A stretch of DNA of 64,000 bases from contig OZ241867.1 in assembly GCA_965203175.1 (NCBI GenBank), forward strand, positions 1,984,001 to 2,048,000. Reading direction: 5' to 3'. A program made the translations under genes and the position numbers. This document shows positions 1 through 64,000 of this stretch, one piece after another (position 1 is the first letter of the stretch; every line of letters begins with the position of its first letter). Source of the DNA: Candidatus Latescibacterota bacterium. Lineage in GTDB: Bacteria; Latescibacterota; UBA2968; UBA8231. The notes beneath the pieces are model-generated. The model searched no databases. It was not told where the DNA came from and worked only from the letters and a program-made list of their open reading frames with translations.

Positions 1-251
1 GTGCCGTAATCGAAGCTGACGCGCTCGTCGTCAACGTACAAATCGACCCGATAGGTGCGGGGAGGAATGGCGTCAGTGCCTCGGTTGGCCTGGTGTCGGA
101 CGAACACAACTTTATCGCCGACCACTACTTCCTCGGGTATATGGACGACTTCGACGGCCACCAAATCGTAATTGCCCTCAGGGGCTTCTTCGAGTGGCGC
201 GGCATACGCCGACGGCGCAAACAGAAAAACTGCTAACATGAGATGACGCAT
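1..251 (-). CDS. Secreted protein with CARDB/Ig-like domain, runs off window edge
   Basis: ATG at 251 after AAGGAAGGA RBS; MRHLMLAVFLFAPSAYA signal peptide then DLVAVEV...NRGT...YRVDLYVDD, CARDB-like; open to position 1. Confidence 0.6.
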   Translation of the reverse strand, partial: MRHLMLAVFLFAPSAYAAPLEEAPEGNYDLVAVEVVHIPEEVVVGDKVVFVRHQANRGTDAIPPRTYRVDLYVDDERVSFDYG

Positions 252-360
252 GGTTGATTCCTTCCTTATTCGCGGTGAAGGGCCTTGGCTAGCCTAAGCG
301 TCCGGTGAAATTCGTCCGAAACATCGTCAGCGGCAACATGTTGTCCGTCAACATCAAGGA

Positions 361-2811
361 TTACATCCTTACATTAACAGTACCCCCAAAGTCAAAGCGC
401 ACCAAACTCACCCCCACGCCCCAGCCGGGCCGATCCAAACGCCGGGTAAAATCGAGGCGCAACAGGTGATACAGCATGAGCGAGACCCCCACCTCATGGT
501 GGAAACTCTCCGCATAACGCGGATTGTGTCCCAGTTTGGCTCGCCGCTCTAGGTCAATCCACGTCCGCCCCGAAGCCCCGTGCACCACCAGCCCCGCACC
601 CCGCATGGCCCAATCCCACAGTCCCAATAGCTCAAAGGGCGTGGTCTTGAAGTTATGCTCCCAATACAGGGCCGCATAGTGCTCCCCCTCATAGGGATGG
701 CCGCGCACCGTGCGGAAAGCGCCAAACGGAGAGAAAAAGCCCATGCTGGCCTCCAAGCATCCAAAGCGCTGCATTGGCACATCGCCGATTGAGTATCCCG
801 CTACCAGCCGCACATCGAGCGCGTTGGGCGTGACGCGGCGCTTGAGGAAGGTTTTGAAATGGCCGTCCAAGGCTAGGCGCAAACGGGTGAAGGAAAAGTC
901 GCTGCCCAGTCCAGCACTGCTGTGCTCCACTCCCACTGCGACCCGCCGATTGGCCGTCAATCCAAAAGGCTGATACGGTCCGCCCCATTCGAGACCCGCC
1001 TCCACTGAGCGCAGCCGACCTTCCTCAATCGCCGGATTGGGTCGCGGCCTCCAGTCCCGATTTAACAGACTGAAAGCGGTCGTCTCCTGTAGCGAAGAAT
1101 GCTCCTCGTGGTTAAAGCCCACCGCCAAGCCGACCTGACTCGGCAGGGCAAGATGAAGCCGTGCTCGCAACCTTTCATTCCAGTAATAATCGAAATAGTC
1201 GTCCAGGCCCAGCAGAAACTGGCCACTGTTGAGCAACGGGAAATAGCTGTCCGAAGGAACGCGCGGCACCGGTCCTTTCCCGTACTCCAGAGCGACCCTA
1301 CCTGCTGTCCGCTGCCAGCCGACCCGGCCCCGGTAAGACCAGCGCTTCAGACCGACGTTGTATCCGGTAGCAACACCGGTCTCCAGTCCGCCGCCCAGAC
1401 CCCGGTTTCCCTCCAGCCCCAGATGCGCTCCACCCACCCGGTCGTACCGCAAAGCGGGCTTCAGATTGACTGCTCCCCAGCGCGACGATTCCACTCGCTC
1501 CGCAGTCTTTTTCTTTCCCTGTTCCGTCCGCTCCTCCGTCTCTTCCGTTTGCTCCTTTATCAACAAACGGGCGAGGAATCCCGTCGGCTGGAAGGCCTTT
1601 TCGAACTGCATAGTGCTGTCGATGGTGGCATAAGCGGCTTGTTCCCGCGCCGACAGGGGTACCTTATCGGTCAACCGGACAAAGGAAGTGTCCTGGGCCA
1701 CGGCCAGCGAATCGACCCGCAGAACTTCCTCGCTGGCGTAGAGCGAGTCGGGCATATCGACATTGACTTGGCAATCGCTCAGCCGCGTTATCACGTTGTA
1801 CTTGATCGCGGGAAAGTGCAGCCCCACCGTGCTGATTTTTACTGCCATAGAAGCTCGGTAGTCGACCGGCAGCCACACCCCTCCGGCAAAGCCGCGGAAC
1901 TGTTGTTGGTAGGCAAAATCCATGTGCTCGATCAGGGGCAGGGGAACGGCTGAGGTCGTGGTCGCCCGGTTAGGTGCCAGCTCTACTTCGAGCAAGGCAA
2001 AATCCTCGTCCAACACCGCGACGCGGCCGACAAAAGCGGCTTGCAATTTATTCTTTGGCTCAACCGAGATGTCGAATACCACCTTATCGTCCAAATAGCG
2101 CTGGCCGATCAAGTCGAAGCGGTAGTGCTTGAGGGCATCGGGATGGGTCGGCCCGATCAGGGTGTGGCCGATAAAGGGGATATCATCGTCGTAGAAATTC
2201 GCAAACCCCGCAAAGGCCGAGATGTATGCTTCTTGGGCATCCAAATTTTGGGTCACGCGTCTCGACTTGACCACTTCGCGCAGCCCCCGCTCCCGCTCCC
2301 AATAAATCTCCGAGGCCAATTCGCCGATCGAGACAATGCCTTCTTCGTTTTCCAAAACGCGCCGGGCATAGGCTTGTGCCTGATAGCTGGCCAAGCTGGG
2401 CCGCCATTCTTGTTTGCGGCGAATGACTTGGCGCATGATACCCTCGGCTGAGGTTTCGGCAGTCACCACGATGGGATCGAGCAGAAAGGGCACTGGCGTC
2501 AAGGCGAAATCGATCCGTTCCGCAGGGGCCGTCATCTCGCGCTCTTGGGAGACGTAGCCGATGTAACTCACTGTCAACGTCGCCGGAAGCTGCTGCACCT
2601 TGAGCGAGTACTCGCCCTCGTCGTTGGCTATGGTCCCGCGATAGGTGCCGGCTAGCTGTACGGTAGCCGCTGGCAGGGGCTGCCCGGTGGACGCGTCGGT
2701 AACGGTGCCACGCACCAGCCACGGTTGGGCATGGACTGGGGGGACGATCCATAAGGCGGCCAAGATGGCCATTGTTAAAAGCAACGTCGCGTTAATTTTT
2801 TTGTAGTCCAT
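361..2811 (-). CDS. Carboxypeptidase-regulatory-like domain + DUF5686-type outer-membrane protein
   Basis: Signal peptide ending VHA-Q; VRGTVTDASTGQPLPAATV...GTIANDEGEYSL...VSYIGY; C-terminal beta-barrel-like strands; start at MDYKK (2826 alternative). Confidence 0.75.
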   Translation of the reverse strand: MDYKKINATLLLTMAILAALWIVPPVHAQPWLVRGTVTDASTGQPLPAATVQLAGTYRGTIANDEGEYSLKVQQLPATLTVSYIGYVSQEREMTAPAERIDFALTPVPFLLDPIVVTAETSAEGIMRQVIRRKQEWRPSLASYQAQAYARRVLENEEGIVSIGELASEIYWERERGLREVVKSRRVTQNLDAQEAYISAFAGFANFYDDDIPFIGHTLIGPTHPDALKHYRFDLIGQRYLDDKVVFDISVEPKNKLQAAFVGRVAVLDEDFALLEVELAPNRATTTSAVPLPLIEHMDFAYQQQFRGFAGGVWLPVDYRASMAVKISTVGLHFPAIKYNVITRLSDCQVNVDMPDSLYASEEVLRVDSLAVAQDTSFVRLTDKVPLSAREQAAYATIDSTMQFEKAFQPTGFLARLLIKEQTEETEERTEQGKKKTAERVESSRWGAVNLKPALRYDRVGGAHLGLEGNRGLGGGLETGVATGYNVGLKRWSYRGRVGWQRTAGRVALEYGKGPVPRVPSDSYFPLLNSGQFLLGLDDYFDYYWNERLRARLHLALPSQVGLAVGFNHEEHSSLQETTAFSLLNRDWRPRPNPAIEEGRLRSVEAGLEWGGPYQPFGLTANRRVAVGVEHSSAGLGSDFSFTRLRLALDGHFKTFLKRRVTPNALDVRLVAGYSIGDVPMQRFGCLEASMGFFSPFGAFRTVRGHPYEGEHYAALYWEHNFKTTPFELLGLWDWAMRGAGLVVHGASGRTWIDLERRAKLGHNPRYAESFHHEVGVSLMLYHLLRLDFTRRLDRPGWGVGVSLVRFDFGGTVNVRM

Positions 2812-2871
2812 AATATCCCAAATCATTCGTGGTGAAGCACTGAATGCTCTACATCAAAGGCAAGGGAATGC

Positions 2872-4038
2872 TCAAAGTTCGCTCAACAGCGAGCCGATAA
2901 CCGCATCGATCCTGTCGGTGCTATCAGAACCGAAACCATGGACATCGTAGATGACCTTGCCGTCGCTGTCGAGGATCACATTGCGCGGGTAACCCCGGCC
3001 GAAAATGCGCACGGCCTCGTCGTTCCCCAAAGCGATGTCATAGGCAAACGGATGCTCCTCTAAGAACTGCTTCAACTCCGGCCCTTCGTTGTCGGCGATG
3101 GCGAGGAATTCGATGTCGCGGTCTGCGTACTTCTCAACCAATTCGTTGAGTTCGGGAATCTCAGCAGCGCAAGGCGGACAGAAGGTTTGCCACCAGTTGA
3201 TGACCACGGGCTTGCCGCGCAGCGCCTTCAACTCTATAGCACTGCTGTCGAGCCGAGTAACAGTGACGTTCGGCATCTCGAATCCCACGGCGAGAGCGAC
3301 CGTTTGATCGCTGCGCTCGATCACTAGCTGATCTCCCGTCGCCGACACATGGGATAGCTTGTAGGCCTGACCGTCGATCAAGAAGGGTTCGTTGACCCAG
3401 AAAGCCTCGTCCTCCAGCTTCTCGGTTTGGCCGTACAGACTGGTCAGGAATACGCCGTCCCCGTCGCGGTCAATCACGAGCTGATGTAAAGTAAGCCCCT
3501 GTGAGTCGTCGGGTAGGGTGTAGGTCAAGAAACCTGGAGCCCTCAGCAGTGCCAAAGCATAGCGTCTTCCTCCGATGGTTGCCTGGCCCAAACGCAGTCC
3601 GAATGGGCGGTGCAACACGTCATTCCGTTCGCGGCGGATAAAGAGTTCGATCTTGGACTCAGGCGCTTGGCCAGCCGGGGGCACGGTCAACTCGGCTCTC
3701 AGGGCGTCATCACCTGGAACGTATTTAAAAGAACCTTTTGTCAACTGGAGTTGATGCGGCTGTGCAGTAGAATCGGCAACGACGAAGGCAATGTCCTGTC
3801 CGTCGTTATCCAGTCCCACTAAGACGAGCGGCTCAGCCGGCGAATCCCGGAACGATAGGCGGGCGTGTAGGGGCTCATGGATATCCAATTCGGCAACCGA
3901 TGAGATCTCGGGTAGTCCTTCCGTCAGATATGGGCCAGTCAGGGCGCGACTCATATACGGCTGAAAGAGATGCTCTACGGAATCCTCGCGCACAGATTTC
4001 ATGGCCACCGCGATACTCTCTGCTTTGATCGCTCTCAC
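2872..4038 (-). CDS. TlpA/ResA-like thiol-disulfide oxidoreductase (C-terminal thioredoxin fold), paralog lacking signal peptide
   Basis: LRGKPVVINWWQTFCPPCAAEIPEL CxxC, GYPRNVILDSDGKV; GTG at 4038 is homologous to start of upstream paralog (ATG 4044 alternative). Confidence 0.8.
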   Translation of the reverse strand: MRAIKAESIAVAMKSVREDSVEHLFQPYMSRALTGPYLTEGLPEISSVAELDIHEPLHARLSFRDSPAEPLVLVGLDNDGQDIAFVVADSTAQPHQLQLTKGSFKYVPGDDALRAELTVPPAGQAPESKIELFIRRERNDVLHRPFGLRLGQATIGGRRYALALLRAPGFLTYTLPDDSQGLTLHQLVIDRDGDGVFLTSLYGQTEKLEDEAFWVNEPFLIDGQAYKLSHVSATGDQLVIERSDQTVALAVGFEMPNVTVTRLDSSAIELKALRGKPVVINWWQTFCPPCAAEIPELNELVEKYADRDIEFLAIADNEGPELKQFLEEHPFAYDIALGNDEAVRIFGRGYPRNVILDSDGKVIYDVHGFGSDSTDRIDAVIGSLLSEL

Positions 4039-4112
4039 TGCCATCCCCCTTGTGGATGTGTAGAGTGTGTTTGGGTTTGTTCAGGCAAATGCTCGTACAT
4101 ATAATGAAACGC

Positions 4113-5333
4113 TCAAAGTTCGCTCAACAGCGAGCCGATAACCGTGTCGATTTGGTCAACGGTATTAGAACTGAGGCCCGTGATATCCAAGACGACTTTG
4201 CCTTCGCCGTTGACAATTACATGACGCGGATAAGCTGTGCCGAGAATGCGCATAGCCTCGTCATTCGCCACGGCGATGTCATAGATGAACGGATGCTTCT
4301 CCAGAAACGGCGGCAACTCCGCCATTTCGTTGTCGGCGATAGCGAGGAATTCGACATCGCGACCCTCGTACTTCTCAACCAATTCGTTGAGTTCGGGGAT
4401 CTCCGCGATGCAGGGCGAGCAGGCGGTATGCCACCAGTTGATGACCACGGACTTGCCGCGCAGCGCTGTCAGGTCGATAGCACTGCTGTCGAGCCGAGTA
4501 ACGGTGACATTCGGCATCTCAAAGCCCATGGCGAGCGCGACCGTTTGATCGCTGGGCTCGATTACTAACCGATCTCCTGTCGCCGACACATCGGCCAATT
4601 TGTAAACTTGATCGTCGATTATGAAGGGGTTGGTGATTTCGAACGCCTCGTCCTCCAACTCCTCGGTTCCTAGCATATAAGTCAGGAATACACCGTCTCC
4701 ATCGCGGTCAATCATGAACTGATGTAAAGTCCTCCCCAGTGAGTCAACAGGTAGGGTATAGGCCAAGAAACCCGGAGACCTCATCATTGCTAAGGCATAG
4801 CGCCTGTCTCCGATAGCTGCTTCGCCCAAACGCAGTCCGAAGGGACGGTGCATCACGGAGCTACGTTCGCGGCTGATAAAGAGTTCGATCTTGGACTCTG
4901 GCGCTTGGCCAGCCGGGAGCACGGTCAACTCAGCTCGCAGGGCCTCATCGTCCGGAACGTATTCAAAAGGACCGCTTGTCAACTCGAGTTGCTGCGGCTG
5001 CGCGGTGGAATCGACAACAGCGAAGGCGATGTCCTGTCCGTCGTCATCCAATCCTAGTACGACAAGTGGCTCAGCCGGCGAATCTTTGAACGACAATCGA
5101 GCGTGCAGGGGCTTATCGATTTCTAGTTCGGCAATCGCTTGAATATCAGGCAGTCCTTCCGTTAGCTGCGAGCTAGTCAGGCCGCGCATAAGAAAAGGCT
5201 GGAAGAGATGCTCTACGGAATCCTCGCGCACGGATTCCATTTTCACCGTGATATTCTCTGCGCCGGCCGCTCCATAAATGAACGCCGTGGCGACGGTGGC
5301 GATGATGGTGATGGCAGATTTGATCGATTTCAT
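4113..5333 (-). CDS. TlpA/ResA-like thiol-disulfide oxidoreductase with signal peptide
   Basis: GGAGG RBS; N-terminal hydrophobic signal; LRGKSVVINWWHTACSPCIAEIPEL CxxC. Confidence 0.85.
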   Translation of the reverse strand: MKSIKSAITIIATVATAFIYGAAGAENITVKMESVREDSVEHLFQPFLMRGLTSSQLTEGLPDIQAIAELEIDKPLHARLSFKDSPAEPLVVLGLDDDGQDIAFAVVDSTAQPQQLELTSGPFEYVPDDEALRAELTVLPAGQAPESKIELFISRERSSVMHRPFGLRLGEAAIGDRRYALAMMRSPGFLAYTLPVDSLGRTLHQFMIDRDGDGVFLTYMLGTEELEDEAFEITNPFIIDDQVYKLADVSATGDRLVIEPSDQTVALAMGFEMPNVTVTRLDSSAIDLTALRGKSVVINWWHTACSPCIAEIPELNELVEKYEGRDVEFLAIADNEMAELPPFLEKHPFIYDIAVANDEAMRILGTAYPRHVIVNGEGKVVLDITGLSSNTVDQIDTVIGSLLSEL

Positions 5334-5415
5334 GGCATCCTCCTATGGGATGTGTGTGAAGTACGTTTGGGTTTATTCGACCTTCAGACTGCTTTTCGAA
5401 CAGTCACCTTCCGAC

Positions 5416-6591
5416 TCATTCGTGGTGCAGTGCCTCGACTGGCCGTATCCGGCAGGCTAGCCGACCCGGATACAGGCTGCACACGATCACGAGGCCGTAA
5501 ATTATTAGGGCTGCAAGGGCTATACTGAGTGCGTAGATTCCGCCGGTGTAATCGAGCAGTTCCAGTAGCGGGAGTTGCAAGACGAGCAGCAGACCGGCGA
5601 TTACGCCGATGCTGGCGACTACGAGTATCTCGCCCGTCAATTGCGCGTAGATACTGGCCGCCGACCCGCCCAAGGCCCTTCTCAGGCCAATCTCCTCGGT
5701 TCTTAGCGTAGTCCGCTGCCACAGCACGCCGCTCAACGACAGCGCCACCATACCCAACATCAACACCGAGACAACCCCGGCGGCGAACAGATACGTCAAG
5801 GTCAACTTGAACGACGAGGCGCGATCTTCCTCTAAGGTCGTAATATCTACTATGTACCACGGGGCCATGGCCTTGAGCCGCTTGAAAATTTGCTCTTGGG
5901 CCGCCAACGGGGTGTCAGGACGCACTTTGACCACAAAATGGACACGATGAGAGTAATCGTCTTCCAAGCGAGCTAACATGAAGAACCCAGTATCGGATAA
6001 TTCCCCTCTGCGACGATAGGCGGAGACCACCCCGATGACCCGTCCGTCACCGTCATCCCCCCCCCACTCTTCGATCTGCTGGCCAATGGGATCTTCATGG
6101 CCAAAGAGTTCCTCGCTAAGTGGCTGGGTTATCACGAGTGGCTCCCAATCTAGAGCCGCGTCCTCTTCACCAAACCACCGCCCGCTGACCAACTCGAGAT
6201 CGAACACTTCGTGGAACTCATCCGAAACATAACCGTGATCAACCCTTTGTCCGCCTATGTCGCCACTGTACTGAGAGAAACCATAGGGGATTGCTGCCCT
6301 ATCCACCGCGGCTACCGACTCGACCCAGTCGAATTCCTCTAGGGCCTGATAGATCTGTCTGCGGCTGGGCACTTCCGCCTCGCTAGGCGCTGGCCGCGCT
6401 CGATCCTGCCTGAATTCCACAGCCCATCGATCTTCGTAGGAAAATCCGAGAGGCTGCCGGTAAGTGTTGACTTTGTCCACGGCGAGAGAGGCCGTGATAA
6501 AGACGATTAGAAAAGAGATGAATATCTGGAAGGCGGTTAGCGCGTTCGCCCTTTTGCGGTTCCAAACTAGCTTGCAGAGATGGAGTATCAT
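5416..6591 (-). CDS. ABC transporter permease, FtsX/MacB family
   Basis: RTEEIGLRRALGG motif, YPGRLACRIRPVEALHHE end; ATG 6591 overlaps upstream stop (ATGA). Confidence 0.9.
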   Translation of the reverse strand: MILHLCKLVWNRKRANALTAFQIFISFLIVFITASLAVDKVNTYRQPLGFSYEDRWAVEFRQDRARPAPSEAEVPSRRQIYQALEEFDWVESVAAVDRAAIPYGFSQYSGDIGGQRVDHGYVSDEFHEVFDLELVSGRWFGEEDAALDWEPLVITQPLSEELFGHEDPIGQQIEEWGGDDGDGRVIGVVSAYRRRGELSDTGFFMLARLEDDYSHRVHFVVKVRPDTPLAAQEQIFKRLKAMAPWYIVDITTLEEDRASSFKLTLTYLFAAGVVSVLMLGMVALSLSGVLWQRTTLRTEEIGLRRALGGSAASIYAQLTGEILVVASIGVIAGLLLVLQLPLLELLDYTGGIYALSIALAALIIYGLVIVCSLYPGRLACRIRPVEALHHE

Positions 6592-7847
6592 TGCTTCCTC
6601 CTTCTGAGGGCCTCTACGATATGCAGGCGCGACATTCTCCAAGCCGGATAGATACCGGAAAGCAGACCGAAGACTAAGGTTATCACCAAGCCGTAGAAAA
6701 AGATGCGATGGTTCAGGTGGAATTCGGCGTATTGCACAATGTTGCTGGCACCGAGTGCTTGTAGGACGAGAAACGTAAGCACCAGCCCTAAAGCACCGCC
6801 CAAGAGCGTGAGAATCGCGTTCTCCACCATGAATTGCCCCACTAAGGTGCGCGAAGACCCGCCGAATGCTTTGCGTACCCCAATCTCAGAAGCGCGCTCC
6901 AAGATGCGAGTGCTGTTGATATTGACCAAACTGACCACCGGCAGGAGCATGAAGAGCAACCCCAGACCGCCAAGCATCAAGAACACCATATCGGTAGTCC
7001 TGTCGTCGAAGCTCCTAGTAATGGATATGCTACGCGTAGTCTCTTCTAACAGCGTTGCAGGACCGCCGATGAGGCGGTTGAGGTGGTCGGAATCGGGATA
7101 TTCGATCCGGGTCAGCACATCGGCGAATTCCTCTTTGATAAGCGGTACTTCTGCCGCATTGCGCGCCAAGATCAGCGCCTGAGAGTTGCCGAATATCGAA
7201 TCATAACGCAGGTACTCGTCCGTTTCGCGGGTGCTGATGGGCACCCAGATATCGGCAAAGGACGCCACGCGGAATACCGGTACATTGGGTACAACCCCTA
7301 CCACGCGAAAAGAACGCCCTTTGACTTCGATGTACTTCCCCACGGCCTGCTCTCCCCCGAAAAACACCCGGCGCGTCTCCTCATTGATCACAGCCACTCG
7401 TTGGGCCTCCTCTACTTCCTTTGTGGTATAGGGACGGCCTTCGAGGAAGTCGAATTCGAGTATCTCCCAGAACGCTCCGTCCGTGTACTTGAGGTCGGAT
7501 TCGATCTTCACGCCCTTGCGATACGTTACTTCCGGGGACCAGAAGCTTGTGGAAATGGACACCTTTTCCGCATGATCTAGCGAGGACACGTACCGTTCCA
7601 AAAAGGCGTAGCTAGGTGCCTGGATATACCTGCCTGGGCGGTCTGTGTGCTCTCCTGTGAGAATCTTCATGCCGAGCGTCCGATCCGCCCGCGTCTCTGG
7701 CGGGAAGGAGCCAAAGACGTGGTCGAGCAAGGCCGTCGCCACCATCAGCACCATGAGCGTGAAGCTGATGGTAACGAGGCTGATGCAGGTAAAGACCTTG
7801 CGCCGCAACAGGACCTTGAGCGCCATTTTGATGTAGTTCTTCAGCAT
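6588..7847 (-). CDS. ABC transporter permease, FtsX/MacB family
   Basis: MLKNYIKMALKVL start, ERASEIGVRKAFGG, YPAWRMSRLHIVEAL. Confidence 0.9.
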   Translation of the reverse strand: MLKNYIKMALKVLLRRKVFTCISLVTISFTLMVLMVATALLDHVFGSFPPETRADRTLGMKILTGEHTDRPGRYIQAPSYAFLERYVSSLDHAEKVSISTSFWSPEVTYRKGVKIESDLKYTDGAFWEILEFDFLEGRPYTTKEVEEAQRVAVINEETRRVFFGGEQAVGKYIEVKGRSFRVVGVVPNVPVFRVASFADIWVPISTRETDEYLRYDSIFGNSQALILARNAAEVPLIKEEFADVLTRIEYPDSDHLNRLIGGPATLLEETTRSISITRSFDDRTTDMVFLMLGGLGLLFMLLPVVSLVNINSTRILERASEIGVRKAFGGSSRTLVGQFMVENAILTLLGGALGLVLTFLVLQALGASNIVQYAEFHLNHRIFFYGLVITLVFGLLSGIYPAWRMSRLHIVEALRRRKQ

Positions 7848-7868
7848 GATCGCCTCCCGTAGATAGAA

Positions 7869-9071
7869 TTAGTCGTGGTGTAGGGCCTCGACCGGCCGCA
7901 CCTTGGTAGCCAGCCAACTCGGATAAAGACCGCACAGCAACACCAGCAGATAGAACGCAAGTGCCGCCGTCATCAGCCCCAAGGCCATCACATAAGGCGG
8001 CACTAGGGTTTCCCACAGCAGGTCCAATAGCTGGAACTGGACAAACGGCACACAGCCGAGGACAACCGCTATCGTCACCAGCACCGCCAATTCGCCCAAA
8101 AATTGTCCGTAGACCCAGCCGCCCGGAGCCCCCACAGCCCGCCGTATTCCGATCTCTCGGGTGCGGCGACGCACGTTCTGCCACATCAGACCGATCAGCC
8201 CCGAGACCACCATGAGCATTATCAGACCGCTGAGCATGGCCAGTCGCTGTAGATTACCGAGCTTTCGCTGACGACTAGCTTCCAAGCGATCCATCACCGA
8301 CGCAACTATGAGCCGTGCGTCATACTCATCAGGGACGAGTGCGTGGACCCTAGCTTTGAGGGTTTCTTCAAAAGCTGGCCCAGCACCCGGATGGGACTTT
8401 ACGAGGAAGTTAAATTCCGAGACAGACCTCTGAGACGGATTATTGGAAAGCTGACTGAACATGAGGCCCGGCACCTCGACGTCCTCGTAGCCCCTGTAAA
8501 GACAAGTCTCCACGACCCCGACCACGCGAGTATGGGTGAGACCATCAACTCTTGGTGAGTCGCCAAGTGCTTTGCCCAAGGGATCTTCGTCGCCGAAAAG
8601 ACTGCGGCTCAACTCTTGGTCAATGACTACTGTCCACCAGTTTAAGGCGGCGTCTTCGGGTTGGAACCAACGCCCGCTGAGTAGCCGCAGCCCCAAAACC
8701 TCTATACCCTCGTCCGAAATAGAAACGGAACCGATCCCGTTTACCGAAAAGACCGAGAACGGCGGTGAGGAAACTTGGGCCACTCCCTGAACTCCGTCGA
8801 GTGCCCGAAGCTCCATCCCCGTGAGCTCGATGCTGCGCCGGATCATTGCCTTGGCGTTATCATCTTGGTTCCGTCCAAAATCCCGGTCCTGTACCGAGAC
8901 GATCCACAAGTCTTCAGCCTCGAATCCCAATGGCTTCGAATTCTCTATGGTGAATAGCACCCAACCAGCGACCAAGAGGGTAAACACCAGAAACGACAGG
9001 AAGAGTTCGCCAACGAGCAGCAGATAGGTCCGCCGCCGGTTCCACGCCAAGCGGCACAAATGGGCAAGCAT
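7869..9071 (-). CDS. ABC transporter permease, FtsX/MacB family
   Basis: MLAHLCRLAWNRR start (TGATG overlap), RRTREIGIRRAVGA, YPSWLATKVRPVEALHHD. Confidence 0.9.
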   Translation of the reverse strand: MLAHLCRLAWNRRRTYLLLVGELFLSFLVFTLLVAGWVLFTIENSKPLGFEAEDLWIVSVQDRDFGRNQDDNAKAMIRRSIELTGMELRALDGVQGVAQVSSPPFSVFSVNGIGSVSISDEGIEVLGLRLLSGRWFQPEDAALNWWTVVIDQELSRSLFGDEDPLGKALGDSPRVDGLTHTRVVGVVETCLYRGYEDVEVPGLMFSQLSNNPSQRSVSEFNFLVKSHPGAGPAFEETLKARVHALVPDEYDARLIVASVMDRLEASRQRKLGNLQRLAMLSGLIMLMVVSGLIGLMWQNVRRRTREIGIRRAVGAPGGWVYGQFLGELAVLVTIAVVLGCVPFVQFQLLDLLWETLVPPYVMALGLMTAALAFYLLVLLCGLYPSWLATKVRPVEALHHD

Positions 9072-10357
9072 CAGTTTTCCCTCCCGGTCAAAGCTTGGAC
9101 GGGGTTCAGGCGCGCCATTTTCCAAGCGGGATAGGCTCCAGAGATTGCCCCGAAGACCACGGCCATCAATAGCCCATAGAAAAAGGTGCGGAGCAATACC
9201 CCAGTATCTAGGTACACATGGAAAGAGAGAGCCATTACTCCCCAGACGCATGGCAGGCTCAACGCCCCGCCTATTAGAGTGAGCAGCACGTTTTCCATGA
9301 CGAACTGCCCCATCAAGGTGCGGACTGAGCCGCCAAATGCCCTGCGCACACCGATCTCGGCCGCTCGCTCCTCAATACGACCGATGTTGAGATTGACGTG
9401 GTGGAGTGCCGGCAGAAGCATGATCAGCAGCAAGCAAATTCCCACTACGATCATATTCTGCCAGACATGGATAGTAACGAGTTGCTGTTTGTTCCCGCTT
9501 GTTACAAAGTCTCGGGCAGACAAACCGCCGGCCACGCCGAGTATCCATCCCTCAAATTTTGTCAGCAGTGGAGCGGCTACCTCAACGCGGGCCGAGCGGG
9601 CATCGGGCGGCGGCTCCACTTGCTCCAGCACCGTGACGAATTCGGTCTGTATCAGCTCTATATCTGCCGACTGACGCGCCAGCACGGCCGCGGCAAAGTT
9701 TCCAACGATCGCGTAAGAACGCCATTTCTTGGGAGGATCGGTGGTCACCGGCACCCAAACATCGGAGTACGTGTTGCCGCCGATAGGATCGGCCACCACG
9801 CCGACGACGCGATAATTCTCGCCATCAATGGGCACACTCTTGCCTACAACGGCCTCTGAGCCGAAGAAGCGCTTGCTAAAGCTGGCCTTGATTACAGCGA
9901 CAAAATCGCCGGACTCCACCTCATCGTCGGTATAGGGCCGGCCTTGGCGAAAATCGAAGCGAAAAACCTGCCAATAGGCCCCATCAGTCAGCCTCACCTC
10001 CACAGAGGCATCCTCGCCACCGTCGCGCAAGTTCCGGTAACTGGGACTTCTGGAAAACACCGTCGCGTTTTCCGCAGTTTCCAGCCGACGCACATAGCGG
10101 TCCAGAAACGCATAACTGGCCCCGCTGCTACTAGCGCTAGATCCCTGCTCCGACGTCTGTAGCACGTATATGCTACGGAGGTACAGGGTGCGGTCGGCGT
10201 GGACTTCGGGTGGTATCGGCCCCACTTCTTGGTCGAAAATGATCACCGCGAACATCAGCACCACGAGGGTGATACATATCCCGAACAAGTTGACGGCAGT
10301 GAAAAACTTGTGCCGCCAAAAGACCTTGAGGGCGATTTTGATGTAGTTCTTCAGCAT
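9071..10357 (-). CDS. ABC transporter permease, FtsX/MacB family
   Basis: MLKNYIKIALKVF start, ERAAEIGVRRAFGG, YPAWKMARLNPVQAL. Confidence 0.9.
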   Translation of the reverse strand: MLKNYIKIALKVFWRHKFFTAVNLFGICITLVVLMFAVIIFDQEVGPIPPEVHADRTLYLRSIYVLQTSEQGSSASSSGASYAFLDRYVRRLETAENATVFSRSPSYRNLRDGGEDASVEVRLTDGAYWQVFRFDFRQGRPYTDDEVESGDFVAVIKASFSKRFFGSEAVVGKSVPIDGENYRVVGVVADPIGGNTYSDVWVPVTTDPPKKWRSYAIVGNFAAAVLARQSADIELIQTEFVTVLEQVEPPPDARSARVEVAAPLLTKFEGWILGVAGGLSARDFVTSGNKQQLVTIHVWQNMIVVGICLLLIMLLPALHHVNLNIGRIEERAAEIGVRRAFGGSVRTLMGQFVMENVLLTLIGGALSLPCVWGVMALSFHVYLDTGVLLRTFFYGLLMAVVFGAISGAYPAWKMARLNPVQALTGREN

Positions 10358-10364
10358 CTCGTCC

Positions 10365-11030
<666 letters not shown>

Positions 11031-11041
11031 GGCAGTCTCCT

Positions 11042-12310
11042 TTATTTGATCTGGACTTCGTCCAAGTGCAGGTAGTCTTTCACATCCGAGATGATCACCT
11101 CGTCGCCTTCGATTAACCCTTCTTCCACCTCGTAGTACTCGAAATTGGCAATGCCGATGCGCACCTCGGTCTTCACGGCGGTTTGGCCGCGCACTACAAA
11201 GACCTCGTGCAGGCCCGCCCGCCCGCTGATGAACGGCCCCCGCTTGAGGCGCAGGGCTCGGGCCTTGCGCGCGGTGACGATATAGGCGTCCACCCGCTGG
11301 TTGGGTCGCAGCAGCGCGTGCGCTGAATCTTCTAATTCGACTTCAAGCTGGATGATCCCACCTTCAACCGTGGGCAGGATGCGGGCGATGTGGCCCTTTA
11401 CGTATTCTTCTTCATTAATGCGCGAGCGCACCCACAGCCCGGTCTGGAGCCGGCGGGCGTGGATATCGGAAACAGTGACATCCACGCGGAACGAGCTGAG
11501 GTCGGCGATGCGGGCGATTTCTTGGCCCTGGCTGATGGAAGCGCCGACTTCCGGCGCAATCGCGGTGAGCACGCCGTCTCTGTCGGCCCGGATGTGGGCG
11601 CGCTCCAAGCGGCGGCGGGCCTCCTCGACCTCGCGTTCGAGGATATTCATCTCCAATTGCAGGGCTTCCAACTGGGCCTGGGTGGATTCGACGAGGTTGC
11701 GGCGGTCTTCTTCAAGCTGCTGCAATTCTATCTCAGCGCGCTGTTCTTGCAGGTGCGCTTGGCTCAGCTCTTCCTCGGAAACCGCGCCAAAACCCTGTAA
11801 TTCGCGGAGCTGCGCAGTGCGGGTCTTAAAACGCTGAAATTCCAAGTTCTTCAGCTTCCAGCGCGTGTCCAGATCGCTCAGCCTTTTGCGTTCGTCCAAT
11901 TCTAGTTGGGTGCGGCGGTTCTGCTTGAGGGCCAACTCTTCGGCCCGCTTCTCGACGTCGAGCCGCGCGGCGTTCAAGTCCAGTTCGACGATGGGCTGTC
12001 CCTGCTGCAACATGGCCCCCGGCTTTTGCAGGATGCGCACCAGCCGCGTATTGATGGGGCTGAAGATGATCTGCTCGAACTGGGGTACCACCGTGCCCGA
12101 AGCAGTAATCGTCTCTTCCACTGCGCCCCATTGCACCTGCGCGGTGCGAATGCGGTCGGGGTCCAGCGCCGGTCTGATCCAACTGGGCAACCAAACAGAG
12201 AGCCAGAGGAGCGCAGCCACTCCCACCACTGCATAGGCGATGCGCTTGCCGCGCTGGCGTCGCAGGAAGGTGGGATCTATTGGGCGGTCCATTGTGTCCA
12301 TGAGGTTCAT
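11042..12310 (-). CDS. Efflux periplasmic adaptor subunit (MacA/HlyD family)
   Basis: N-terminal TM anchor, ITASGTVVP, long coiled coil, IRADRDGVL, GLIEGDEVII; GGAGG RBS. Confidence 0.9.
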   Translation of the reverse strand: MNLMDTMDRPIDPTFLRRQRGKRIAYAVVGVAALLWLSVWLPSWIRPALDPDRIRTAQVQWGAVEETITASGTVVPQFEQIIFSPINTRLVRILQKPGAMLQQGQPIVELDLNAARLDVEKRAEELALKQNRRTQLELDERKRLSDLDTRWKLKNLEFQRFKTRTAQLRELQGFGAVSEEELSQAHLQEQRAEIELQQLEEDRRNLVESTQAQLEALQLEMNILEREVEEARRRLERAHIRADRDGVLTAIAPEVGASISQGQEIARIADLSSFRVDVTVSDIHARRLQTGLWVRSRINEEEYVKGHIARILPTVEGGIIQLEVELEDSAHALLRPNQRVDAYIVTARKARALRLKRGPFISGRAGLHEVFVVRGQTAVKTEVRIGIANFEYYEVEEGLIEGDEVIISDVKDYLHLDEVQIK

Positions 12311-12332
12311 ACCTCCGCTTGTCTTTTGTATA

Positions 12333-12347
12333 ACAAATTCCGTGCCA
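12333..12347 (-). promoter_or_regulatory. Putative sigma54 (-24/-12) promoter of the efflux operon
   Basis: Minus strand TGGCAC-GGAAT-TTGT versus consensus TGGCAC-N5-TTGC; 22 nt upstream of the ATG. Confidence 0.65.
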
Positions 12348-12401
12348 AAGAGACAAATGATTGTTTTTACTCAAGTTATATTTTTCGAGACAGGGCGTTT
12401 T

Positions 12402-12438
12402 TGTCCGCTTTTGAACAATCACTGTTCATTTTCGGACA
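12402..12438. promoter_or_regulatory. Putative enhancer-binding-protein sites: two TGT-N10-ACA boxes in inverted arrangement
   Basis: TGTCCGCTTTTGAACA (12402-12417) and TGTTCATTTTCGGACA (12423-12438), upstream of the sigma54 motif across an AT-rich spacer. Confidence 0.55.
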
Positions 12439-12461
12439 GTCGTTCGGAATCGGGAGGGCAC

Positions 12462-12489
12462 AAAAAAGGGCACCCACGAGGGGTGCCCT
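12462..12489 (-). terminator. Intrinsic terminator of PhyH gene
   Basis: Minus strand AGGGCACCC-CTCGT-GGGTGCCCT-TTTTT. Confidence 0.8.
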
Positions 12490-12511
12490 ACGAACGCAAT
12501 CGGCGCGGAAT

Positions 12512-13324
12512 CTATTCGACCCAGTGGCGGAACAAGGGCTGGACTGGGGCGGGCAGTTCGGCGAAAACGGCGGCGGGCAGCGACGGCACGGCGTTTTCCT
12601 TGCGGCCGGTTTCATCGGACAGGCGGCGGCGCTCGTCCGAGCCGGGGCGCAAGACCTCGACATTGAGCCACCAAGGGGCGTAGCGCACGACTACCGAGGT
12701 GCGGGGTTGGTGCGAGCGGTTGGGCGCGGTCGCGTGCCACAGGCGGCTGTCGAGCACGAGCACGCTGCCGGCTGGGCCGCAGGCGTTTACTTCCGTGGGA
12801 TACGGGGCCAGCGGATCGACGCCATTGTCGCCGGTGGGGTTGTTCGGGGAGCGGTGGCTGCCGGGGACGAGGAGAGTGCCGCCGTTTTCCTCGGTAAAAG
12901 GGGCCAGCATCCACAAGGTGGTCAAGTGGACCGTCGCGTCGGGATACGGCGCGGGGATATGGCCGGCGTTGTTCTGGTTGAAGGGCCAGTCGGCGTGCCA
13001 GCCGCCGCGCTCGTTGCCTGGGTAGTTGATCGTGCCGGTGGTGAAGGAGATGCGCGGATGATGGCCTAACATCGCGCCAACCAAGGCGAGGAGATTTTCA
13101 TCGGCGAGAAAAGGCGCAAAGGACTGGTCGAAGTTGATCATGCCCGGCAGGTGGCCAATGCCGGATGGGGCTGCGGGATTGCGGTGTTCTGCGACCGCGG
13201 CCTCGACGCTCTGGCGCACGTGCTCGATTTGGTCGGCTGGGATGACGTCTTCGACCACGCACCAGCCGTCTAGTTTTAGGTGCAGAAGCAGTCGGTCTAA
13301 TTGCATGAGCTCGCTCCCTGTCAT
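12512..13324 (-). CDS. Phytanoyl-CoA dioxygenase (PhyH) family Fe/2OG oxygenase
   Basis: DGWCVVEDVI, WHAD facial triad, ENGGTLLVPGSH, LWHATAPNRS..R. Confidence 0.9.
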   Translation of the reverse strand: MTGSELMQLDRLLLHLKLDGWCVVEDVIPADQIEHVRQSVEAAVAEHRNPAAPSGIGHLPGMINFDQSFAPFLADENLLALVGAMLGHHPRISFTTGTINYPGNERGGWHADWPFNQNNAGHIPAPYPDATVHLTTLWMLAPFTEENGGTLLVPGSHRSPNNPTGDNGVDPLAPYPTEVNACGPAGSVLVLDSRLWHATAPNRSHQPRTSVVVRYAPWWLNVEVLRPGSDERRRLSDETGRKENAVPSLPAAVFAELPAPVQPLFRHWVE

Positions 13325-13436
13325 CGGCTACATAATAGAATAGACTTTTGTTGGGGTGGCAATGGACGGATGGCTTGACAGCGATAGGATGGTCGTGGAG
13401 TTTGGAGCGCATGTCAATTTTGGGGGAGACCAGCGG

Positions 13437-14300
13437 ATGAGCATGGAAGGGGCACCGCCCCTCTGGTTGGTGCTGCCGCTGCTGATGGAATTCGGCTTTG
13501 GGCAGGTGTTCAAATGGGCCTCGCAGCACCGGTGCTACGCTCCGACCGTGGTATCGACCAACTATTGGGTGCTAGCTTCCATTCTGCTGCTCTATCTGGG
13601 ATTCACAGGGCAATTGCAAGTACCGGCCGGCGCAGTGAAGGTCGGCGCGATTACTGGCACGGTCTTCATTAGCTCCATGCTGTTGATGACGCGCTTGTTG
13701 CGGACCTTTCGGGTGGCCTCGGTGTTGACTGCTTTCCGCCTTGCCATCGTCGTGCCGGTAGGGTTGGGCGTGCTGTTGTGGAACGAGCCGTTGGGCAGCC
13801 TGCAACTGTTGGGCTTGGGCTTGGCGTTGGTGGCCGTTTTGTTGATGTCGCGGCACGCTGGGCACCAGACTAATGTTTCGCGCTGGGTCGCCACCGGGCT
13901 GCTGATATTGGTTTTCAGTATCCAAGGGATGAGCACTTCCTGTCTGCGCTGGGTGCATTACGCCGGCTTGGACGATGCCTATTTACAAGTGCTCATGGTC
14001 ATCGGCTTTACCGCTGGGACTATTGGGGGCACTGTGTTGCTGTGGGAGGCGCGGCAGCGCGTTCGGCGCTTTGATTTGGCGGTGGGAGCTGGTATTGGGG
14101 TGTACAATCTGCTGGCCTTAATGGCCGTGCTGATCGCGCTCAAGCACGTGCCGGGCACGGTATTTTTCCCATTGGTGGGCTGCGGCGTTGTCATTTTGGA
14201 CAATGTGACGGCACCGCTGTTGTGGAAAGAGCCGATCAGTCGGGCGGCCGTTTTGGGCGTGGGCATGGGGGTGCTAGCCGTAATCTTGGTAGTTCAATGA
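13437..14300 (+). CDS. DMT/EamA-family transporter
   Basis: About 10 hydrophobic segments with internal repeat (LLWNEPLG / LLWKEPIS); GGGGGAG RBS before ATG 13437. Confidence 0.75.
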   Translation: MSMEGAPPLWLVLPLLMEFGFGQVFKWASQHRCYAPTVVSTNYWVLASILLLYLGFTGQLQVPAGAVKVGAITGTVFISSMLLMTRLLRTFRVASVLTAFRLAIVVPVGLGVLLWNEPLGSLQLLGLGLALVAVLLMSRHAGHQTNVSRWVATGLLILVFSIQGMSTSCLRWVHYAGLDDAYLQVLMVIGFTAGTIGGTVLLWEARQRVRRFDLAVGAGIGVYNLLALMAVLIALKHVPGTVFFPLVGCGVVILDNVTAPLLWKEPISRAAVLGVGMGVLAVILVVQ

Positions 14301-14325
14301 AACTAAACGACGAGGAGTGTGAATT

Positions 14326-15465
14326 ATGAGTAAGCGCTACAAAGTCGGAGTCATCGGGCGCACGGGTGCCGGCGACTACGGCCACGGACTGGAAACCGTT
14401 TACCGGGACTTGGAGCAAGTGGATTTGGTCGCTGTGGCCGACTCCGATCCCGAGGGCTGCGCCGCAGCCGGCGAGCGCACGGGTGCCCAGCGGCTCTACG
14501 CCGATTACCGCCAGATGCTCGCCGACGAGGATTTGGACATAGTCAGCGTCTGTCCGCGGATGCCCGACTGCCACGCCGACATGGTCATCGCCTGTGCCGA
14601 GGCCGGGGTGCGCGGCGTGTTTATCGAGAAGCCGCTGACGCCCACTCTGCGCGAGGCCGACGCCCTGTTGGCGGCCTGTCAGGAGCACGGCGTCAAGACT
14701 GCGGTGGCGCACCGGCGCGCCAATCCCTACGAGGAGTACGGCAAAAAGCTGGTTGACGAGGGCGAGATCGGCCAGCTACAAGTGCTGCGCAGCCACGGCA
14801 AGTCCGACCGCCGGGCTGGGTCTCAGGATCTGATGGTCTTGGGCACGCACATGATGGACAGTATGCGCTACTTTGCCGGGGCTGAGGTGGTTTGGGCCCA
14901 CGGGCACGTCACGCAGGATGGGCGCGAGGTGACGTTGGACGATGTGCGGGAAGGGGACGAGCGCATCGGCTTGATCGCCGGCAATGGGGTGGCGGCGTAC
15001 TACGTTTTTGCGAATGGGGTGACCGCGCATTTTGAATCGCAACCGGGCTATCCAAAAGGGGCCAACAGCCGTTGGTTCGGTTTTGAGGCGCACGGCAGTG
15101 AGGGCATCATAGCCCTGCGCAATTCGCCCAACGGCGAGATGTACATCTATCGCCAGGGCATGTGGATCCCCGGGGAGGAAAACGGCACTTGGGAACGGGT
15201 GCTGTTGGACGAGTGGGAACAGTACTCAGCGGGCGAGCGCACGCATCAGAGCAATTTGATCATTGTGCGGGAATTGATCCAAGCCATTGAGGAGGATCGC
15301 CCGGTGAGGGTCTGTTCCAGCGGCGAGGACGGGCGAGCGGCGCTGGAAATGATCATGGCGGTACACGAGTCGCAGCGGTTGGGGACGCGGATGTCGTTGC
15401 CGTTGGCGAATCGGGAGAATCCGTATGAGACTTGGCGGCGGGAGGATGGGGAGAAGGCGATATAA
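14326..15465 (+). CDS. Gfo/Idh/MocA oxidoreductase
   Basis: KVGVIG, LYADYRQML, HADMVIACAEAG..VFIEKP, GTHMMD. Confidence 0.9.
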   Translation: MSKRYKVGVIGRTGAGDYGHGLETVYRDLEQVDLVAVADSDPEGCAAAGERTGAQRLYADYRQMLADEDLDIVSVCPRMPDCHADMVIACAEAGVRGVFIEKPLTPTLREADALLAACQEHGVKTAVAHRRANPYEEYGKKLVDEGEIGQLQVLRSHGKSDRRAGSQDLMVLGTHMMDSMRYFAGAEVVWAHGHVTQDGREVTLDDVREGDERIGLIAGNGVAAYYVFANGVTAHFESQPGYPKGANSRWFGFEAHGSEGIIALRNSPNGEMYIYRQGMWIPGEENGTWERVLLDEWEQYSAGERTHQSNLIIVRELIQAIEEDRPVRVCSSGEDGRAALEMIMAVHESQRLGTRMSLPLANRENPYETWRREDGEKAI

Positions 15466-15707
15466 AGTACTACGATCCTTGCCAGAAAATACATGCTAGA
15501 CGCATTGTACCCTCATAAAAAAATCGTGCTATCTCAATTTATAACAAGGAGTTATGCAGAATCCCAGTCCCGCAATATGGGTTGCGACTTTTGCACTTGT
15601 ACCTTAGTGTCAGGTAAGGGCATTACCCGAACCAATTGTTCGATTGCTTTGCTGTGGGATAATAGACCACTGGGGGCTACTATTATTGAAGAGGAAGCCG
15701 TCAACAG

Positions 15708-15980
15708 ATGGAATTTGAATGGGATCCAGAAAAAGCCAAAGCAAACGAGCAAAAACACAATCTTACTTTTCACGAAGGGGCCACTGTTTTTGGGGATCCA
15801 CTGGCAAAAACTTTTTCCGATCCCGACCACTCAGAGGATGAAGAACGCTATCTTACTTTTGGCCTGTCGAGATTGAATCGATTGGTAGTCATCTCGCATA
15901 CCCAACGAGCCGGAAAGACGAGAATAATCAGTGCACGTTTAATGACGCGTCGGGAAAGGAAGATCTATGAAGAAGACTGA
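15708..15980 (+). CDS. brnT: BrnT family toxin
   Basis: MEFEWDPEKAKANEQKH...F.DP...DHSEDEERY...RIISAR. Confidence 0.9.
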   Translation: MEFEWDPEKAKANEQKHNLTFHEGATVFGDPLAKTFSDPDHSEDEERYLTFGLSRLNRLVVISHTQRAGKTRIISARLMTRRERKIYEED

Positions 15981-18357
15981 TCCAGACGATCTGCGTCCAG
16001 AATATCGCCGTGAAGATCTCGGCCCTGGTGTCCGGGGTAAGTATTTGGAATCCTATCGGTCGGGGACAAATTGGGCTCTACTCCATCCAGACGTTGCGAA
16101 ATCACTTCCCGCAGACGAGGCCGCTCCAAGCCTGAATGTCTCTGAGACTGGTGGCTTACTCTTCGAGCAGTATGGACGCCATATGCGTATCAGCAATACA
16201 AAGGACGCCAATGATCACAAGCAGTTTGCACTAGAATTGAAGGCTTGGGCTGAGAAGTACCACGAGGAGAGTGCAAGGGTCATTGCCGAATTGGAGGAAT
16301 TTTTACACCAATTTAACACATTCGACATACTAGCCAACGTAAGCCTTGCCAACCTATTCATTGTTCCAGACAAGTTTGAGGAGCCCAGCCATAAAGGGTT
16401 CTCTGCATATGTAGAGTTCGTCGCACTTGTGGCACTGAAAGGGAGCTTTGTCGAAGCCCAAGCTCGAGATCCGAGGTCTGAAGATTTAAAGAAGATCCAA
16501 GATCTCGTTGACCAGATTTTCTCAATGCACTTCCAGTACACTCTAGCTCAGTCCATAGAAGAAGAGCCTACGGGTCCACCATCACCCCTTGAAACTCTTC
16601 AGTTCGCCGTTCGACAGAACGAATTGATGGTCCGTGGACCCGCTTATCCGATCCACTTGTTCGAAGTTTTAGAGGGTCTCTTTAGCCCGTTCGACACGGA
16701 ACTCCTAAGACTTGGCGGCTTCTCTAGTGCCACCGCGCTTGGAGTGAGCGAAGCGATGAATGCCTTGGTCTCAAATCGGCTCGCCGAGAAGGGGAAGTCA
16801 GCTAGGGTACAGACGAGTGATCTTCTCCGGAAGATTCGTGCCCGCAAGCGTGACACGAGCGTGGACATAGGTCTCCCGGAGAAACAGGTCAAAGCCCTAA
16901 TCCAGTTACCTGATCGTGAGATTCGTCGAAGGCTCGACGGATTCGCAGCAGCTTGTATATCTCATGGGATTGGCCAGACTGTTTCGTTTACAGCGGATGA
17001 ACTGGCTAATCAGCAGGAAACTCCAGTTGATCAGATGGAAGCGCTTCTTCGGCACCTGTCGGCTGAGTTTGGCTCGGTCGACAGTAGGTTCTTCGCTCCG
17101 ACACCTGATCATCTTCTTAAGAATAAGCCGCTCCTTCACCACGAAGGACGATATCTGTGTCCTACGCGGGTATTGCTCAACGGGGCTCTGCTGCCAACCA
17201 TGGAGGGGCTGCTAACCACTTCAAGGCCTCGGCTAGCCGAGCGCTATAGAAAACATCGCCACGATCTGCTTCTGCAGACGGCCGTAGAGCGCCTTCTGAA
17301 AATATTACCTGGGGCCACTAGCGACATGAAGCTTCACTATCAGTTCGAAGGCGAGCAGCCCGAGCTAGATGCTCTTATCCAGTACGACTCAGTACTCTTA
17401 TTACTTGAAGCCAAGGGTGCCCCACTGACTCCTCCAGCGCGTCGGGGAGCCCCAGATCGTCTCAAGCGGGATCTCCGGAGAGTAGTTGCCGATGCCCACA
17501 AGCAAGGCCATCGAGCGTTCCGCTTCCTCAGTGAGGGATCAGGAAGGTTCGCCAAGAAGGATGGGACCTCGTTAGAAGTTGATTTGAGGAGCTTTGAAGA
17601 GGTCTTCGTCGTCTCGCTACACCTTGAGCCGATTGGACACCTGACCGCGTTGAGCCATGCCATTGATGTGTTAGACCTGACTACACAAGAAGATGAGCAA
17701 TCATGGATGGTAAGCCTATACGATCTGATGGTTCTTGCAGATATTATAGACATACCATCTATGCTTCCACACTACATCAAGAGACGATTGCGTGTAGCAA
17801 AGCAGGGGTTTGTTAATGCCCATGATGAGCTAGATCTCTTCTGTTACTACTTGCAGGATGGCCTCTTCTTTGATAGTAAGAACGACCTCGGAGAAGCCGA
17901 CTCTCTTACTGTCTTAAGCCACACGGTCCCTCTAGATGATTACTATTTCTACATACAGGGAGAGCGGAGGCAGCGCGCCGAGAAGCCAAAGCAGAAGATG
18001 CGGCCTGTCTTTGAGTCTCTTGTTAAAGCAATTGAGGCTTCGCAACTGCCCTCACGTACAAGTGTCAACATGGCTCTTCTTGATCAGAGCGGCGAATCGC
18101 GAAGGGCTTTCTGTGATCTAGTTGGGACGGTGAGAAAGCGTTTCGCAAAGGACGGCAAGCTTCATGACGGATCGGTGTACTTCAAGGAAGAAGGTGGATG
18201 GGGAGTGACATTCATGTGCGGACCTAAAGAGAGGATGGAGATCTTGCATCAATACTGTAACAGGAAGAGAGATGAAATGGACGCTAGGGAGTGGTACGGT
18301 ATCGCGGATTGTGGACGGAGATCGCCTCAGATATGCGGACTAGTCTGTGAAACCTAA
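15967..18357 (+). CDS. BrnT-partner antitoxin-like N-terminus fused in frame to a large NERD/PD-(D/E)XK-like nuclease protein (internal ATG at 16183)
   Basis: DDLRPEY...GVRGKY...GTNWALLHPDVAK resembles the antitoxin that follows BrnT; ELDALIQYDSVLLLLEAKG is a nuclease-type E-D-ExK motif. Confidence 0.6.
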   Translation: MKKTDPDDLRPEYRREDLGPGVRGKYLESYRSGTNWALLHPDVAKSLPADEAAPSLNVSETGGLLFEQYGRHMRISNTKDANDHKQFALELKAWAEKYHEESARVIAELEEFLHQFNTFDILANVSLANLFIVPDKFEEPSHKGFSAYVEFVALVALKGSFVEAQARDPRSEDLKKIQDLVDQIFSMHFQYTLAQSIEEEPTGPPSPLETLQFAVRQNELMVRGPAYPIHLFEVLEGLFSPFDTELLRLGGFSSATALGVSEAMNALVSNRLAEKGKSARVQTSDLLRKIRARKRDTSVDIGLPEKQVKALIQLPDREIRRRLDGFAAACISHGIGQTVSFTADELANQQETPVDQMEALLRHLSAEFGSVDSRFFAPTPDHLLKNKPLLHHEGRYLCPTRVLLNGALLPTMEGLLTTSRPRLAERYRKHRHDLLLQTAVERLLKILPGATSDMKLHYQFEGEQPELDALIQYDSVLLLLEAKGAPLTPPARRGAPDRLKRDLRRVVADAHKQGHRAFRFLSEGSGRFAKKDGTSLEVDLRSFEEVFVVSLHLEPIGHLTALSHAIDVLDLTTQEDEQSWMVSLYDLMVLADIIDIPSMLPHYIKRRLRVAKQGFVNAHDELDLFCYYLQDGLFFDSKNDLGEADSLTVLSHTVPLDDYYFYIQGERRQRAEKPKQKMRPVFESLVKAIEASQLPSRTSVNMALLDQSGESRRAFCDLVGTVRKRFAKDGKLHDGSVYFKEEGGWGVTFMCGPKERMEILHQYCNRKRDEMDAREWYGIADCGRRSPQICGLVCET

Positions 18358-18380
18358 CCACCCCCAGACTGGCGCTGCAC

Positions 18381-18468
18381 CATAACACGTCCACTTGTTT
18401 TGCGGCGCATTCGCGCTTTGGTCTTCGGCAACCTGTTGCGCGGATTCGCAAACCAGCAGAAGTTACGC
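18381..18468 (+). repeat. attC-like imperfect palindrome 1
   Basis: CATAAC...GTTACGC ends; core TTCGCGCTTTGGTCTTCGGCAAC shared with the 20965 element. Confidence 0.5.
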
Positions 18469-18532
18469 GAAAATGAAAATCTACCAATTCAATGGCGATA
18501 CAACCTTATAACTCATTACCGCAATATTAATA

Positions 18533-20317
18533 ATGCTTGAGCACAAGACGACTATTACAAGAGTCGATTTCAGAGACTATAAGGCCTTTTCCCAAATGAC
18601 TGTGCGCCTTCAGCACATGAACATACTGGTAGGGCCAAACAATTGTGGAAAATCCACTATTTTAGATGCATTTCGCACGCTGGATACAGCAATGCGGCGT
18701 GCTCGGAATAAATCTCCTGAACGAATCATTGGCCCCGAAGGTAGGACCCTTGGTTATCCTTTGGTAAGTGAATCACTGCCTATGTCAATCGAGAATGTCC
18801 ACACTGATTATGAGGAGATACCCAGTTTAGTAAACTTTCGATTCTCTAATTCTAGCCTATTGACGCTTTACTTCCCTGAAGACGGTGGGGCATATCTCAT
18901 ACCAGAGGGCAATGAAGGTGCAATCATTTCTGCGAGGGATTTTAATAGAGCCTTTCCAACTCGAATTTCTGTCGTACCAGTTCTTGGCCCTGTTGAACAT
19001 GAAGAGAGGGTTAGAACTCCTGATACTGTGCGTAATGGTTTAGCTACTCATAGAGCATCTAGACATTTTAGAAATTATTGGCGGTATTTTAACGAAGATT
19101 TCGATCAATTCGCTGCACTTATAAAGCGGACATGGCCAGGAATGGAGATTCTTCCTCCAGAAGAAACAGACATTAGCTCTCAAACCCTTCAGATGTTCTG
19201 CTTAGAAAATCGTATAACTCGCGAACTCTATTGGTCGGGTTTTAGGTTTCAAATATGGTGTCAGCTTTTAACACATATATCTCGATGTAGAAAAGATAAC
19301 CTTCTTATAGTAGATGAACCTGAAATCTATTTGCACCCTGATATACAACGTCAACTCCTCGGAATCCTACGAGATGCAGGACCAGATATTCTCCTTGCCA
19401 CTCACTCAAGTGAAATTATGGGCGAAGCAGATCCAAGCGAAATCCTACTTGTTGATAAACACAAAAAAACTGTAGATCGCCTGCGTGATATCGACAGCGT
19501 ACAAGCAGCTTTGAATACCATAGGATCTATCCAAAATATAACCCTCGCTCAGTTAGCTCGTAATCGCCGAGTACTCTTCGTAGAAGCATTTGATGACTTT
19601 CGCATCTTACGCAGGTTCGCTAAACGAATTGGCTTGAATGAGTTAGCTGCTGGAGTCGACTTTACTCCTGTCGAGTCAGGTGGCTTTTCAAACTGGGAAC
19701 GTGTTCGATCGTTGGGTTGGGGGATGGAAAAAACTATTGGTAAAGCCTTAAAACTTGGTGCCGTTTTTGACCGGGACTTCTGGCCAGATGAACAGATCAA
19801 TGAAATCTTAAAGGAGCTATGTGAACATCTCAATTTCGCTTCAATACATCAAAGAAAAGAAATAGAGAACTATCTTCTAGTTCCGTCTGTACTCCAGCGG
19901 GCTCTTGAACGTGCAGTCGAAGACCGCTCTAAACGACAAGACTCGACCCCACCTGCTGTTTGGGCTGTAAGCGATGTTCTTGCAGAGATTACTGAGCCTA
20001 GGCACATCTCAATTCAGGGACAGTATATTGCGAAAAGAAGTTCATATCTCAAATCGACAAAGGAAGACCCTGCCAATATTGCAGCAACTGCCATTGAACA
20101 ACTAAACCAAAAGTGGGCTAATATAGAGACACGCATGGAAGTTATTCCTGGGAAAGAAATACTTGCGGCTCTGAGGCAACGCATACAAGCAGATTTCTCT
20201 GTCACTCTGACTGATAATAGAATAATTGATGCCTTCCGCAAAGATGAGATTCCAGAAGATATGATATCATTGCTAAATGCACTTGAAAAATTTAGATCTG
20301 AACCTAGTCCGACATAG
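18533..20317 (+). CDS. OLD-like ATP-dependent nuclease (ABC ATPase + TOPRIM)
   Basis: LVGPNNCGKST, IVDEPEIYLHP, ATHS, LFVEAFDD, FDRD, RKEIENYL; AT-rich codon usage. Confidence 0.8.
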   Translation: MLEHKTTITRVDFRDYKAFSQMTVRLQHMNILVGPNNCGKSTILDAFRTLDTAMRRARNKSPERIIGPEGRTLGYPLVSESLPMSIENVHTDYEEIPSLVNFRFSNSSLLTLYFPEDGGAYLIPEGNEGAIISARDFNRAFPTRISVVPVLGPVEHEERVRTPDTVRNGLATHRASRHFRNYWRYFNEDFDQFAALIKRTWPGMEILPPEETDISSQTLQMFCLENRITRELYWSGFRFQIWCQLLTHISRCRKDNLLIVDEPEIYLHPDIQRQLLGILRDAGPDILLATHSSEIMGEADPSEILLVDKHKKTVDRLRDIDSVQAALNTIGSIQNITLAQLARNRRVLFVEAFDDFRILRRFAKRIGLNELAAGVDFTPVESGGFSNWERVRSLGWGMEKTIGKALKLGAVFDRDFWPDEQINEILKELCEHLNFASIHQRKEIENYLLVPSVLQRALERAVEDRSKRQDSTPPAVWAVSDVLAEITEPRHISIQGQYIAKRSSYLKSTKEDPANIAATAIEQLNQKWANIETRMEVIPGKEILAALRQRIQADFSVTLTDNRIIDAFRKDEIPEDMISLLNALEKFRSEPSPT

Positions 20318-20347
20318 ACCCCAAGAGGTAGCCTGATTTTCATCGTC

Positions 20348-20444
20348 GCTTAACACCCCACCCATGGCTACGGCCCACTCGGCCTGAGTCCAACTCGCTT
20401 CGCGAGTTCGTAGGCGGTCAATACGTTACAAGAATGCGTTAAAC
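20348..20444 (+). repeat. attC-like imperfect palindrome 2
   Basis: GCTTAAC...GTTACAA/GTTAAAC ends; CTACG/CGTAG arms; internal AACTCGC-TTC-GCGAGTT hairpin. Confidence 0.5.
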
Positions 20445-20460
20445 CGAGGCAATCAATTCC

Positions 20461-20938
20461 GTGACGGTTAGAATTGAGAATCTACAGCGTCATACAGGTT
20501 CTATTGAGGATCTTTCGGTGACGCATTTTGACCTGTGGGGGCCACTGCCAGCCGGAACACCCTGGAAGAGTATCAAAATCTACTCGAACACGCTGTCGCC
20601 GCTGATGGACTTCCAAGCACGCTAGTTGCGGAGGAAAATGGGGCGATCCTCGGATCAGTAAACGTCCTGGATAGCGATTTGCCAATCCGGTCCGATCTAA
20701 CGCCTTGGTTGGCTCAACTGTTCGTGTTTCCAGAGTATCGACACCAAGGGTCGGCTCACTATTGGTCGATGCTGCCATCTCAGAGGCGCGAAGGCTTAGT
20801 CATTCGGCAATCTATCTGTACACTTCTGGGTCCCTTCCAAAGTACTACGAGGGACTCGGCTGGTCTCGGCTAGATGCAGTTGAATATCTTGACAAGCTCC
20901 GTGTGATCATGGCCTATAATATTGAAATCGCGGTTTGA
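20461..20938 (+). pseudogene. GNAT acetyltransferase, two frameshifts
   Basis: Segments VTVRIENL...LWGP / SRNTLEEY...PWLAQLFVFPEYRHQG / VGSLLVDAA...YYEGLGW join into one GNAT only across frame changes. Confidence 0.7.
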
Positions 20939-20964
20939 GGCTTAGGCCCAATCACACATCTTGA

Positions 20965-21070
20965 GACAACCTGTTGTCGCTGCTTGTCGCTGCTTGTCGC
21001 AGCGCCGCGTTCGCGCCTTGGCCTTCGGCAACTCGCTTGGCGAGTTCGGCTACCGGCAAAATTTATACGC
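20965..21070 (+). repeat. attC-like imperfect palindrome 3, degenerate, with TTGTCGCTGC tandem repeat
   Basis: GACAAC...TTTATACGC; core TTCGCGCCTTGGCCTTCGGCAACTCGCTTGGCGAGTT. Confidence 0.5.
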
Positions 21071-21139
21071 CAGCCATTAGTTTCGTAGACTCATAAACCA
21101 TCTGTGAAGGTATTAGGCAAAGCGGTCAGGAGATGCCAA

Positions 21140-21547
21140 GTGAAAGATCAGCTAGATAGCGTGAGATGTTTTCACGAGGTGTTCCAGGCATACATGGAGC
21201 GCACGCCTACGGCAAGGGTGCCTGTGGAGATAAGCCAAGGGCGTATCCAGATGTTTTTGGAGGAGCTAGAAGAGTATCGAGCGGCCGTGAATAACCACGA
21301 CATCGTCGAGATCGCAGACGCCCTTACCGACATGCTTTACGTACTGCTGGGTACGTTCATCACGCATGGCCTGCAGGACATTGCCGAAGAGCTCTTTGCT
21401 GAAGTCCACCGCAGCAACATGAGTAAGCTAGATGAGCAGGGTAAGCCGATATTCAGGAAGGATGGCAAAGTGTTGAAGTCCAATCAGTTTTCAGAACCGG
21501 ATTTACGCTCGATCATAGCGAAAATTGGTCCAGTTGAGCCAAGATAA
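21140..21547 (+). CDS. MazG-like / PRA-PH-like NTP pyrophosphohydrolase
   Basis: EELEEY...EIADALTDMLYV...EVHRSNMSK...GKVLK; AGGAG RBS before GTG 21140. Confidence 0.85.
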   Translation: MKDQLDSVRCFHEVFQAYMERTPTARVPVEISQGRIQMFLEELEEYRAAVNNHDIVEIADALTDMLYVLLGTFITHGLQDIAEELFAEVHRSNMSKLDEQGKPIFRKDGKVLKSNQFSEPDLRSIIAKIGPVEPR

Positions 21548-21575
21548 ATGAACGAATCTAGGCATACCGAAACCT

Positions 21576-22367
21576 ATGACGACAGCACTTGATTCAACGA
21601 ACAATTCAGAGCTTGTAGCAACGCTGGAAGAGGCGGCGCTGAACGGGCTACCCGCGCTGCAAACAGAGTTCTACGACGGCTGGATCGTTCGGATGTCTGA
21701 GGGATACAGTCGCCGTGCCAACTGTGTAGTCCCGCTGTATGAATCCACAACCCCGCTCCAAGAGAAGCTGGTTCATTGTGAAGCGGCATACGCGCGGGCA
21801 TCGCTACCTTGCCTTTTCAAGATTTTTCCTGCCTGTCAACCTATGAATTTGGACGGGACCTTGGCGCAGCTTCAGTACGCTAGAGACGCCGATACACTGG
21901 TTCAAACCATGCGGCTTGAGGCCCGTCCCGCTAGTTCCCCTGCCATATCGCTATACGAAGGGGCAACAGATGAGTGGCTCGAAACCTGGAGCCGTCTGTC
22001 CGGTCGCAATCAGCACGCTGACATATTGCGCACCTTGCTCAACGCGATCTCCACTCCTTCGGCCTATGTTATCGCCCGGACTGCTGGCCAATCCGTAGGC
22101 TGCGCCCGCGCCGTTGTTTCGGGCTCAATCTTGGGACTCTTTGATTTGATGGTTGATCCCAAGCATCGGGGTCAGGGCTTCGGTCGTGGGCTCCTTGAGG
22201 CACGCCTCAACTGGGGATTTGAGCAGGGGGCGCGTCTGGCATACCTACAGGTGATGGCGAACAACGAGCCAGCTCTGGCTCTGCAACGCAAGTATGGTTT
22301 CAGCGAGTCGTACCGGTATTGGTATCGAGTGCAACCCTCCTCTGATCTGGAGGACGGAAACTGTTGA
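21576..22367 (+). CDS. GNAT family acetyltransferase
   Basis: GYSRRANCV, VDPKHRGQGFG, AYLQV..NNEPA...YGF. Confidence 0.85.
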   Translation: MTTALDSTNNSELVATLEEAALNGLPALQTEFYDGWIVRMSEGYSRRANCVVPLYESTTPLQEKLVHCEAAYARASLPCLFKIFPACQPMNLDGTLAQLQYARDADTLVQTMRLEARPASSPAISLYEGATDEWLETWSRLSGRNQHADILRTLLNAISTPSAYVIARTAGQSVGCARAVVSGSILGLFDLMVDPKHRGQGFGRGLLEARLNWGFEQGARLAYLQVMANNEPALALQRKYGFSESYRYWYRVQPSSDLEDGNC

Positions 22368-22432
22368 GATTGCAAGGGGTTACGTAGAATAATCCAGCCT
22401 CGCGGTATAGGTTCCGACTGTTTACACGGATA

Positions 22433-23592
22433 GGCGTTGTTGCATGAATCATATCTGGGGCATCATTGTCGAATGTTGTTTTTTGTTCAGTTGATTTTTT
22501 CTACTCGATACGACTGGGGTTTGCCCACATGGATCATTCGATTGAGGAGGGCACAGCCGAGGCGACTTTCGACCTGTTGGTTGATCCAGCTACGCGCCTT
22601 CAGCTTGTCGCCGATGAGGTGCTTATAGCGATAGATTTGCGTTTCGGCCAACGAGCGTCGATGATAGCCACTGGCCTGTTTCCACTCCTTGCGTCCCTTT
22701 CGTCGTATGGCCCGCAGGATTTCATCGCGCGCCAACGGGGGGACCTTACAATTACCATGCTGATGGATTGTAGCGTCTTTGCGCAGTGCGATGATCGGCC
22801 GAATCGAGGGATCACTCCGCGTGGCCAAGGCGTCGAACACCTTCTGTTTGTCATAGGCCCCATCGCCGCCTACCGCCTCCACCGCCTCGTCGACTTGGGT
22901 CAACAGAGGGGCCACCTGCGAGGCATCATCGATCCGATGGGACGTCAACGTCTGCGCGACCACCTCGCCGGTGGCCTCGTTGACCCCCACATGCAGTTTG
23001 CGCCACGTGCGCCGTTTGGTCCAGCCGTGTTGACGGACTTTCCTCTCGCCCTCGCCATAGACTTTCAAACCCGTCGAATCCACTACCAAGTGCATCGGGC
23101 TAGCCGGGCTATCGGGCTGCTTTTTCGGCAACTCCACCGCCAAGGCCCCTTGGCGACGCGACAAGGTCGAGTAGTCCGGCACGGCCAAGGCCAACCCCAT
23201 CAAGTCCAACAGCGATTGGATAAACCCCTGCGTCTGGCGCAACGGCAACCCAAGCAACACCCGCATCGTCAACATCCATTCAATCGCTGGATCCGAATAG
23301 ACAAACTGAGCACCCCGTTGCGATGGCCCCTGAGCATACCATTGCTTCCACAGACCATCGTCCAGCCACACCGTCAGGCTACCACGAGCCACCAACGCCC
23401 GATTATACGACGACCAATTCTTAACCCGATACACCGGTTGCGACTTGACCGAGGGCGAACTGCCAGATACTTTGCTCATCACAGGCTCTTTGGGAAGAAA
23501 GGAACGTGTTTCTTGCTGGAAACCACGAACCAATCTAACCGAAGAGCCTGACTCATTTCAAGACCCGAACACAGCTTTCATGCAACAACGCC
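22433..23592 (-). mobile_element. IS5 family (IS903 group) insertion sequence, 1160 bp
   Basis: Perfect 16-bp terminal inverted repeats GGCGTTGTTGCATGAA (22433-22448) / TTCATGCAACAACGCC (23577-23592) flanking a transposase. Confidence 0.9.
22487..23479 (-). CDS. IS5/IS903-group DDE transposase
   Basis: YRVKNWSSYNRALVARGSL, PDYSTLSRR, VVDSTGLK, WRKLH, GDGAYD, GYHRRSLAET. Confidence 0.9.
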   Translation of the reverse strand: MSKVSGSSPSVKSQPVYRVKNWSSYNRALVARGSLTVWLDDGLWKQWYAQGPSQRGAQFVYSDPAIEWMLTMRVLLGLPLRQTQGFIQSLLDLMGLALAVPDYSTLSRRQGALAVELPKKQPDSPASPMHLVVDSTGLKVYGEGERKVRQHGWTKRRTWRKLHVGVNEATGEVVAQTLTSHRIDDASQVAPLLTQVDEAVEAVGGDGAYDKQKVFDALATRSDPSIRPIIALRKDATIHQHGNCKVPPLARDEILRAIRRKGRKEWKQASGYHRRSLAETQIYRYKHLIGDKLKARSWINQQVESRLGCALLNRMIHVGKPQSYRVEKIN

Positions 23593-23629
23593 GTTAATAT
23601 TTGTGGATTGGGTGGGCTGTTTTGATTAT

Positions 23630-23651
23630 TATTCATTCAATTGAATAAATA
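23630..23651. promoter_or_regulatory. Palindromic operator-like site
   Basis: TATTCATTCAA|TTGAATAAATA, one mismatch, 30 nt before ATG 23682. Confidence 0.45.
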
Positions 23652-23681
23652 GCCACAAACAGCAAACAGAGGCGTTTTTAT

Positions 23682-24083
23682 ATGGATATTATCATTCCCA
23701 TTATCGCGGATATTGTAGCGTCCCCATTCTTCTTGGTCTGCCTTGGGATTTTGGCGGCTTGGGCGATACTACTCTATGGGAGCTGGCAATGGCGACAGCG
23801 GCACAAGAGAATCCAAGCCTTGGTCGAGCGCATAAGAGCCATACACGCCCAAGCGGGAACGCGCCCTCGACACCTGCCCTCGTTGGCTAGCAGCTATCAT
23901 CTTTTTTCCGAAAGCATCAACTGGGTGTTCAGGCTCGACCGGGAACTTAACGCCCTAGAGCGCCAGCGCGGAATGCGCGTTCCCTATAGTCGACGGGGGT
24001 TGTCCTTGTCCTCTGGTGAGGGTGAGGAAGTACTCAACGGCTTCAGCCGACGGGTCGAAGCGTTGGAGGGTTCTCAGCGCTAG
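23682..24083 (+). CDS. Hypothetical membrane-anchored protein
   Basis: N-terminal TM helix; GAGG upstream. Confidence 0.5.
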   Translation: MDIIIPIIADIVASPFFLVCLGILAAWAILLYGSWQWRQRHKRIQALVERIRAIHAQAGTRPRHLPSLASSYHLFSESINWVFRLDRELNALERQRGMRVPYSRRGLSLSSGEGEEVLNGFSRRVEALEGSQR

Positions 24084-24104
24084 TAGCGCTAATCTCGTTA
24101 TCCC

Positions 24105-25364
24105 TCACGGTCCGTAGTTGACCCGCCACTTGCTCAAATCCGGCTGATGCGCCCGTTTCCGTTCCAACTCGTACGCATAGATAACTCGGCCTAGTTCGGC
24201 CAAAAACGGCAGCCCCACCTCGTCGTACTCGTAGGCCCCGTCGTTAAAAATGCCGTTCTCGTTTACCAGTACCACGGCTGTTAGCAAAAACTCGACCCCG
24301 CGCTCGAAATCGACGACGTAGGCGTTGTCTGTCACATACCCATAAGCCAATCCGACCTTGTTAAAGATCCGCACCGAGTCGGGCATGGGTGCCTTGCTGT
24401 CGCCGAACAGGAAGAATTTTACATAACTGTCATAGTATTTTTCTGGATCGTATCGGGGATGGGGGCACTCGCGGGGCAACATGGACATGGCGCGGTAGAG
24501 AAAGCGGTAGTCGTCGGTCCGCAGGTCGAAGTGTCGTTCGGCGGGCAGTTCCTCGGGGAAAAACACCGCCACCAGTAGGTCTTGTAACACTTCCACTGAC
24601 ATGTAGTTCGATCCGGCGAAATCCTTGGGCGCGGCTACCAACTCCCCGTTTTGGATGTGTCCCTCGCCCTTGGGAATCGGCGCGGGTGCGCGCCACGTAT
24701 GCGGATTGACCAACATCGGCTGCTGGTAGAGTACTTGGTTTCCTCGGTAGAACGCCAGCGGATTTGTATGCCGGTTTTCCTCGGGCGAGCGCGCGATGGC
24801 GAGCCGGTGCGTCAGGCGCACATCCCGGTACCCCTTCTCCCACAGCCCTTCGTTCAACCGCTGCTGCCCCACAAACTCGTAGAGCCGGTTGTACGCGTCG
24901 TTGTCGCTGACGGCGAAGAGCTTGCGGATGTAGTGGGCAATTGTGGGCAGTCCATCCGGTGCGGTCGGATCTTCGCGCACTGCGGTCTGGCCGCTGAACG
25001 CGCTGTCGATGCGGACGGGCGTATGTCGATCCACGCCCGCAATGCCCAGTTGATTGAGCTTCTCCAGCGCCAGCAGGGCACCCGCCAGCTTGATTGCACT
25101 GGCCGGATAGAAATAGTCCTGCGAATTGACGCGGTACTCGTGTCGGGTAAAATGCGGTCGGTTGTCTGAGTCGCGATCGATTTGCGTATAGAGAATTTGC
25201 ACTTCGCGCTTGGCCGCGGCCGCGAGCACGGGCGCGCAGATGGGATTGGAGTTCAATAGGGCTTCAAGCAAGGTTCCTCTGTCTCCGCGGACCGCAGCGG
25301 GATAGATGCAGGTTGCGACCACCGCGACCACCGCGACCACCGGACTGATTCCATGTTTAGGCAT
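24105..25364 (-). CDS. Serine hydrolase, class A beta-lactamase-like fold
   Basis: YPASAIK (SxxK), VSDNDAYN (SDN), FNKVG; signal peptide. Confidence 0.8.
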   Translation of the reverse strand: MPKHGISPVVAVVAVVATCIYPAAVRGDRGTLLEALLNSNPICAPVLAAAAKREVQILYTQIDRDSDNRPHFTRHEYRVNSQDYFYPASAIKLAGALLALEKLNQLGIAGVDRHTPVRIDSAFSGQTAVREDPTAPDGLPTIAHYIRKLFAVSDNDAYNRLYEFVGQQRLNEGLWEKGYRDVRLTHRLAIARSPEENRHTNPLAFYRGNQVLYQQPMLVNPHTWRAPAPIPKGEGHIQNGELVAAPKDFAGSNYMSVEVLQDLLVAVFFPEELPAERHFDLRTDDYRFLYRAMSMLPRECPHPRYDPEKYYDSYVKFFLFGDSKAPMPDSVRIFNKVGLAYGYVTDNAYVVDFERGVEFLLTAVVLVNENGIFNDGAYEYDEVGLPFLAELGRVIYAYELERKRAHQPDLSKWRVNYGP

Positions 25365-25416
25365 GTGCGATCCTGTGTAAAAACGCTTAGGACCGGTGCA
25401 AGGTAGGGTGCTGCGT

Positions 25417-26130
25417 TTATTCAGGGGGTGGCGGAGGCGCGCTTTGGATGATGGTCTCGATGAAGACTCCGCCGAATATCCAGATTAGCCACAAAAGCCC
25501 AAGCGTGAGGGTCGCCTTCCGCGCGGGCGCGTCGGCCAGCACGCTCAATCCGACGCCCATGATCCCAATTTGCCAAAGATCAAAGGGGTTGAGGGCCGTA
25601 AGGATCCGGCCGCCAAACGTGGCTGCGGCCTCCTCGGACAAAAAGAGGCCCAGCCCCAGATGCGCCCCGATGTCGCCCATCGCCAGCACCAGCACCGCCC
25701 GCACCGCCCACTCGACGGCCACCACTAACATCGCATACGCTTTGACTACCAGCATTTGCCGATAGCTGACCTCGGCTTGGAAAACGGAGCGCGCCAGCAT
25801 CAAAAGCACGCCTCCGACCACGACTAAGGAGAAAAAAAGCCCCACCGGGATCACCATCCAGCCATGCGCTTGGAACGCCTCCGCCTGCTGCCGCTCGGCC
25901 TCGTCCAAGCTCTCTAGCTGCTCTTGGACGGCCGGTGTCCCTACGTCGAGGGTCAGGTTATGGGCACCGATCCCCACCGCGCAGACGAGGAGGACTGGCA
26001 GCAACCAGTCGTGTGCGCTCTCTTGGTCGCGCACCGCTGCAAAAGCCGTGCGCGGCGCGTAAAACACGCGCTGTATCCGCTCGAAGAGGCTCAGATCTTC
26101 GGCGGCAAATCCCGGTCCGGTTGCGCTCAT
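25417..26130 (-). CDS. Yip1-family membrane protein
   Basis: VFYAPRTAF, several TM helices, LNPFDLW. Confidence 0.75.
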   Translation of the reverse strand: MSATGPGFAAEDLSLFERIQRVFYAPRTAFAAVRDQESAHDWLLPVLLVCAVGIGAHNLTLDVGTPAVQEQLESLDEAERQQAEAFQAHGWMVIPVGLFFSLVVVGGVLLMLARSVFQAEVSYRQMLVVKAYAMLVVAVEWAVRAVLVLAMGDIGAHLGLGLFLSEEAAATFGGRILTALNPFDLWQIGIMGVGLSVLADAPARKATLTLGLLWLIWIFGGVFIETIIQSAPPPPPE

Positions 26131-26521
26131 TAGTCGTGTGTTTCCGTTTGTGCAAGTGAATGGACGGACAAACGGATTGGGCCGTCTATCCGGTTGTGAA
26201 TTCCTTTAATATAGAGGCCGCAGTGCCAATTCCAAACCAAGGAGTGGAGGGGATGAGATGGGTTTGAGCAGGTTGGACGGCCCGGAATAGGCAAATTAGT
26301 CGCTTGTGCTGCGGCTGAGATTGACTATATTAAGCCCGTCACTTGTCTCTGCAATAGTTGTAGGGGCGTTAATGCACCATGTTGGCAGTCGTTCGGATCC
26401 GCGTAGATTCCTACCCCCGGGCCTGATGTAGTTTTCCTACCGAAAAGCCTGAAGCAGTAGATTCCTACTCAAAGTTATTCGCACGTTCTGCTCTAACCGC
26501 ACATTGCAAAGGATTTTACCC

Positions 26522-26731
26522 ATGGCAGATCGCGAGAAGGGAACCGTAAAGTGGTTCAACGACGCGAAGGGCTTCGGATTTATCGAGCGCGAGAACGGCG
26601 AAGACGTCTTCGTCCACCACAGCGCGATCCGGGCCGAGGGTTTCCGCACCTTGTCCGACGGGCAGCAAGTGGAGTTTGAGGTCGTTCAGGGCAAGAAAGG
26701 CCCGGCGGCTGAGAGCGTCGTAGCACTTTAG
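26522..26731 (+). CDS. cspA: Cold-shock protein
   Basis: [31 protein letters not shown]; paralog name uncertain. Confidence 0.95.
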
Positions 26732-26750
26732 GCTTGTCCTGATATAGTGC

Positions 26751-26790
26751 AAAAGGGGGTGATGTGCACTGCATCACTCCCTTTTATTTT
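26751..26790 (+). terminator. Intrinsic terminator between csp and RRM gene
   Basis: AAAAGGGGGTGATG...CATCACTCCCTTTT followed by ATTTT. Confidence 0.7.
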
Positions 26791-26800
26791 TGGAGTTTGA

Positions 26801-27070
26801 ATGAAAATTCGAATCGATAATCTATCTTCTGATACCACCGAGGACGACCTCCGCACGCTGTTTGAGCTGTTTGGGGCCGTCGCCGCTGTTACCATTGATC
26901 CGCGCCGCCGCTGGGGCCAAATCGACATGCCCAGCAAGGCCGCGGCCCGCGAGGCCATCGACATGCTCAACGGGCAACATCTCAAGGGCCTTGACCTGGT
27001 CGTCCAAGAAATGGTCGACCGCCCCTCCGCGCGCCCGCGCGGTAGGCCACGCAGGGGCCGAAGGCGCTAG
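26801..27070 (+). CDS. RRM-domain RNA-binding protein
   Basis: IRIDNLSSDTTEDDLRTLFELFG, AIDMLNG; Arg-rich tail. Confidence 0.8.
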   Translation: MKIRIDNLSSDTTEDDLRTLFELFGAVAAVTIDPRRRWGQIDMPSKAAAREAIDMLNGQHLKGLDLVVQEMVDRPSARPRGRPRRGRRR

Positions 27071-27073
27071 CCC

Positions 27074-28849
27074 CTATTCGTACCACTGAGCTTGTAGGCT
27101 GAACAAGCGGCTGTACTCTCCGCCTTGCCGCATCAGGGCCTCGTGCGTCCCTTGCTCGACTATTTGTCCGCCTTTGAGCACGAGGATCCGGTCGGCGGCG
27201 CGGGCTGCGCCCAGCCGGTGTGAGATCATCACCGAAGCCTTGCCCTTGGTCATTTCTCCGAAGCGCCGATAGACCTCGGCCTCGGCTTTGGGGTCGAGCG
27301 CAGCCGTCGGCTCATCCAGCACCACGAACTCGGCCGCTCGTACCAGCGCCCGAGCCGTGGCTAGCTTCTGCCACTCACCCGTAGATAAGTCAGCACCTCC
27401 TAGTTCCTTGCCCAGCAGGGCCTCGTACTGACCGGGCAACTCGGCGATAAACGGTGCTGCACCAGCTAGCTCGGCCGCCCGCTCGACAGAGGCTTCTTGA
27501 CCCAGCGTCCCAAAGGCGATGTTGTCTCGCACGGGAAATTGGAAGCGCACAAAGTCTTGGAAGACCGCGGCAAAAAGCTGCCGGACCCGATCTTGAGGAT
27601 AGGCCAAAAGCGGTTTGTCTCCGAGCAAAACCCGTCCTCCTGTCGGCTGGTACAGCCCCATCATCAGCTTGACCAAGGTCGTCTTGCCGGCCCCGTTTTC
27701 GCCGACTAGCGCGATGCGCTCCCCCGGCCGGATCTCTAGGTCGATGCCGGCGAGCACGAGGTCGCCGTCTGGATAGTGGAAGGACACCTGCTCAAAGCGC
27801 AGCGTCAGGTTTCTTAGGTCTTGGCCTGCGTCCGCAGCCCCTGGGGACGCTTGGGGTGCCGTCAGGTCGAGGAATTCGTAGAGATCCCCTAGATACAGAG
27901 ACTCCTCGTGCAGGGTGTTCAAGGAGCGCATGATCCCGCCGAGCTGCCAAGAAAACTGCTGCACGGCCCGCGCCAACATGCCGTACTGGCCGATAGTTAG
28001 CTGCGCTCCGGCGACCAACCAGACGAGGATCGTCAGGCAGCCGACGTATCCCCAGCCTCCGATGCTGGAGGTCAGCCCGCCGAGCCAAGCCCGCTTGGCC
28101 TCTAGCCCGCGTCGCTCCGTGGCCAGCGCGACGGCTTTCTCGCGCCAGGTGTCGAGCAAGTGGTCGCGCAGCGTGAAGAGCCGCACCTCCATGGCTTGTT
28201 CGCGCTCGGTCAGCAGTTCGCGGAAATAGGATGTCTCGCGGTATTGAGGAGTGCGTTCGCGATAGACGTAGTGCGTCTTTTTGCTGATCCACATCATCAC
28301 CCACACCCCTGGGACGGAGCCGATCAAGGTCAGCGGCCCCAAGGCCCAATGCCCGGTCAGCAGCACGCCTACGACCGCAGCCATCCCCCCCAAGGTGCCG
28401 ACCGTGTCCAGCGCCACGTTGAGCAGGCTGAGGAGCCGGCCGCTCAGGTCTTCGTTGGCCCGCTTGAGCGCGTCGTAGAACGCGGGATGCTCGAAGTGGA
28501 CTAATTCGACCTTCTGCACCTTGTCCACGACTTGCCGCTGTAAGCGCACGCTGACTCGGTCTTGGACATCTGTCTGCAAGACCGCCCGCACCATATCGAG
28601 CAGCATGTGGGTGAAGAGCGTGGCGAAAAAGCCGCCGACCCAAGGCAAGGTCTGTAAAAAAGCCGCTCGGCCACCGCCCAGCGCGGCGGCGAGTTGATCG
28701 ACGATTCGCCCGGTGAGCCACAGTTCCACGGCCGGCAGCAGCGAGCCGATCAGCACGATGATGGCCAGCCCACCCGTTCCCCAGGGATGGACGCGGAGCA
28801 CCTCCTTGAGGAGCGTGGGCAAGAGGCGTATCGCGCTCAGTCGCTTCAC
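27074..28849 (-). CDS. ABC exporter, fused TMD + ATPase
   Basis: GENGAGKTT, LSTGEWQK, LDEPTAALD, SHR; GTG overlaps upstream stop. Confidence 0.9.
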   Translation of the reverse strand: MKRLSAIRLLPTLLKEVLRVHPWGTGGLAIIVLIGSLLPAVELWLTGRIVDQLAAALGGGRAAFLQTLPWVGGFFATLFTHMLLDMVRAVLQTDVQDRVSVRLQRQVVDKVQKVELVHFEHPAFYDALKRANEDLSGRLLSLLNVALDTVGTLGGMAAVVGVLLTGHWALGPLTLIGSVPGVWVMMWISKKTHYVYRERTPQYRETSYFRELLTEREQAMEVRLFTLRDHLLDTWREKAVALATERRGLEAKRAWLGGLTSSIGGWGYVGCLTILVWLVAGAQLTIGQYGMLARAVQQFSWQLGGIMRSLNTLHEESLYLGDLYEFLDLTAPQASPGAADAGQDLRNLTLRFEQVSFHYPDGDLVLAGIDLEIRPGERIALVGENGAGKTTLVKLMMGLYQPTGGRVLLGDKPLLAYPQDRVRQLFAAVFQDFVRFQFPVRDNIAFGTLGQEASVERAAELAGAAPFIAELPGQYEALLGKELGGADLSTGEWQKLATARALVRAAEFVVLDEPTAALDPKAEAEVYRRFGEMTKGKASVMISHRLGAARAADRILVLKGGQIVEQGTHEALMRQGGEYSRLFSLQAQWYE

Positions 28850-30654
28850 GACGCCTCCTGCTGGTACCACTGCGCCTGCAGGGAAAACATGCGCGCGTAT
28901 TCTCCACGGCGCTGCATCAGCTCGGCGTGCGTCCCCTCCTCCAGCACCCGGCCCTGGCTCAGGACCAAGATCCGGTCGGCCACCCGCGCCGAGGCCATGC
29001 GGTGCGAGACGAAGACCGCGGACTTGCCCTCGCTTAGGGCCAAAAATTGGCGAAAGACCTCCAACTCGGCGCGCGGGTCGAGGGCCGCGGTCGGCTCGTC
29101 AAACACGAGGACTTGGGCGTCGCGGAAGTACGCGCGCGACAGGGCCAGCTTTTGCCACTGGCCGCGCGATAGATCCTGCCCGCCCTCGAAGTAGCGGCCT
29201 AGCGTGGTGTCGTAGCGCTCGGCTAGGGACTCGATTAGCAGTACACTGCCGCCCGCAGTTGCGGCCCGCTCTACCCGAGCCTGATTGGCGAGGGCTTCGG
29301 CCTGGCCATAGCCGATGTTTTCGCGCGCGGTGCGCTGGTATTGCACGAAATCTTGGAAGACTGCGGCGCAGCGCTGGCGCAAGACCTGTGGGTCGATTTC
29401 ACGACCATCCACTCCATTGTAGAGGACGCGCCCCGCGCTCGGCTGATATAGCCCTAAGAGCAGCTTGATTAGGGTTGTCTTGCCGGCCCCGTTTTCGCCC
29501 ACTAGCGCGAGTTTTTCCCCTGGCCTAAGCCGCAAATTGACCCTGCTGAGCACGGGTGGCCCGTCGCCATAGGCAAACTCCGCGTCTTCAATTGCGATGT
29601 CCAGCGGTGCGCTCGGCAGGACTGTTTGGCCCTCCGGTTCGGGGGGCGATTCGACGAAGTCGCGCAAATCGCGGATGTGGAGCGTTTGCTCAAAGACGTC
29701 GCCCATCTGGCGCAGCAGTTGGAAGAGCGTGCCTTGGAAGCGCGTGATGGCCTCGGCAAGGGCGAAAAAGCCCCCCAAGGTCAGGGTGCCATAGGTGGCT
29801 TGGTAGAGCAAGATGACCAGCGATAAGAGCGCCGAAATGATGCCGCTCAGCCGCCCGCCGAACATGTAGCGCTGCTGGCGCAGGGTCAGTCGCAGGCGCT
29901 GCTGGCGGAGCGTTTGCGCCACCGCCTCCCAGGTGCGGACGAGGAGATCGCCCAGCCCGTAGAGCCGGACTTCCTTGGCTGCATCGCGGTCGGTCATCAG
30001 CTCGACCAAATACTCGGCGCGGCGTTGTTCGGGCGTCTGCTGGTAAAAGAGCGCGTAGATTTCGCGGCCCCGCCGAATTTGGGTGTAGAAAACCGGGGCC
30101 GTGCCCAAAAAGAGCACTAGCGGGATCGACCAGTGCCCAGTGGCAAACAGCGCGATTAGGGAGCACAGGACGACAAAACCTTCGAGCACGGCTGTGGCAT
30201 CGCGGAAGATGCCGTAGGCGCGGTAGTACGCGGCCTGCCGCGCCCGCTGCATGCGGTCGAAAAATTCTCGGCGCTCAAAGGCGTCCAAGCCCACGCCGGC
30301 CGCTCGGTCGAGGACTCGCTCTTGTAGCTTCCAGCTAGTCTGTTCCCGTATGGCCGCGCCCGCGTGTTCCTGCACCGCATTCAGCACGGCTTCCAACATT
30401 TGCAAGCCCGCCAAGCCGGCCAGCAGGGGGACCACGGTGACGAACTGGTCCTGGCCTTGGCCGAAGGCGGCGTGGACGGCATCGACGAGTTCCTTGATCA
30501 ACAGAATGCGCCCGGCTGGCAACAGGGCTGATAGGAACCGCCCGCTGGCGTTTAGGAGCATGGCCCAAGGTGCGCCGCGCCACAGGATGCCGGCGAACCA
30601 CATGAGGATCTGGCGCACTTCGCGGGGATGGATGTTGGGGGCGTTTTGATTCAC
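28846..30654 (-). CDS. ABC exporter, fused TMD + ATPase (probable heterodimer partner)
   Basis: AAKEVRLYGL, GENGAGKTT, LSRGQWQK, FDEPTAALD. Confidence 0.9.
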   Translation of the reverse strand: MNQNAPNIHPREVRQILMWFAGILWRGAPWAMLLNASGRFLSALLPAGRILLIKELVDAVHAAFGQGQDQFVTVVPLLAGLAGLQMLEAVLNAVQEHAGAAIREQTSWKLQERVLDRAAGVGLDAFERREFFDRMQRARQAAYYRAYGIFRDATAVLEGFVVLCSLIALFATGHWSIPLVLFLGTAPVFYTQIRRGREIYALFYQQTPEQRRAEYLVELMTDRDAAKEVRLYGLGDLLVRTWEAVAQTLRQQRLRLTLRQQRYMFGGRLSGIISALLSLVILLYQATYGTLTLGGFFALAEAITRFQGTLFQLLRQMGDVFEQTLHIRDLRDFVESPPEPEGQTVLPSAPLDIAIEDAEFAYGDGPPVLSRVNLRLRPGEKLALVGENGAGKTTLIKLLLGLYQPSAGRVLYNGVDGREIDPQVLRQRCAAVFQDFVQYQRTARENIGYGQAEALANQARVERAATAGGSVLLIESLAERYDTTLGRYFEGGQDLSRGQWQKLALSRAYFRDAQVLVFDEPTAALDPRAELEVFRQFLALSEGKSAVFVSHRMASARVADRILVLSQGRVLEEGTHAELMQRRGEYARMFSLQAQWYQQEAS

Positions 30655-30789
30655 GTCTAAGTCACCGCTATTTCAATTAACGCACGAATGTGCACAATCA
30701 CCACCCTGAGTCTCTCAAGTGCGGTAGTATTCTTTTTTTTTTACTCTTGTATTATCAATTAAAGCAGTCACCACCCCGAGACGCCGCTC

Positions 30790-33345
30790 ATGCACAATGT
30801 AGCGCTCGATTTACTCATCTTGCTCGCCGGGATTTGGCTAGTGGCCGTGACCTTGCGGCCGCTGGGTCTGCCGACGGTGATGGGCGAATTGATCGTCGGG
30901 GTGTTGGTGGGGCCGGCGGTTTTCGGCTGGATTGAGCCGGACGAGGCCATTCAGTTGTTGGCCGAGATCGGCATCTTCTTTCTGATGTTCCACGCCGGGG
31001 TGGAGACCCAACCCAACGAATTTTTCGCCGCGCTCAAGCGCTCGCTAGGGGTGGCGATAGCAGGGGCCGCAGTGCCCTTTGCCGTCAGCTTTGCCGTTGC
31101 CCAATTCTTCGGGTTGGATCTTGTCGCCTCCGTCTTCGTGGGGCTGATCATCGGAACCGCTACCGCAGTCGTAATCACCCTAAAAAGCTTCAAGGACTTG
31201 GGGTTGACCGATACTCGCATTGCGCGAGTCGTCGTCGCTAGTTGCATCATCAACGACCTTTTGACCTTGATCTTTTTTAGTCTCGTGATCGGCGCACTCT
31301 CCGGCGGCACCTTTGCCCCTTTGGACCTGGTAGTCAACTTGGGCAAGGTGGTGGGCTTTTTCGCGGTCGCGCTGCTTTTGGGCACCTTTGTCTATCCCCG
31401 GCTCACCTTGCCCTTCCGCGCCGAAGGCGGCAAAGGCTTCACCTTCGTGCTGCTGGCCGCCATTGCCGCCGGCCTTTTTGCCGAGGCCATTGGGCTGCAC
31501 ATGATCCTGGGTGCCTATTTGGCGGGTCTTTTCTTTGAGGAACGCGTCGCCCACCCCAATTTAGTCAAGGTGGTAAACGACCGCGCATACGGCATTGCCT
31601 ATTCATTCTTAGGGCCGATCTTCTTCATCTCGCTGGGCTTTTCCATTTCGTTTGACATTAGCGCGTCGAGCGTGGCGTTTATCGCGCTTCTGGCAGTGAC
31701 GGTCATCGCCGGGCAGGTGCTTAGTGCCGGTAGCATGGCGCTGCGCATTGGCATGCCTTGGCGAGAGGCACTGACGGTGGGCGTGGGCATGTGCGGTCGC
31801 GCCGAGATGGCGTTTATCTTGGCCGCGCTGGCCTTGGCGCAAGGGGTGATCGGTCAGGAGACCTTTACCATTTTGATCTTCACCGCGTTCCTGTTAAATC
31901 TCTTCACGCCGTTGGCGCTCAAGGGCTGCTCAGTCCTCCTAGAAGGCCGGGTGGCGCATGGAGGAGACACTCAGCTCGGGGTTTTTCAGAGCGACAAGTT
32001 CAATATCCCTCTCTTCGACGAGAGCACAGCCGAAGGCACCTTGCCCGCAGTGGAGGACGCCGTGGTCATCTATGGGTACGGGCCGGAGGTCGAGACTCTA
32101 ATAGAAGAGCTTTCCAGTAGGCACCTGCCAATGGTGGTGATCGAAGAGGACGAGGCGACAGCGCGGCAGCTCCAGACAAGTGCTGATGTGCAGGTCGTAC
32201 ATGCGCACCTAGCGGCGGAGACGCTGGACCTGCGGCCGTTGACCAAGGCCAAGGCGCTGGTAGCCAACGGCTCAGACGACGACAACGCGCTGTTTGCGCT
32301 CAGTACCCGCGAGGCCGGTTTTGCCGGTCCAATCGTGGCGATGATCGAGCACCCTCAGCGCCGCGGTCCCATGTTGCTGGCTGGCGCGACTGCGGCCTTT
32401 ACTCCCAACCACGTCCTCGCTGCGGCCATTGCCGTTCGCGCCAGCGCGAAAATCGGGCCGCGAGTGGCGGGCGTAGAGTCGCTCGACCCATTCCTCGAAG
32501 TGGCCGAACTGCGCGTGCACGACCAGAGCCCGCTCGCCAATCGCACCTTGGCCGAGACTGAGCTCTACACCCGGACTGGTGCCCACATCGTCGGGCAGTG
32601 GGCGGACGACGCGCTCGGCTCGCCGCCGGCCGCGGCGGAGAAGCTGGAACCCGGAACAATTCTGGTAGCGGTCGGCGCGCCCGAGAGCATTCACAGGTTA
32701 AACGACATGTCCCGGCCGATTACTCAGCAGGGACCGATTGCGGTGATTGGCTTTGCCGATGTCGGGCAGAAGCTAGTCGAGATCCTCCACGCTGCGGGCG
32801 AGGAAGTGCGGGTCGTCGATGAGGCCGAACGCGCCGGAGTCGATGTGGTCGGCGACGTGCTCGACGTGCGCGTCCTGGATCGCGCTGCCATTGCGGAGGC
32901 GCGGGTCGTCATCCTCGCCCTCGACAGCGACCGAGCCGCCCTGTTCGCCGCGGCGGTGGTGCGCGATCACGTTCCGGAGATCCCACTGTTGGCTTGCGTG
33001 TCCCACGTTGAAAACGCAGACCGGGTGCAGCGCGCTGGCGCTGATTTTGCGCTCTCGGTCAGCCAGGTCGCCGGTCAGTTGCTGGTCCACCACGTCCTCG
33101 GAGAGATGGTTTCGCACAAGCCTCGGATCAAGATGGTCAAGCTCCGGCCCGGCCCCCTCGCCGGACGCCACCCGCTCGCCGCGCGCATCCGCGAGCGCAC
33201 GGGTTGTTCGGTGGTGGCGGTCGAGCGGGCCGGCGACGTGATCATGGAGATCCCGGCTTCGTTGGTGCTCGAGCCTGAAGACGCGCTTTACCTCTGCGGC
33301 ACGCCCGCGGCTTTTGATCGCTACTACGAGGAATTTCCGACTTAG
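30790..33345 (+). CDS. CPA2 cation:proton antiporter with tandem RCK_N/RCK_C (TrkA) domains
   Basis: GELIVGVLVGP, IINDL, PIFFISLG; VVIYGYG and IAVIGFADVG Rossmann motifs; RERTGCSVVAVER. Confidence 0.85.
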   Translation: MHNVALDLLILLAGIWLVAVTLRPLGLPTVMGELIVGVLVGPAVFGWIEPDEAIQLLAEIGIFFLMFHAGVETQPNEFFAALKRSLGVAIAGAAVPFAVSFAVAQFFGLDLVASVFVGLIIGTATAVVITLKSFKDLGLTDTRIARVVVASCIINDLLTLIFFSLVIGALSGGTFAPLDLVVNLGKVVGFFAVALLLGTFVYPRLTLPFRAEGGKGFTFVLLAAIAAGLFAEAIGLHMILGAYLAGLFFEERVAHPNLVKVVNDRAYGIAYSFLGPIFFISLGFSISFDISASSVAFIALLAVTVIAGQVLSAGSMALRIGMPWREALTVGVGMCGRAEMAFILAALALAQGVIGQETFTILIFTAFLLNLFTPLALKGCSVLLEGRVAHGGDTQLGVFQSDKFNIPLFDESTAEGTLPAVEDAVVIYGYGPEVETLIEELSSRHLPMVVIEEDEATARQLQTSADVQVVHAHLAAETLDLRPLTKAKALVANGSDDDNALFALSTREAGFAGPIVAMIEHPQRRGPMLLAGATAAFTPNHVLAAAIAVRASAKIGPRVAGVESLDPFLEVAELRVHDQSPLANRTLAETELYTRTGAHIVGQWADDALGSPPAAAEKLEPGTILVAVGAPESIHRLNDMSRPITQQGPIAVIGFADVGQKLVEILHAAGEEVRVVDEAERAGVDVVGDVLDVRVLDRAAIAEARVVILALDSDRAALFAAAVVRDHVPEIPLLACVSHVENADRVQRAGADFALSVSQVAGQLLVHHVLGEMVSHKPRIKMVKLRPGPLAGRHPLAARIRERTGCSVVAVERAGDVIMEIPASLVLEPEDALYLCGTPAAFDRYYEEFPT

Positions 33346-34163
33346 GGAAGTGGATAGGTCCTGAATAAATCTCGTTGCGCCTTTGTCAAGCGACTGAGGG
33401 TCTCTGGGGTGATGTGCTGTTTTTCGTCCATGGTGGCGATGTTTTGCGACATCATCCAGTACGGCCCGTAGCCCACGTGCAGAGTCTTGCGGGTCTGCTC
33501 GGAGCGGTTGGTGAAACCGCCGTGGCGCAAGTTCTCGGTGAAGAGGATTGCGTCGCCGGCCTTGACCTCTAGACCTACCATGTCGGGGTCTTCGTCCGGG
33601 TCGTTGCTGTGGGGTGAGGGCAGATTGGTTTTGTGCGTTCCCGGCACCACGCAAAAGGCCCCCTGCTCGTTGGTGCAATCGTGGATGAAATAGACCATCC
33701 GCACCATCATGCAGTCGATGCCGTGGTCGGTGTAGCTGTAGCGGTATTTTTGGCTGGCTGAAGCGGTGCCGCCGTGGCAGCCGGTGGCGTTGCCATGATA
33801 GCGGATGCGGATCTCGGAGTTGTTGATCGTCGGCCGCTGTTTGACGATGCCGTGGATGTAGTTCATCGTCGGCTGGTGATCGAGCAAAACGTCGAAGGCC
33901 GGGTTGGCGTTCCAGTAGTCTTCGATCATGAGGGTTTTGCCCTCGCCTCGCTCGCCGTTGGTGTGGTAACCTCGCTCGGGATTGGCGTGGTAGTTGGCTC
34001 CCCAGCCGCTTTGCTTGCGCGGCGGTTGGGTGACGTGCGCGAGCGCGTGTTATTCTAGCTCATCAACAGCCTCGGCCAGCGCGGCCACTTGGGTCTTGTT
34101 CAGCAGGTTCTCGATGACGATGTAGCCCTGGCGGTCGAATTCAAAGGTTTCGATTTCGTTCAT
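33342..34163 (-). pseudogene. PhyH-family dioxygenase with in-frame TAA at codon 38 (34050-34052)
   Basis: MNEIETFEFDRQGYIVIENLL...ELE*HAL continues in frame into ORF 33342-33929; AAGGAG RBS. Confidence 0.8.
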
Positions 34164-34173
34164 GTGTTGCTCC

Positions 34174-34977
34174 TTATTTGTTGAACCATCGGGCCAAGTT
34201 GCCCCCCTTTACCAGCGTTCGCTCGGCCTCTCCGTAGTCTGCTAGATGCGCATCGACGATTGCCGGCGTGCCGCTACCCCAGACCATGCGCTCCGGCCCG
34301 AAAGCCTCGATCACGCGCTGCGTAAAGGGCTTGGCGCTTTCGTACAGCGGCTCGTCTTGGGCGAAGTGGCCGAGGCCGGAGAGCTTTATATAGACCTCGG
34401 CGTCAGCACAGCTCAGATCCAGTATGTCGGCGTACTCGACTGCGCTGCCCTGATGCGGCTCGGCCAAGTGGTCGATTAGCGCCACGGTTTGGGGAATGTC
34501 GCGCAGCACTTGGGCGACTTGGGCACCGTAATTAGGCCCAATGTGCAATTCGACGACCAAGCCCAGTTCCACGGCCTTTTCCCACAGGGCGCGTACTCCT
34601 TTGTCGTCGAAGCTGTCGAGATACAGCTCCTTGCCTCGGTGGGCGTGAAAGCGCGTGGCGATGATCTTGGGTTCGCGAGCGACTAGATCAACCAACTTCT
34701 GGGGCGCGTCTGGATCTTTGGGATAAAACAGCGATGTGCCCCGCAGCCGCTCTGGCTCGCGCTTTAGACATTCGAGTATCAGCCGGTGGTCGTCCCCATA
34801 CGGCTCGGGATGGACGACGACGGCCCGGTCGATCCCCTCGTCGTCCAGGCGCTGCAAATAGGCCGCCAATGGGTCTGGGGGATGCACGGAAACATCTGGA
34901 CGATAGGCCGCCTTGGGATGCAAGGGATAGCGCTGGGTATCAGGGTTGAAAATGTGGGCATTCCACTCGACGATCAT
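34174..34977 (-). CDS. Amidohydrolase family protein
   Basis: NAHIF, GIDRAVVVHP, IDHLA, YIKLSG, FGPERMVWGS. Confidence 0.85.
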   Translation of the reverse strand: MIVEWNAHIFNPDTQRYPLHPKAAYRPDVSVHPPDPLAAYLQRLDDEGIDRAVVVHPEPYGDDHRLILECLKREPERLRGTSLFYPKDPDAPQKLVDLVAREPKIIATRFHAHRGKELYLDSFDDKGVRALWEKAVELGLVVELHIGPNYGAQVAQVLRDIPQTVALIDHLAEPHQGSAVEYADILDLSCADAEVYIKLSGLGHFAQDEPLYESAKPFTQRVIEAFGPERMVWGSGTPAIVDAHLADYGEAERTLVKGGNLARWFNK

Positions 34978-35073
34978 CGGGCCGTCTCCCTCGGCTGAGT
35001 TCGGGTCGAAGCCTCGTGCAGAGCAAGAGTACCACGCCGGTCTGCAACTGTCAAACGGCTCTGCCGCAGCACC

Positions 35074-35102
35074 TTGACAATACAGTTGGGGAATTCTATT
35101 TT
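35074..35102 (+). promoter_or_regulatory. sigma70 promoter of tRNA-Glu
   Basis: TTGACA-17 nt-TATTTT. Confidence 0.7.
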
Positions 35103-35132
35103 TTTGAAGCTGTCAGGCTGAAAATAGACGTT

Positions 35133-35208
35133 GGCCCGTTCGTCTAGAGGCCTAGGACGCCGGCCTCTCACGCCGGTAACACGGGTTCGAATCCCGTACG
35201 GGCTACCA
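35133..35208 (+). tRNA. tRNA-Glu (anticodon CTC)
   Basis: 76 nt cloverleaf: GGCCCGT acceptor, CCGGC-CTCTCAC-GCCGG anticodon arm, GTTCGAATC, encoded CCA. Confidence 0.97.
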
Positions 35209-35214
35209 ATTATT

Positions 35215-35254
35215 AAACCCCAGGTTGGTTACACTGACCTGGGGTTTTCTTTTT
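35215..35254 (+). terminator. Intrinsic terminator after tRNA, possibly bidirectional
   Basis: AAACCCCAGGT...ACCTGGGGTTT followed by T tract. Confidence 0.85.
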
Positions 35255-35298
35255 GCCGATCCACTAGGCCGTCACGACTTATAGAAGACGACGCTAGC

Positions 35299-35694
35299 TC
35301 AGCATCCGCACTCGATTTCGGTCCCAGACTGCGCCTCGTCGCCGGCGGTGGCGTAGCCGTCGCGCTTCCACCAGTCGAACCCGCCGATTAATTCGCGCAC
35401 TTGAAAGCCCAGCGTCAGCAGTTTTAGCGCCGTCTTCGTCGAGGCGTTGCAGCCGATGCCGTCGCAGTAGCAGACATAGAGCTTTGATTTGTCGAGCGAC
35501 GCAGTGGAATTGAAGCAGATTTCCCGGTGGGGCAGGTTGAGTGCGCCTGGAATGTGCTCTTGGGCATAAGCCTCTGCCGAACGGCCATCGACGACGATGA
35601 TGGGTTCGTTGTCGCCCAATGCCATGTATAGATCCCACGAATCCATCTCGTAGGAGAGCTTGCGCTGGTAGTGGTTCATTTGGTCAATGGACAT
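35299..35694 (-). CDS. Rhodanese-like domain protein
   Basis: VVDGRS..AY..EHIPGA, YCDGIGCNASTK, LIGGFDWW. Confidence 0.85.
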   Translation of the reverse strand: MSIDQMNHYQRKLSYEMDSWDLYMALGDNEPIIVVDGRSAEAYAQEHIPGALNLPHREICFNSTASLDKSKLYVCYCDGIGCNASTKTALKLLTLGFQVRELIGGFDWWKRDGYATAGDEAQSGTEIECGC

Positions 35695-35716
35695 AGTTTT
35701 TTCCGTTGTTGAAATG

Positions 35717-37108
35717 CTACGAACACCAGTAAGCATACAGGCGGGCGTTGTGCAGTGCGAAACGCAGGCGCACCGGCTGTTCTCTCAACGCGCGCAAATC
35801 CCGGCCGTCGCGCCAGCGCACGGGCACGGCGACTCCGTCCTCGGCGATGGCAACGCAGTCTTGAGCGGTATGGCCGGGAATGGGGTGCCCTTCCTCATCG
35901 AGCAATTCGACGGTTAGCTGTCCGTAATCTGCCTTGGCGTTGATCTGCAATTCGTCCCCGGCCAACGCGAAGGGCCGGGTCGTTATCTGCCCGCCGTCAA
36001 AACTGGCGTTGAGCGATGCGAAGCCGTCGAGGCGCAGCATGGCCAAGCCAATGCCCATCGTCCCCGGGTCTTGATCGGCCGCAATCGGTGGGTCGAATTC
36101 GCGCGGGATCTTGGCGTGCCGCCGCGCCGTACCCCGGTAGTAGATATAGAGCTTGTCGCCCACGGCAATTGGCGGCGCACCGCTGAGCATGAGTTGGAAC
36201 CGATCCCACTCGCCCACTGCACCCAAACCCGCTAGTGGCTCCCCCGGAGCCCGATGCCAGCGCTCCCCGTCGCGGCTGCACAAAAGCCGCAGGACTTGGG
36301 TCTGTTGGCGCGGGCGTTTGTCGAAGTGGGTCAGGATGCCCAAGTAATGAGCGCCGTAGTTGAAACCCGTGTTGTTGTAGAGGGCCTCTTCTTCGTTGAG
36401 CGGTGCTAAGAAGGGTCGCGGCGGCGACCAGTGGACGAAGTCCTCGCTCGTGCTCATTAGCCGCTCGGGCACGCCGCGCAAAAAGGCCACGTAGCGCCGG
36501 CGCTCAATATCTACCATCATGGACTGCGCATCGCCGACCGGCCCCAAGTCGGAGGTGCCGGGCCGCGGATGGTAGCGGAAAATCGGGTCTGGCGAATGCG
36601 ACCAGTTGATCCCGTCCGGCGAAGTGGCGCTGTAAATGCCCGAGCGCGGGCCATCCCAGTCGTAGCTCGACCAGCCGATGGCCTTGTAGCGGCGGGCGGG
36701 GTCTGGGTCGAGGGGGTCCTTGAGCATGGTCTCCCAGTGATCCTTCCCTTCGTGGTGGGTCGCGGGGATGACGATGTTGTTGTCCTTGGAGCCGAGGGCC
36801 TCGTGGATTCCGAGGGAGGGGCGCTCCCAATGGATTCCGTCCGGCGACAGCGCGAGGCACTGCACGCTTCCGCACCCTGGCTCATAGTGGCCGGCCATGT
36901 ACCAGGCCTTGAAAATTTGTTCCTCTGCGTCGAAAATCACCGCCGCGGTCATGCCGCTGTTCTGTTCCCACGGCGCTTCTTGTTTGAGCACGGGATGCGT
37001 GCCGTACTTCTCCGCTTGGTGGAAGACTCGCGTCACGTTTTCTTGGCGTTCGACGTCGTCCATATCGACGAAGAGACGCTTGCGGTGGTCGAGTGTTGGG
37101 TAGTCCAT
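35717..37108 (-). CDS. Five-bladed beta-propeller glycoside-hydrolase-like protein
   Basis: Repeated SPDGIHW/SPDGINW/SEDFVHW/SRDGERW motifs, LRLDGFASL; start MDYPTL. Confidence 0.7.
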   Translation of the reverse strand: MDYPTLDHRKRLFVDMDDVERQENVTRVFHQAEKYGTHPVLKQEAPWEQNSGMTAAVIFDAEEQIFKAWYMAGHYEPGCGSVQCLALSPDGIHWERPSLGIHEALGSKDNNIVIPATHHEGKDHWETMLKDPLDPDPARRYKAIGWSSYDWDGPRSGIYSATSPDGINWSHSPDPIFRYHPRPGTSDLGPVGDAQSMMVDIERRRYVAFLRGVPERLMSTSEDFVHWSPPRPFLAPLNEEEALYNNTGFNYGAHYLGILTHFDKRPRQQTQVLRLLCSRDGERWHRAPGEPLAGLGAVGEWDRFQLMLSGAPPIAVGDKLYIYYRGTARRHAKIPREFDPPIAADQDPGTMGIGLAMLRLDGFASLNASFDGGQITTRPFALAGDELQINAKADYGQLTVELLDEEGHPIPGHTAQDCVAIAEDGVAVPVRWRDGRDLRALREQPVRLRFALHNARLYAYWCS

Positions 37109-37113
37109 TGGTC

Positions 37114-37848
37114 CTATGTCCTCATCCCCGACTGGGATTCGAAGCCCAGCAAGCGCTTCAGGGTCGGCGTCGCCCGCGCGACGACCTCGGGGCGCGCCAG
37201 CTTGAACTGGTCTTGTTGCGGCTTCATAAACGAGCGGCAGAAGAATCCCAACAGAATCATCCGATCCTGCTGGGTGTGGTTGGCACCGCTGCCGTGCCAC
37301 GTTGCACCGTGGAAGACGACGATATCGCCTTTGCGGACGTCTAGCTGGATGACGTCGTCGTATTCTTTTTCTGGGTCGGGGGCGTACCCGCGCTTGTAGC
37401 TGCCCGGCACGATATGCGTGGCCCCGTTTTCAGGCGCGAAGTCGTCGAGCACGTAGATGGTATTGGCGCAAAAGGCGAAGGGTGGCGGCGGCTGGGGAAA
37501 GCTGCCGAGTGGGAAGTCGATGTGTAGGCGGCCGGCTGGCGCATCTGGGCCGATGTGATTGACGGTGAAGCTGCTCAAGATGCAGTTGTCGCCTAGCAGG
37601 TACTCTTGGAGTGCGAGTACCTGAGGAAGCTGGATCATCTCCTCGTAAATGCGGCCCTTGTTGACTAGGTTCCACACGCGCTGTGCGGAGCCGTCGAGGT
37701 AGACATGCTCTCCTCCGGCGGCCCGCTCCTGTACAATCAGCTCGGCCGAGCGATTGCGCAGGGTATTGGCCTGGTCCGGGGTCAACGCCTCTTTGAGCAC
37801 GGCGTACCCGTATTCGTCGATATGGGCCTTGGCGTCGTCGATGGTCAT
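37114..37848 (-). CDS. PhyH-family dioxygenase
   Basis: GYAVLKEAL, LHID, ENGATHIVPGS, TWHGSGAN...R. Confidence 0.9.
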   Translation of the reverse strand: MTIDDAKAHIDEYGYAVLKEALTPDQANTLRNRSAELIVQERAAGGEHVYLDGSAQRVWNLVNKGRIYEEMIQLPQVLALQEYLLGDNCILSSFTVNHIGPDAPAGRLHIDFPLGSFPQPPPPFAFCANTIYVLDDFAPENGATHIVPGSYKRGYAPDPEKEYDDVIQLDVRKGDIVVFHGATWHGSGANHTQQDRMILLGFFCRSFMKPQQDQFKLARPEVVARATPTLKRLLGFESQSGMRT

Positions 37849-37859
37849 GGTGGTCGCTT

Positions 37860-38615
37860 CTAACCTCGTCCGACAAACGGCATTTTCGTCGCCATGATCG
37901 TCATAAACAGCACATTGGTGTCCAGCGGCAGCTCGGCCATTTGCACTACGGCACGGGCCACGTGTTCGACGTCAAAGCGCGGCTCGACGAGCTTGGAGCC
38001 ATCGGCCTGCGGCACGCCGTCGCTCATCCGCTGCGTCATATCGGTCGCCGTGTTACCAATGTCGATCTGGCCGCAGGCGATGTCGTATTTGCGCCCGTCG
38101 AGCGAGGTCGATTTGGTGAGTCCGGTAATGGCGTGTTTGGTGGCGGTATAAGGGGCGGAATTGGGACGCGGGGCTGCGGCTGAAACTGAGCCGTTGTTGA
38201 TGATGCGCCCGCCGCGCGGGTCTTGATCCTTCATAATGCGGAAGGCCGCTTGGGTGCAGAGGAAGCTACCGGTCAGGTTGACGGCGACGACCTTCTGCCA
38301 CTGTTCGTATTCGAGGTCTTCCAACGGCACGGTCGGCGCTCCGCCCCCGGCGTTGTTGAACAGCACATCGAGTCGGCCAAAGTGTTCGGCGACTTGGGCG
38401 AACAGCGCGTCAACGGCTTGGGGGTCGCCGACGTCGGTGGATACCGGCAACATGCGGGCATCCGCCCCCGCCAGCGCGGTCGTTTCCTCTAAGGCATCTT
38501 GACGCCGTCCGGCTAGAGCAACTGCATAGCCGGCCTCGGCCAATGCCAAGGCACTGTGGCGGCCGATGCCGCTGCCGGCACCTGTGACGAGGGCGACTTT
38601 TGCATGTGCTTCCAT
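37860..38615 (-). CDS. SDR oxidoreductase
   Basis: [19 protein letters not shown]. Confidence 0.92.
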
Positions 38616-38645
38616 TTGTCATCTCCTTGAATTTGAATGGTGGTT

Positions 38646-40835
38646 CTAGGTGGTACGTTGGGCGGCTTTTACCTCTCTGCGCCGCTTGTGCAACACGTTT
38701 TCCGTATATCCGTTCGGTTCGGTGCGACCGTTGAATACTAGGTCCAGCGCCGCTTGGAATTCGACGCTGGCGTCGAGGTCGGGGGCCATGGGGCAGTACG
38801 CTGGGTCGCCGCTGTTTTGTGCGTCTACGACTGAGGCCATGCGCGCAAAGGTCGCCCGCACCTGCTCCTCGTTGGTAATTCCGTGGTGCAGCCAGTTGGC
38901 GATGTGCTGGCTGGAAATTCGCAAGGTGGCGCGGTCTTCCATCAGGCCGATGTGGTTGATGTCCGGCACCTTGGAGCAGCCAATGCCCTGGCCGACCCAG
39001 CGCACCACGTAGCCCAAAATCCCCTGGACGTTGTTGTCCAATTCCTGCTGAATTTCCTCGGGACTGAGCGAGCGATCGAGCACCGGGGGACTGAGAATCG
39101 CGCCGAGCGAGGCTCGCTCCCGTCCGGCTAGCTGGCCGAGGCGTTCGAAGACATCGACTTGGTGATAGTGCAACGCGTGCAAGGTGGCCGCTGTCGGCGA
39201 AGGCACCCAAGCGGTCGTCGCCCCAGCTTGGGGATGGCCTATCTTGGTCTCTACCATCTCGCGCATCCGCTCGGGCATGGTCCACATCCCCTTGCCGATC
39301 TGCGCTCTTCCCACTAAGCCGGTGGCGATGCCGACGTCCACATTCCAGTCCTCATAAGCACTGAGCCAGGGCTGCTCTTTGATTTCCATCTTGGGCAACA
39401 TGGGGCCTAGTTCCATGCTGGTGTGGATCTCGTCCCCGGTGCGGTCGAGGAAGCCGGTGTTGATGAAGACGACGCGTTCGGCCGCGCAGCGGATGCACTC
39501 GCTGAGGTTGACTGTGGTGCGGCGCTCCTCGTCCATGATGCCGATTTTCAGGGTGTTTTTGCTCAGCCCCAGCGCCTCCTCCACTCGCGTGAAAAGTTCG
39601 ACGGTCGCTGCTACCTCGTCCGGTCCGTGCTGTTTGGGCTTCACCACATAGACGCTGCCGGTCTTGCTGTTGCGGTAGCGGCCGCGGCCTTTGAGATCGT
39701 GGATCGCCGCTAAGCTGATGACCATGGCGTCGAGGAAGCCCTCGGGGATTTCCGCGCCGTCGGCGGTGGTCACCGCATCGGTGTACATGTGGATGCCGAC
39801 GTGGCGCACGAGCAATAAGCTGCGCCCGGATAGTGTCAGGGTGTGGCCGCTGGGTGTGGTAAATGTGCGGTCGGCGCGCAGGCGGCGCGTCAGGGGCTGC
39901 CCGTTCTTGACAAAGATCGCCTCCAGCGTGCCCTGCATCAGGCCGTTCCAGTTGCCATAGACGAGGACCTTGTCCTCGGCATCGACCGCGGCCACGGAAT
40001 CTTCGCAATCTTGGATGGTGGTAATGGCCGCTTCTAAGAGCACGTCTTTGACGCCAGCGCGGTGGGTGCGCCCAATGGGATGGGTGCGGTCGATTTGGAT
40101 CTCGATGTGCAATCCGTTGTGGCGGAGTAAGACGCTGCTTAGCTGCCCGCCCTCGCATCCATAGCCGACGAACTGTCCGGCGTCTTTGAGGCCGACCTCG
40201 TCACCGCTTGCGAGGCAAGCGCGCAAGGTTTGTCCACCGGCGTCCTCACGTAGGAAAAACTCTACCACCTCTCGGTACGCGCCCTGTTGGAGGCCCGCGA
40301 TCGCGTCGAGAAATGCCTCGCTGCGCGCGATGACTTGGGCACCGCGCTCGGCGTCGTACTCGCCTGCCGGGACGCGGCCTTCAATTACATCCGTGCCGTA
40401 CAGGGCGTCGTACAAGCTGCCCCAGCGCGCATTCGCCGCGTTGAGCGCGTAGCGCGCATTGTCAACTGGGACGACTAGCTGGGGGCCGGCTAGGGAGGCG
40501 ATTTCTGGGTCGGTGTTTTCCGTGCGGATTCGCTGCGCGTCGCCCGTGGGTAGTAAGTAACCGATCTCTTCGAGAAAGGTACGGTAACTTGTGGGATCTA
40601 ACCGCTCGCCGCGCCGCTGTTGGTGATAGGCGTCAATCTGGGCCTGCAAGGCGTCGCGGCGCTGAAGTAGCTGTTGATTTTTTGGCCCTAAGTCTTGGAC
40701 GATTTTCTCCAGCGCCGCCCAGAAGTGATCGACATCCACGTCCGTTCCGGGCGCGATCTGCTCGGCGACGAGGGCATAGAGCCGCTGGTCGATGTGCAAT
40801 CCGCCGCTGGTTACTTTTCTTGCTGATTCCGCCAT
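38646..40835 (-). CDS. glcB: Malate synthase G
   Basis: [73 protein letters not shown]. Confidence 0.97.
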
Positions 40836-40966
40836 GATGTGCTCCGTTTAATTTTGCCGAGCAAGAGTATAATCATTTATGGCGCGGGCGACCTATGGAC
40901 AGGGTGGATGGGATTTGGATAGCTTGTAGGCACTAGCGCATAACAACACTATCGCAGGAGGAGACC

Positions 40967-41881
40967 ATGAACTACGACCCATGCCAACGCACCTTTGACT
41001 GCGAGCCGACGCTCACCGACTCCGAGGTTCTCGAATTCTGCCGCGAGGGCCACCTATTGCTCAGAGGCGTCGTGCCCGACGAGATCAACCAGCGCACCTG
41101 TGCTTGGATCGACGGCGATATTCCCGCCAACCCGAGCTATATCCCCGACGGCCTGACCGAGGCTGACCTCGACCGCATCCGCTTTACCCACGAGCCGACC
41201 TCCATCTTCTTGGAGGACTGGTTCATCGAGCACGTCTTGCTCAATCCGCAGTTGGCTGGTGCCATGCGCTCGCTCTTAGGCCCCAACATCGGCCTGCCGG
41301 TCTTGGCCAGCCACCACCGGGCCGAATGCCCAATGGAAGCCCAGCGCTGGCACCAAGACGCCGACCACATCTATGGCCCGGAGGTGCGCTTTTTGGAGGT
41401 CTTCTACTTTCCGCAGGACACGCCCGTGGAACTGGGGCCGACCGAGTTGGTGCCTGGCTCGCACATCCAACCTGGTGGTCACCGCGACGAAGAAGAAGGG
41501 GGCGTGTTTTGCGATGGCCCGGCCGGCACCATTGGGGTTCACCATCAGAGCATTATGCACCGCCGCGGCAAATCCACCGCCGAGGGGCTGCGCCGGATGC
41601 TTAAGTACAATTACTGGCGCACGGCACCTCCCCAGCGCGATTGGATCGTCGAGGAGGACTTTGATTTCCAGAGCGCGTATTACGGCGGGCACCGCACGGC
41701 GCGCTACTACGCCCACATGTTCTACTGGCTCTGCGGCAAGGGCGATCAGTTCCGCGTTATCGGCGGTCAGGCTTGGCCTTGGCAGACTGAGAATCAGATC
41801 GGGCCGTCGTATGGCTTTGACGCCGAGGAAGGCTACCAGCCCAATTGGCGGCGGGATAATCCGGACGGGTATGCGCGTTGA
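40967..41881 (+). CDS. PhyH-family dioxygenase
   Basis: WHQD, YFPQDT...GPTELVPGSH, IMHR; AGGAGG RBS. Confidence 0.85.
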   Translation: MNYDPCQRTFDCEPTLTDSEVLEFCREGHLLLRGVVPDEINQRTCAWIDGDIPANPSYIPDGLTEADLDRIRFTHEPTSIFLEDWFIEHVLLNPQLAGAMRSLLGPNIGLPVLASHHRAECPMEAQRWHQDADHIYGPEVRFLEVFYFPQDTPVELGPTELVPGSHIQPGGHRDEEEGGVFCDGPAGTIGVHHQSIMHRRGKSTAEGLRRMLKYNYWRTAPPQRDWIVEEDFDFQSAYYGGHRTARYYAHMFYWLCGKGDQFRVIGGQAWPWQTENQIGPSYGFDAEEGYQPNWRRDNPDGYAR

Positions 41882-42000
41882 TTGGTTGGACGGGTGGCGT
41901 TGATGAGGCAGTGGCCGCCTCCAACAGGAGGGACCATTGCTACGAGAGGCAGGGGCAGGGCACCGGCCCGGCGGGTGTGGGGCGGTACTGATTAAATCCA

Positions 42001-42338
42001 CATTCCCCGTCTAACTACGGGAGCCTCCGCGCTCGTCGAGCGAGCTTTGGCAGAACCCGGATCTATTCACGGGGGGATACACCCTGCCCCTGCTGAGAAT
42101 GGCGAACGGAAGAGACGCGAAGCCCTGTTGCTGATTCGCTGAAGGGCTCCCGGTGCTGAGTGGTTAGCCGCTAGGTCGTTGAGCGGCTTTGCCGGATAAT
42201 TGGGTTATCAATCCCTGAGGTCGCGCGTTACAGTGCGCGCCGAGTCTGGGCTATGCGCCGTCACCGGCGCAGTCGCACTTGCTCCCCTGTCTCTTCCGTG
42301 CGGCCACAACAAGTGTGGCCGGACTGCTCTAGTTGTCC
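42001..42338 (-). ncRNA. Candidate structured ncRNA immediately downstream of DIP1984-like gene
   Basis: 11-bp long-range stem ACGGAAGAGAC (42106-42116)/GTCTCTTCCGT (42289-42299) enclosing at least 5 hairpins; GNRA loop and G-U pairs fit the minus strand; boundaries approximate. Confidence 0.6.
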
Positions 42339-42875
42339 TTACTGTTCGTCAGCATATTCTACCTCTACCTCGAACGACGCGGCGCGGATCTGCCGATTGA
42401 GCTGGCGGAACTCGACGCGCGCCTCGTTGAGACGGGTGCGGCAGTCGTCGTAGGGCAACTCGTTGTCCTCGACGATGTCGCGCTCCTCCTTGTGGAGGAT
42501 CCGCTCATAGGCAGAATCGACGACTTGGGTGTGCAGTTCTCCGAGGCGGTCGTTGAGCGCTTTGCGGGTCTCAAGGGCCTCGGTGAGGCTCATGTCGTCG
42601 CCCCCGTGTTCAACGCGATGCTCGAAGTTGGCACGCTGGATCGCGGCGTTCAGTTTGCGGCGTTTGAACTCGAGGGAGCGCAACTGGTTGCGCGCCTCGG
42701 AGATACTGAATCCGGGTGCTGGCCGGCGCGAGGAGTCGTTGTCTCGACGGGAGAATAGGTCTCGATTCTGGCGCGCCTCGGGTAGGCAGTCGCGCAGCGT
42801 CTTGATGCGGGCGTCGTATTCGCCGCGCAATTCTAGGGCTTCGTAGAGTCTGATGGTCTTTCTGGCTTCGGTCAT
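42339..42875 (-). CDS. DIP1984/DUF6847-like coiled-coil protein
   Basis: LYEALELR...IQRANF / LTEALETR...IRAASF internal two-fold repeat typical of this family; AGGAGG RBS. Confidence 0.7.
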   Translation of the reverse strand: MTEARKTIRLYEALELRGEYDARIKTLRDCLPEARQNRDLFSRRDNDSSRRPAPGFSISEARNQLRSLEFKRRKLNAAIQRANFEHRVEHGGDDMSLTEALETRKALNDRLGELHTQVVDSAYERILHKEERDIVEDNELPYDDCRTRLNEARVEFRQLNRQIRAASFEVEVEYADEQ

Positions 42876-43079
42876 ACCTCACCTCCTTCTAGTTTCACCG
42901 GGAGATGAGTCGAAATTCGAGGGGATGTAGAACAGTCGCAATAGTTCGGCGACTTTTTTGTGTGGGTACCTGCTCAGGTGACACCTTGCTGATCATTTCG
43001 GTCTGCTGGCTAGTTGTTTTGAGTAAGCCAATGGCTCACCTTTTAAGCATATGATTGAGAGCATTCGATGGAGGAAGGC

Positions 43080-43271
43080 ATGAGTGAAATCGGTGGCAAG
43101 ATTATAGACGGGTTGCGCGATGCACTGAAGTATGCAGAAGGCGAGACGGAAGACAATAAAGAGCATCACGTCTTAATACCTGAGCGCGTCGATGTGCGGG
43201 ATGTGCGTCAACGGCTCAATATGACTCAGAATTTGCATAGTTCTTCGGACTCAGCGTCTACCCGTACTTAA
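43080..43271 (+). pseudogene. Truncated HigA-like HTH antitoxin/regulator
   Basis: IIDGLRDAL...VDVRDVRQRLNMTQ breaks off at the start of the HTH; no toxin upstream. Confidence 0.6.
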
Positions 43272-43341
43272 TACACGGCTGCTTCAGGCGGTATTATGCC
43301 TATTGGCGGCCACCAACCCTGTCTCTTGAGGAGAATCTGCG

Positions 43342-44457
43342 ATGAGCGATAATCAGAGGGCACAAACCGCTGAAGCTCTCTTGGATGCATTCAGTCAACA
43401 GGTCCCACTACGTCCCGAGCGCCTGCCGACCTTTATGGAGATTACACGTTATCCGCATTACGAGGATGTGTGCAGCAACATTCTTGCTTTTTTCTTTGAT
43501 CCAGATAATCCGCACGGGCTCGAAACGCTGTTCTTGGATGCTCTTGCACAGGTTGGCGACATTGAGGATAAAGCAGGGACGCTAGGTCGCAATGTTCAGG
43601 TAGGCCGGGAAGATCCCACCGATGCCGGGCGTATCGATATTCTCATTCAGTCCGATAGCCACGCGGTCCTAATCGAGAATAAGATTTTTCGGCCCGTTGA
43701 CAATCCACTCGACGACTATGCGAAGTACCTTGATTCCTTGCCACAATGCCACAAATACAGGTTTCTTCTCACTCTTAAGCCTGTAGACGAAAGTACCAAA
43801 CGCGATATCGAATGCTATGGGTTTCAGAATATCACACACGAGGATTTGGCAAACGAAATCCGCGGGCTTCTCGGGGTCTACGTTGCCAACGCGGATACTC
43901 GTTATCTCACGTTCATGCTTGATTTTCTAAATACACTTGACTATTTGCCGGAGGATATGGCTATGGATCAGAAATTTATTGACTTCCTCAAGAACCGTCC
44001 TGAAGGAGAGGTTGAAAATTTTCTCAACCAAATCAACGAGTTCAAGAAAGGACTCCGCAAACAAATTGATTTGCTTGAGGAGCGAATTGATGTCAGCTCC
44101 TACGATAACGTAAGCCCGAGTAGGTATCGAGAGAGTAACAACCTTTTTGATGTTCTCGCGTATGACATCACACTTTCTTTTTTCGAGAACAAGGTTGTGG
44201 TAGAAACGGTCATCGACTGCAAAGGTTGGAAAGTCCAGATCTGGCTTCGGAGAGGCGCAGGGGGTGGACCGGTTACCAATCCTGGCCGACGTGAAGAGTT
44301 GCTAACGCTGCTGCGTCGTTTGGGTATTCCGCTTAAGAAAGAGGAAGGCAAGCGTTTCCTGCTGGACAGTTCCGAAGATGTGGCAAATTTGAATCAGATT
44401 GTTCGGATCGTCCAAGGCGTCTTGGATAAGCTCGCCGACAGCGACGGTACTTCTTAG
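43342..44457 (+). CDS. PD-(D/E)XK nuclease family protein
   Basis: EDVCSNILAFFFDP..PHGL, GRIDILI, VLIENKI. Confidence 0.8.
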   Translation: MSDNQRAQTAEALLDAFSQQVPLRPERLPTFMEITRYPHYEDVCSNILAFFFDPDNPHGLETLFLDALAQVGDIEDKAGTLGRNVQVGREDPTDAGRIDILIQSDSHAVLIENKIFRPVDNPLDDYAKYLDSLPQCHKYRFLLTLKPVDESTKRDIECYGFQNITHEDLANEIRGLLGVYVANADTRYLTFMLDFLNTLDYLPEDMAMDQKFIDFLKNRPEGEVENFLNQINEFKKGLRKQIDLLEERIDVSSYDNVSPSRYRESNNLFDVLAYDITLSFFENKVVVETVIDCKGWKVQIWLRRGAGGGPVTNPGRREELLTLLRRLGIPLKKEEGKRFLLDSSEDVANLNQIVRIVQGVLDKLADSDGTS

Positions 44458-44628
44458 CTGGAGTGCAGTGTTGTCTCCAGCCCCTCCCACTTCGGGTCTT
44501 CTTTTGCCATCCATCCACGAATCTGTCGGAGTGATTCGACATCTTCGGTCGCCTGCCCGCCCGGCATTGTATAGCCGCTGAATCATCCCGCGTAACTACT
44601 CGGGAAACACCTTTTCTATAGTGCCCAC

Positions 44629-47600
44629 CTATCGGCGGCTATCAGAAGGCATTCCAGCGATTACTTCCACCAGTTCCGCCACGACGGCCACCTCGCCCTC
44701 GTCGGCGCACGTGAGGACGATGGGCTCGAACTCGGGATTGGTCGGCTTCAACGTGATCTTGGCGTGCTGCCATGAGTTACCGTCTTGGATCTTCTTACTT
44801 TCGTATCGCTTGAGGGTGTACCGCGCCCCGGTCTCGGGGTCGATAGCGTCGTGGAGTTGAACCAGTACCGTCTTACCCTGGCGTGTGCCCTCTACGGGGG
44901 CGCGGAACAAACCATGTGCTCCGTTGGGGACCGTGGGTTCCATTGAGTGGCCCACGATCTGCGCGACGAACATCCCCGGTCGCAAGCGGTGTGCAGAATC
45001 CACCTCGACCCACTCCCAGTCCTCCTCGGCTGCCACGTTCTGGGGGTTGCCGAACTCGCCAGCCGCGATTGCAAGCGGCACGAGCGGAACACAAGTGACG
45101 TAACGCTCGTCGGGCTTAGCGGCGACGATGCGCAAAGCAGGCGGCGAGGCCGCGTCAAGTTGGGTCGCATCCACATCCCGGAGCCGCTGGTACGCCTGAG
45201 ACGTCAGCCACTCGCTCACTAACTGTTGAAACGGTTGGTCGTTCATGTAGCGGACGAAGATCTCCTCGTTCTGGTCCATGCGCTCAACGAAGAGTCGTTC
45301 CAGAAGGTTCCTGAACACCAACTCGAATTTGTCCTCTGGGTTCACGGCGGCTGCTTGGCGTAATCCATCGTCACTCATGGCAGCTTCGACGATCTGATCG
45401 AAAAAGAGCTGATCGGCCTGATTGAAGTCGGTACCGAAGCGTTCATTGACAACGTCAATGAGCTGCGAAAGCGGCACTGACTCCTCATGTACAGCGCCGC
45501 TGCCGACCTCGGTCGGCCCATCCAGAGCGTGCGCGTCACCCCCCGCGAGGGAGATTGAGCCCTCACTGATCTTCTGGAGGCGGTAGTATTCAAGCCGCAC
45601 CTCGTCATCGAACTGATAGGCGGGACCGCTCCGGCGTCGTGGCAGCTTTGCCGCCAGATGACGCAGGAATACGTACAGGCGTTCGAGGTCCGAGTCTTGG
45701 TACGGGATGACCTGACTCAGGAAGCCGTAGAGGTTGCGAAAGGCTTGGATCTTTCCGCGCCAGAGTTCTGCTTCGTCCCCGTCGTCTTGCTGCAGGGCTT
45801 TAAAGCGCGACACCGCAGGATCGAGCGCGGCATTCATTGCTTGGTGATCTTGGGCGCTATGACGCTGCTTTGGCTTGAAATATACTTCACAGAACCGCTC
45901 GACTTCTTCATAGAGATAGATTCCGGCTGCGTCGAGTTCCCCTTTGACTGCGTACATGCGGGCGGGGTCGACCTCCGCTCCCATCTCCGCCCCTTCGTAG
46001 TAAACCTTGAACGCCTCGCGGATTTCTTCGCGGTCGTTTACGAAGTCGAGAACGAAAGTGTCCTCCTTGAGCGGATGTGTGCGGTTCAGGCGGGAGAGCG
46101 TCTGGACTGCTTGGATGCCAGCGAGCCGCTTGTCCACGTACATCGTGTGCAGGAGCGGCTGATCGAACCCGGTCTGGTATTTCTCCGCGACGAGCAACAC
46201 CTGATACTCTGGAGTTGCGAACTTCTCTGGAAGCTCCTTCTCTCGGATGCCTAGGTTCATCTTCTCCTCGGTATATGACTCGTTTGGGAGTTGGTCGTCC
46301 CGAACCTCTCCCGAGAAGGCTACCAGTGTTTTGATTGCGTATTGCTTCTTTTGGATGTAGCGATCAAAGCTCTGCTTGTATCGCACCGCTTCCAGCCGGG
46401 AGCCGGTGACCACCATGGCTTTGGCGCGGCCGCCGATCTTGTGGCGCGTGACGGCGTGGAAGTGCTCGACCATTACCTCGGTCTTTTGCGCGATGTTGTG
46501 GGGATGCAGGCGCAGAAAGCGCGCCAGCGCCAGTGCTGCTTTTTTCCGCTCAACGTTTGGATCGTCTTGGCACGCCTTAAGCAATTTGAAGTAGGTCGCG
46601 TACGTGGTGTAGTGCTTGAGCACGTCGAGGATAAACCCTTCCTCGATTGCCTGACGCATTGTGTAGCGATGGACCGGCTCTCCGTCTTGGCCGAACACGG
46701 CAAGGGTCTTGTGTTTGGGCGTGGCTGTAAAGGCGAAGAAACTTAGGTTCGCTTGCCGACCGCGTTTGGCCATGCTGCGGAACAGTTCTTTTTGGTCCTC
46801 GCGGCCTTCCTCCTCGGCGCGCTTCCGAGCCTCCTCCAGCAGGTCTTCGCCCCCGAGGATCTCCTTGAGATCTGTCGATGCCTCCCCTCCCTGCGAGCTG
46901 TGGGCTTCGTCGATGATGACGGCGCAGCGTCGGGTAGGCAGTACGCCTGTCCCCTCAATGCCTTGCTCCTCGGCCATCTTGAGCAACTGCTGCGACACAA
47001 AGGGGAACTTCTGTAACGTGGTGATGATGATTGGAACGGCGTTCTCTAGAGCCTCAGCAAGCTGTCGGGATCGCTCGTCGATTTTTTTCACGACACCGAG
47101 CTTGTGCTCGAACTGGTAGATCGTGTCTTGGAGTTGTTGGTCTAACACGACGCGATCGGTTACCACGATCACGCTGTCGAAGACGCGCTCGTTTGCCTCG
47201 TCATGCAAGGAAGCAAGTCGGTGCGCGAGCCAGCCTATCGTGTTGCTCTTGCCGCTGCCAGCCGAATGCTCAATGAGGTAGTTGTTGCCGATGCCCTCGC
47301 AGCGAGCCTTCTGCACCAGCAGTCGGACGGCATCAAGCTGATGATAGCGCGGGAAGATCATCGTTTCGGCCTTCACTTTGTGGCCGCGGTCGTCGCGCTT
47401 CTCTTCGGTCTGCAAGTGGATGAACCGGGCGAGCACATCGAGTAGGCTGTCCCGGGCGAGCACTTCTTCCCAGAGGTAGGCTGTCCGATAGCTACGGCCC
47501 GCCGGATCGTGCGGATTTCCGGCACCGCCATCACATCCCTTGTCGAAGGGCAGGAAGTGGGTTGCGTCTCCGGCTAGGCGCGTGGTCATGCGCACGCATT

Positions 47601-48186
47601 CGGTATCGACGGCAAAATGGACGAGTGTGCGGCGTTTGAACTCGAAGATCGGCTCGCGGGGGTCGCGGTCGTGCCGGTACTGGTGGATCGCATTCTCTAC
47701 CGTCTGCCCAGTGGGTGGGTTTTTGAGCTCCACTGTGGCGATGGGGATGCCGTTCAGGCTCAGCGTCACGTCGAGCGACTTCTCCGACTGAGGGGAGAAA
47801 CGGAGTTGTCGGGAGAGTCCGAGCCGGTTTGCTGCGTAGCGGGCTTCGAGTTCCGGGTTCAGTTCGTGGGCCGCCTTGAAGAATGCTGCGTGGAGCGTCC
47901 GTCCGTAGCACTTGAAGCCGTGGCGCAGGGTTGCGAGCGAGCCGTTGGCGTCCATCCACTTGCACAGGTCCGTAAGAATCTGCTCGCCGGTTTTATCGCC
48001 GTGGAGCGCTTCTAGCTTGGCCCATTCTACGGGCTGGGTTTCGCGGATGAAGGCGAGGACGGAGTCGGGGAAGATTGCGCGGTCGCGGTCGAAGCCTTCG
48101 CGGGGAATGGAGACATAGCCGTTCTGGAGCAGATGTGCTTCGATTACGGTCTCAAAGGCGGACTCGGAGTGCCTGCTAATGCTCAT
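44629..48186 (-). CDS. hsdR: Type I restriction endonuclease subunit R with C-terminal S24/LexA-like domain
   Basis: ELKN nuclease motif, [34 protein letters not shown]; start MSISRH. Confidence 0.93.
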
Positions 48187-48188
48187 GG

Positions 48189-48881
48189 CTACAACTGTCC
48201 TCCGGTACGGTGGACCGGGTTTTCGTTTACATCGAACGATCCCGCGTCGGTACCTACGAAAGCCTCTCTCAACCTTCGACGCATATCGACATCGTCGGCA
48301 AACACGGTCCACCAGATGGAGAACATGCCACGATTGACGGCCGTCTCGACGATCTGCTCACGCAATGATACATTGTTTTTTTGGCTAGCTAGACGATCAT
48401 GAGCGTTTTCCGCCATTTTCCATGCGTTGAACCGTGCCAGCCAGCGTCGATCAGAATCGGTCGGTTTTCGGCCCGCGTTTCCGGGAAACTTATCAAGGCC
48501 AGTCAGGGCGATAGTGTTTCGGGCTCGGACTTGATCGATGCCGACAAGATCGGGATGGGGTTGTACTAATCCGCCATTTACGTATTTGAACGCGCGAAGG
48601 GTGTTATCTTGGTCCGGCCAGTAGTGATCGCCAAGAGCCACATGTTTGGCCCCTTTACTCGAATTGCAGTGGACACAAGCAAGGAGGAAGTTGTCCCAAG
48701 AGTTCCGAAGTGTGGAATGACAAACTTTCGGCTGGATATGTTCGACCGCCAAGTGGGTTTCGATCTGTCGCTCGCAGTAGCTGCAGTAGTCGCCAATGCG
48801 GCACATTAGATCCACTCCGGCATTTCGGTAATGGGCATAAACGGTGGGAGCCCCTCCTTTATCAACCGGTCGCATCGTCAC
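48189..48881 (-). CDS. HNH endonuclease (PtuB/Septu-like)
   Basis: [29 protein letters not shown]. Confidence 0.85.
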
Positions 48882-50109
48882 CTACACCACGCAGCGTCTC
48901 TCGTTCTAACTTTAGTAGGGCCTGAAACGCCGGGTCATCACTGAATGGCATGGACAGTTCGTTCAGACGTTTTTCGGCTGCGGCTAGTTTAGCTGAATTT
49001 TTTTTAGCGTCTCGAAGTAAGCGAAAGTATTCTGCAGCGGCGTCCATCATATCGTGGTAACGCTTGCTTTTTTGAGGCATCTCGACGCCCATCACGTCCT
49101 CAGTGATGTCTTCGATACTTTTGTCCGCGTACTCGCCGAACTCATCGAAGTCAAGGTTGATGAGCTTCCCAAGTCGGAGAGCTTGGATCACGAAGGGTGA
49201 GTGCGTGGTCGCGATGAACTGGCAACGTGGAAAGGCTTCAGTCAGGTTGGGGATGATCTGCCGCTGCCACTTGGGGTGTAAGTGAAGGTCAATCTCGTCG
49301 ATCAGGACGACCGCCTCGGCTTCGGAGGCTGGGTCAGTGAAATTGGGGTTGGCCTGCGCGAGTCGCCGGGTCAGGTCCAATACTAGAGCTAGTATCCCGC
49401 GTTCGCCATCTGAAAGCTGACGGACCGGAATCGCCGTCGTACCTTGGTCAATCCAGAGTTGCGGGAGTTTTTCGTTACCAGGTCGTAAGTTCCCATAACC
49501 CGGAAGGAAACGCGCTATGGCATTCTCGCATGCGGCCAGCATGCGGTCGGCGGCCAAGTGTTCAGTCCGCATGGCCTGCTGGACCTTCAGCCAAGCACCG
49601 AACTCGCTGAGCCTCAGCTCCCGATTTGCGAAGGTATCCGCGAACGCCGCATTTACATCGCCCGAGGCGACGCCCTTCCCGGGAGTTCGTCTCGACGGCA
49701 CAGCTCGATTGGTAGAAAAGAACACTACGAGTGGTCGACCCTCTGGCTCGTCGCCGGAAACTGGTGAGGGGCTTTCGCCGATGAACTGCGTCTTCTGTGT
49801 CTGTGGCATGTCCGCTTGGCGCGGTCTGTGACGGAGGTAAACGTGATCGCGTTCGCCAATCCGAACATGGCACTCAAGCATCGTAACGTCAGCCCCGATG
49901 CGGATATCGTCGATCAAGAGCGCTTTGGCGTTGTTTTGTAACCCGTTCGCCCGTTTCACCACCGCCGAGAGGCAGACCCTCAGCGCATCCAGAACGCTCG
50001 TCTTCCCAACTCCGTTGACGCCGACGATGAGGTTGAAACCCGGCTGGAAGCGGAACTCGGCTGCCTTGATTACGCGGAGGTTGGCTAGCTTGAGACCTAT
50101 GACGATCAT
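48862..50109 (-). CDS. ABC-type ATPase (PtuA/Septu-like)
   Basis: GVNGVGKTS, QLSDGE, LIDEIDLHLHPKWQ, TTHSP. Confidence 0.85.
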   Translation of the reverse strand: MIVIGLKLANLRVIKAAEFRFQPGFNLIVGVNGVGKTSVLDALRVCLSAVVKRANGLQNNAKALLIDDIRIGADVTMLECHVRIGERDHVYLRHRPRQADMPQTQKTQFIGESPSPVSGDEPEGRPLVVFFSTNRAVPSRRTPGKGVASGDVNAAFADTFANRELRLSEFGAWLKVQQAMRTEHLAADRMLAACENAIARFLPGYGNLRPGNEKLPQLWIDQGTTAIPVRQLSDGERGILALVLDLTRRLAQANPNFTDPASEAEAVVLIDEIDLHLHPKWQRQIIPNLTEAFPRCQFIATTHSPFVIQALRLGKLINLDFDEFGEYADKSIEDITEDVMGVEMPQKSKRYHDMMDAAAEYFRLLRDAKKNSAKLAAAEKRLNELSMPFSDDPAFQALLKLERETLRGVGDDATG

Positions 50110-51227
50110 AAAGTGCTCCTTACGTCAATTTGCCCAGTCACGGCCGCCGCGATGAGAGCAGAGCGGCGTTCTTTGAGTAATTCGATGGTCCGATTCGTAA
50201 CCTTTCGCAGGTTATCAATGCCTATTGTTGACCCTGCGATAAACTCGACTATCTCTCTTTGCTCCAGAATCGGTGGAACGGGAATGCGCAGATTCTCAAT
50301 TACCTCCACAGCTAAACCCGGTTGAGCAGCAGATTGCGAATATTGATTCAGATTCATGGCAACCAGCAGTTCACTAAGCCACTTACTCTTGCACTTCTCG
50401 CCAGCCGTCACAACCACTGCGTGTTCTGATGCCCAGAATTGACCGGAGGCATAATGGATATTACCGCACAATGCCCCCTGTCGACCAATTAACACATACT
50501 CCCCTTCGTGTGAATATACCGAAGTAAAACCACGCAATCCGTTTCCCCCAAAAACTGGAAAATCGCCTTCAAGATCAATTAGGTTACTCGTGATTGGTTC
50601 GCCGCTCTTGAGTGTCGCGACTCGCTTTAGTGCCGTAACTTCCCAATGCACCGGAATTTCGCCCAGCCAGGGGATGCCGGAGTCGCGGAGTGGGACGTTT
50701 GGATCAAAGCCACGGGTGACGGCGCGGGTGATGAGCGCACGGCGCTTTTCGGCCAGCAACCTAAGTAATCGTTCTTTTTCCGATACCAGATCATCTATTT
50801 GTGCCGTCTCACGGTTAAGGTAGTCGGCGATGGTGCGCTGTTGGGGGATTGGCGGCACAAGCACATCCTTGGAGTAAGCCGTTTCGCGATTGAGGCCCGG
50901 AATTGCTGCCTCGTCCGTGCCTTCATCCAACTGCAAAGTCTGAAGCAGCCAGTATATCCAGCGTAAATGGTTCCGGCTGGTCGATTCGTCAATGAAGAAG
51001 GTCGTATCGGAAGCGAAGCACGGTTCCGCCGTCCAGTTGACCTTGCCATAAGAGCCTTTTCGCCCAATGATGATCGCCGGCGCTCTAGTGTTAGCTCTTG
51101 AAAAAGAGGCAAACGGTCCGTTGGAGCCAAACACACGAAAAGCACCATCTTGTGGTTCATCACGCGGCAACGTTTCTCCATAGCTTAAACGAGCGACAAA
51201 TTTCAGCTTTGCCCTCGCCCACATCAC
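50106..51227 (-). CDS. hsdS: Type I RM specificity subunit
   Basis: Two TRDs, PPIPQQ/PPILEQ, LITRAVTRG, DSGIPWLGEIP, ALIAAAVTG. Confidence 0.93.
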   Translation of the reverse strand: MMWARAKLKFVARLSYGETLPRDEPQDGAFRVFGSNGPFASFSRANTRAPAIIIGRKGSYGKVNWTAEPCFASDTTFFIDESTSRNHLRWIYWLLQTLQLDEGTDEAAIPGLNRETAYSKDVLVPPIPQQRTIADYLNRETAQIDDLVSEKERLLRLLAEKRRALITRAVTRGFDPNVPLRDSGIPWLGEIPVHWEVTALKRVATLKSGEPITSNLIDLEGDFPVFGGNGLRGFTSVYSHEGEYVLIGRQGALCGNIHYASGQFWASEHAVVVTAGEKCKSKWLSELLVAMNLNQYSQSAAQPGLAVEVIENLRIPVPPILEQREIVEFIAGSTIGIDNLRKVTNRTIELLKERRSALIAAAVTGQIDVRSTL

Positions 51228-53209
51228 GCCGTCACCTCCCTCAACAACCGCATGATCTTCTCTTCCGCTTCCTTCAGATCCGCGTCAATCTCTTCCAGCG
51301 GGCGCGGCGGCGTGTACTTGTAGAAGTGGCGGTTGAAGTTGATCTCGTAGCCGACTGTATCCTTGTCCCGGTCCATCCAAGCGTCGGGGATGTGGGGGAG
51401 CACCTCGCGCTCAAAGTAGATGTCGATGTCGTCCTTAAGCGGCACATTCTCAAAGTCGCGCAGCTCGGTGTCAGGCTCGTAACCTTTCTCCCGGCCATCT
51501 TTCCTAACCCGCTCGGCTTGCGGATCCTTCTCGGTGAAGACATCTCGGAAGAGCCTCTGTTCTACCTTCTTCCAGCGCGATTGGCGCTCACGCAGGAGAG
51601 CGGCAATACTCTTCCATGTCGCATTCCAGTCGTAGCTCGGCTCGCGTCCTAATTCCTTGTCGATGGCCTGCACGTCGTCGAGCAGGTACGGGCAGGCATC
51701 GAGAAAGCGGGACTTGTCTTCGATGGTCATCTGGTAGCGCAAGCGCAGGGGTTGCTCCACGGTCACGCGCGTGTAGCCGAAGTCAGCGTTGTCGAAGATC
51801 TTGGAGCGCTCGCCGTCCTCAAAGCGGCCGTATTGCCACACGATTTCCTCAATCTGCTCTGCGGCGATGTGGCGGCGCTTATCGCCGAGGCTGCGCTTGT
51901 TGTCTTCACTCCCGCCCGCGGTCCACAAGTCGCGGGCGTCAAGGAGCTGAATTTTCCCCTGTCGCCGCTGCTCCTTGCGGTTGGTGACGATCCAGATGTA
52001 GGTGCCGATTCCGGTGTTGTAGAACATTTGCTCCGGCAGGGCAACGATGGCTTCAAGCCAGTCGTTCTCAATGATCCACTTGCGAATGTCGCTCTCGCCA
52101 GAGCCAGCGCCGCCGGTAAAGAGCGGCGAGCCGCTGAACACGATGGCCAAGCGCGAGCCGTGCTTGTGCTCGTCCGGGCGTACTGGCTCAAACTTGTGGG
52201 TCATGTGCTGTAGGAAAAGTAGCGAGCCGTCATTCACTCGCGGGAGTCCAGCGCCGAAGCGGCCCTCGAATCCGAGCCTATCGTGTTCTCTCTGGATCTC
52301 ATTCTTCTGCCTCTTCCAGTCCACGCCGAAAGGTGGATTGGTGAGGAAGTAGTCGAAGGTCTCGTCCGCGAATTGGTCGTCCATAAGGCTGTCGCCGAAG
52401 CGGATGTTGTCGCCGCCGCCGTTGTGGTCAACCTGTTTCATCAACATGTCAGAGGCTGCGGTGGCAAAGGCGCGGTTGTTATAGTCCTGTCCATAGACGT
52501 AGAGCCGTGCAGCACTGTGGTGGTCTCGCAGGTAGTTTTGCGCCTTGGCCAACATGCCGCCGGTGCCGCAAGCGGGGTCGAGGAGCTTACGCACGGTGCC
52601 GGGTGTGGCGAGCAGTTCGTCGTCGTGAATGAAGAGAATGCTCACCATTAGTCGGATGACCTCACGCGGCGTGAAGTGGTCGCCCGCGGTCTCGTTCGCC
52701 AACTCGTTGAAGCGGCGGATGAGATTCTCGAAGAGAAGCCCCATTTGCTCGTTCGGAACTCTATCGGGATGCAGGTCAACGTCGCAGAACTTCGAGACGA
52801 CGAGGTAGAGGATGTTGGACTCGCGCATCTTCTCGATCTCAGCCTCAAACTCGAAGTATTCGAAGATGCGGCGCACGTTGGCCGAAAAGCCTTGGATGTA
52901 GCTGACGAGGTGCGGGGCGATATTGTCTGGATCGCCCTTGAGCTTCTCGAAATCGAGCGGCGAGTGGTTGTGGAAGCGCTGGCCGGCAGCCCTGTTCAAC
53001 CTAACGTCGAGCGCGTCGCCGTCGAGTCTGCCGCCCCAGCGGTCGTGCTCAGCCAGAATCTTGGACTTGGTCGGAGCGAGTACGCAGTCGAACCGCCGCA
53101 GCACGGTCATAGGCAGCATGACGCGCTCGTATTGCGGCGGGCGATAGGGACCGCGCAGCAGGTCGGCGATCTGCCAGATCAGGTTGGCGAAATAGCTGTG
53201 GTCAGGCAT
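51224..53209 (-). CDS. hsdM: Type I RM N6-adenine methyltransferase
   Basis: HFTPREVI, LDPACGTGG, NPPFG, MFYNTGI. Confidence 0.95.
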   Translation of the reverse strand: MPDHSYFANLIWQIADLLRGPYRPPQYERVMLPMTVLRRFDCVLAPTKSKILAEHDRWGGRLDGDALDVRLNRAAGQRFHNHSPLDFEKLKGDPDNIAPHLVSYIQGFSANVRRIFEYFEFEAEIEKMRESNILYLVVSKFCDVDLHPDRVPNEQMGLLFENLIRRFNELANETAGDHFTPREVIRLMVSILFIHDDELLATPGTVRKLLDPACGTGGMLAKAQNYLRDHHSAARLYVYGQDYNNRAFATAASDMLMKQVDHNGGGDNIRFGDSLMDDQFADETFDYFLTNPPFGVDWKRQKNEIQREHDRLGFEGRFGAGLPRVNDGSLLFLQHMTHKFEPVRPDEHKHGSRLAIVFSGSPLFTGGAGSGESDIRKWIIENDWLEAIVALPEQMFYNTGIGTYIWIVTNRKEQRRQGKIQLLDARDLWTAGGSEDNKRSLGDKRRHIAAEQIEEIVWQYGRFEDGERSKIFDNADFGYTRVTVEQPLRLRYQMTIEDKSRFLDACPYLLDDVQAIDKELGREPSYDWNATWKSIAALLRERQSRWKKVEQRLFRDVFTEKDPQAERVRKDGREKGYEPDTELRDFENVPLKDDIDIYFEREVLPHIPDAWMDRDKDTVGYEINFNRHFYKYTPPRPLEEIDADLKEAEEKIMRLLREVTA

Positions 53210-53266
53210 GAGTATGTACGTTCAAGAAGGTTATTGCCGTCCACGAATGCGTGATTAAGTCGTGGG

Positions 53267-53566
53267 TCATTTGGCTAACATTTCACCTAGACGACGGTTC
53301 CTCTCGACGCTGCTCTGGAAATGGGCCATAACCGAGGCTCGGGGCTTTTCTTGGATGCGGTTTTCAATGTATTCACGCATGGCCTCTGGTGACACACCGA
53401 GCAACCCCTCCTCCCGGCGATCCTTGAGAATAAGCGCTATGGACCCAACCAAATTCTCGCGTGCTTCGTCCCTAGTTTTGCCCTGACCATTTGCCCCAGG
53501 AATTTCGGGACAATAGGCAATATACCATTTCTCGTCCTGCTCGATAATCGCCGTAAACTCTTTCAT
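53267..53566 (-). CDS. HicB-family antitoxin-like protein, orphan
   Basis: YIAYCPEIPGANGQGKTRDEARENL; no hicA nearby. Confidence 0.75.
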   Translation of the reverse strand: MKEFTAIIEQDEKWYIAYCPEIPGANGQGKTRDEARENLVGSIALILKDRREEGLLGVSPEAMREYIENRIQEKPRASVMAHFQSSVERNRRLGEMLAK

Positions 53567-53734
53567 AGCGTGCGTTTAGCCTCTCTGTATTGGCTCTCGA
53601 AGTATGGTCAGGTCGGCTTATGCTTCAATAATGAGCTGTATCCTTCCAATAACGCCCAAATAGCATTGGCCAGCAAGCGAGAGATTGGGTTTCCAGAGCG
53701 GAGACGATGCCCAATGACGACGGTGCTTTTGGTT

Positions 53735-53835
53735 TCACTCCCGATTCGCTATGTGCAACTCCCACAACTGCTCGGGCGACACCTCGCTCGGCGCACCCAT
53801 GAGCGGATCCTGCGCATTCTGGTTCATCGGGAAGG
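53735..53835 (-). repeat. 101-bp copy of aspS 3' end (direct repeat of 56058-56158)
   Basis: Aligns by eye with 4 mismatches; the copy includes the stop codon. Confidence 0.9.
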
Positions 53836-53837
53836 TG

Positions 53838-54098
53838 TGTTGCCGACGCCCTCGCGAGCCTTCTGCACCAGCAGCCGGACGGCATCGAGCTGGTACTAAC
53901 GCGGGAAGATCATCGTACTTCCTTCCAGAGGTAGGCTGTCCGATAGCTGCGGCCTACCGGATCGTGTGGATTCCCGGAACCGCCATCACATCCCTTGTCG
54001 AAGGGCAGGAAGTAGGTTGCGTCGCCGGCTAGGCGCGTGGTCGTGCGCACGTATTCGGTATCGACGGCAAAATGGACGAGTGTGCGCCGTTTGAACTC
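53838..54098 (-). pseudogene. hsdR internal relic
   Basis: Matches hsdR 47283-47643 with substitutions, small indels and a deletion of about 97 bp. Confidence 0.85.
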
Positions 54099-54171
54099 AG
54101 GAATCTTGCTCTTGCGAACAGAAGCAGTCGGGGTCTCGCAGTTCCCAAGTCGCCTATTCGCCTCAACGACT

Positions 54172-54930
54172 TCATTTCAATTTCTCTAGATGCGTCTCGA
54201 CTAGAAACGTCGCTACAGCACCCGCAGCGTTTACCGCAAGGCTCGCATGTCGTGGTGACGGACGAACAGGCAAAGGTCCTCCCTTGCCGTGCGAATCGGA
54301 GAGCCGATTGCGCAACGTTCCGATGCCGTTCACGAGGTTCGTCACGCTACCGAGGATCGCCTTGATCGGCTCCTCCGAATGCTGGTTCGGCGCTAAGCTC
54401 AAAGCCTTAGAAGCCTTCTCATATAGCTTCGGCAATTTGTCTTTGTCGGTATAGTCCAGCGAAAGGTCGTCGAGGATGCGCTTGATCACGGTTTCCAGCA
54501 ATGTCCGGGCAAGAGTGATCGCACCTTCGGGGTCGTCTGTCCTACGCGACAATGCCTTCGACCACACCGCGTGAACGTGTTCGGCATCAAACAACTGAAG
54601 CGCATCGAACGTGACCGAATCGGCAGGCGCGAGGTTTTGACCTTCCAGACTGTCAACAAGAGGAGTGAAGGCTGCACTGATGATCTGCCGACGCTCCGCG
54701 TACGTTTCAGCCTCGTTCTTGATGAATGGCCAGAAGGCCTCCAGACTTCGATAGGTGCGAACGAAGTCGGGAAGCAAGTTCCTGATTTGGTGATCGTTCA
54801 TGAACTCCCGGCGCAAATGCACGTAAATGGCGTCGTCAGAGGAACCATATGTCGCCGCATCAATCAGAATCCGCTCCATCATTTTGATCCGTTCAATGAT
54901 CGAGTCTGGAAGTTCTTGTTCGTTAATCAT
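54172..54930 (-). CDS. Abortive infection family protein (Abi_C domain)
   Basis: DPEGAITLARTLLETV, LRNRLSDSHG, HASLAVNAAG. Confidence 0.8.
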   Translation of the reverse strand: MINEQELPDSIIERIKMMERILIDAATYGSSDDAIYVHLRREFMNDHQIRNLLPDFVRTYRSLEAFWPFIKNEAETYAERRQIISAAFTPLVDSLEGQNLAPADSVTFDALQLFDAEHVHAVWSKALSRRTDDPEGAITLARTLLETVIKRILDDLSLDYTDKDKLPKLYEKASKALSLAPNQHSEEPIKAILGSVTNLVNGIGTLRNRLSDSHGKGGPLPVRPSPRHASLAVNAAGAVATFLVETHLEKLK

Positions 54931-55067
54931 TATGGTCTTCTTGGCTTACATGGATGAATTTGAGCCATACGCTGTCCAAGTGTCTGAAGTCTGTATCTGT
55001 TGACAGGAGTGCAGCCCCGCTTACGTGAGCCGTCGCGGCGATCCAGAGATCATTATAAATATATCGC

Positions 55068-56021
55068 TCAATCGAGTTGGGCTAGGAGATCCTCGATGGG
55101 TTCATCGCCAGGCCACGTGCCCGCAAGCTCAATAGGGTCAAAGCCCCCGACTTGCTTGCGTTGTCCCGAGAACAGGTCATGCGATTTCTGGACCTCTATT
55201 GATGGCATTTCTTCGAAAACGACATCCTTTTCCAGCCGACCACTAATCCGGCGAGCCTCGATCAATCGCGACTGCCCATTGGCCTTGAAATGCACCATTC
55301 CCTCAACAGTGGTCTGCTTGCCCCATAGAGGACGCAAAGTCTCTACACTCAATGATGCGTCTAGCCGTCCAAAGAGTGCTGACTTCTGGCTCACCAAAAG
55401 GCGAAAGCGACCATTATCATGTTTGATCTCGTCGAGCCTACCACTTATGATGAAAGATCTTGGAGCCGGAATGGCATTCAACTGTTCTTTGACATATGTG
55501 TAGGAAATATCGTTCAGCTTGAATTGCCCATGCGCTGTCCCTTGAGGGATCATTTCGTAGCGCACGCCGGAGGCTCTAGCCGCTTGCCTAAACATAAGAA
55601 TCGCTTCGAGAACTGAACTATCGAAATAGTCTCCAATTGGATTGTCGGTCTGGGTCTCATTGATCGATTGAGCGACCAGGTCGAGCGCTGTTCCATCTAG
55701 GTCGGGCTGCTTATTCCATAAATCTTTCTGGGTAAATTGTTCATAGGCAGTCTCGCCAAGCCGAGGAGCCTCTATGTCAAAAATCGTGGATCCAGGTTTC
55801 AATCCAGTTATCGTAAAGTCAATGGTGGCGTTCAGCCACTGAGGCCTCGCTCCCCTCCCCCCACTACCTGCACCAGTGGCGAGTAAGCGGGTGGTCCGCT
55901 CTGCTGTCACGAGAAGGGCGTCCATAACACGCCGGAGAGTCGCCATCTTGATTTGACCTTCATCTTCTTTCAGGCCGCTGATGCGGAGTTGGTAGCGTTG
56001 TGTTTTCATGGTGGGACTCAC
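55068..56021 (-). CDS. Hypothetical protein, first gene of the defence island
   Basis: 317-aa ORF, AT-richer, directly downstream of aspS. Confidence 0.65.
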   Translation of the reverse strand: MSPTMKTQRYQLRISGLKEDEGQIKMATLRRVMDALLVTAERTTRLLATGAGSGGRGARPQWLNATIDFTITGLKPGSTIFDIEAPRLGETAYEQFTQKDLWNKQPDLDGTALDLVAQSINETQTDNPIGDYFDSSVLEAILMFRQAARASGVRYEMIPQGTAHGQFKLNDISYTYVKEQLNAIPAPRSFIISGRLDEIKHDNGRFRLLVSQKSALFGRLDASLSVETLRPLWGKQTTVEGMVHFKANGQSRLIEARRISGRLEKDVVFEEMPSIEVQKSHDLFSGQRKQVGGFDPIELAGTWPGDEPIEDLLAQLD

Positions 56022-56057
56022 TTTCCTGGGTTGCTGAGGTCCATTTCAAGAATAATA

Positions 56058-57818
56058 TCACTCCCGAATCGCTATGTGCAACTCCCGCAACTGCTCGGGC
56101 GACACCTCGCTCGGAGCGCCCATGAGCGGATCCTGCGCATTCTGGTTCATCGGGAAGGCGATGACCTCGCGGATGTTCGGTTCGTCCGCCAGCAGCATGA
56201 CGATGCGGTCGATACCGGGCGCGATGCCGCCATGGGGTGGCGCGCCGTAGCGCAAGGCGCGGATCATGCCGCCGAACTTGCGATCCACTTCTTGCTGCGA
56301 GTGCCCGGCAATCTCGAACGCCTTGTACATGATGTCTGGTCTGTGGTTGCGGATGGCACCGCTCGACAGTTCGAGGCCGTTGCAGACGATGTCGTACTGA
56401 TACGCCTTGATCTCCAGCGGTCGTTGCGTCTCTAGCGCAGCCATGCCGTCCTGTGGCATGGAAAACGGGTTGTGCGAAAAGGCCACACAAGCGCGTTCTT
56501 CGTCCCATTCGTACATGGGAAAATCGACGACCCAGCAGAATTCATAGCAACGCTCCCGCCGCAAATCGAGCCGGTCTGCCAGATGCAGGCGCAACCGTCC
56601 CGCTATGGACGCTGCCTCGGCTGGCGGTCCGGCGATGAAGAAAATGGCTGACCCCGGAGCGGCTGCACACTGCTCGATGACGCGGCTACATACGGTCTGT
56701 TCCAGCGCGGCGGCGATTGAGCCGGTGGCCTGCGCTCCGTTGATGAGGTACGCCAATCCCTTGCCGCCCGCCTCTTTGACGAATGCTTCGAGGCTATCGA
56801 AAAACGAGCGCGGCTGCGCTTCCAGTCCGGGAACGCACAGGGCGCGGACGACCCCTTCTGCTGCAACGATGTCCCTGAACAGCCTGAACGAGGATCCCGC
56901 GAAAATCTCGGAGAGGTCTTGGATTTCGAGCGCGAAGCGCAGGTCTGGTTTGTCCGTGCCGAACCGCAGCATGGCGTCGACGTGGGAAAGACGCGGGAAC
57001 GGCGGTGCGGTCACTTCCCAATCGGTGAACTCGCGGAAGAGACCGGAAAAGAGTTCCTCGACCACTGCGAAGACATCCTCTTGCTCGACAAAAGCCATCT
57101 CGAGGTCGAGCTGGTAGAATTCGCCGGGGGAGCGGTCGGCGCGGGCGTCTTCGTCGCGGAAGCAGGGCGCGATCTGGAAGTAGCGGTCGAAGCCGGACAC
57201 CATCAGCAACTGTTTGAACTGCTGCGGTGCCTGCGGCAGCGCGTAGAAGCGGCCGGGATAGAGCCGGCTCGGCACGAGGTAATCGCGCGCGCCTTCGGGC
57301 GAGCTGCTAGTGAGAATGGGCGTCTGGAACTCGGCAAAGCCCATCTTTGTCATGCGCCGTCTGATGCTGGCGATCACCTCCGAGCGGAGCTGAATGCGGC
57401 GGTGCAGTCCGGCCCGGCGCAGGTCCAGGAAGCGATAGGACAAGCGAGTACTCTCCCCCACGTCGGGATCTTCGGCGACGGAAAAGGGAAGTGGCTCTGC
57501 CAGCGAGAGCACTTCTAGCTCGCGCACGGCGATTTCCACCTCTCCAGTCTCCATGGTGCTGTTGATAGTCTCAGGCGACCGCTTGCGCACGTCGCCTACG
57601 ACGCGGATGACGGATTCGCGGGGGACCTTTGACGCGGTTGTCGCAACGTCATTCTCTGGTGAGATCACGAGCTGGGTAATGCCGTAGTGGTCGCGCAGGT
57701 CTAGGAACAATATGCCTCCGTGGTCCCTTTTGCGATGAATCCAGCCGCTCAGGTGGATGGTTTGGCCGGCGTGACGCTTGCGGAGTTCGCCGCAGGTGTG
57801 GGTGCGATAGCGGTGCAT
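56058..57818 (-). CDS. aspS: Aspartate--tRNA ligase, probably non-discriminating Asp/Asn
   Basis: [51 protein letters not shown]. Confidence 0.97.
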
Positions 57819-57845
57819 GGTAGCCTCCAGTTTTGGATGTACATG

Positions 57846-57882
57846 AAAAACCCGCCGTCGGCGCGAGGCTCAACGGCGGGTT
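57846..57882 (-). terminator. Attenuator terminator 2, proximal to aspS
   Basis: AACCCGCCGTTG...CGACGGCGGGTT-TTT, 27 nt before aspS ATG. Confidence 0.85.
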
Positions 57883-57902
57883 GGGGTGCGGGTAGAATCC
57901 GA

Positions 57903-57992
57903 TCACGGCCAACGCCATCGAGCCCGAATGGCGGGGTTATTATCGTTATTGTTAGCAAAGGCGTAGGCCGTGTGATTGTAGCGGAATGTCAT
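57903..57992 (-). CDS. Leader peptide 2: MTFRYNHTAYAFANNNDNNPAIRARWRWP
   Basis: AGGAG RBS 8 nt upstream; AAC AAT AAC GAT AAT AAC run; followed by terminator. Confidence 0.8.
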   Translation of the reverse strand: MTFRYNHTAYAFANNNDNNPAIRARWRWP

Positions 57993-58005
57993 TGCAAAAG
58001 CTCCT

Positions 58006-58046
58006 AAAAACAGAAAACCCGCCGCGATGCGTGTTCGCGACGGGTT
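58006..58046 (-). terminator. Attenuator terminator 1, distal
   Basis: AACCCGTCGCGA-ACACGCA-TCGCGGCGGGTT-TTCTGTTTTT. Confidence 0.85.
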
Positions 58047-58072
58047 GTGAATTCTTGGGTTGGATTCAGTCG

Positions 58073-58138
58073 TCAGAACACGCGCAATGGGGCTAGCGGG
58101 TTATTATTCTGTGTGCGGTCGTTCTGACGAGTTATCAT
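58073..58138 (-). CDS. Leader peptide 1: MITRQNDRTQNNNPLAPLRVF, likely leaderless
   Basis: AAT AAT AAC run plus AAC GAC; ATG 8 nt after -10 box; followed by terminator. Confidence 0.75.
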   Translation of the reverse strand: MITRQNDRTQNNNPLAPLRVF

Positions 58139-58146
58139 AGTCGTCT

Positions 58147-58174
58147 AAGATAGAGGAAGGCCGGATCCCGTCAA
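58147..58174 (-). promoter_or_regulatory. sigma70 promoter of aspS leader
   Basis: TTGACG-16 nt-TATCTT. Confidence 0.7.
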
Positions 58175-58201
58175 GCCAGACTGGGCCGCGCTTGCTGGTC
58201 T

Positions 58202-60721
58202 CTACAGCCCGAACCAGCGGTTGAGCTTGATCAAAAAGATGCTGTCGCCATCGTCGGCGAAGGCGCGGCTCAAGTCGCCGGCGGGGCGGAACCTCGGGTC
58301 GCTAACGTCGTCGAAGGCGCGGTCGCGGCTCTGCTGCCAGACGGCGAAGAGCGTGCTGCCGGGTCGGTACTCCCAGCGCAGCACTGCGTTAGAGCGCAGT
58401 GAGCGGCGGCGAAAGTCCGGGTTTTCTTCAAGGCCGGCGTAGGGTGAGAATTCGTAGGACCGTGGGCGCGCCAGTTCCTTGATGGCACCGTAGTCGCCGG
58501 TTGTCGCGAAGGGCTGCGCGAACAACTGCAAGCTCAGACTCGGCGTGAAGGCCCAGGTGACGCGCACGCCGATCTCGAAGACGCGGCTTTCGAGCTCGCC
58601 GAAGATGAAGTGGTCGTCCTCGCTGTCGCCGTCCTCGTCCTTGTTCTCTACCCACTGGGCGAAGTTGCGGTTGAAGTTGTAGCCCGGCTCGATTCCCAGC
58701 TCAAACTGGGATACGGGGCGCAGTGCGATTTCAAAGCCGACCCACGATCCCAAGTTGTCGCCTCCCCGGCTCCCGCTGATGTTCCAGCCGAGCCAGCCGC
58801 TGATGGGCTTGCGGTCGTCAGTCCACACGTCCATGCCAAACCAGGTGTGGGCGGGCGAGAGCATGAGCGGTCCGCCGCGAGTGGCCAAGTCGTCAAAGGC
58901 GGCAAAGTTGCGGCTGAGGCCCATCCAGAATCCCCAGTAGTTATGCAGGTTGTGCCAAGTGTTGAAGTTGATGCCGCGGGACAGCCGCTCGCCGGCGAAG
59001 TTCCAGTGGTTCCAGACGTTGACGTTGAACCCGGAGCGGCGGGCGAACCAGTAGGGGTCGAGCTTCTCGTGATAGATGTGGGCACCGGCTTGGATGCGGT
59101 CGTTGCGCCGCATAAAGCCGAGGTCGTTGGCCTCAAAGCCGGGCGACTGCGCGTCCACGTACGCTTGGCCGCCGAAGGCACCGCCCGTTTTCTGAAAGTA
59201 GAGCGCGCCCTCCCAGCCGGTGTCGCGTTCCTTCTCCTGCCCAGCGCGACTGACGGCGAGCCGGCTGTAGAGGCGGTAGGCGTTCTCCCACCACTTGACG
59301 TGCAGGTCGCCGGCACCGACGTAAGCCGGGTCAAAGCCGCGGCCGTTGACCGCAGTGAGTTGGGCTCCAGCGGTGGAGTTGGTGAGTAAATCCTGTTGTA
59401 CGCGACCGATAAAGTAGTTGGTGATCGGCTCGATCTCGACGTCGCGGCGCAGCGTATCGATGCGGCCTGTCTCAGCGCTGGTGATGCGCTGGTCGATGCG
59501 CGCTTCCTCCCGGCCGGTGACGGCGTTGAGCAGGCCAAAGGCCGTGCGTCCGGCGGTCTTTCCCGATACTTTGACGGCACCGAGGATGGTGGTGTTGTCG
59601 GGACGGTCCACCTCGTTGCTGTCTTCGGGCAAGTCAAAGCGCGAGGGCGGTCGGCCAATGCGCCGCGAGTGGAACAGGCGCGTGGGCCGGCGGATGCCGA
59701 CGATGAACGGCGTCGGCGATTCAAAAATCTGGATGCCCTCTAAAAAGAAGGGCCGGCGCTCGCGGAAGAAGGTCTCAAAGACGCCCAGATTGAGCACGGC
59801 TGGGTCCCCCTCGATCTGGCCGAAGTCCGGGTTGATGGTGGCGTTGAGAGAGATGTTCGACGATAGGCCGTAGCGCAGGTCGAGGCCGGCCGAGGAGAAC
59901 AGGTCGTGCTCGCTGTCGCTGTCTCCCGGCGACAGGGTGCTGCGGCCTAGCGCGAAGGGGAAGATCTCGAGGCTGCGCTGTGGCCGGATGCCTTCGATCC
60001 CTTCGAGATGACCGAAGCGCGAGACGTAGCCGCTGACGCCCCGAGGTTTGAAGCTCCACTGTGACCACTCGGCGCGGCGGGAGATCTTGCGAAAGACGTT
60101 GATCCCCCAAGTATAGCTCTCCTTTTCGCCGAAGCGCAGGACGTGATAAGGGATCTTCAACTCCAGGCTCCAGCCGTCAGCGCGCCGCGCCGTCTTCACC
60201 TCGGCCACGCTGTCCCAGCTATCGTCAAAGTCGTCGTCGTTGTAGATAATCCCGTCCCCGATCCAGCCTGAGGGACCCACGACGAAGTAAACGCCTGTCT
60301 GATGGTCGTGGTGGGGGTCGAGGTTGATCTCGAATAGGTCGCGCTCGCGCCACTCGTCGCGCCGCGCCAGCCGCGTGGTGATGCTGTCGGGATGGGTGTC
60401 GTAGCAGATGCCGGCGATGTAGAGGGCGTCGTCGTCGTAGGCCACCTGAAAGGTAGTGCGTTGCGTCGAAGGCTGGCCGTTGTCCGGGTCGTTTTGCGTA
60501 AACCCCTCGTGTACGGGTGCGCGCAGCCAGATTTCGTCGTCGATGACGCCGTCGAGACGCGGCGGCACCTCGGCCCGCACGGCGCGGGCGGTGCGCTGGG
60601 GGTGCGTCATCCAAAACTGCATCTGGGCATCGCTGGTGTCGGCCCGGGCGGGTTGCTCATCGGCTGCGGCTGCCTCGGAGATGAGAAAAGCGGCGGCTAG
60701 CACTGCCGCAAACATGTGCAT
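58202..60721 (-). CDS. CBM9-like + DUF5916 outer-membrane protein
   Basis: PRLDGVIDDEIW, WSLELKIPY..LRF, ATINPDFGQIE, ERRPFFLEG, LFHSRRIG, LRWEYRPGS; signal peptide. Confidence 0.85.
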   Translation of the reverse strand: MHMFAAVLAAAFLISEAAAADEQPARADTSDAQMQFWMTHPQRTARAVRAEVPPRLDGVIDDEIWLRAPVHEGFTQNDPDNGQPSTQRTTFQVAYDDDALYIAGICYDTHPDSITTRLARRDEWRERDLFEINLDPHHDHQTGVYFVVGPSGWIGDGIIYNDDDFDDSWDSVAEVKTARRADGWSLELKIPYHVLRFGEKESYTWGINVFRKISRRAEWSQWSFKPRGVSGYVSRFGHLEGIEGIRPQRSLEIFPFALGRSTLSPGDSDSEHDLFSSAGLDLRYGLSSNISLNATINPDFGQIEGDPAVLNLGVFETFFRERRPFFLEGIQIFESPTPFIVGIRRPTRLFHSRRIGRPPSRFDLPEDSNEVDRPDNTTILGAVKVSGKTAGRTAFGLLNAVTGREEARIDQRITSAETGRIDTLRRDVEIEPITNYFIGRVQQDLLTNSTAGAQLTAVNGRGFDPAYVGAGDLHVKWWENAYRLYSRLAVSRAGQEKERDTGWEGALYFQKTGGAFGGQAYVDAQSPGFEANDLGFMRRNDRIQAGAHIYHEKLDPYWFARRSGFNVNVWNHWNFAGERLSRGINFNTWHNLHNYWGFWMGLSRNFAAFDDLATRGGPLMLSPAHTWFGMDVWTDDRKPISGWLGWNISGSRGGDNLGSWVGFEIALRPVSQFELGIEPGYNFNRNFAQWVENKDEDGDSEDDHFIFGELESRVFEIGVRVTWAFTPSLSLQLFAQPFATTGDYGAIKELARPRSYEFSPYAGLEENPDFRRRSLRSNAVLRWEYRPGSTLFAVWQQSRDRAFDDVSDPRFRPAGDLSRAFADDGDSIFLIKLNRWFGL

Positions 60722-60838
60722 TATCCTTCCTTCTTGGTTGAGGATAGCAAAGGGCTCCACTTAGAATTCAAGCTCCCCTGACGGTTGAACAATGTCAAAA
60801 GTGGGTGTGGGCGTACGGGGGATGGGTGACCGCTGGGC

Positions 60839-60885
60839 TTGCCTCGATAATCCGATGTGACTACAATTATCCTAATGTAGTTACA
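60839..60885 (+). promoter_or_regulatory. vapBC promoter with overlapping inverted-repeat operator
   Basis: TTGCCT-17 nt-TACAAT; TGTGACTACA-N10-TGTAGTTACA (60856-60885). Confidence 0.65.
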
Positions 60886-60896
60886 AGGAGATCCCA

Positions 60897-61163
60897 ATGA
60901 ACGCATCCGTACGCGACCTGAAGAGCAGGTTGTCGCGCTATCTTCGGCAAGTCCAGCGGGGAGAGATAGTCGTCGTAACTTTGAGAGGGAAGCCCATCGC
61001 CCGCCTCGTGCCGCTACCGTCCCTCCCAGTGGAAGAGCGGTTGGCCACCTTGCCGGGGATCAATGCCGGGATAGGGGGAAAACCGAGAGGTGCCACGCGC
61101 CCCGTGCGCGTTAAACCTGGGAAGAAAAGCGTTGCGGACATCGTGGTGGAAGAGCGACGGTGA
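60897..61163 (+). CDS. Phd/YefM-family antitoxin
   Basis: SVRDLKSRLSRYLRQV.RGE.VVVT.RGKPIARLVP. Confidence 0.9.
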   Translation: MNASVRDLKSRLSRYLRQVQRGEIVVVTLRGKPIARLVPLPSLPVEERLATLPGINAGIGGKPRGATRPVRVKPGKKSVADIVVEERR

Positions 61164-61651
61164 TCCTCTTTCTCGATACATCGGCTCTCGTCAAGCTGTA
61201 CGTTGAGGAGGCCGACTCCGAGACGGTACGCGGCTGGGTGGATGTGGCCGAGGAAGTTGCCTGCCAGTGGATCGCATACGTGGAAGCGCGATCCGCTTTG
61301 GCTGCCAAGCAGCGTTTAGGCGACCTGTCCGATGCAGAGCTGGAGGAATGCAAGAAGGAGCTGGAAGAGGATTGGGAGCGATATCACCGCGTCGCGGTTA
61401 CCCAGACTCTCCTGCGACGAGCCGGTGCTCTGAGCGAACAACTCGGCGTGCGCGCCTATGACAGTGTTCACCTTGCGGGGGCTGAGTATCTGCAATCCTC
61501 GCTAGGAGTGCCGATAACCTTTGGGTCCTTTGACCGTCGACAGGTCGATGCGGCCGCCCGGCTTGGAATGCTCATTCCGGCCCAGGGCGATGACCAGAGT
61601 GATGACCAGAGCGAAGGCAATTCTCCTTCACCAACGGCATCTGCTTCATAG
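61160..61651 (+). CDS. vapC: VapC PIN-domain toxin
   Basis: FLDTSALVKLY, YVEARSAL, RAYDSVHLA, SFDRR; GTGA overlap with antitoxin. Confidence 0.9.
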   Translation: MILFLDTSALVKLYVEEADSETVRGWVDVAEEVACQWIAYVEARSALAAKQRLGDLSDAELEECKKELEEDWERYHRVAVTQTLLRRAGALSEQLGVRAYDSVHLAGAEYLQSSLGVPITFGSFDRRQVDAAARLGMLIPAQGDDQSDDQSEGNSPSPTASAS

Positions 61652-61659
61652 CAAAGGAG

Positions 61660-62631
61660 ATGGATTTGACGGATCTAGGAACACTAGATAGCGTTGATCT
61701 TCGAGAGGTATGGCAGAATGAAGCCGCGGATTTCACACCGTGGCTGGCGGATAACTTGGACTCGCTGGGTGATGCGCTCCAGATGGAGATCGATACTGAG
61801 GATGTGGACACCGAGGTGTCAGTCGGTAAGTACTCGGCTGACATACTGTGTCGAGATTCAAGTGACAATTCACGGATTGTAATAGAGAACCAATTCGACA
61901 GTACCGATCACGACCATCTCGGCAAGTTGCTCACTTACGCGTCTGGGTTGGATTCCGATCCTCCGGTAAGCTCAGTCATCTGGATCTCAGAATCGTTCAA
62001 CGATGAACATCGTTCGACTTTGGATTGGTTGAACAGAATTTCGCATGACGAGATTCGCTTTTTCGGCGTCACGATTGAGCTTCTGAAAATCGAGGGATCC
62101 AAACCTGCCCCGCGCTTCAATATTGTCGCCAGTCCCAATGATTGGACAACAGCAGTGAGGGCATCGAGCAGTGGTGAGGTGTCCGATCTTAAACGGCAAT
62201 ATTATCAGTTTTGGACCGCTTTAATTGAGCACCTGCCAAGTTCTGCGCCTAGGCTGAAGTCACCGAACCCGCTCCCAAGATCGTATTTTAACCTCGCTAT
62301 TGGTAAGGCTGGGTTCGCGTTACAATGCAGGCTGAGTCAACAAAAAAAGCAATTACATGTTACCCTAGAAATAAAAGGGGGGAACCCTTACTACCACTTC
62401 GATCTCCTAAAGCAGCAAAAATCTGCTATTGAAGAAAAGATAGGTAGTCCACTAGAATGGCAAGGGAAGACTAAAGGTCGAGCATACAAAATTTCACTGA
62501 TCAAATCTGGCAACCCGACAGATGAATCTGATAGGGAAAATCAGATCAAATGGATGGCGCAAACGCTGAATAAGTTCGACAACACATTCCGTGATCGTGT
62601 CCAGAATCTGACTACAGAATCCTCTCAGTAA
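61660..62631 (+). CDS. DUF4268-domain protein with N-terminal PD-(D/E)XK-like nuclease
   Basis: LREVWQNEAADFTPWL, ADILC, VIENQ..TDHDHLGKLLTYA, FWTAL. Confidence 0.8.
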   Translation: MDLTDLGTLDSVDLREVWQNEAADFTPWLADNLDSLGDALQMEIDTEDVDTEVSVGKYSADILCRDSSDNSRIVIENQFDSTDHDHLGKLLTYASGLDSDPPVSSVIWISESFNDEHRSTLDWLNRISHDEIRFFGVTIELLKIEGSKPAPRFNIVASPNDWTTAVRASSSGEVSDLKRQYYQFWTALIEHLPSSAPRLKSPNPLPRSYFNLAIGKAGFALQCRLSQQKKQLHVTLEIKGGNPYYHFDLLKQQKSAIEEKIGSPLEWQGKTKGRAYKISLIKSGNPTDESDRENQIKWMAQTLNKFDNTFRDRVQNLTTESSQ

Positions 62632-62717
62632 AGCATACCTCCGCGCTTGCTGCCCCCATCTGTAAAACCATACATTAATCCGACTCCAACTAGCCCCCCA
62701 ACGAAAGGACAATTCCC

Positions 62718-63572
62718 ATGAGCGGCCTCACCTCCGACCAACTCGACTTCTATCGCACCGAAGGCTACCTCCTCGTCGAGGATGTCATCGACCCTTCTGT
62801 ATTCGACCGCCTTATTGCCGAAATCAATGCCATCGTCGATACTGCTGCCCAGGAGGCTTACGCTGCTGGTGAACTGGCCGAGCTACACGCGGACCTGCCC
62901 TTTGCCAAGCGCCTGGTCCACATACACTCCCAATTGGCCGACCCTGAACCGCTGTTGCGCCAAGTCAACGGCAAGCTCAAAACCGAGGGCATGTTCGCCA
63001 TTTTGACCCAACCGGCGCTGCTCGACATTGTCGAATCCGTGATCGGCCCTGAGATACTGGCTCATCCGCAATTCAATCTGCGCGCCAAATTGCCCAATCA
63101 AGACGCTACCGTGGTACCTTGGCATCAAGACTTGGGCTATTTACAGCCCGACGCGGAAGAGACCTTCATGGTCAATTTTTGGATTCCCTTGGTCAATGCC
63201 ACTCTTGAAAATGGCTGTATGGAGGTCATTGCTAGCAGCCATCGCGCTCCGCTCATCGGCCACGAGCACGGCTTGGGCCCTGGTGCCAATTTCAAAGGCA
63301 TCACCGATCAGTACCTGCCCCCCGGCGAGCAAGTTAGTTGTCCGGTCAAAGTCGGCGGCGTGCTGCTCATCCAGCACAAGACTATCCACCGCTCCATTCC
63401 CAACCTCTCCGATCACGTTCGCTGGAGCCTCGATCTGCGTTACAGTGACCCGGCGCAGCCCAGCGGTCGCGACGGCGTCCCCGGCTTTATTGCCCGCAGC
63501 CAAGCGCACCCCGAGTCGGTGGCCCGAAGCGTGGACGATTGGTTGGCGTTGTTCGAGACCGCTGCTCCATAA
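62718..63572 (+). CDS. PhyH-family dioxygenase
   Basis: EGYLLVEDVI, PWHQD, WIPLVNATLENGC, IHRS.PN.S...RWSLDLRY. Confidence 0.9.
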   Translation: MSGLTSDQLDFYRTEGYLLVEDVIDPSVFDRLIAEINAIVDTAAQEAYAAGELAELHADLPFAKRLVHIHSQLADPEPLLRQVNGKLKTEGMFAILTQPALLDIVESVIGPEILAHPQFNLRAKLPNQDATVVPWHQDLGYLQPDAEETFMVNFWIPLVNATLENGCMEVIASSHRAPLIGHEHGLGPGANFKGITDQYLPPGEQVSCPVKVGGVLLIQHKTIHRSIPNLSDHVRWSLDLRYSDPAQPSGRDGVPGFIARSQAHPESVARSVDDWLALFETAAP

Positions 63573-63678
63573 CTGAAACATTTACCTCTTCTCGGTACTT
63601 TTCGTGGTTCGGTACATCTAGCTCGTTGGTTAGTGTCAGGAGACCGCATATTCCCCAAACACTTTTTCGGAGATTACC

Positions 63679-64000
63679 ATGCTCTACGATCTGATCCTCA
63701 AAGGCGGCACCCTAGTTGATCCAGCCCAGAAGTTGCACGCAGTGCAGGACGTAGCTTTTGCCGATGGCAAAGTCGCTGCGGTCGGGGCCGACCTGTCCGC
63801 GGACCAAGCGCGCCAAACGCTCGATGTCGCGGGCTATGTAGTGGCCCCTGGCCTCATCGACTTGCACGTCCATGTGTATTGGGGGGTCAGCCACTTCGGC
63901 GTCGAGCCTGATCCCACCTGTATAGCCCGAGGCGTCACCACCGTAGTCGATGCTGGTTCGGCTGGTGCCGATACCTTCCCCGGCTTCCGCAAATTCATCA
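63679..64000 (+). CDS. Amidohydrolase/dihydroorotase-like metallohydrolase, truncated by window end
   Basis: MLYDLILKGGTLVDP...APGLIDLHVH...GVTTVVDAGSAG. Confidence 0.85.
   Translation, partial: MLYDLILKGGTLVDPAQKLHAVQDVAFADGKVAAVGADLSADQARQTLDVAGYVVAPGLIDLHVHVYWGVSHFGVEPDPTCIARGVTTVVDAGSAGADTFPGFRKFI

What the first reader, a model, noticed from the sequence alone, without database searches (positions are those of the whole stretch)
42001..42875. DIP1984-like coiled-coil gene followed by a ~340-nt multi-hairpin RNA: candidate protein-ncRNA system at the edge of a defence island
Seen: right after the stop codon lies an 8-bp hairpin (42301-42321). An 11-bp perfect long-range stem (42289-42299 with 42106-42116) then closes a multibranch domain with hairpins at 42254-42271 (7 bp, GUGA GNRA loop on the minus strand), 42222-42239, 42195-42209, 42166-42188 (7 bp) and 42119-42150 (8 bp with a G-U pair valid only on minus). 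Loops and linkers repeat short C/A-rich motifs (CAAC, UCAGC several times). Further stems follow around GGGUGUAUCCC (42071-42090) and 42006-42042. There is no credible ORF, and it is far more structured than a terminator. The protein has a two-fold helical repeat and no catalytic motif. Inference: a co-transcribed ncRNA that forms an RNP with, or is regulated by, the protein, possibly stress- or defence-related given the adjacent island.
Basis: partly seen in the sequence, partly recalled or inferred. Interest (0 to 1): 0.85.

Follow-up and report, generated by a model that had tools for sequence, protein, structure and literature searches.

The report
New structured RNA partnered with DUF6847 gene
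A gene of unknown function is followed directly by a conserved, intricately folded RNA of about 195 bases that travels with it across several bacterial phyla, which points to an undescribed protein-plus-RNA module.

Summary
It lies just 3' of a 178-aa divergent DUF6847/DIP1984 gene (42339-42875). It is single-copy, matches no Rfam 15 family and holds no conserved ORF.

A covariance model finds it in 32 of 132 genomes of the class (Latescibacterota). It also lies downstream of the gene, on the same strand, in 79 of 80 metagenome loci and 3 of 3 intact loci in another phylum. Where the gene is decayed, the RNA is decayed or missing.

Covariation supports P1, a hairpin with a GNRA loop (61 of 61), P3 and P4. 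A pseudoknot is only suggested. The 3' half is A-rich with about five spaced AGC motifs.

Three details need correcting:
- The conserved unit is about 195 nt, not 340.
- The hairpin after the stop codon is a strain-specific 28-nt insertion.
- The distal stems are not conserved.

Canonical DIP1984 genes in at least four phyla carry a different stem-closed RNA in the same position, also absent from Rfam.

Function is untested. My best guess is a dedicated RNA-protein complex (about 0.5).

The parts
42339..42875 (-). 178-aa divergent DUF6847/DIP1984-like gene with an internal two-fold repeat and a strong AGGAGG ribosome-binding site upstream
   Evidence: ORF. Pfam PF20935 41.8 bits (cut-off 27), two stretches. 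NCBIfam DIP1984 39.7 bits, below its cut-off of 70. AF2 pLDDT 86.7. Foldseek 3kdq E 2.2e-5.
42301..42328 (-). strain-specific 28-nt insertion between the stop codon and the RNA, holding the 8-bp hairpin (42301-42321); not part of the conserved RNA
   Evidence: Absent from the 7 same-genus sequences that cover this junction. 'Left out 28' at 42300 in contigs of runs X15 and X16. About 30 nt of it occurs at other places in relatives' genomes. No second close copy in the window's own genome.
42105..42300 (-). the conserved structured RNA (family modelled as R1), 196 nt
   Evidence: cmsearch 221.5 bits. One copy in the genome. No Rfam match. Covariation.
42289..42299 (-). P1, 5' strand (ACGGAAGAGAC); the core GAGAC is nearly invariant and the outer pairs covary
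   Evidence: In one search, helix 2 is 99% paired and all 5 pairs of helix 1 show changes on both sides.
42106..42116 (-). P1, 3' strand (GUCUCUUCCGU)
42254..42271 (-). P2 hairpin, 7 bp, with a GNRA tetraloop (GUGA here)
   Evidence: 100% of cells paired and 5 of 7 pairs with changes on both sides. The loop is GNRA in 61 of 61 distinct sequences.
42244..42253 (-). invariant single-stranded junction UAGCCCAGAC
   Evidence: Alignment columns 51-58 are invariant. GC[CU]CAG is present in 61 of 61 sequences.
42222..42241 (-). P3 hairpin with the loop motif CUGNRA (CACUGUAA here)
   Evidence: Pairs 65-80, 66-79 and 67-78 are kept, with 15 double changes at 65-80. Loop census.
42195..42215 (-). P4 (GAUA 42206-42209 with UAUC 42195-42198), plus a candidate H-type pseudoknot (GGG 42213-42215 with CCC 42202-42204 in the P4 loop)
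   Evidence: P4 is 92.7% paired and 3 of 4 pairs show double changes. Pseudoknot: compensating variants GAG/CUC, GGU/ACC and AAGG/CCUU were seen by eye, but my shuffle test was not significant.
42187..42195 (-). conserved junction CCGGCAAAG
   Evidence: Alignments. Mean identity 0.80 across the family.
42125..42186 (-). 3' domain: A-rich, U-poor, weakly structured in the family, with spaced AGC motifs (5 in the window)
   Evidence: AGC occurs 5.33 times per roughly 67-nt domain, against 1.39 in mononucleotide shuffles (maximum 1.69 of 200). Composition is A 39%, U 13%. Spacings peak at 8-9 and 15-17 nt.
   Evidence: Matches in G022 and G014 stop at about 42094 and run straight into the PhyH 3' end.

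Best explanation
Window 42105-42300 (minus strand) encodes a member of a previously undescribed family of structured RNAs, about 185-198 nt long. The RNA begins a few bases after the stop codon of a divergent DUF6847/DIP1984 gene and is made as the 3' part of that gene's transcript.

Anatomy, in order: a closing stem P1 (core GGAGAC/GUCUCC); a second stem layer (GGAGC/GCUCC); a strictly conserved 5' domain; and an A-rich, U-poor 3' domain. The 5' domain holds a GNRA-capped hairpin P2, the invariant junction UAGCCCAGAC, hairpin P3 with a CUGNRA loop, and helix P4 with a possible pseudoknot. The 3' domain carries about five AGC motifs at 8-9 and 15-17 nt spacing.

Shown: gene and RNA form one inherited unit. 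It is patchily distributed, occurs in several phyla and often sits in variable or defence regions.

Inferred, about 0.5: the RNA is the dedicated partner of the encoded helical protein, which is predicted to dimerise. The folded 5' domain would give specificity and the repeated AGC platform would give multivalent binding, in the way Y RNA serves Ro (recalled analogy). What the complex does is not known.
For: Real structure:
- MFE z = -3.27.
- On 61 distinct sequences, 91.4% of cells are paired against 82.5% in shuffles. 22 pairs show changes on both sides against 15.1 in shuffles (0 of 500 shuffles reach either value). Slid controls give 36-45% paired (the first structure behaves alike).
- Many G-U cells occur (for example UG 20 at pair 38-45 and GU 11 at pair 2-271). 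These fit only the gene's strand.
- The P2 loop is GNRA in 61 of 61.

Stronger constraint than on the gene: a 50-nt stretch of the RNA is 94% identical between two families whose genes are 65% identical at DNA level.

Linkage:
- The RNA is in 32 of 132 genomes of the class, one copy each.
- All 26 genomes of the phylum that hold this gene subfamily are among them (my cross-reading).
- 24 of 29 loci have a long gene match upstream. The other 5 have a broken gene or none, and 4 of those 5 have a low-scoring or truncated RNA.
- 79 of 80 metagenome loci have the RNA downstream on the same strand. The 80th contig ends 102 nt after the gene.
- In another phylum, 4 of 401 genomes hold the gene. The 3 intact copies all have the RNA and the broken copy has none.
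- The stop codon lies 5-17 nt from the GAGAC core in 63 of 67 cases.

Presence in RNA libraries: contigs of 4 of 4 runs laid cover the RNA. One 771-nt contig spans gene plus RNA, and one 181-nt contig lies wholly inside the RNA.

Protein:
- The fold matches 3KDQ only.
- 13 of the 39 invariant residues are Arg or Lys.
- Homodimer model: score 0.67, best of 3 controls 0.00. The mark was reached by 20 of 30 proteins solved as pairs of one chain and 1 of 23 solved as single chains. The runs agree in at least 96% of contacts and partner pLDDT is at least 85. The related entry 3KDQ holds 4 chains, so this pass may come from memory.

Motif platform: AGC occurs 5.33 times against 1.39 expected.

Parallel case: canonical DIP1984 genes carry another stem-closed RNA in the same position.
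Against: - No experiment or computation here shows that protein and RNA touch. The complex tool takes no RNA.
- The protein is acidic overall by my reading of its sequence and has no known RNA-binding domain.
- Contigs cannot show RNA ends, strand or level, and RNA libraries can hold DNA.
- The pseudoknot failed my shuffle test (3.86 against 3.79; 253 of 1000 shuffles reach the observed value).
- The alignments used for pair counts were fitted to the model, which favours its structure.
- Insertions of 28, about 110 and about 160 nt between gene and RNA are tolerated. Tight translational coupling is therefore not essential.
- Synteny would equally fit a purely cis-acting 3' UTR element.
Confidence: 0.5

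Rival explanations
1. A purely cis-acting 3' UTR element. The folded domain ends and protects the mRNA. P1 would act as a terminator stem or a block to 3' exonucleases, or would couple mRNA fate to translation termination, because a terminating ribosome would cover the 5' strand of P1. No protein partner is needed.
For: - It always lies on the gene's strand, 5-17 nt after the stop in 63 of 67 cases.
- In a subset of AT-richer members P1 is followed by a U-run such as GUCUCCAUUUUU. 30 of 86 sequences have 7 or more U in the next 14 nt.
- One contig spans gene and RNA.
Against: - About 26 invariant positions, a GNRA loop in 61 of 61 and a likely pseudoknot are far more than a stabiliser or terminator needs.
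- The scan finds no terminator-like site in the window, and most members lack a U-run.
- Insertions of 28 to about 160 nt between stop and P1 are tolerated.
- The RNA is better conserved than the gene it would serve.
Confidence: 0.22
2. A toxin-antitoxin-like or defence module. The RNA would neutralise or sense for the protein, as in type III TA systems. Loss or cleavage of the RNA, for instance on phage attack, would free an active protein.
For: - It is a compact two-part unit with patchy distribution: 11 of 30 genomes in the genus, 4 of 401 in another phylum.
- The neighbours fit. In the window: PDC-S26, type I R-M and Abi_C. In other loci, by my reading of ORFs, AbiEi/AbiEii-, HicB- and MNT-like genes.
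- Gene and RNA decay together.
Against: - PADLOC has no match for the protein.
- There is no nuclease or other toxic domain.
- The RNA is not a tandem-repeat array and lies after the gene, not before it. The type III layout is recalled.
- It was not found in viral contigs.
- RNA remnants occur without the gene (G019, G080). Lone genes without the RNA were not found. For an antitoxin this is neutral.
Confidence: 0.15
3. An RNA that acts on something other than its neighbour. It could be a small ribozyme, a ligand sensor, or a mimic or decoy of a cellular RNA. It would be kept next to the gene only because both serve one pathway.
For: - The junction sequences are invariant and the architecture is compact and pseudoknot-like, which is typical of catalytic or ligand-binding RNAs.
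- The canonical DIP1984-linked RNA carries motifs that recall the D-loop (GGUAG, 11 of 15) and the T-arm (GGUUCGANUCC, 7 of 15) of tRNA. That resemblance is recalled, not tested.
Against: - No match to any Rfam ribozyme, riboswitch or tRNA model.
- ARAGORN finds nothing.
- A riboswitch in a 3' position facing a convergent gene has no gene to control.
Confidence: 0.1
4. A DNA-level feature (a mobile-element end, recombination site or REP/MITE-like repeat), or a chance fold.
For: - Small insertions do cluster at the junction: a 28-nt hairpin here and a MITE-like element of about 110 nt in L206 and L207.
- IS200-like Y1 transposase genes lie beside 17 of about 90 loci.
Against: - One copy per genome.
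- G-U pairs are strand-specific and a GNRA loop is conserved.
- Compensatory changes are seen in 22 pairs.
- No neighbour is universal apart from the DUF6847 gene.
Confidence: 0.02

Closest known systems
Y RNA with Ro/Rsr (bacterial YrlA next to rsr); recalled, not retrieved here
   Same: A protein gene has a dedicated structured RNA encoded beside it. The RNA is closed by a long stem formed by its two ends and has a complex inner domain.
   Different: The protein is not a TROVE or Ro protein (Pfam finds only DUF6847). No Y_RNA or tRNA-like Rfam match exists. The RNA lies in the gene's own 3' UTR rather than as a separate gene.
Type III toxin-antitoxin systems (ToxIN, AbiQ); recalled
   Same: A two-part protein-plus-RNA module in defence islands, with short repeated motifs in the RNA.
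   Different: There is no tandem-repeat array, no endoribonuclease fold and no PADLOC match. The RNA is downstream of the gene and has one elaborate fold.
Retron msr-msd RNA; recalled
   Same: An RNA closed by pairing of its ends, beside its partner gene, and common in defence islands.
   Different: There is no reverse transcriptase next to it. The neighbours are PhyH and a PD-(D/E)XK protein. The gene order is also opposite.
Protein-sponge sRNAs (CsrB/RsmZ for CsrA, CrcZ for Hfq/Crc); recalled
   Same: Several copies of a short motif sit in an A-rich stretch. Here AGC occurs 5.33 times per domain.
   Different: The motif differs. The RNA is fused to a strictly conserved folded domain and tied to a single neighbouring gene.
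Orphan gene-linked RNA motifs of comparative screens (PMC5737381 and PMC11109978; seen in the search listing only)
   Same: It was found by conservation and covariation next to a domain of unknown function, and its function is untested.
   Different: It matches none of the 4227 Rfam 15 models, which hold those motifs as far as they are curated.
DIP1984 protein of Corynebacterium diphtheriae, PDB 3KDQ ('functionally unknown conserved protein')
   Same: Same fold: Foldseek E 2.2e-5, TM 0.61/0.69. Same Pfam family.
   Different: Identity is only about 21-22%. The window protein is 178 aa against about 150. It scores below the NCBIfam cut-off (39.7 against 70). Its RNA partner (R1) is not detected by the model of the canonical partner (R2), nor the reverse.

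Membership tests
Pfam DUF6847 (PF20935) | score at or above the curated gathering cut-off of 27 bits | tested here: met
   41.8 bits, E 1.3e-10, two stretches on profile half 58-140.
NCBIfam DIP1984_fam (NF038048) | score at or above the curated cut-off of 70 bits | tested here: not met
   39.7 bits. The protein is therefore a divergent subfamily, not a canonical DIP1984 protein.
DIP1984 fold (PDB 3KDQ) | structural match of the whole chain | tested here: met
   AF2 model pLDDT 86.7. Foldseek 3kdq_C E 2.2e-5, TM 0.61/0.69. The next hit has E 0.05.
Any Rfam 15 RNA family | cmscan score at the family's gathering threshold | tested here: not met
   The best overlapping hit is Ysr224 at 19.6 bits against a threshold of 70, and on the opposite strand.
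Intrinsic (Rho-independent) terminator | short GC-rich hairpin followed by a U-run | tested here: not met
   0 terminator-like sites in 41800-43100. The hairpin at 42301-42321 has no U-run. A U-run after P1 occurs in only a subset of relatives.
Dispersed repeat (REP/MITE) | many copies per genome | tested here: not met
   One full match in the 6.58-Mb genome. One model hit per genome in 32 genomes.
Type III toxin-antitoxin | tandem array of RNA repeats plus a ToxN/AbiQ-type endoribonuclease | tested here: not met
   TRF finds 0 arrays. There is no PADLOC match and the fold matches only 3KDQ.
Retron | reverse transcriptase gene adjacent to the RNA | tested here: not met
   The flanking genes are PhyH (40967-41881) and a PD-(D/E)XK/PDC-S26 protein (43342-44457).
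tRNA / tmRNA | cloverleaf recognised by ARAGORN or Rfam | tested here: not met
   0 genes in 40000-45000 and no Rfam tRNA or tmRNA hit.
RNP (protein binds its neighbouring RNA) | physical, specific binding of protein and RNA | not testable with these tools
Only synteny and co-decay are available.

The most novel reading that the evidence does not exclude
DUF6847/DIP1984 proteins as a whole are RNA-partnered. Each branch of this widespread family of unknown function would carry its own stem-closed RNA of 170-240 nt directly after its stop codon. R1 serves the 178-aa branch seen here. R2, which has motifs recalling the D-loop and T-arm of tRNA, serves the canonical branch. R2 is detected by model on a Picosynechococcus plasmid. 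On Acinetobacter baumannii and Enterococcus faecium plasmids I see it by eye only. Together these would define a new, broadly distributed class of bacterial ribonucleoprotein carried on mobile and variable DNA, possibly working through tRNA mimicry.
Probability: 0.4. Interest if true: 0.9.

Novelty: categorically new. Interest (0 to 1): 0.82.

Why it matters
DUF6847/DIP1984 is a widespread family with a solved structure (3KDQ) but no function. In Acinetobacter plasmid records it is still annotated 'septicolysin'.

Two different branches of the family each keep an elaborate RNA, better conserved than the gene, directly behind the gene. This gives the first concrete handle on the family: look for an RNA-protein complex.

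It also adds two sizeable structured RNA classes that are absent from Rfam 15. One has a GNRA hairpin, a likely pseudoknot and a periodic AGC platform. The other has tRNA-like motifs. Large bacterial RNAs with complex folds are rare, and past examples led to new biochemistry.

The idea is directly testable with a 178-aa protein and a 196-nt RNA.

Tried and rejected
Known RNA families. Rfam found nothing at permissive thresholds on 41000-44000 and on 42090-42315. It also found nothing on the canonical loci. The one hit there was an unrelated T-box leader in L306.

tRNA/tmRNA, tandem repeats, promoters and terminators. ARAGORN found none. TRF found none. The sigma-70 and terminator scans found none; the organism may use other promoter types.

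Small ORF inside the RNA. A GUG follows a GGAG in the 5' domain, but the reading frame depends on the variable GNRA loop. No frame is conserved. Rejected.

Hammerhead-like CUGANGA. This is a recalled motif. It lies inside helix P4 and there is no Rfam hit. Rejected.

Pseudoknot test. Mean best helix was 3.86 against 3.79 for permuted loops, and 253 of 1000 permutations reached the observed value. It is not significant, so the pseudoknot stays a candidate. The fixed-column count (helix 6) shows 84.8% paired, but only 1 of its 3 pairs has a double change.

3' domain helices. I dropped them from the structure.

Homology of R1 and R2. R1 with filters off gave only noise on 15 canonical loci. The best hit at the right place was L300 1925-2099 at 11.2 bits. 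R2 found nothing in the window or in four other R1 loci at E <= 0.1. A common origin is not shown.

Canonical loci, crude tests.
- Long-range stems beat at least 92 of 100 shuffles in 9 of 15 loci and failed in 6.
- An nhmmer profile trained on 9 sequences found 2 of 6 test loci.
- MAFFT plus alifold on mixed phyla gave no structure.
- R2 did not detect L305 (A. baumannii), L306 (E. faecium) or L300. For those three I have only motifs and stems seen by eye.

Viral contigs. A DNA pattern gave 3 chance hits with no model match. The protein alignment gave none. The window protein gave no match in plasmids.

Genome contigs pattern. The pattern was too loose. Of the 80 loci it listed, 6 were true by model.

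RNA-library contigs.
- The contig of run X15 covering 42106-42557 has word depth 195.6, against 3.8 and 2.2 for the flanking contigs.
- The contig of run X17 (42114-42294) has depth 33.1, against 12.4 for the flanking contig.
- Contigs of two studies stop near 42106-42114.
By the tool's own rules, contig depth cannot rank parts of a gene. I laid no DNA run for comparison. I therefore do not use these figures as evidence of a discrete or abundant RNA.

Weak or non-specific leads.
- The Atlas lead 'Siphovirus Gp157' (0.94) was not followed.
- PHROGs hits were weak and inconsistent.
- Neighbour clustering found no universal third gene.

Literature.
- 'DUF6847', 'DIP1984', 'PF20935' returned 1 paper, on an A. 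baumannii plasmid with no RNA content (passage read).
- 'septicolysin', 'Sipho_Gp157', 'Gp157' returned 82 papers. None of the 15 listed titles concerns an RNA.
- A search on Latescibacteria and structured-RNA terms listed nothing on this motif.
- In the preprint 10.64898/2026.10.21.760802 I read passages by 'find' only. Its main text names DUF736 but not DUF6847.

Full report
WHAT IS THERE. The minus strand of 42339-42875 holds a 178-aa ORF behind a strong AGGAGG site. Pfam places it in DUF6847 (41.8 bits, cut-off 27). The match consists of two hits to the same profile half, so the protein is an internal duplication. It falls below the NCBIfam DIP1984 cut-off (39.7 against 70). PADLOC has no match and PHROGs gives only weak hits. 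An AlphaFold model (pLDDT 86.7) matches only PDB 3KDQ, a 'functionally unknown conserved protein' of Corynebacterium diphtheriae (E 2.2e-5, TM 0.61/0.69). The gene is convergent with a PhyH-family gene (40967-41881), which leaves 457 nt between them.

CHECK OF THE OBSERVATION. The region folds better than all 100 shuffles (z = -3.27). It matches nothing in Rfam 15, even at E <= 10. It is single-copy in the 6.58-Mb genome.

BOUNDARIES FROM COMPARISON. Relatives in the same genus are 91-92% identical over gene plus RNA. A second family of the same class keeps a 50-nt stretch of the RNA at 94% identity, although its gene is only 65% identical at DNA level. Alignment shows three things:
- The conserved unit runs from the 5' strand of the long-range stem to its 3' strand (42300-42105).
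- The hairpin right after the stop codon is a 28-nt insertion. The other members of the genus lack it, and so do RNA-library contigs.
- The sequence beyond 42094 is missing in G022 and G014.
The element is therefore about 195 nt, not 340.

THE FAMILY. A covariance model (R1) finds one copy in each of 32 of 132 genomes of the class. Record titles place relatives in Candidatus Latescibacterota. All 26 genomes of the phylum that hold this gene subfamily have the RNA (my cross-reading). Of 29 loci, 24 have a long gene match upstream. In 22 of these the match ends within about 20 nt of the RNA. The remaining 5 have a fragmentary gene or none, and 4 of those 5 have a low-scoring or truncated RNA.

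A metagenome scan with a protein alignment found 346 loci, of which the best 80 were kept. In 79 of them the RNA lies downstream on the same strand. The 80th contig ends 102 nt after the gene. Two short contigs binned to other phyla carry the pair. In the phylum of one of them, 4 of 401 sampled genomes hold the gene. The three intact copies are each followed by the RNA, and the broken one is not. Source names for the proteins include Deltaproteobacteria, Thermoanaerobaculia and Chloroflexi bins. A full-library search finds 143 clusters at 50% identity. The module was not found in viral contigs or plasmids.

STRUCTURE. The counts below are on 61 distinct sequences.
- 91.4% of cells are paired, against 82.5% in shuffles and 36-45% in slid controls.
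- 22 pairs show changes on both sides, against 15.1 in shuffles. 0 of 500 shuffles reach the observed values.
- P1: the core is nearly invariant and all 5 outer pairs covary.
- P2: 100% paired, with 5 of 7 pairs covarying. Its loop is GNRA in 61 of 61.
- P3: pair 65-80 is GC in 39 sequences, AU in 15 and GU in 4. The loop is CUGNRA.
- P4: 3 of 4 pairs covary.
Abundant G-U pairs fix the strand as that of the gene.

A GGG upstream of P4 can pair with CCC in the P4 loop, which would make an H-type pseudoknot. Variants GAG/CUC, GGU/ACC and AAGG/CCUU fit this. My permutation test was not significant, so the pseudoknot remains a candidate.

The junctions AAGUGCGA, UAGCCCAGAC and CCGGNAAAG are nearly invariant. 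The 3' third is A-rich (39%) and U-poor (13%), and it lacks conserved helices. It carries AGC 5.33 times per roughly 67 nt, against 1.39 expected. The spacings peak at 8-9 and 15-17 nt. No reading frame is conserved. One caveat applies to all these counts: the alignments were fitted to the model.

EXPRESSION. Six RNA-library runs hold 14-18% of the sampled words of a 1001-nt stretch. I laid four of them, from four studies, and all have contigs on the RNA. One 771-nt contig spans gene and RNA (42097-42898). One 424-nt contig spans the 3' half of the gene and the RNA. One 181-nt contig lies wholly within the RNA. This shows presence in RNA libraries and is compatible with co-transcription. It cannot show ends, strand or abundance.

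CONTEXT. Upstream lies a defence island:
- a PD-(D/E)XK protein matching the PADLOC candidate PDC-S26 (43342-44457);
- a type I restriction-modification system (HsdR 44629-48312, an AAA_21 ATPase, HsdS, HsdM);
- an Abi_C protein (54172-54930).
Core genes follow. On the other side are PhyH and, by my reading of its sequence, malate synthase G. In other loci the neighbours differ. By my reading of ORFs they include AbiEi/AbiEii-, HicB- and MNT-like genes. IS200-like Y1 transposases fused to a DnaA C-terminal domain occur in 17 of about 90 loci, and AAA ATPases also occur. Only the DUF6847 gene is constant.

MECHANISM. Shown: there is a structured RNA under stronger constraint than its gene, and it is inherited and lost together with that gene. 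Inferred: it is transcribed as the gene's 3' end and binds the encoded protein. Points in favour are the one-to-one linkage, the multivalent AGC platform, the many invariant Arg and Lys residues (13 of 39 invariant columns) and a predicted symmetric homodimer. The dimer scores 0.67 against 0.00 for the best of 3 controls. That mark was reached by 20 of 30 proteins solved as pairs of one chain and 1 of 23 solved as single chains. The runs agree in at least 96% of contacts and pLDDT is at least 85. The related entry 3KDQ has four chains, so the pass may come from memory.

The stop codon lies 5-17 nt from the P1 core in 63 of 67 loci (19 of 86 sequences were dropped because my script found no ORF). 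A terminating ribosome would therefore cover the 5' strand of P1. Insertions of 28 to about 160 nt show that this is not essential. In some AT-richer members a U-run follows P1, so P1 may also serve as a terminator stem there. Rival readings are a cis-acting UTR element, a TA-like or defence module, and an RNA with another target. They are listed separately, and none is excluded.

AN EXTENSION BEYOND THE WINDOW. Canonical DIP1984 genes (Pfam 130-183 bits) are also followed by a non-coding element. I saw this in 15 loci:
- two Latescibacterota genomes;
- three genomes of the phylum of G168;
- seven genomes of the phylum of G571;
- plasmids of Picosynechococcus sp. PCC 7117, A. baumannii AYE and E. 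faecium.
The three plasmids have gaps of 268, 322 and 316 nt without an annotated gene after the DIP1984 CDS.

The 15 loci share motifs: GGCG[AUG]G or AGCGAG in 15 of 15, GC[CU]CAG in 12, GGUAG in 11, GAGGGNGGG..GGGG in 9, and a T-arm-like GGUUCGANUCC in 7. They also share closing stems of 7-17 bp that differ in sequence.

I built a model (R2) from five actinobacterial sequences. It detects the element at the expected place and strand in seven further loci from three other phyla, including the cyanobacterial plasmid, with E from 7e-7 to 0.09. It does not detect L300, L305 or L306. On the 12 aligned sequences, 89.6% of cells pair, against 68.8% in shuffles. 46 of 61 pairs show changes on both sides, against 25.1 in shuffles. 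Slid controls give 35-45% paired.

Neither Rfam nor ARAGORN recognises it. R1 and R2 do not detect each other's members. They share only the position, the closing stem and the GC[CU]CAG motif. Two branches of one protein family thus each keep an RNA in the same place. This is the strongest indirect argument that protein and RNA work together.

NOVELTY AND LIMITS. I found neither RNA in Rfam 15, nor in the text searches, nor in the passages read. Function, binding, RNA ends and the pseudoknot all remain to be tested.

Noticed in passing
L056, L057, L298-L300, L307-L311, L313, L314, L304 (NZ_CP016482 162792-163250 and downstream), L305 (NC_010402), L306 (NZ_CP116550): Canonical DIP1984/DUF6847 genes are followed by a second stem-closed RNA of about 170-240 nt that is not in Rfam (model R2). 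It has motifs recalling the tRNA D-loop and T-arm. Covariation: 46 of 61 pairs show double changes. The model detects it in four phyla. In the A. baumannii and E. faecium plasmids I see it by eye only.
   Followed up: partly
window 42301-42328: A 28-nt insertion holding an 8-bp hairpin separates stop codon and RNA in this strain only. About 30 nt of it recurs at 1-2 other places in genomes of the genus (query positions 572-601). Its nature (small mobile palindrome or shared terminator) is unexplained.
   Followed up: partly
L206 and L207, 3034-3160: An insertion of about 110 nt lies between stop codon and RNA. It has terminal inverted repeats and a direct repeat GACGAATAAC on both sides, so it looks like a miniature transposable element. 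G036 has an insertion of about 160 nt at the same junction.
   Followed up: no
L267 1821-2894 and 16 other metagenome loci: Genes that fuse an IS200-like Y1 transposase domain to a DnaA C-terminal helix-turn-helix flank the module in 17 of about 90 loci. They are sometimes on both sides.
   Followed up: partly
window 43342-55000: A defence island holds a PDC-S26-type PD-(D/E)XK protein, a type I R-M system with an inserted AAA_21 ATPase gene, a 1227-aa HsdR with a long C-terminal extension, and an Abi_C protein.
   Followed up: partly
window 43068-43271: A 67-aa ORF lies between the module and the island. Its end looks to me like the start of an XRE-type helix-turn-helix that then breaks off. 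It has no family match.
   Followed up: no
L052 (G019 665719-665877) and L051 (G080): These are RNA remnants without the gene. In G019 the copy lacks the P1 ends (model positions 10-187, 81 bits). In G080 the 5' domain is replaced.
   Followed up: partly
L058 (G094 C2 3426311-3426565): A 119-aa protein with a single DUF6847-like repeat sits in a different context. It has no R1 RNA.
   Followed up: no
L306 798-1028 (minus strand): A T-box leader (86.8 bits, just under the threshold of 93) lies upstream of a peptide ABC-transporter gene on the E. faecium plasmid. It is unrelated to the DIP1984 gene.
   Followed up: no

Follow-up and report, generated by a model that had tools for sequence, protein, structure and literature searches.

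How is the transcription of an aspartyl-tRNA synthetase gene controlled in a Candidatus Latescibacterota genome if, on the minus strand, the gene is preceded by two short, asparagine-rich reading frames that are each followed by a terminator hairpin? The locus is part of a stretch of 64,000 nucleotides of contig OZ241867.1 (the window; all coordinates are window positions). Judged by its sequence elements, their predicted folding and their conservation, the arrangement probably represents two ribosome-dependent transcription attenuators in series before an accessory aspS gene (aspS2); the locus is best read as a tandem form of classical ribosome-dependent attenuation in which the codon specificity is new. 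The promoter-like site, the two leader open reading frames (ORFs) and the two terminators are each located where a preliminary description of the minus strand between 58174 and 57846 had placed them (see Table 1). The aspS gene assigned by the same description to the region downstream of the second terminator is indeed present; it is a second (accessory) copy, however, and not the only aspS of the genome.

Table 1. Features of the aspS2 locus in window positions (MFE, minimum free energy; SD, Shine-Dalgarno sequence).
Feature	Position	Strand	Details	Basis
Promoter-like site	58147..58174	-	TTGACG 58174-58169, 16 nt, TATCTT 58152-58147	consensus scan
Leader ORF 1	58073..58138	-	ATG 58138, stop TGA 58075-58073; 21 codons + stop; MITRQNDRTQNNNPLAPLRVF	
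Unit 1, segment 1	58121..58130	-	partner: 3' part of segment 2	MFE fold
Unit 1, segment 2	58071..58090	-	includes leader 1 stop codon 58075-58073	folds
Unit 1, segment 3	58019..58042	-	antiterminator partner: terminator 5' arm + loop + start of 3' arm	MFE with 5' part masked
Terminator 1	58006..58046	-	12-bp stem 58046-58035 / 58027-58016, then T tract TTTTCTGTTTTT	scan + MFE fold
SD and leader ORF 2	57903..58005	-	SD AGGAG 58005-58001; ATG 57992, stop TGA 57905-57903; 29 codons + stop; MTFRYNHTAYAFANNNDNNPAIRARWRWP	
Unit 2, segment 1	57956..57972	-		MFE fold
Unit 2, segment 2	57904..57925	-	ends at leader 2 stop codon	folds
Unit 2, segment 3	57866..57884	-	antiterminator partner: terminator 5' arm	MFE with 5' part masked
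Terminator 2	57846..57882	-	stem ~57882-57868 / 57862-57849, T run 57850-57846	scan + MFE fold
SD and aspS2	56058..57828	-	SD GGAGG 57828-57824; ATG 57818; 586 aa	NF001750 match

Two promoter-like sites were detected by the consensus scan where 0.2 were expected from shuffled sequences, and one of them is the site ahead of leader 1. Its hexamers and their spacing are retained in most orthologous loci, and the conserved sequence starts approximately 25 nt upstream of the −35 hexamer, even at loci with a differing upstream gene. Leader 1 has no SD, and its translation probably starts in a leaderless manner, because the ATG follows the −10 hexamer at a distance of only 8 nt; leader 2 is headed by a canonical SD at the right spacing, 8 nt before the ATG. 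Asparagine codons account for 4 of the 21 codons of leader 1 and 6 of the 29 of leader 2, compared to 2.9% of the codons in long ORFs. They are arranged as AAC GAC (58123-58118) and AAT AAT AAC (58108-58100) in leader 1 and as the cluster AAC AAT AAC GAT AAT AAC (57953-57936; NNNDNN) in leader 2; aspartate codons are regular constituents of such clusters (e.g. NNDDNN, DNDDNN), and histidine and tyrosine codons are also found in the leaders (e.g. MTFRYNHTAYAFANNNDNN and MTFRHKHTARAFSHNNDDNN). Short frames (at most 70 codons, stop to stop) with at least three consecutive Asn codons occur only 28 times in the 6.58-Mb genome; a chance origin of the leaders is unlikely, since two of these 28 frames, leaders 1 and 2, are neighbours here. 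No other short Asn-run ORF of the genome resembles the two leaders, and no second copy of the attenuator element was found elsewhere in it.

The MFE folds of unit 1 (−42.7 kcal/mol; z −4.66, equalled by none of 200 shuffles) and unit 2 (−55.9 kcal/mol; z −2.44, equalled by one of 200) both include the 1:2 and 3:4 pairings of the preliminary description, whereas its 2:3 pairings proved to be the cores of longer antiterminators. When the RNA was hidden through 9 nt beyond the last Asn codon in order to mimic the footprint of a stalled ribosome, the alternative structures took over, i.e. the antiterminator became the MFE fold in both units (unit 1: −24.9 vs −24.8; unit 2: −38.1 kcal/mol once the 5' part was masked). 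Compared with dinucleotide shuffles, the antiterminators of the nascent RNA scored z −4.27 (unit 1) and −4.26 (unit 2), and none of the 200 shuffles was equal in either case. Among the 14 units examined, segment 2 begins 9-19 nt after the last codon of the cluster (the minimum of 9 nt being imposed by the mask), and the start of the stop codon ranges from 8 nt inside segment 2 to 14 nt past its end; this geometry of stall and stop is consistent with the suggested placement of the Asn runs, according to which a stalled ribosome would free segment 2. In every respect that sequence can test, i.e. in its leader ORFs and their codon clusters, in the terminators and the antiterminators that exclude them, and in the geometry, the locus fits the trp/his/pheST-type logic that had been proposed for it.

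An Asn/Asp-rich frame followed by a terminator is present in all of the 32 aspS2 loci for which upstream DNA was available, with two units in 17 and one unit in 15 of them. The detector rule for leader plus terminator, which was written post hoc after the data had been seen, matched 29 of the 32 aspS2 loci and one of 4000 random windows; it matched none of 13 aspS1 loci and none of 76 aspS loci of other lineages. The leader frames survive indels of 3, 6 and 18 nt in the orthologues, all of them in-frame. The ORF of leader 1 is broken solely in locus L022, and in L124 it contains just four scattered Asn codons; leader 2 is kept in the 12 aligned loci with one in-frame indel of 3 nt. The design is retained, with differing sequences, at loci whose AspRS2 proteins are 75%, 66% and 62% identical; the divergent locus L138 again possesses two units, and the Asn/Asp cluster is the sole retained feature of the most divergent leaders. 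In one genus, the Asn/Asp codon cluster is located within the tail of lysS, which encodes a 45-residue C-terminal tail of LysRS. The serial arrangement postulated earlier is found at the present locus, but going by its relatives the second unit is dispensable, because 15 of the 32 loci have a single one; the junctions in these single-unit loci suggest repeated loss or gain of units. A common origin of the two units by duplication is not claimed, their pairwise alignment giving just short shared blocks.

In 26 sequences, 97.6% of the cells of the unit 1 antiterminator are paired (slid controls: 22-56%), terminator 1 is paired to 99.4% with an invariant stem, and segment 2 is almost invariant. 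For unit 2, pairing amounts to 99.0% in the antiterminator and, in 12 sequences, to 99.4% in terminator 2, with segment 2 being invariant in these 12. The 1:2 helices, which would be expected to form as long as the leader is untranslated or once the ribosome has been released, are included in the MFE folds and have no convincing covariation: that of unit 1 is paired in 89.6-94.4% of cells (89.6% in 18 sequences) with uncompensated mismatches in several loci, and that of unit 2 in 90.6% with one-sided changes only; in L133 a different sequence appears to fill the 1:2 (anti-antiterminator) role. Compensatory changes, for which the preliminary description had proposed to look, are limited to two pairs altered on both sides in the unit 1 antiterminator (in L023 and L133; 11 of 500 shuffles scored as high), and unit 2 has none. 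Generally, shuffle tests on related sequences may yield scores that beat the shuffles without any structure, and covariation is weak here, as most stems never vary among these similar sequences; covariation was therefore discarded as a proof of structure. The antiterminators of loci L134-L136, all three of one genus, do not score above shuffles, and those of L137 and of unit 1 of L138 engage few bases of the terminator arm.

The product of aspS2 is a bacterial-type aspartyl-tRNA synthetase (NF001750, 808.9 bits) that is 44% identical to the housekeeping AspRS1 (encoded by aspS1) of its own genome. The gene is patchily distributed: in one Latescibacterota family 33 of 76 genomes possess it, and it is absent from all 56 genomes of the other families of the class; a decayed copy is found in genome G022, and the upstream neighbours of aspS2 differ between genomes. 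An island is inserted at the 3' end of aspS2. The designation of aspS as the regulated target requires a correction in so far as this target is the accessory AspRS2, in a closed genome that also encodes AspRS1, AsnRS (473.7 bits), GlnRS (706 bits) and GatCAB (GatB, 570 bits; gatCAB is located elsewhere, away from aspS2) and in which no asparagine synthetase was detected (AsnB: best match of 72 bits at a cut-off of 267; AsnA: no match). Since AsnRS, GlnRS and GatCAB are present but AsnA and AsnB absent, asparagine is probably made on tRNA in this genome. Its tRNA-Asn carries the U1-A72 pair, described as the GatCAB determinant (PMC4206432); GatCAB plus GlnRS, the absence of AsnA/AsnB and U1-A72, as found here, together characterize an exclusively tRNA-dependent asparagine route of the Deinococcus/Thermus/Bdellovibrio type. 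In the genus, GatB (by which GatCAB was searched) is present in 31 of 31 genomes, GlnRS in 29, AsnRS in 28, and AsnB above the cut-off in four (G014-G017). Three of the latter four do not possess aspS2; a complementarity of aspS2 and AsnB is not claimed, as six other genomes have neither.

The specificity of AspRS for Asp or Asn is reportedly decided by His and Gly at the P. aeruginosa positions 31 and 82 (Bernard et al. 2006). The equivalent of position 31 is His in five PDB chains labelled Asp/Asn and Leu in the Asp-only enzymes of E. coli and T. thermophilus. AspRS2 has the His of the non-discriminating (ND) type (RKRDHGG) and does not have the ND-type Gly (RSPETIN), whereas both marks are present in AspRS1 (His in RRRDHGG, Gly in RPEGMVN), which, according to these residues, looks already non-discriminating. 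AspRS2 is not required for the pathway, because AspRS1 has both ND marks and GatB is kept in 10 of 30 other genomes of the genus from which aspS2 is absent.

In the mechanism proposed for the locus, transcription would start a few bases before leader 1. With Asn-tRNA(Asn) and Asp-tRNA(Asp) in ample supply, the ribosome would reach the stop codon of the leader, in or just after segment 2, and by covering this segment would allow the 3:4 terminator to form, so that the transcript of unit 1 is expected to end at approximately 58006. Scarcity would cause the ribosome to stall at the Asn/Asp cluster, which precedes segment 2 by 9-19 nt; the freed segment 2 would pair with the 5' arm of the terminator, and the polymerase would proceed into unit 2. 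There the test would be repeated with the SD-led leader, and aspS2 would be reached only by transcripts that have passed both gates. The task of AspRS2 would then most likely be to provide Asp-tRNA(Asn), and Asp-tRNA(Asp), whenever the tRNA-dependent synthesis of asparagine calls for them. Induction by a shortage of Asn-tRNA(Asn), as originally suggested, is reasonable but has to be amended with regard to the Asp codons that are regular in the clusters; the tandem units may sharpen or multiply the response.

Different explanations accept the attenuators and replace their purpose, or dispense with translation of the leaders altogether. In a rather unlikely scenario, modeled by analogy on the auxiliary TrpRS of Streptomyces, the attenuators would be real and AspRS2 would serve as a spare enzyme resisting a natural AspRS inhibitor (e.g. 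an aspartyl-adenylate mimic): inhibition of AspRS1 would lower both Asp-tRNA(Asp) and the Asn-tRNA(Asn) made by GatCAB, ribosomes would stall on the mixed clusters, and the resistant copy would be induced. The accessory, patchy nature of aspS2 (with its decay in G022 and its differing neighbours) would agree with such a role, as would the mixture of Asp with Asn codons in the clusters and the plastic region to which the island at the 3' end points; furthermore, next to an AspRS1 that looks non-discriminating there is no obvious need for another ND enzyme. However, neither biosynthetic nor immunity genes were seen adjoining aspS2 within the window, no resistance feature was identified in the AspRS2 sequence, and the excess of Asn over Asp codons in most leaders fits asparagine supply better than AspRS inhibition.

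It is very improbable that the leaders are translated and gate the terminators in response to another signal, i.e. to how fast NAY codons (Asn, Asp, His, Tyr; read by queuosine-modified tRNAs) are decoded or to arrest peptides (ending in RVF-stop and RWRWP-stop). The His and Tyr codons that would speak for the former vary in position (Y to H, Y to R), and the high conservation of the C-terminal leader residues that would speak for the latter is sufficiently explained by their overlap with RNA segment 2; besides, the most divergent leaders have retained the Asn/Asp cluster alone. Untranslated ORFs within a structured leader or a small RNA that carries two plain terminators, or within an RNA to which tRNA or a protein binds (T-box-like; AspRS autoregulation), would be compatible with the missing SD of leader 1 and with stems that are conserved with little covariation. 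This is very improbable, too, in view of frames that persist through indels and at strongly diverged loci with altered nucleotides, of the SD of leader 2 and of Asn/Asp clusters that keep a constant distance from segment 2. Likewise, a search of 57500-58500 at E up to 10 gave no match to the T-box covariance model, and every Rfam match at this threshold stayed below the gathering score of its family (the best was CrfA, with 20.9 bits where 38 are required); the weak matches to CrfA and P9 were driven by the terminators and were dismissed.

Leader-peptide attenuation is textbook knowledge and has been described for Trp, His, Leu, Thr, Ile/Val, Phe, Cys and Pro codons. A leader-peptide attenuator sensing asparagine was not found in print, and no paper was found that describes tandem Asn/Asp leader-peptide attenuators before aspS, in agreement with the preliminary description, to whose author no double Asn-leader attenuator for aspS had been known. 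A related case is the auxiliary, indolmycin-resistant TrpRS of Streptomyces coelicolor, for which Vecchione and Sello (2010) are said to have shown ribosome-mediated attenuation by a single attenuator and a role in resistance: in both cases a leader-peptide attenuator would keep an accessory synthetase paralogue off until the charging of the cognate tRNA declines, but the present locus differs in the amino acid and in its two attenuators, and resistance is merely a rival reading. In Clostridium acetobutylicum, an aspS-gatCAB operon is reportedly governed by a tRNA(Asn)-dependent T-box (Saad et al. 2012). There, as presumed here, the supply of charged tRNA-Asn controls the read-through into an AspRS for tRNA-dependent asparagine synthesis; the T-box binds the uncharged tRNA directly, whereas at the present locus a translating ribosome would read Asn/Asp codons, and gatCAB lies elsewhere in the genome. 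A serial design with the same signal is known from tandem riboswitches of one ligand, to which the two units are comparable.

Leader-peptide attenuators of synthetase genes are described for pheST of gamma-proteobacteria and for trpS and leuS of Streptomyces (PMC1262725). They share with the present locus a short leader ORF with cognate codons, hairpins for antitermination and termination and, downstream, a synthetase gene; they differ from it in that here both Asn and Asp codons are used, two units are placed in series, leader 1 is probably leaderless, the host belongs to a candidate phylum and the gene under control encodes a second AspRS, the presumed product of which enters the two-step Asn-tRNA route. 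For Deinococcus radiodurans and Thermus thermophilus, AspRS2 plus GatCAB is given as the sole asparagine route (PMC2330236, PMC4206432). The present genome resembles both species in the possession of AsnRS, GlnRS, GatCAB, two AspRS and U1-A72 in tRNA-Asn and in the lack of AsnA and AsnB; their AspRS2, however, is of the archaeal type, whereas here both AspRS are of the bacterial type and AspRS1 also contains ND-type residues. The mgtCBR leader of Salmonella carries tandem attenuators with ATP and proline as signals (PMC3641672). It likewise comprises two short ORFs in one leader, each gating transcription, but the two ORFs sense different signals, in contrast to the same kind of codon cluster in both units here.

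If the proposed reading is true, a gap would be filled by an Asn/Asp attenuator ahead of the enzyme with which the synthesis of asparagine on tRNA begins, and it would show how bacteria with AsnRS and GatCAB and without asparagine synthetase time the synthesis of asparagine on tRNA. Ribosome-mediated attenuation would be extended to the Latescibacterota, a phylum without a cultured model, and the relatives with one and with two units would constitute a natural experiment on the contribution of a second gate. Annotation would otherwise overlook two small ORFs and an accessory aspS under regulation. A further-reaching view, which we consider possible and advance tentatively, is that the element gauges Asn/Asp-tRNA charging in a modular manner, whole units being gained, lost and relocated in the course of its evolution. 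Its two-stage gate for one and the same signal would combine near-zero leak with a steeper response, for an enzyme whose Asp-tRNA(Asn), if produced beyond the capacity of GatCAB, would cause mistranslation; in the genus with the 45-residue LysRS tail, this tail would have taken up the sensor codons, and ribosomes finishing a full-length housekeeping gene would gate the next gene. Asparagine would in this manner be regulated at its tRNA-dependent step by classical attenuation.

Contigs that are 88-95% alike were obtained from four RNA-library runs, one of them bridging terminator 1 and one terminator 2; these contigs are of low depth and possibly derived from DNA, so that they cannot indicate transcript ends, strand or level. 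The runs that hold the stretch are sponge, coral and marine metagenomes.

An 852-aa DUF5916/CBM9 gene has its stop codon at 58202, and the 384 bases that separate this stop from the aspS2 start codon on the minus strand accommodate a predicted promoter and two successive units, each composed of a leader ORF and a terminator (see table). All sequences and pairings quoted in the preliminary description are present in the window. Its reading of the region as two ribosome-dependent attenuators in tandem finds good support in the anatomy and in the comparison with relatives and, judged from sequence, is probably correct.

Features of the aspS2 leader region (window coordinates)
Feature	Position	Strand	Details
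Sigma-70-like promoter (predicted from sequence)	58174-58147	-	TTGACG-16-TATCTT
Leader ORF 1		-	21 codons, MITRQNDRTQNNNPLAPLRVF; begins 8 nt past the -10 hexamer
Intrinsic terminator 1	stem 58046-58016, T tract to 58006	-	
Leader ORF 2 with SD	57992-57903 (ORF)	-	SD AGGAG; 29 codons, MTFRYNHTAYAFANNNDNNPAIRARWRWP
Terminator 2	about 57882-57849, T run to 57846	-	
aspS2 SD and start codon	ATG 57818	-	3' of terminator 2

The observation stands and lies far outside what chance would produce. Asn accounts for 2.9% of the codons in long ORFs of this genome, and only 28 short frames with at least three consecutive Asn codons occur in its 6.58 Mb, two of them being the neighbouring leaders. No second copy of the element was found in the genome, and an Rfam search of the region gave no family matches. 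A rule-based detector, written post hoc after the data had been seen (ATG start, 12-45 codons, at least four Asn/Asp in seven codons including at least two Asn; downstream hairpin at least as stable as -12 kcal/mol and adjoining a T run), matched 29 of 32 aspS2 loci (missed: the truncated L017, L134 and L135; in L124 only leader 2 satisfied it). The same detector matched none of 13 loci of the housekeeping copy aspS1 and a single one among 4000 windows of 480 nt drawn at random from this genome; in relaxed form it gave no match at the 76 aspS loci taken from other lineages.

The comparison comprised every aspS2 locus with upstream DNA (n = 32; upstream DNA is absent for L127, the L017 sequence breaks off within unit 2, and L037, L038 and L039 duplicate L019, L131 and L130). 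In all 32, a hairpin and a T run lie behind a reading frame rich in Asn/Asp codons, with two units in 17 (L007-L017, L022, L123, L124, L126, L131, L138) and one in 15 (L018-L021, L023, L125, L128-L130, L132-L137). The frame of leader 1 survives indels of 3, 6 and 18 nt, and its Asn content is kept with the other residues varying (e.g. MMTRQNDRTQNNNNPL..., MLTRQKDRTCNNQANSGNNNPL..., MIMMTRQNACTHNNPANPGDNNPP...). The leader 2 cluster occurs as NNNDNN, NNDDNN, NDNDNN, DNDDNN or NSDSNNN, and Asp codons are therefore a regular component; the clusters, described earlier as Asn runs, mix Asn with Asp codons. In the most divergent loci the design is retained with different sequences: L133 (AspRS2 75% identical) carries MTNHKNRALNNSNSTNNDNSPMALLRVL, L137 (66%) MQTLRNTLNNRLNADANRRRAGRSVF, and L138 (62%), with two units once more, MTTNSQNRRNQNACDDNTVAAGFDVF and MRTTYFTSLIHDDNNPNTHVTRTRFRVP.

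Folding recovered the alternative structures that had been proposed for checking. Both units adopt the combination of anti-antiterminator (segments 1:2) and terminator (3:4), at -42.7 kcal/mol (z -4.66) for unit 1 and -55.9 kcal/mol (z -2.44) for unit 2. When the RNA was masked from the 5' end to 9 nt past the last Asn codon as a mimic of a stalled ribosome, the minimum-energy structure changed to the antiterminator (2:3), in which segment 2 pairs with the 5' arm and loop of the terminator (unit 1: -24.9, nearly equal to the terminator form at -24.8; unit 2: -38.1). In nascent RNA ending before the terminator 3' arm, antiterminator pairing reached z -4.27 (unit 1) and -4.26 (unit 2), a strength that no dinucleotide-shuffled version of the free segment matched (0 of 200). 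The leader stop codon lies within segment 2 in unit 1 and 6 nt beyond it in unit 2; a ribosome at the stop would therefore cover segment 2. Leader 2 ends with ...RWRWP and TGA (57903-57911; likewise in 12 other loci), and Pro-TGA is a slow termination context that would hold the ribosome on segment 2; the conservation of this ending may simply mirror RNA segment 2.

Across relatives, the terminator stems hardly vary, with 99.4% of cells paired. For the unit 1 antiterminator the paired share is 97.6% (26 sequences), versus 22-56% for slid partners, and for the unit 2 antiterminator 99.0%; the 1:2 helices (89.6-94.4% in unit 1, 90.6% in unit 2) contain several uncompensated mismatches. The compensatory changes anticipated in the preliminary description were encountered at two pairs of the unit 1 antiterminator (U-A to C-G on both sides, L023 and L133; 11 of 500 shuffles reach that level), but the changes in the unit 2 antiterminator are one-sided (wobble) only. 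The structure therefore rests on conservation and energetics, and weakly on covariation. The nascent antiterminator was better than shuffles in L133 (z -2.38), L129 (z -3.94) and L138 unit 2 (z -4.00), and not better in L134-L136, all three from genus g19; L137 and L138 unit 1 showed a low nascent-antiterminator energy with few terminator-arm bases engaged.

Several loci represent natural variants. L022 has a diverged promoter region, and its leader 1 lacks an in-frame ATG and contains an early TAG, with unit 2 intact. In the single-unit loci L018-L021 and L125 the unit 1 tail joins the aspS SD directly; in L128 the unit 1 terminator is followed by the spacer that elsewhere follows unit 2, and these differing junctions suggest that units were lost or gained more than once. 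In L016, a single genome, the promoter-like site is split in the MAFFT alignment: 48 inserted nt containing an inverted repeat separate its -35 hexamer from its -10 hexamer, and no replacement promoter was obvious. The upstream neighbour in L018-L021, L123 and L125 is not the DUF5916 gene but another conserved region that includes a long, imperfect palindrome, so that aspS2 together with its leader is found in at least two genomic contexts. Within g19, L136, from a sister genome, has a free-standing leader, MTQIRANNNQDHNRTSTGGTAPAG, behind an unrelated gene. L134, L135, L139 and L140 of this genus have a LysRS gene directly upstream of aspS2, with an Asn/Asp-rich C-terminal extension of about 45 residues, then a terminator; in L134 and L135 the comparable stretch (...VDNNGDNNNQGNNNRTSAGGTATAG) is in frame with the LysRS gene end (522 bits), the LysRS profile stopping at residue 425 of the 470 seen.

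The stretch occurs in sequencing runs of sponge, coral and marine metagenomes. Four RNA-library runs gave only low-depth assembled contigs from relatives, with DNA carry-over possible and ends, strand and level not readable; one such contig covers 57000-58036, across terminator 2, and one 57899-58109, across terminator 1 (both low depth, possibly DNA).

An auxiliary TrpRS is reportedly controlled by a leader-peptide attenuator, and a tRNA(Asn) T-box is said to precede aspS-gatCAB in C. acetobutylicum. Leader-peptide attenuators before synthetase genes are represented by pheST and by Streptomyces trpS and leuS (PMC1262725), and a 2009 Shewanella screen lists aspS only as 'tRNA synthetase leader', with no detail. 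Full-text literature searches for Asn or aspS leader peptides returned nothing relevant. Particular to the present system are the tandem arrangement for the same signal, the variable copy number, the accessory bacterial-type AspRS2 and the variant at the lysS tail.

The gene behind the leaders was rightly assigned as aspS (bacterial-type AspRS of 586 aa; NF001750, 808.9 bits), but it encodes a second, accessory enzyme and is not the sole copy: AspRS1 of the same genome shares 44% identity with AspRS2 and was found in 41/41 genomes first sampled from four families. This closed genome also encodes AsnRS (473.7 bits), GlnRS (706 bits) and GatB (570 bits); neither AsnA nor AsnB above cut-off was detected in it (best AsnB match 72 bits, confined to positions 43-172 of the 517-position profile). 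The 1-72 pair is U1-A72 in the tRNA-Asn of this genome and G1-C72 in its tRNA-Asp. The same His is found in AspRS2 as in five PDB chains labelled Asp/Asn, at a position occupied by Leu in the Asp-only enzymes of E. coli and T. thermophilus; AspRS1 has this His plus the Gly of non-discriminating enzymes. These two positions reportedly decide AspRS specificity, and both enzymes may be non-discriminating. According to the reasoning for Deinococcus, Thermus and Bdellovibrio, such genomes make asparagine only on tRNA-Asn, by a non-discriminating AspRS and GatCAB (PMC2330236 and PMC4206432), and by analogy this would apply here. Within the genus, GatB occurs in 31/31 genomes, GlnRS in 29/31, AsnRS in 28/31 and AsnB above cut-off in 4/31. 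Of the AsnB-bearing genomes (G014-G017), three lack aspS2, yet six other genomes lack both; this genus-wide sample is too small, and its members too close to one another, to carry a claim.

As GatCAB is kept in genomes without aspS2, AspRS2 is a supplement and not the sole entry to the pathway. For the physiological role of aspS2 control, we infer that AspRS2 would act as a booster that raises the supply of both Asp-tRNA(Asn) and Asp-tRNA(Asp) on demand; the main rival reading regards it as an inhibitor-resistant spare enzyme. For a booster, tight shut-off of aspS2 would be expected, as Asp-tRNA(Asn) in excess carries a risk of mistranslation.

In the class, aspS2 was found in 33/132 genomes, all from one family (33/76, this genome counted, in 8 genera; 0/56 in the other three families). 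In the genus it occurs in 20/30 other genomes, and G022, a closed genome, adds a decayed fragment (G022:C1:4024543-4025211; 84% identity over residues 371-586, two TGA stops). The last ~105 nt of aspS2 including the stop (56058-56165) recur ~2.2 kb downstream (53738-53845) on the minus strand, with ~95% identity as counted by eye from the alignment; between the copies lie an ORF of 317 aa that matches no family and an AbiJ/Abi_C-like gene of 252 aa. This looks like an island integrated into the aspS2 3' end and restoring that end, and a similar stray fragment is present in genome G003.
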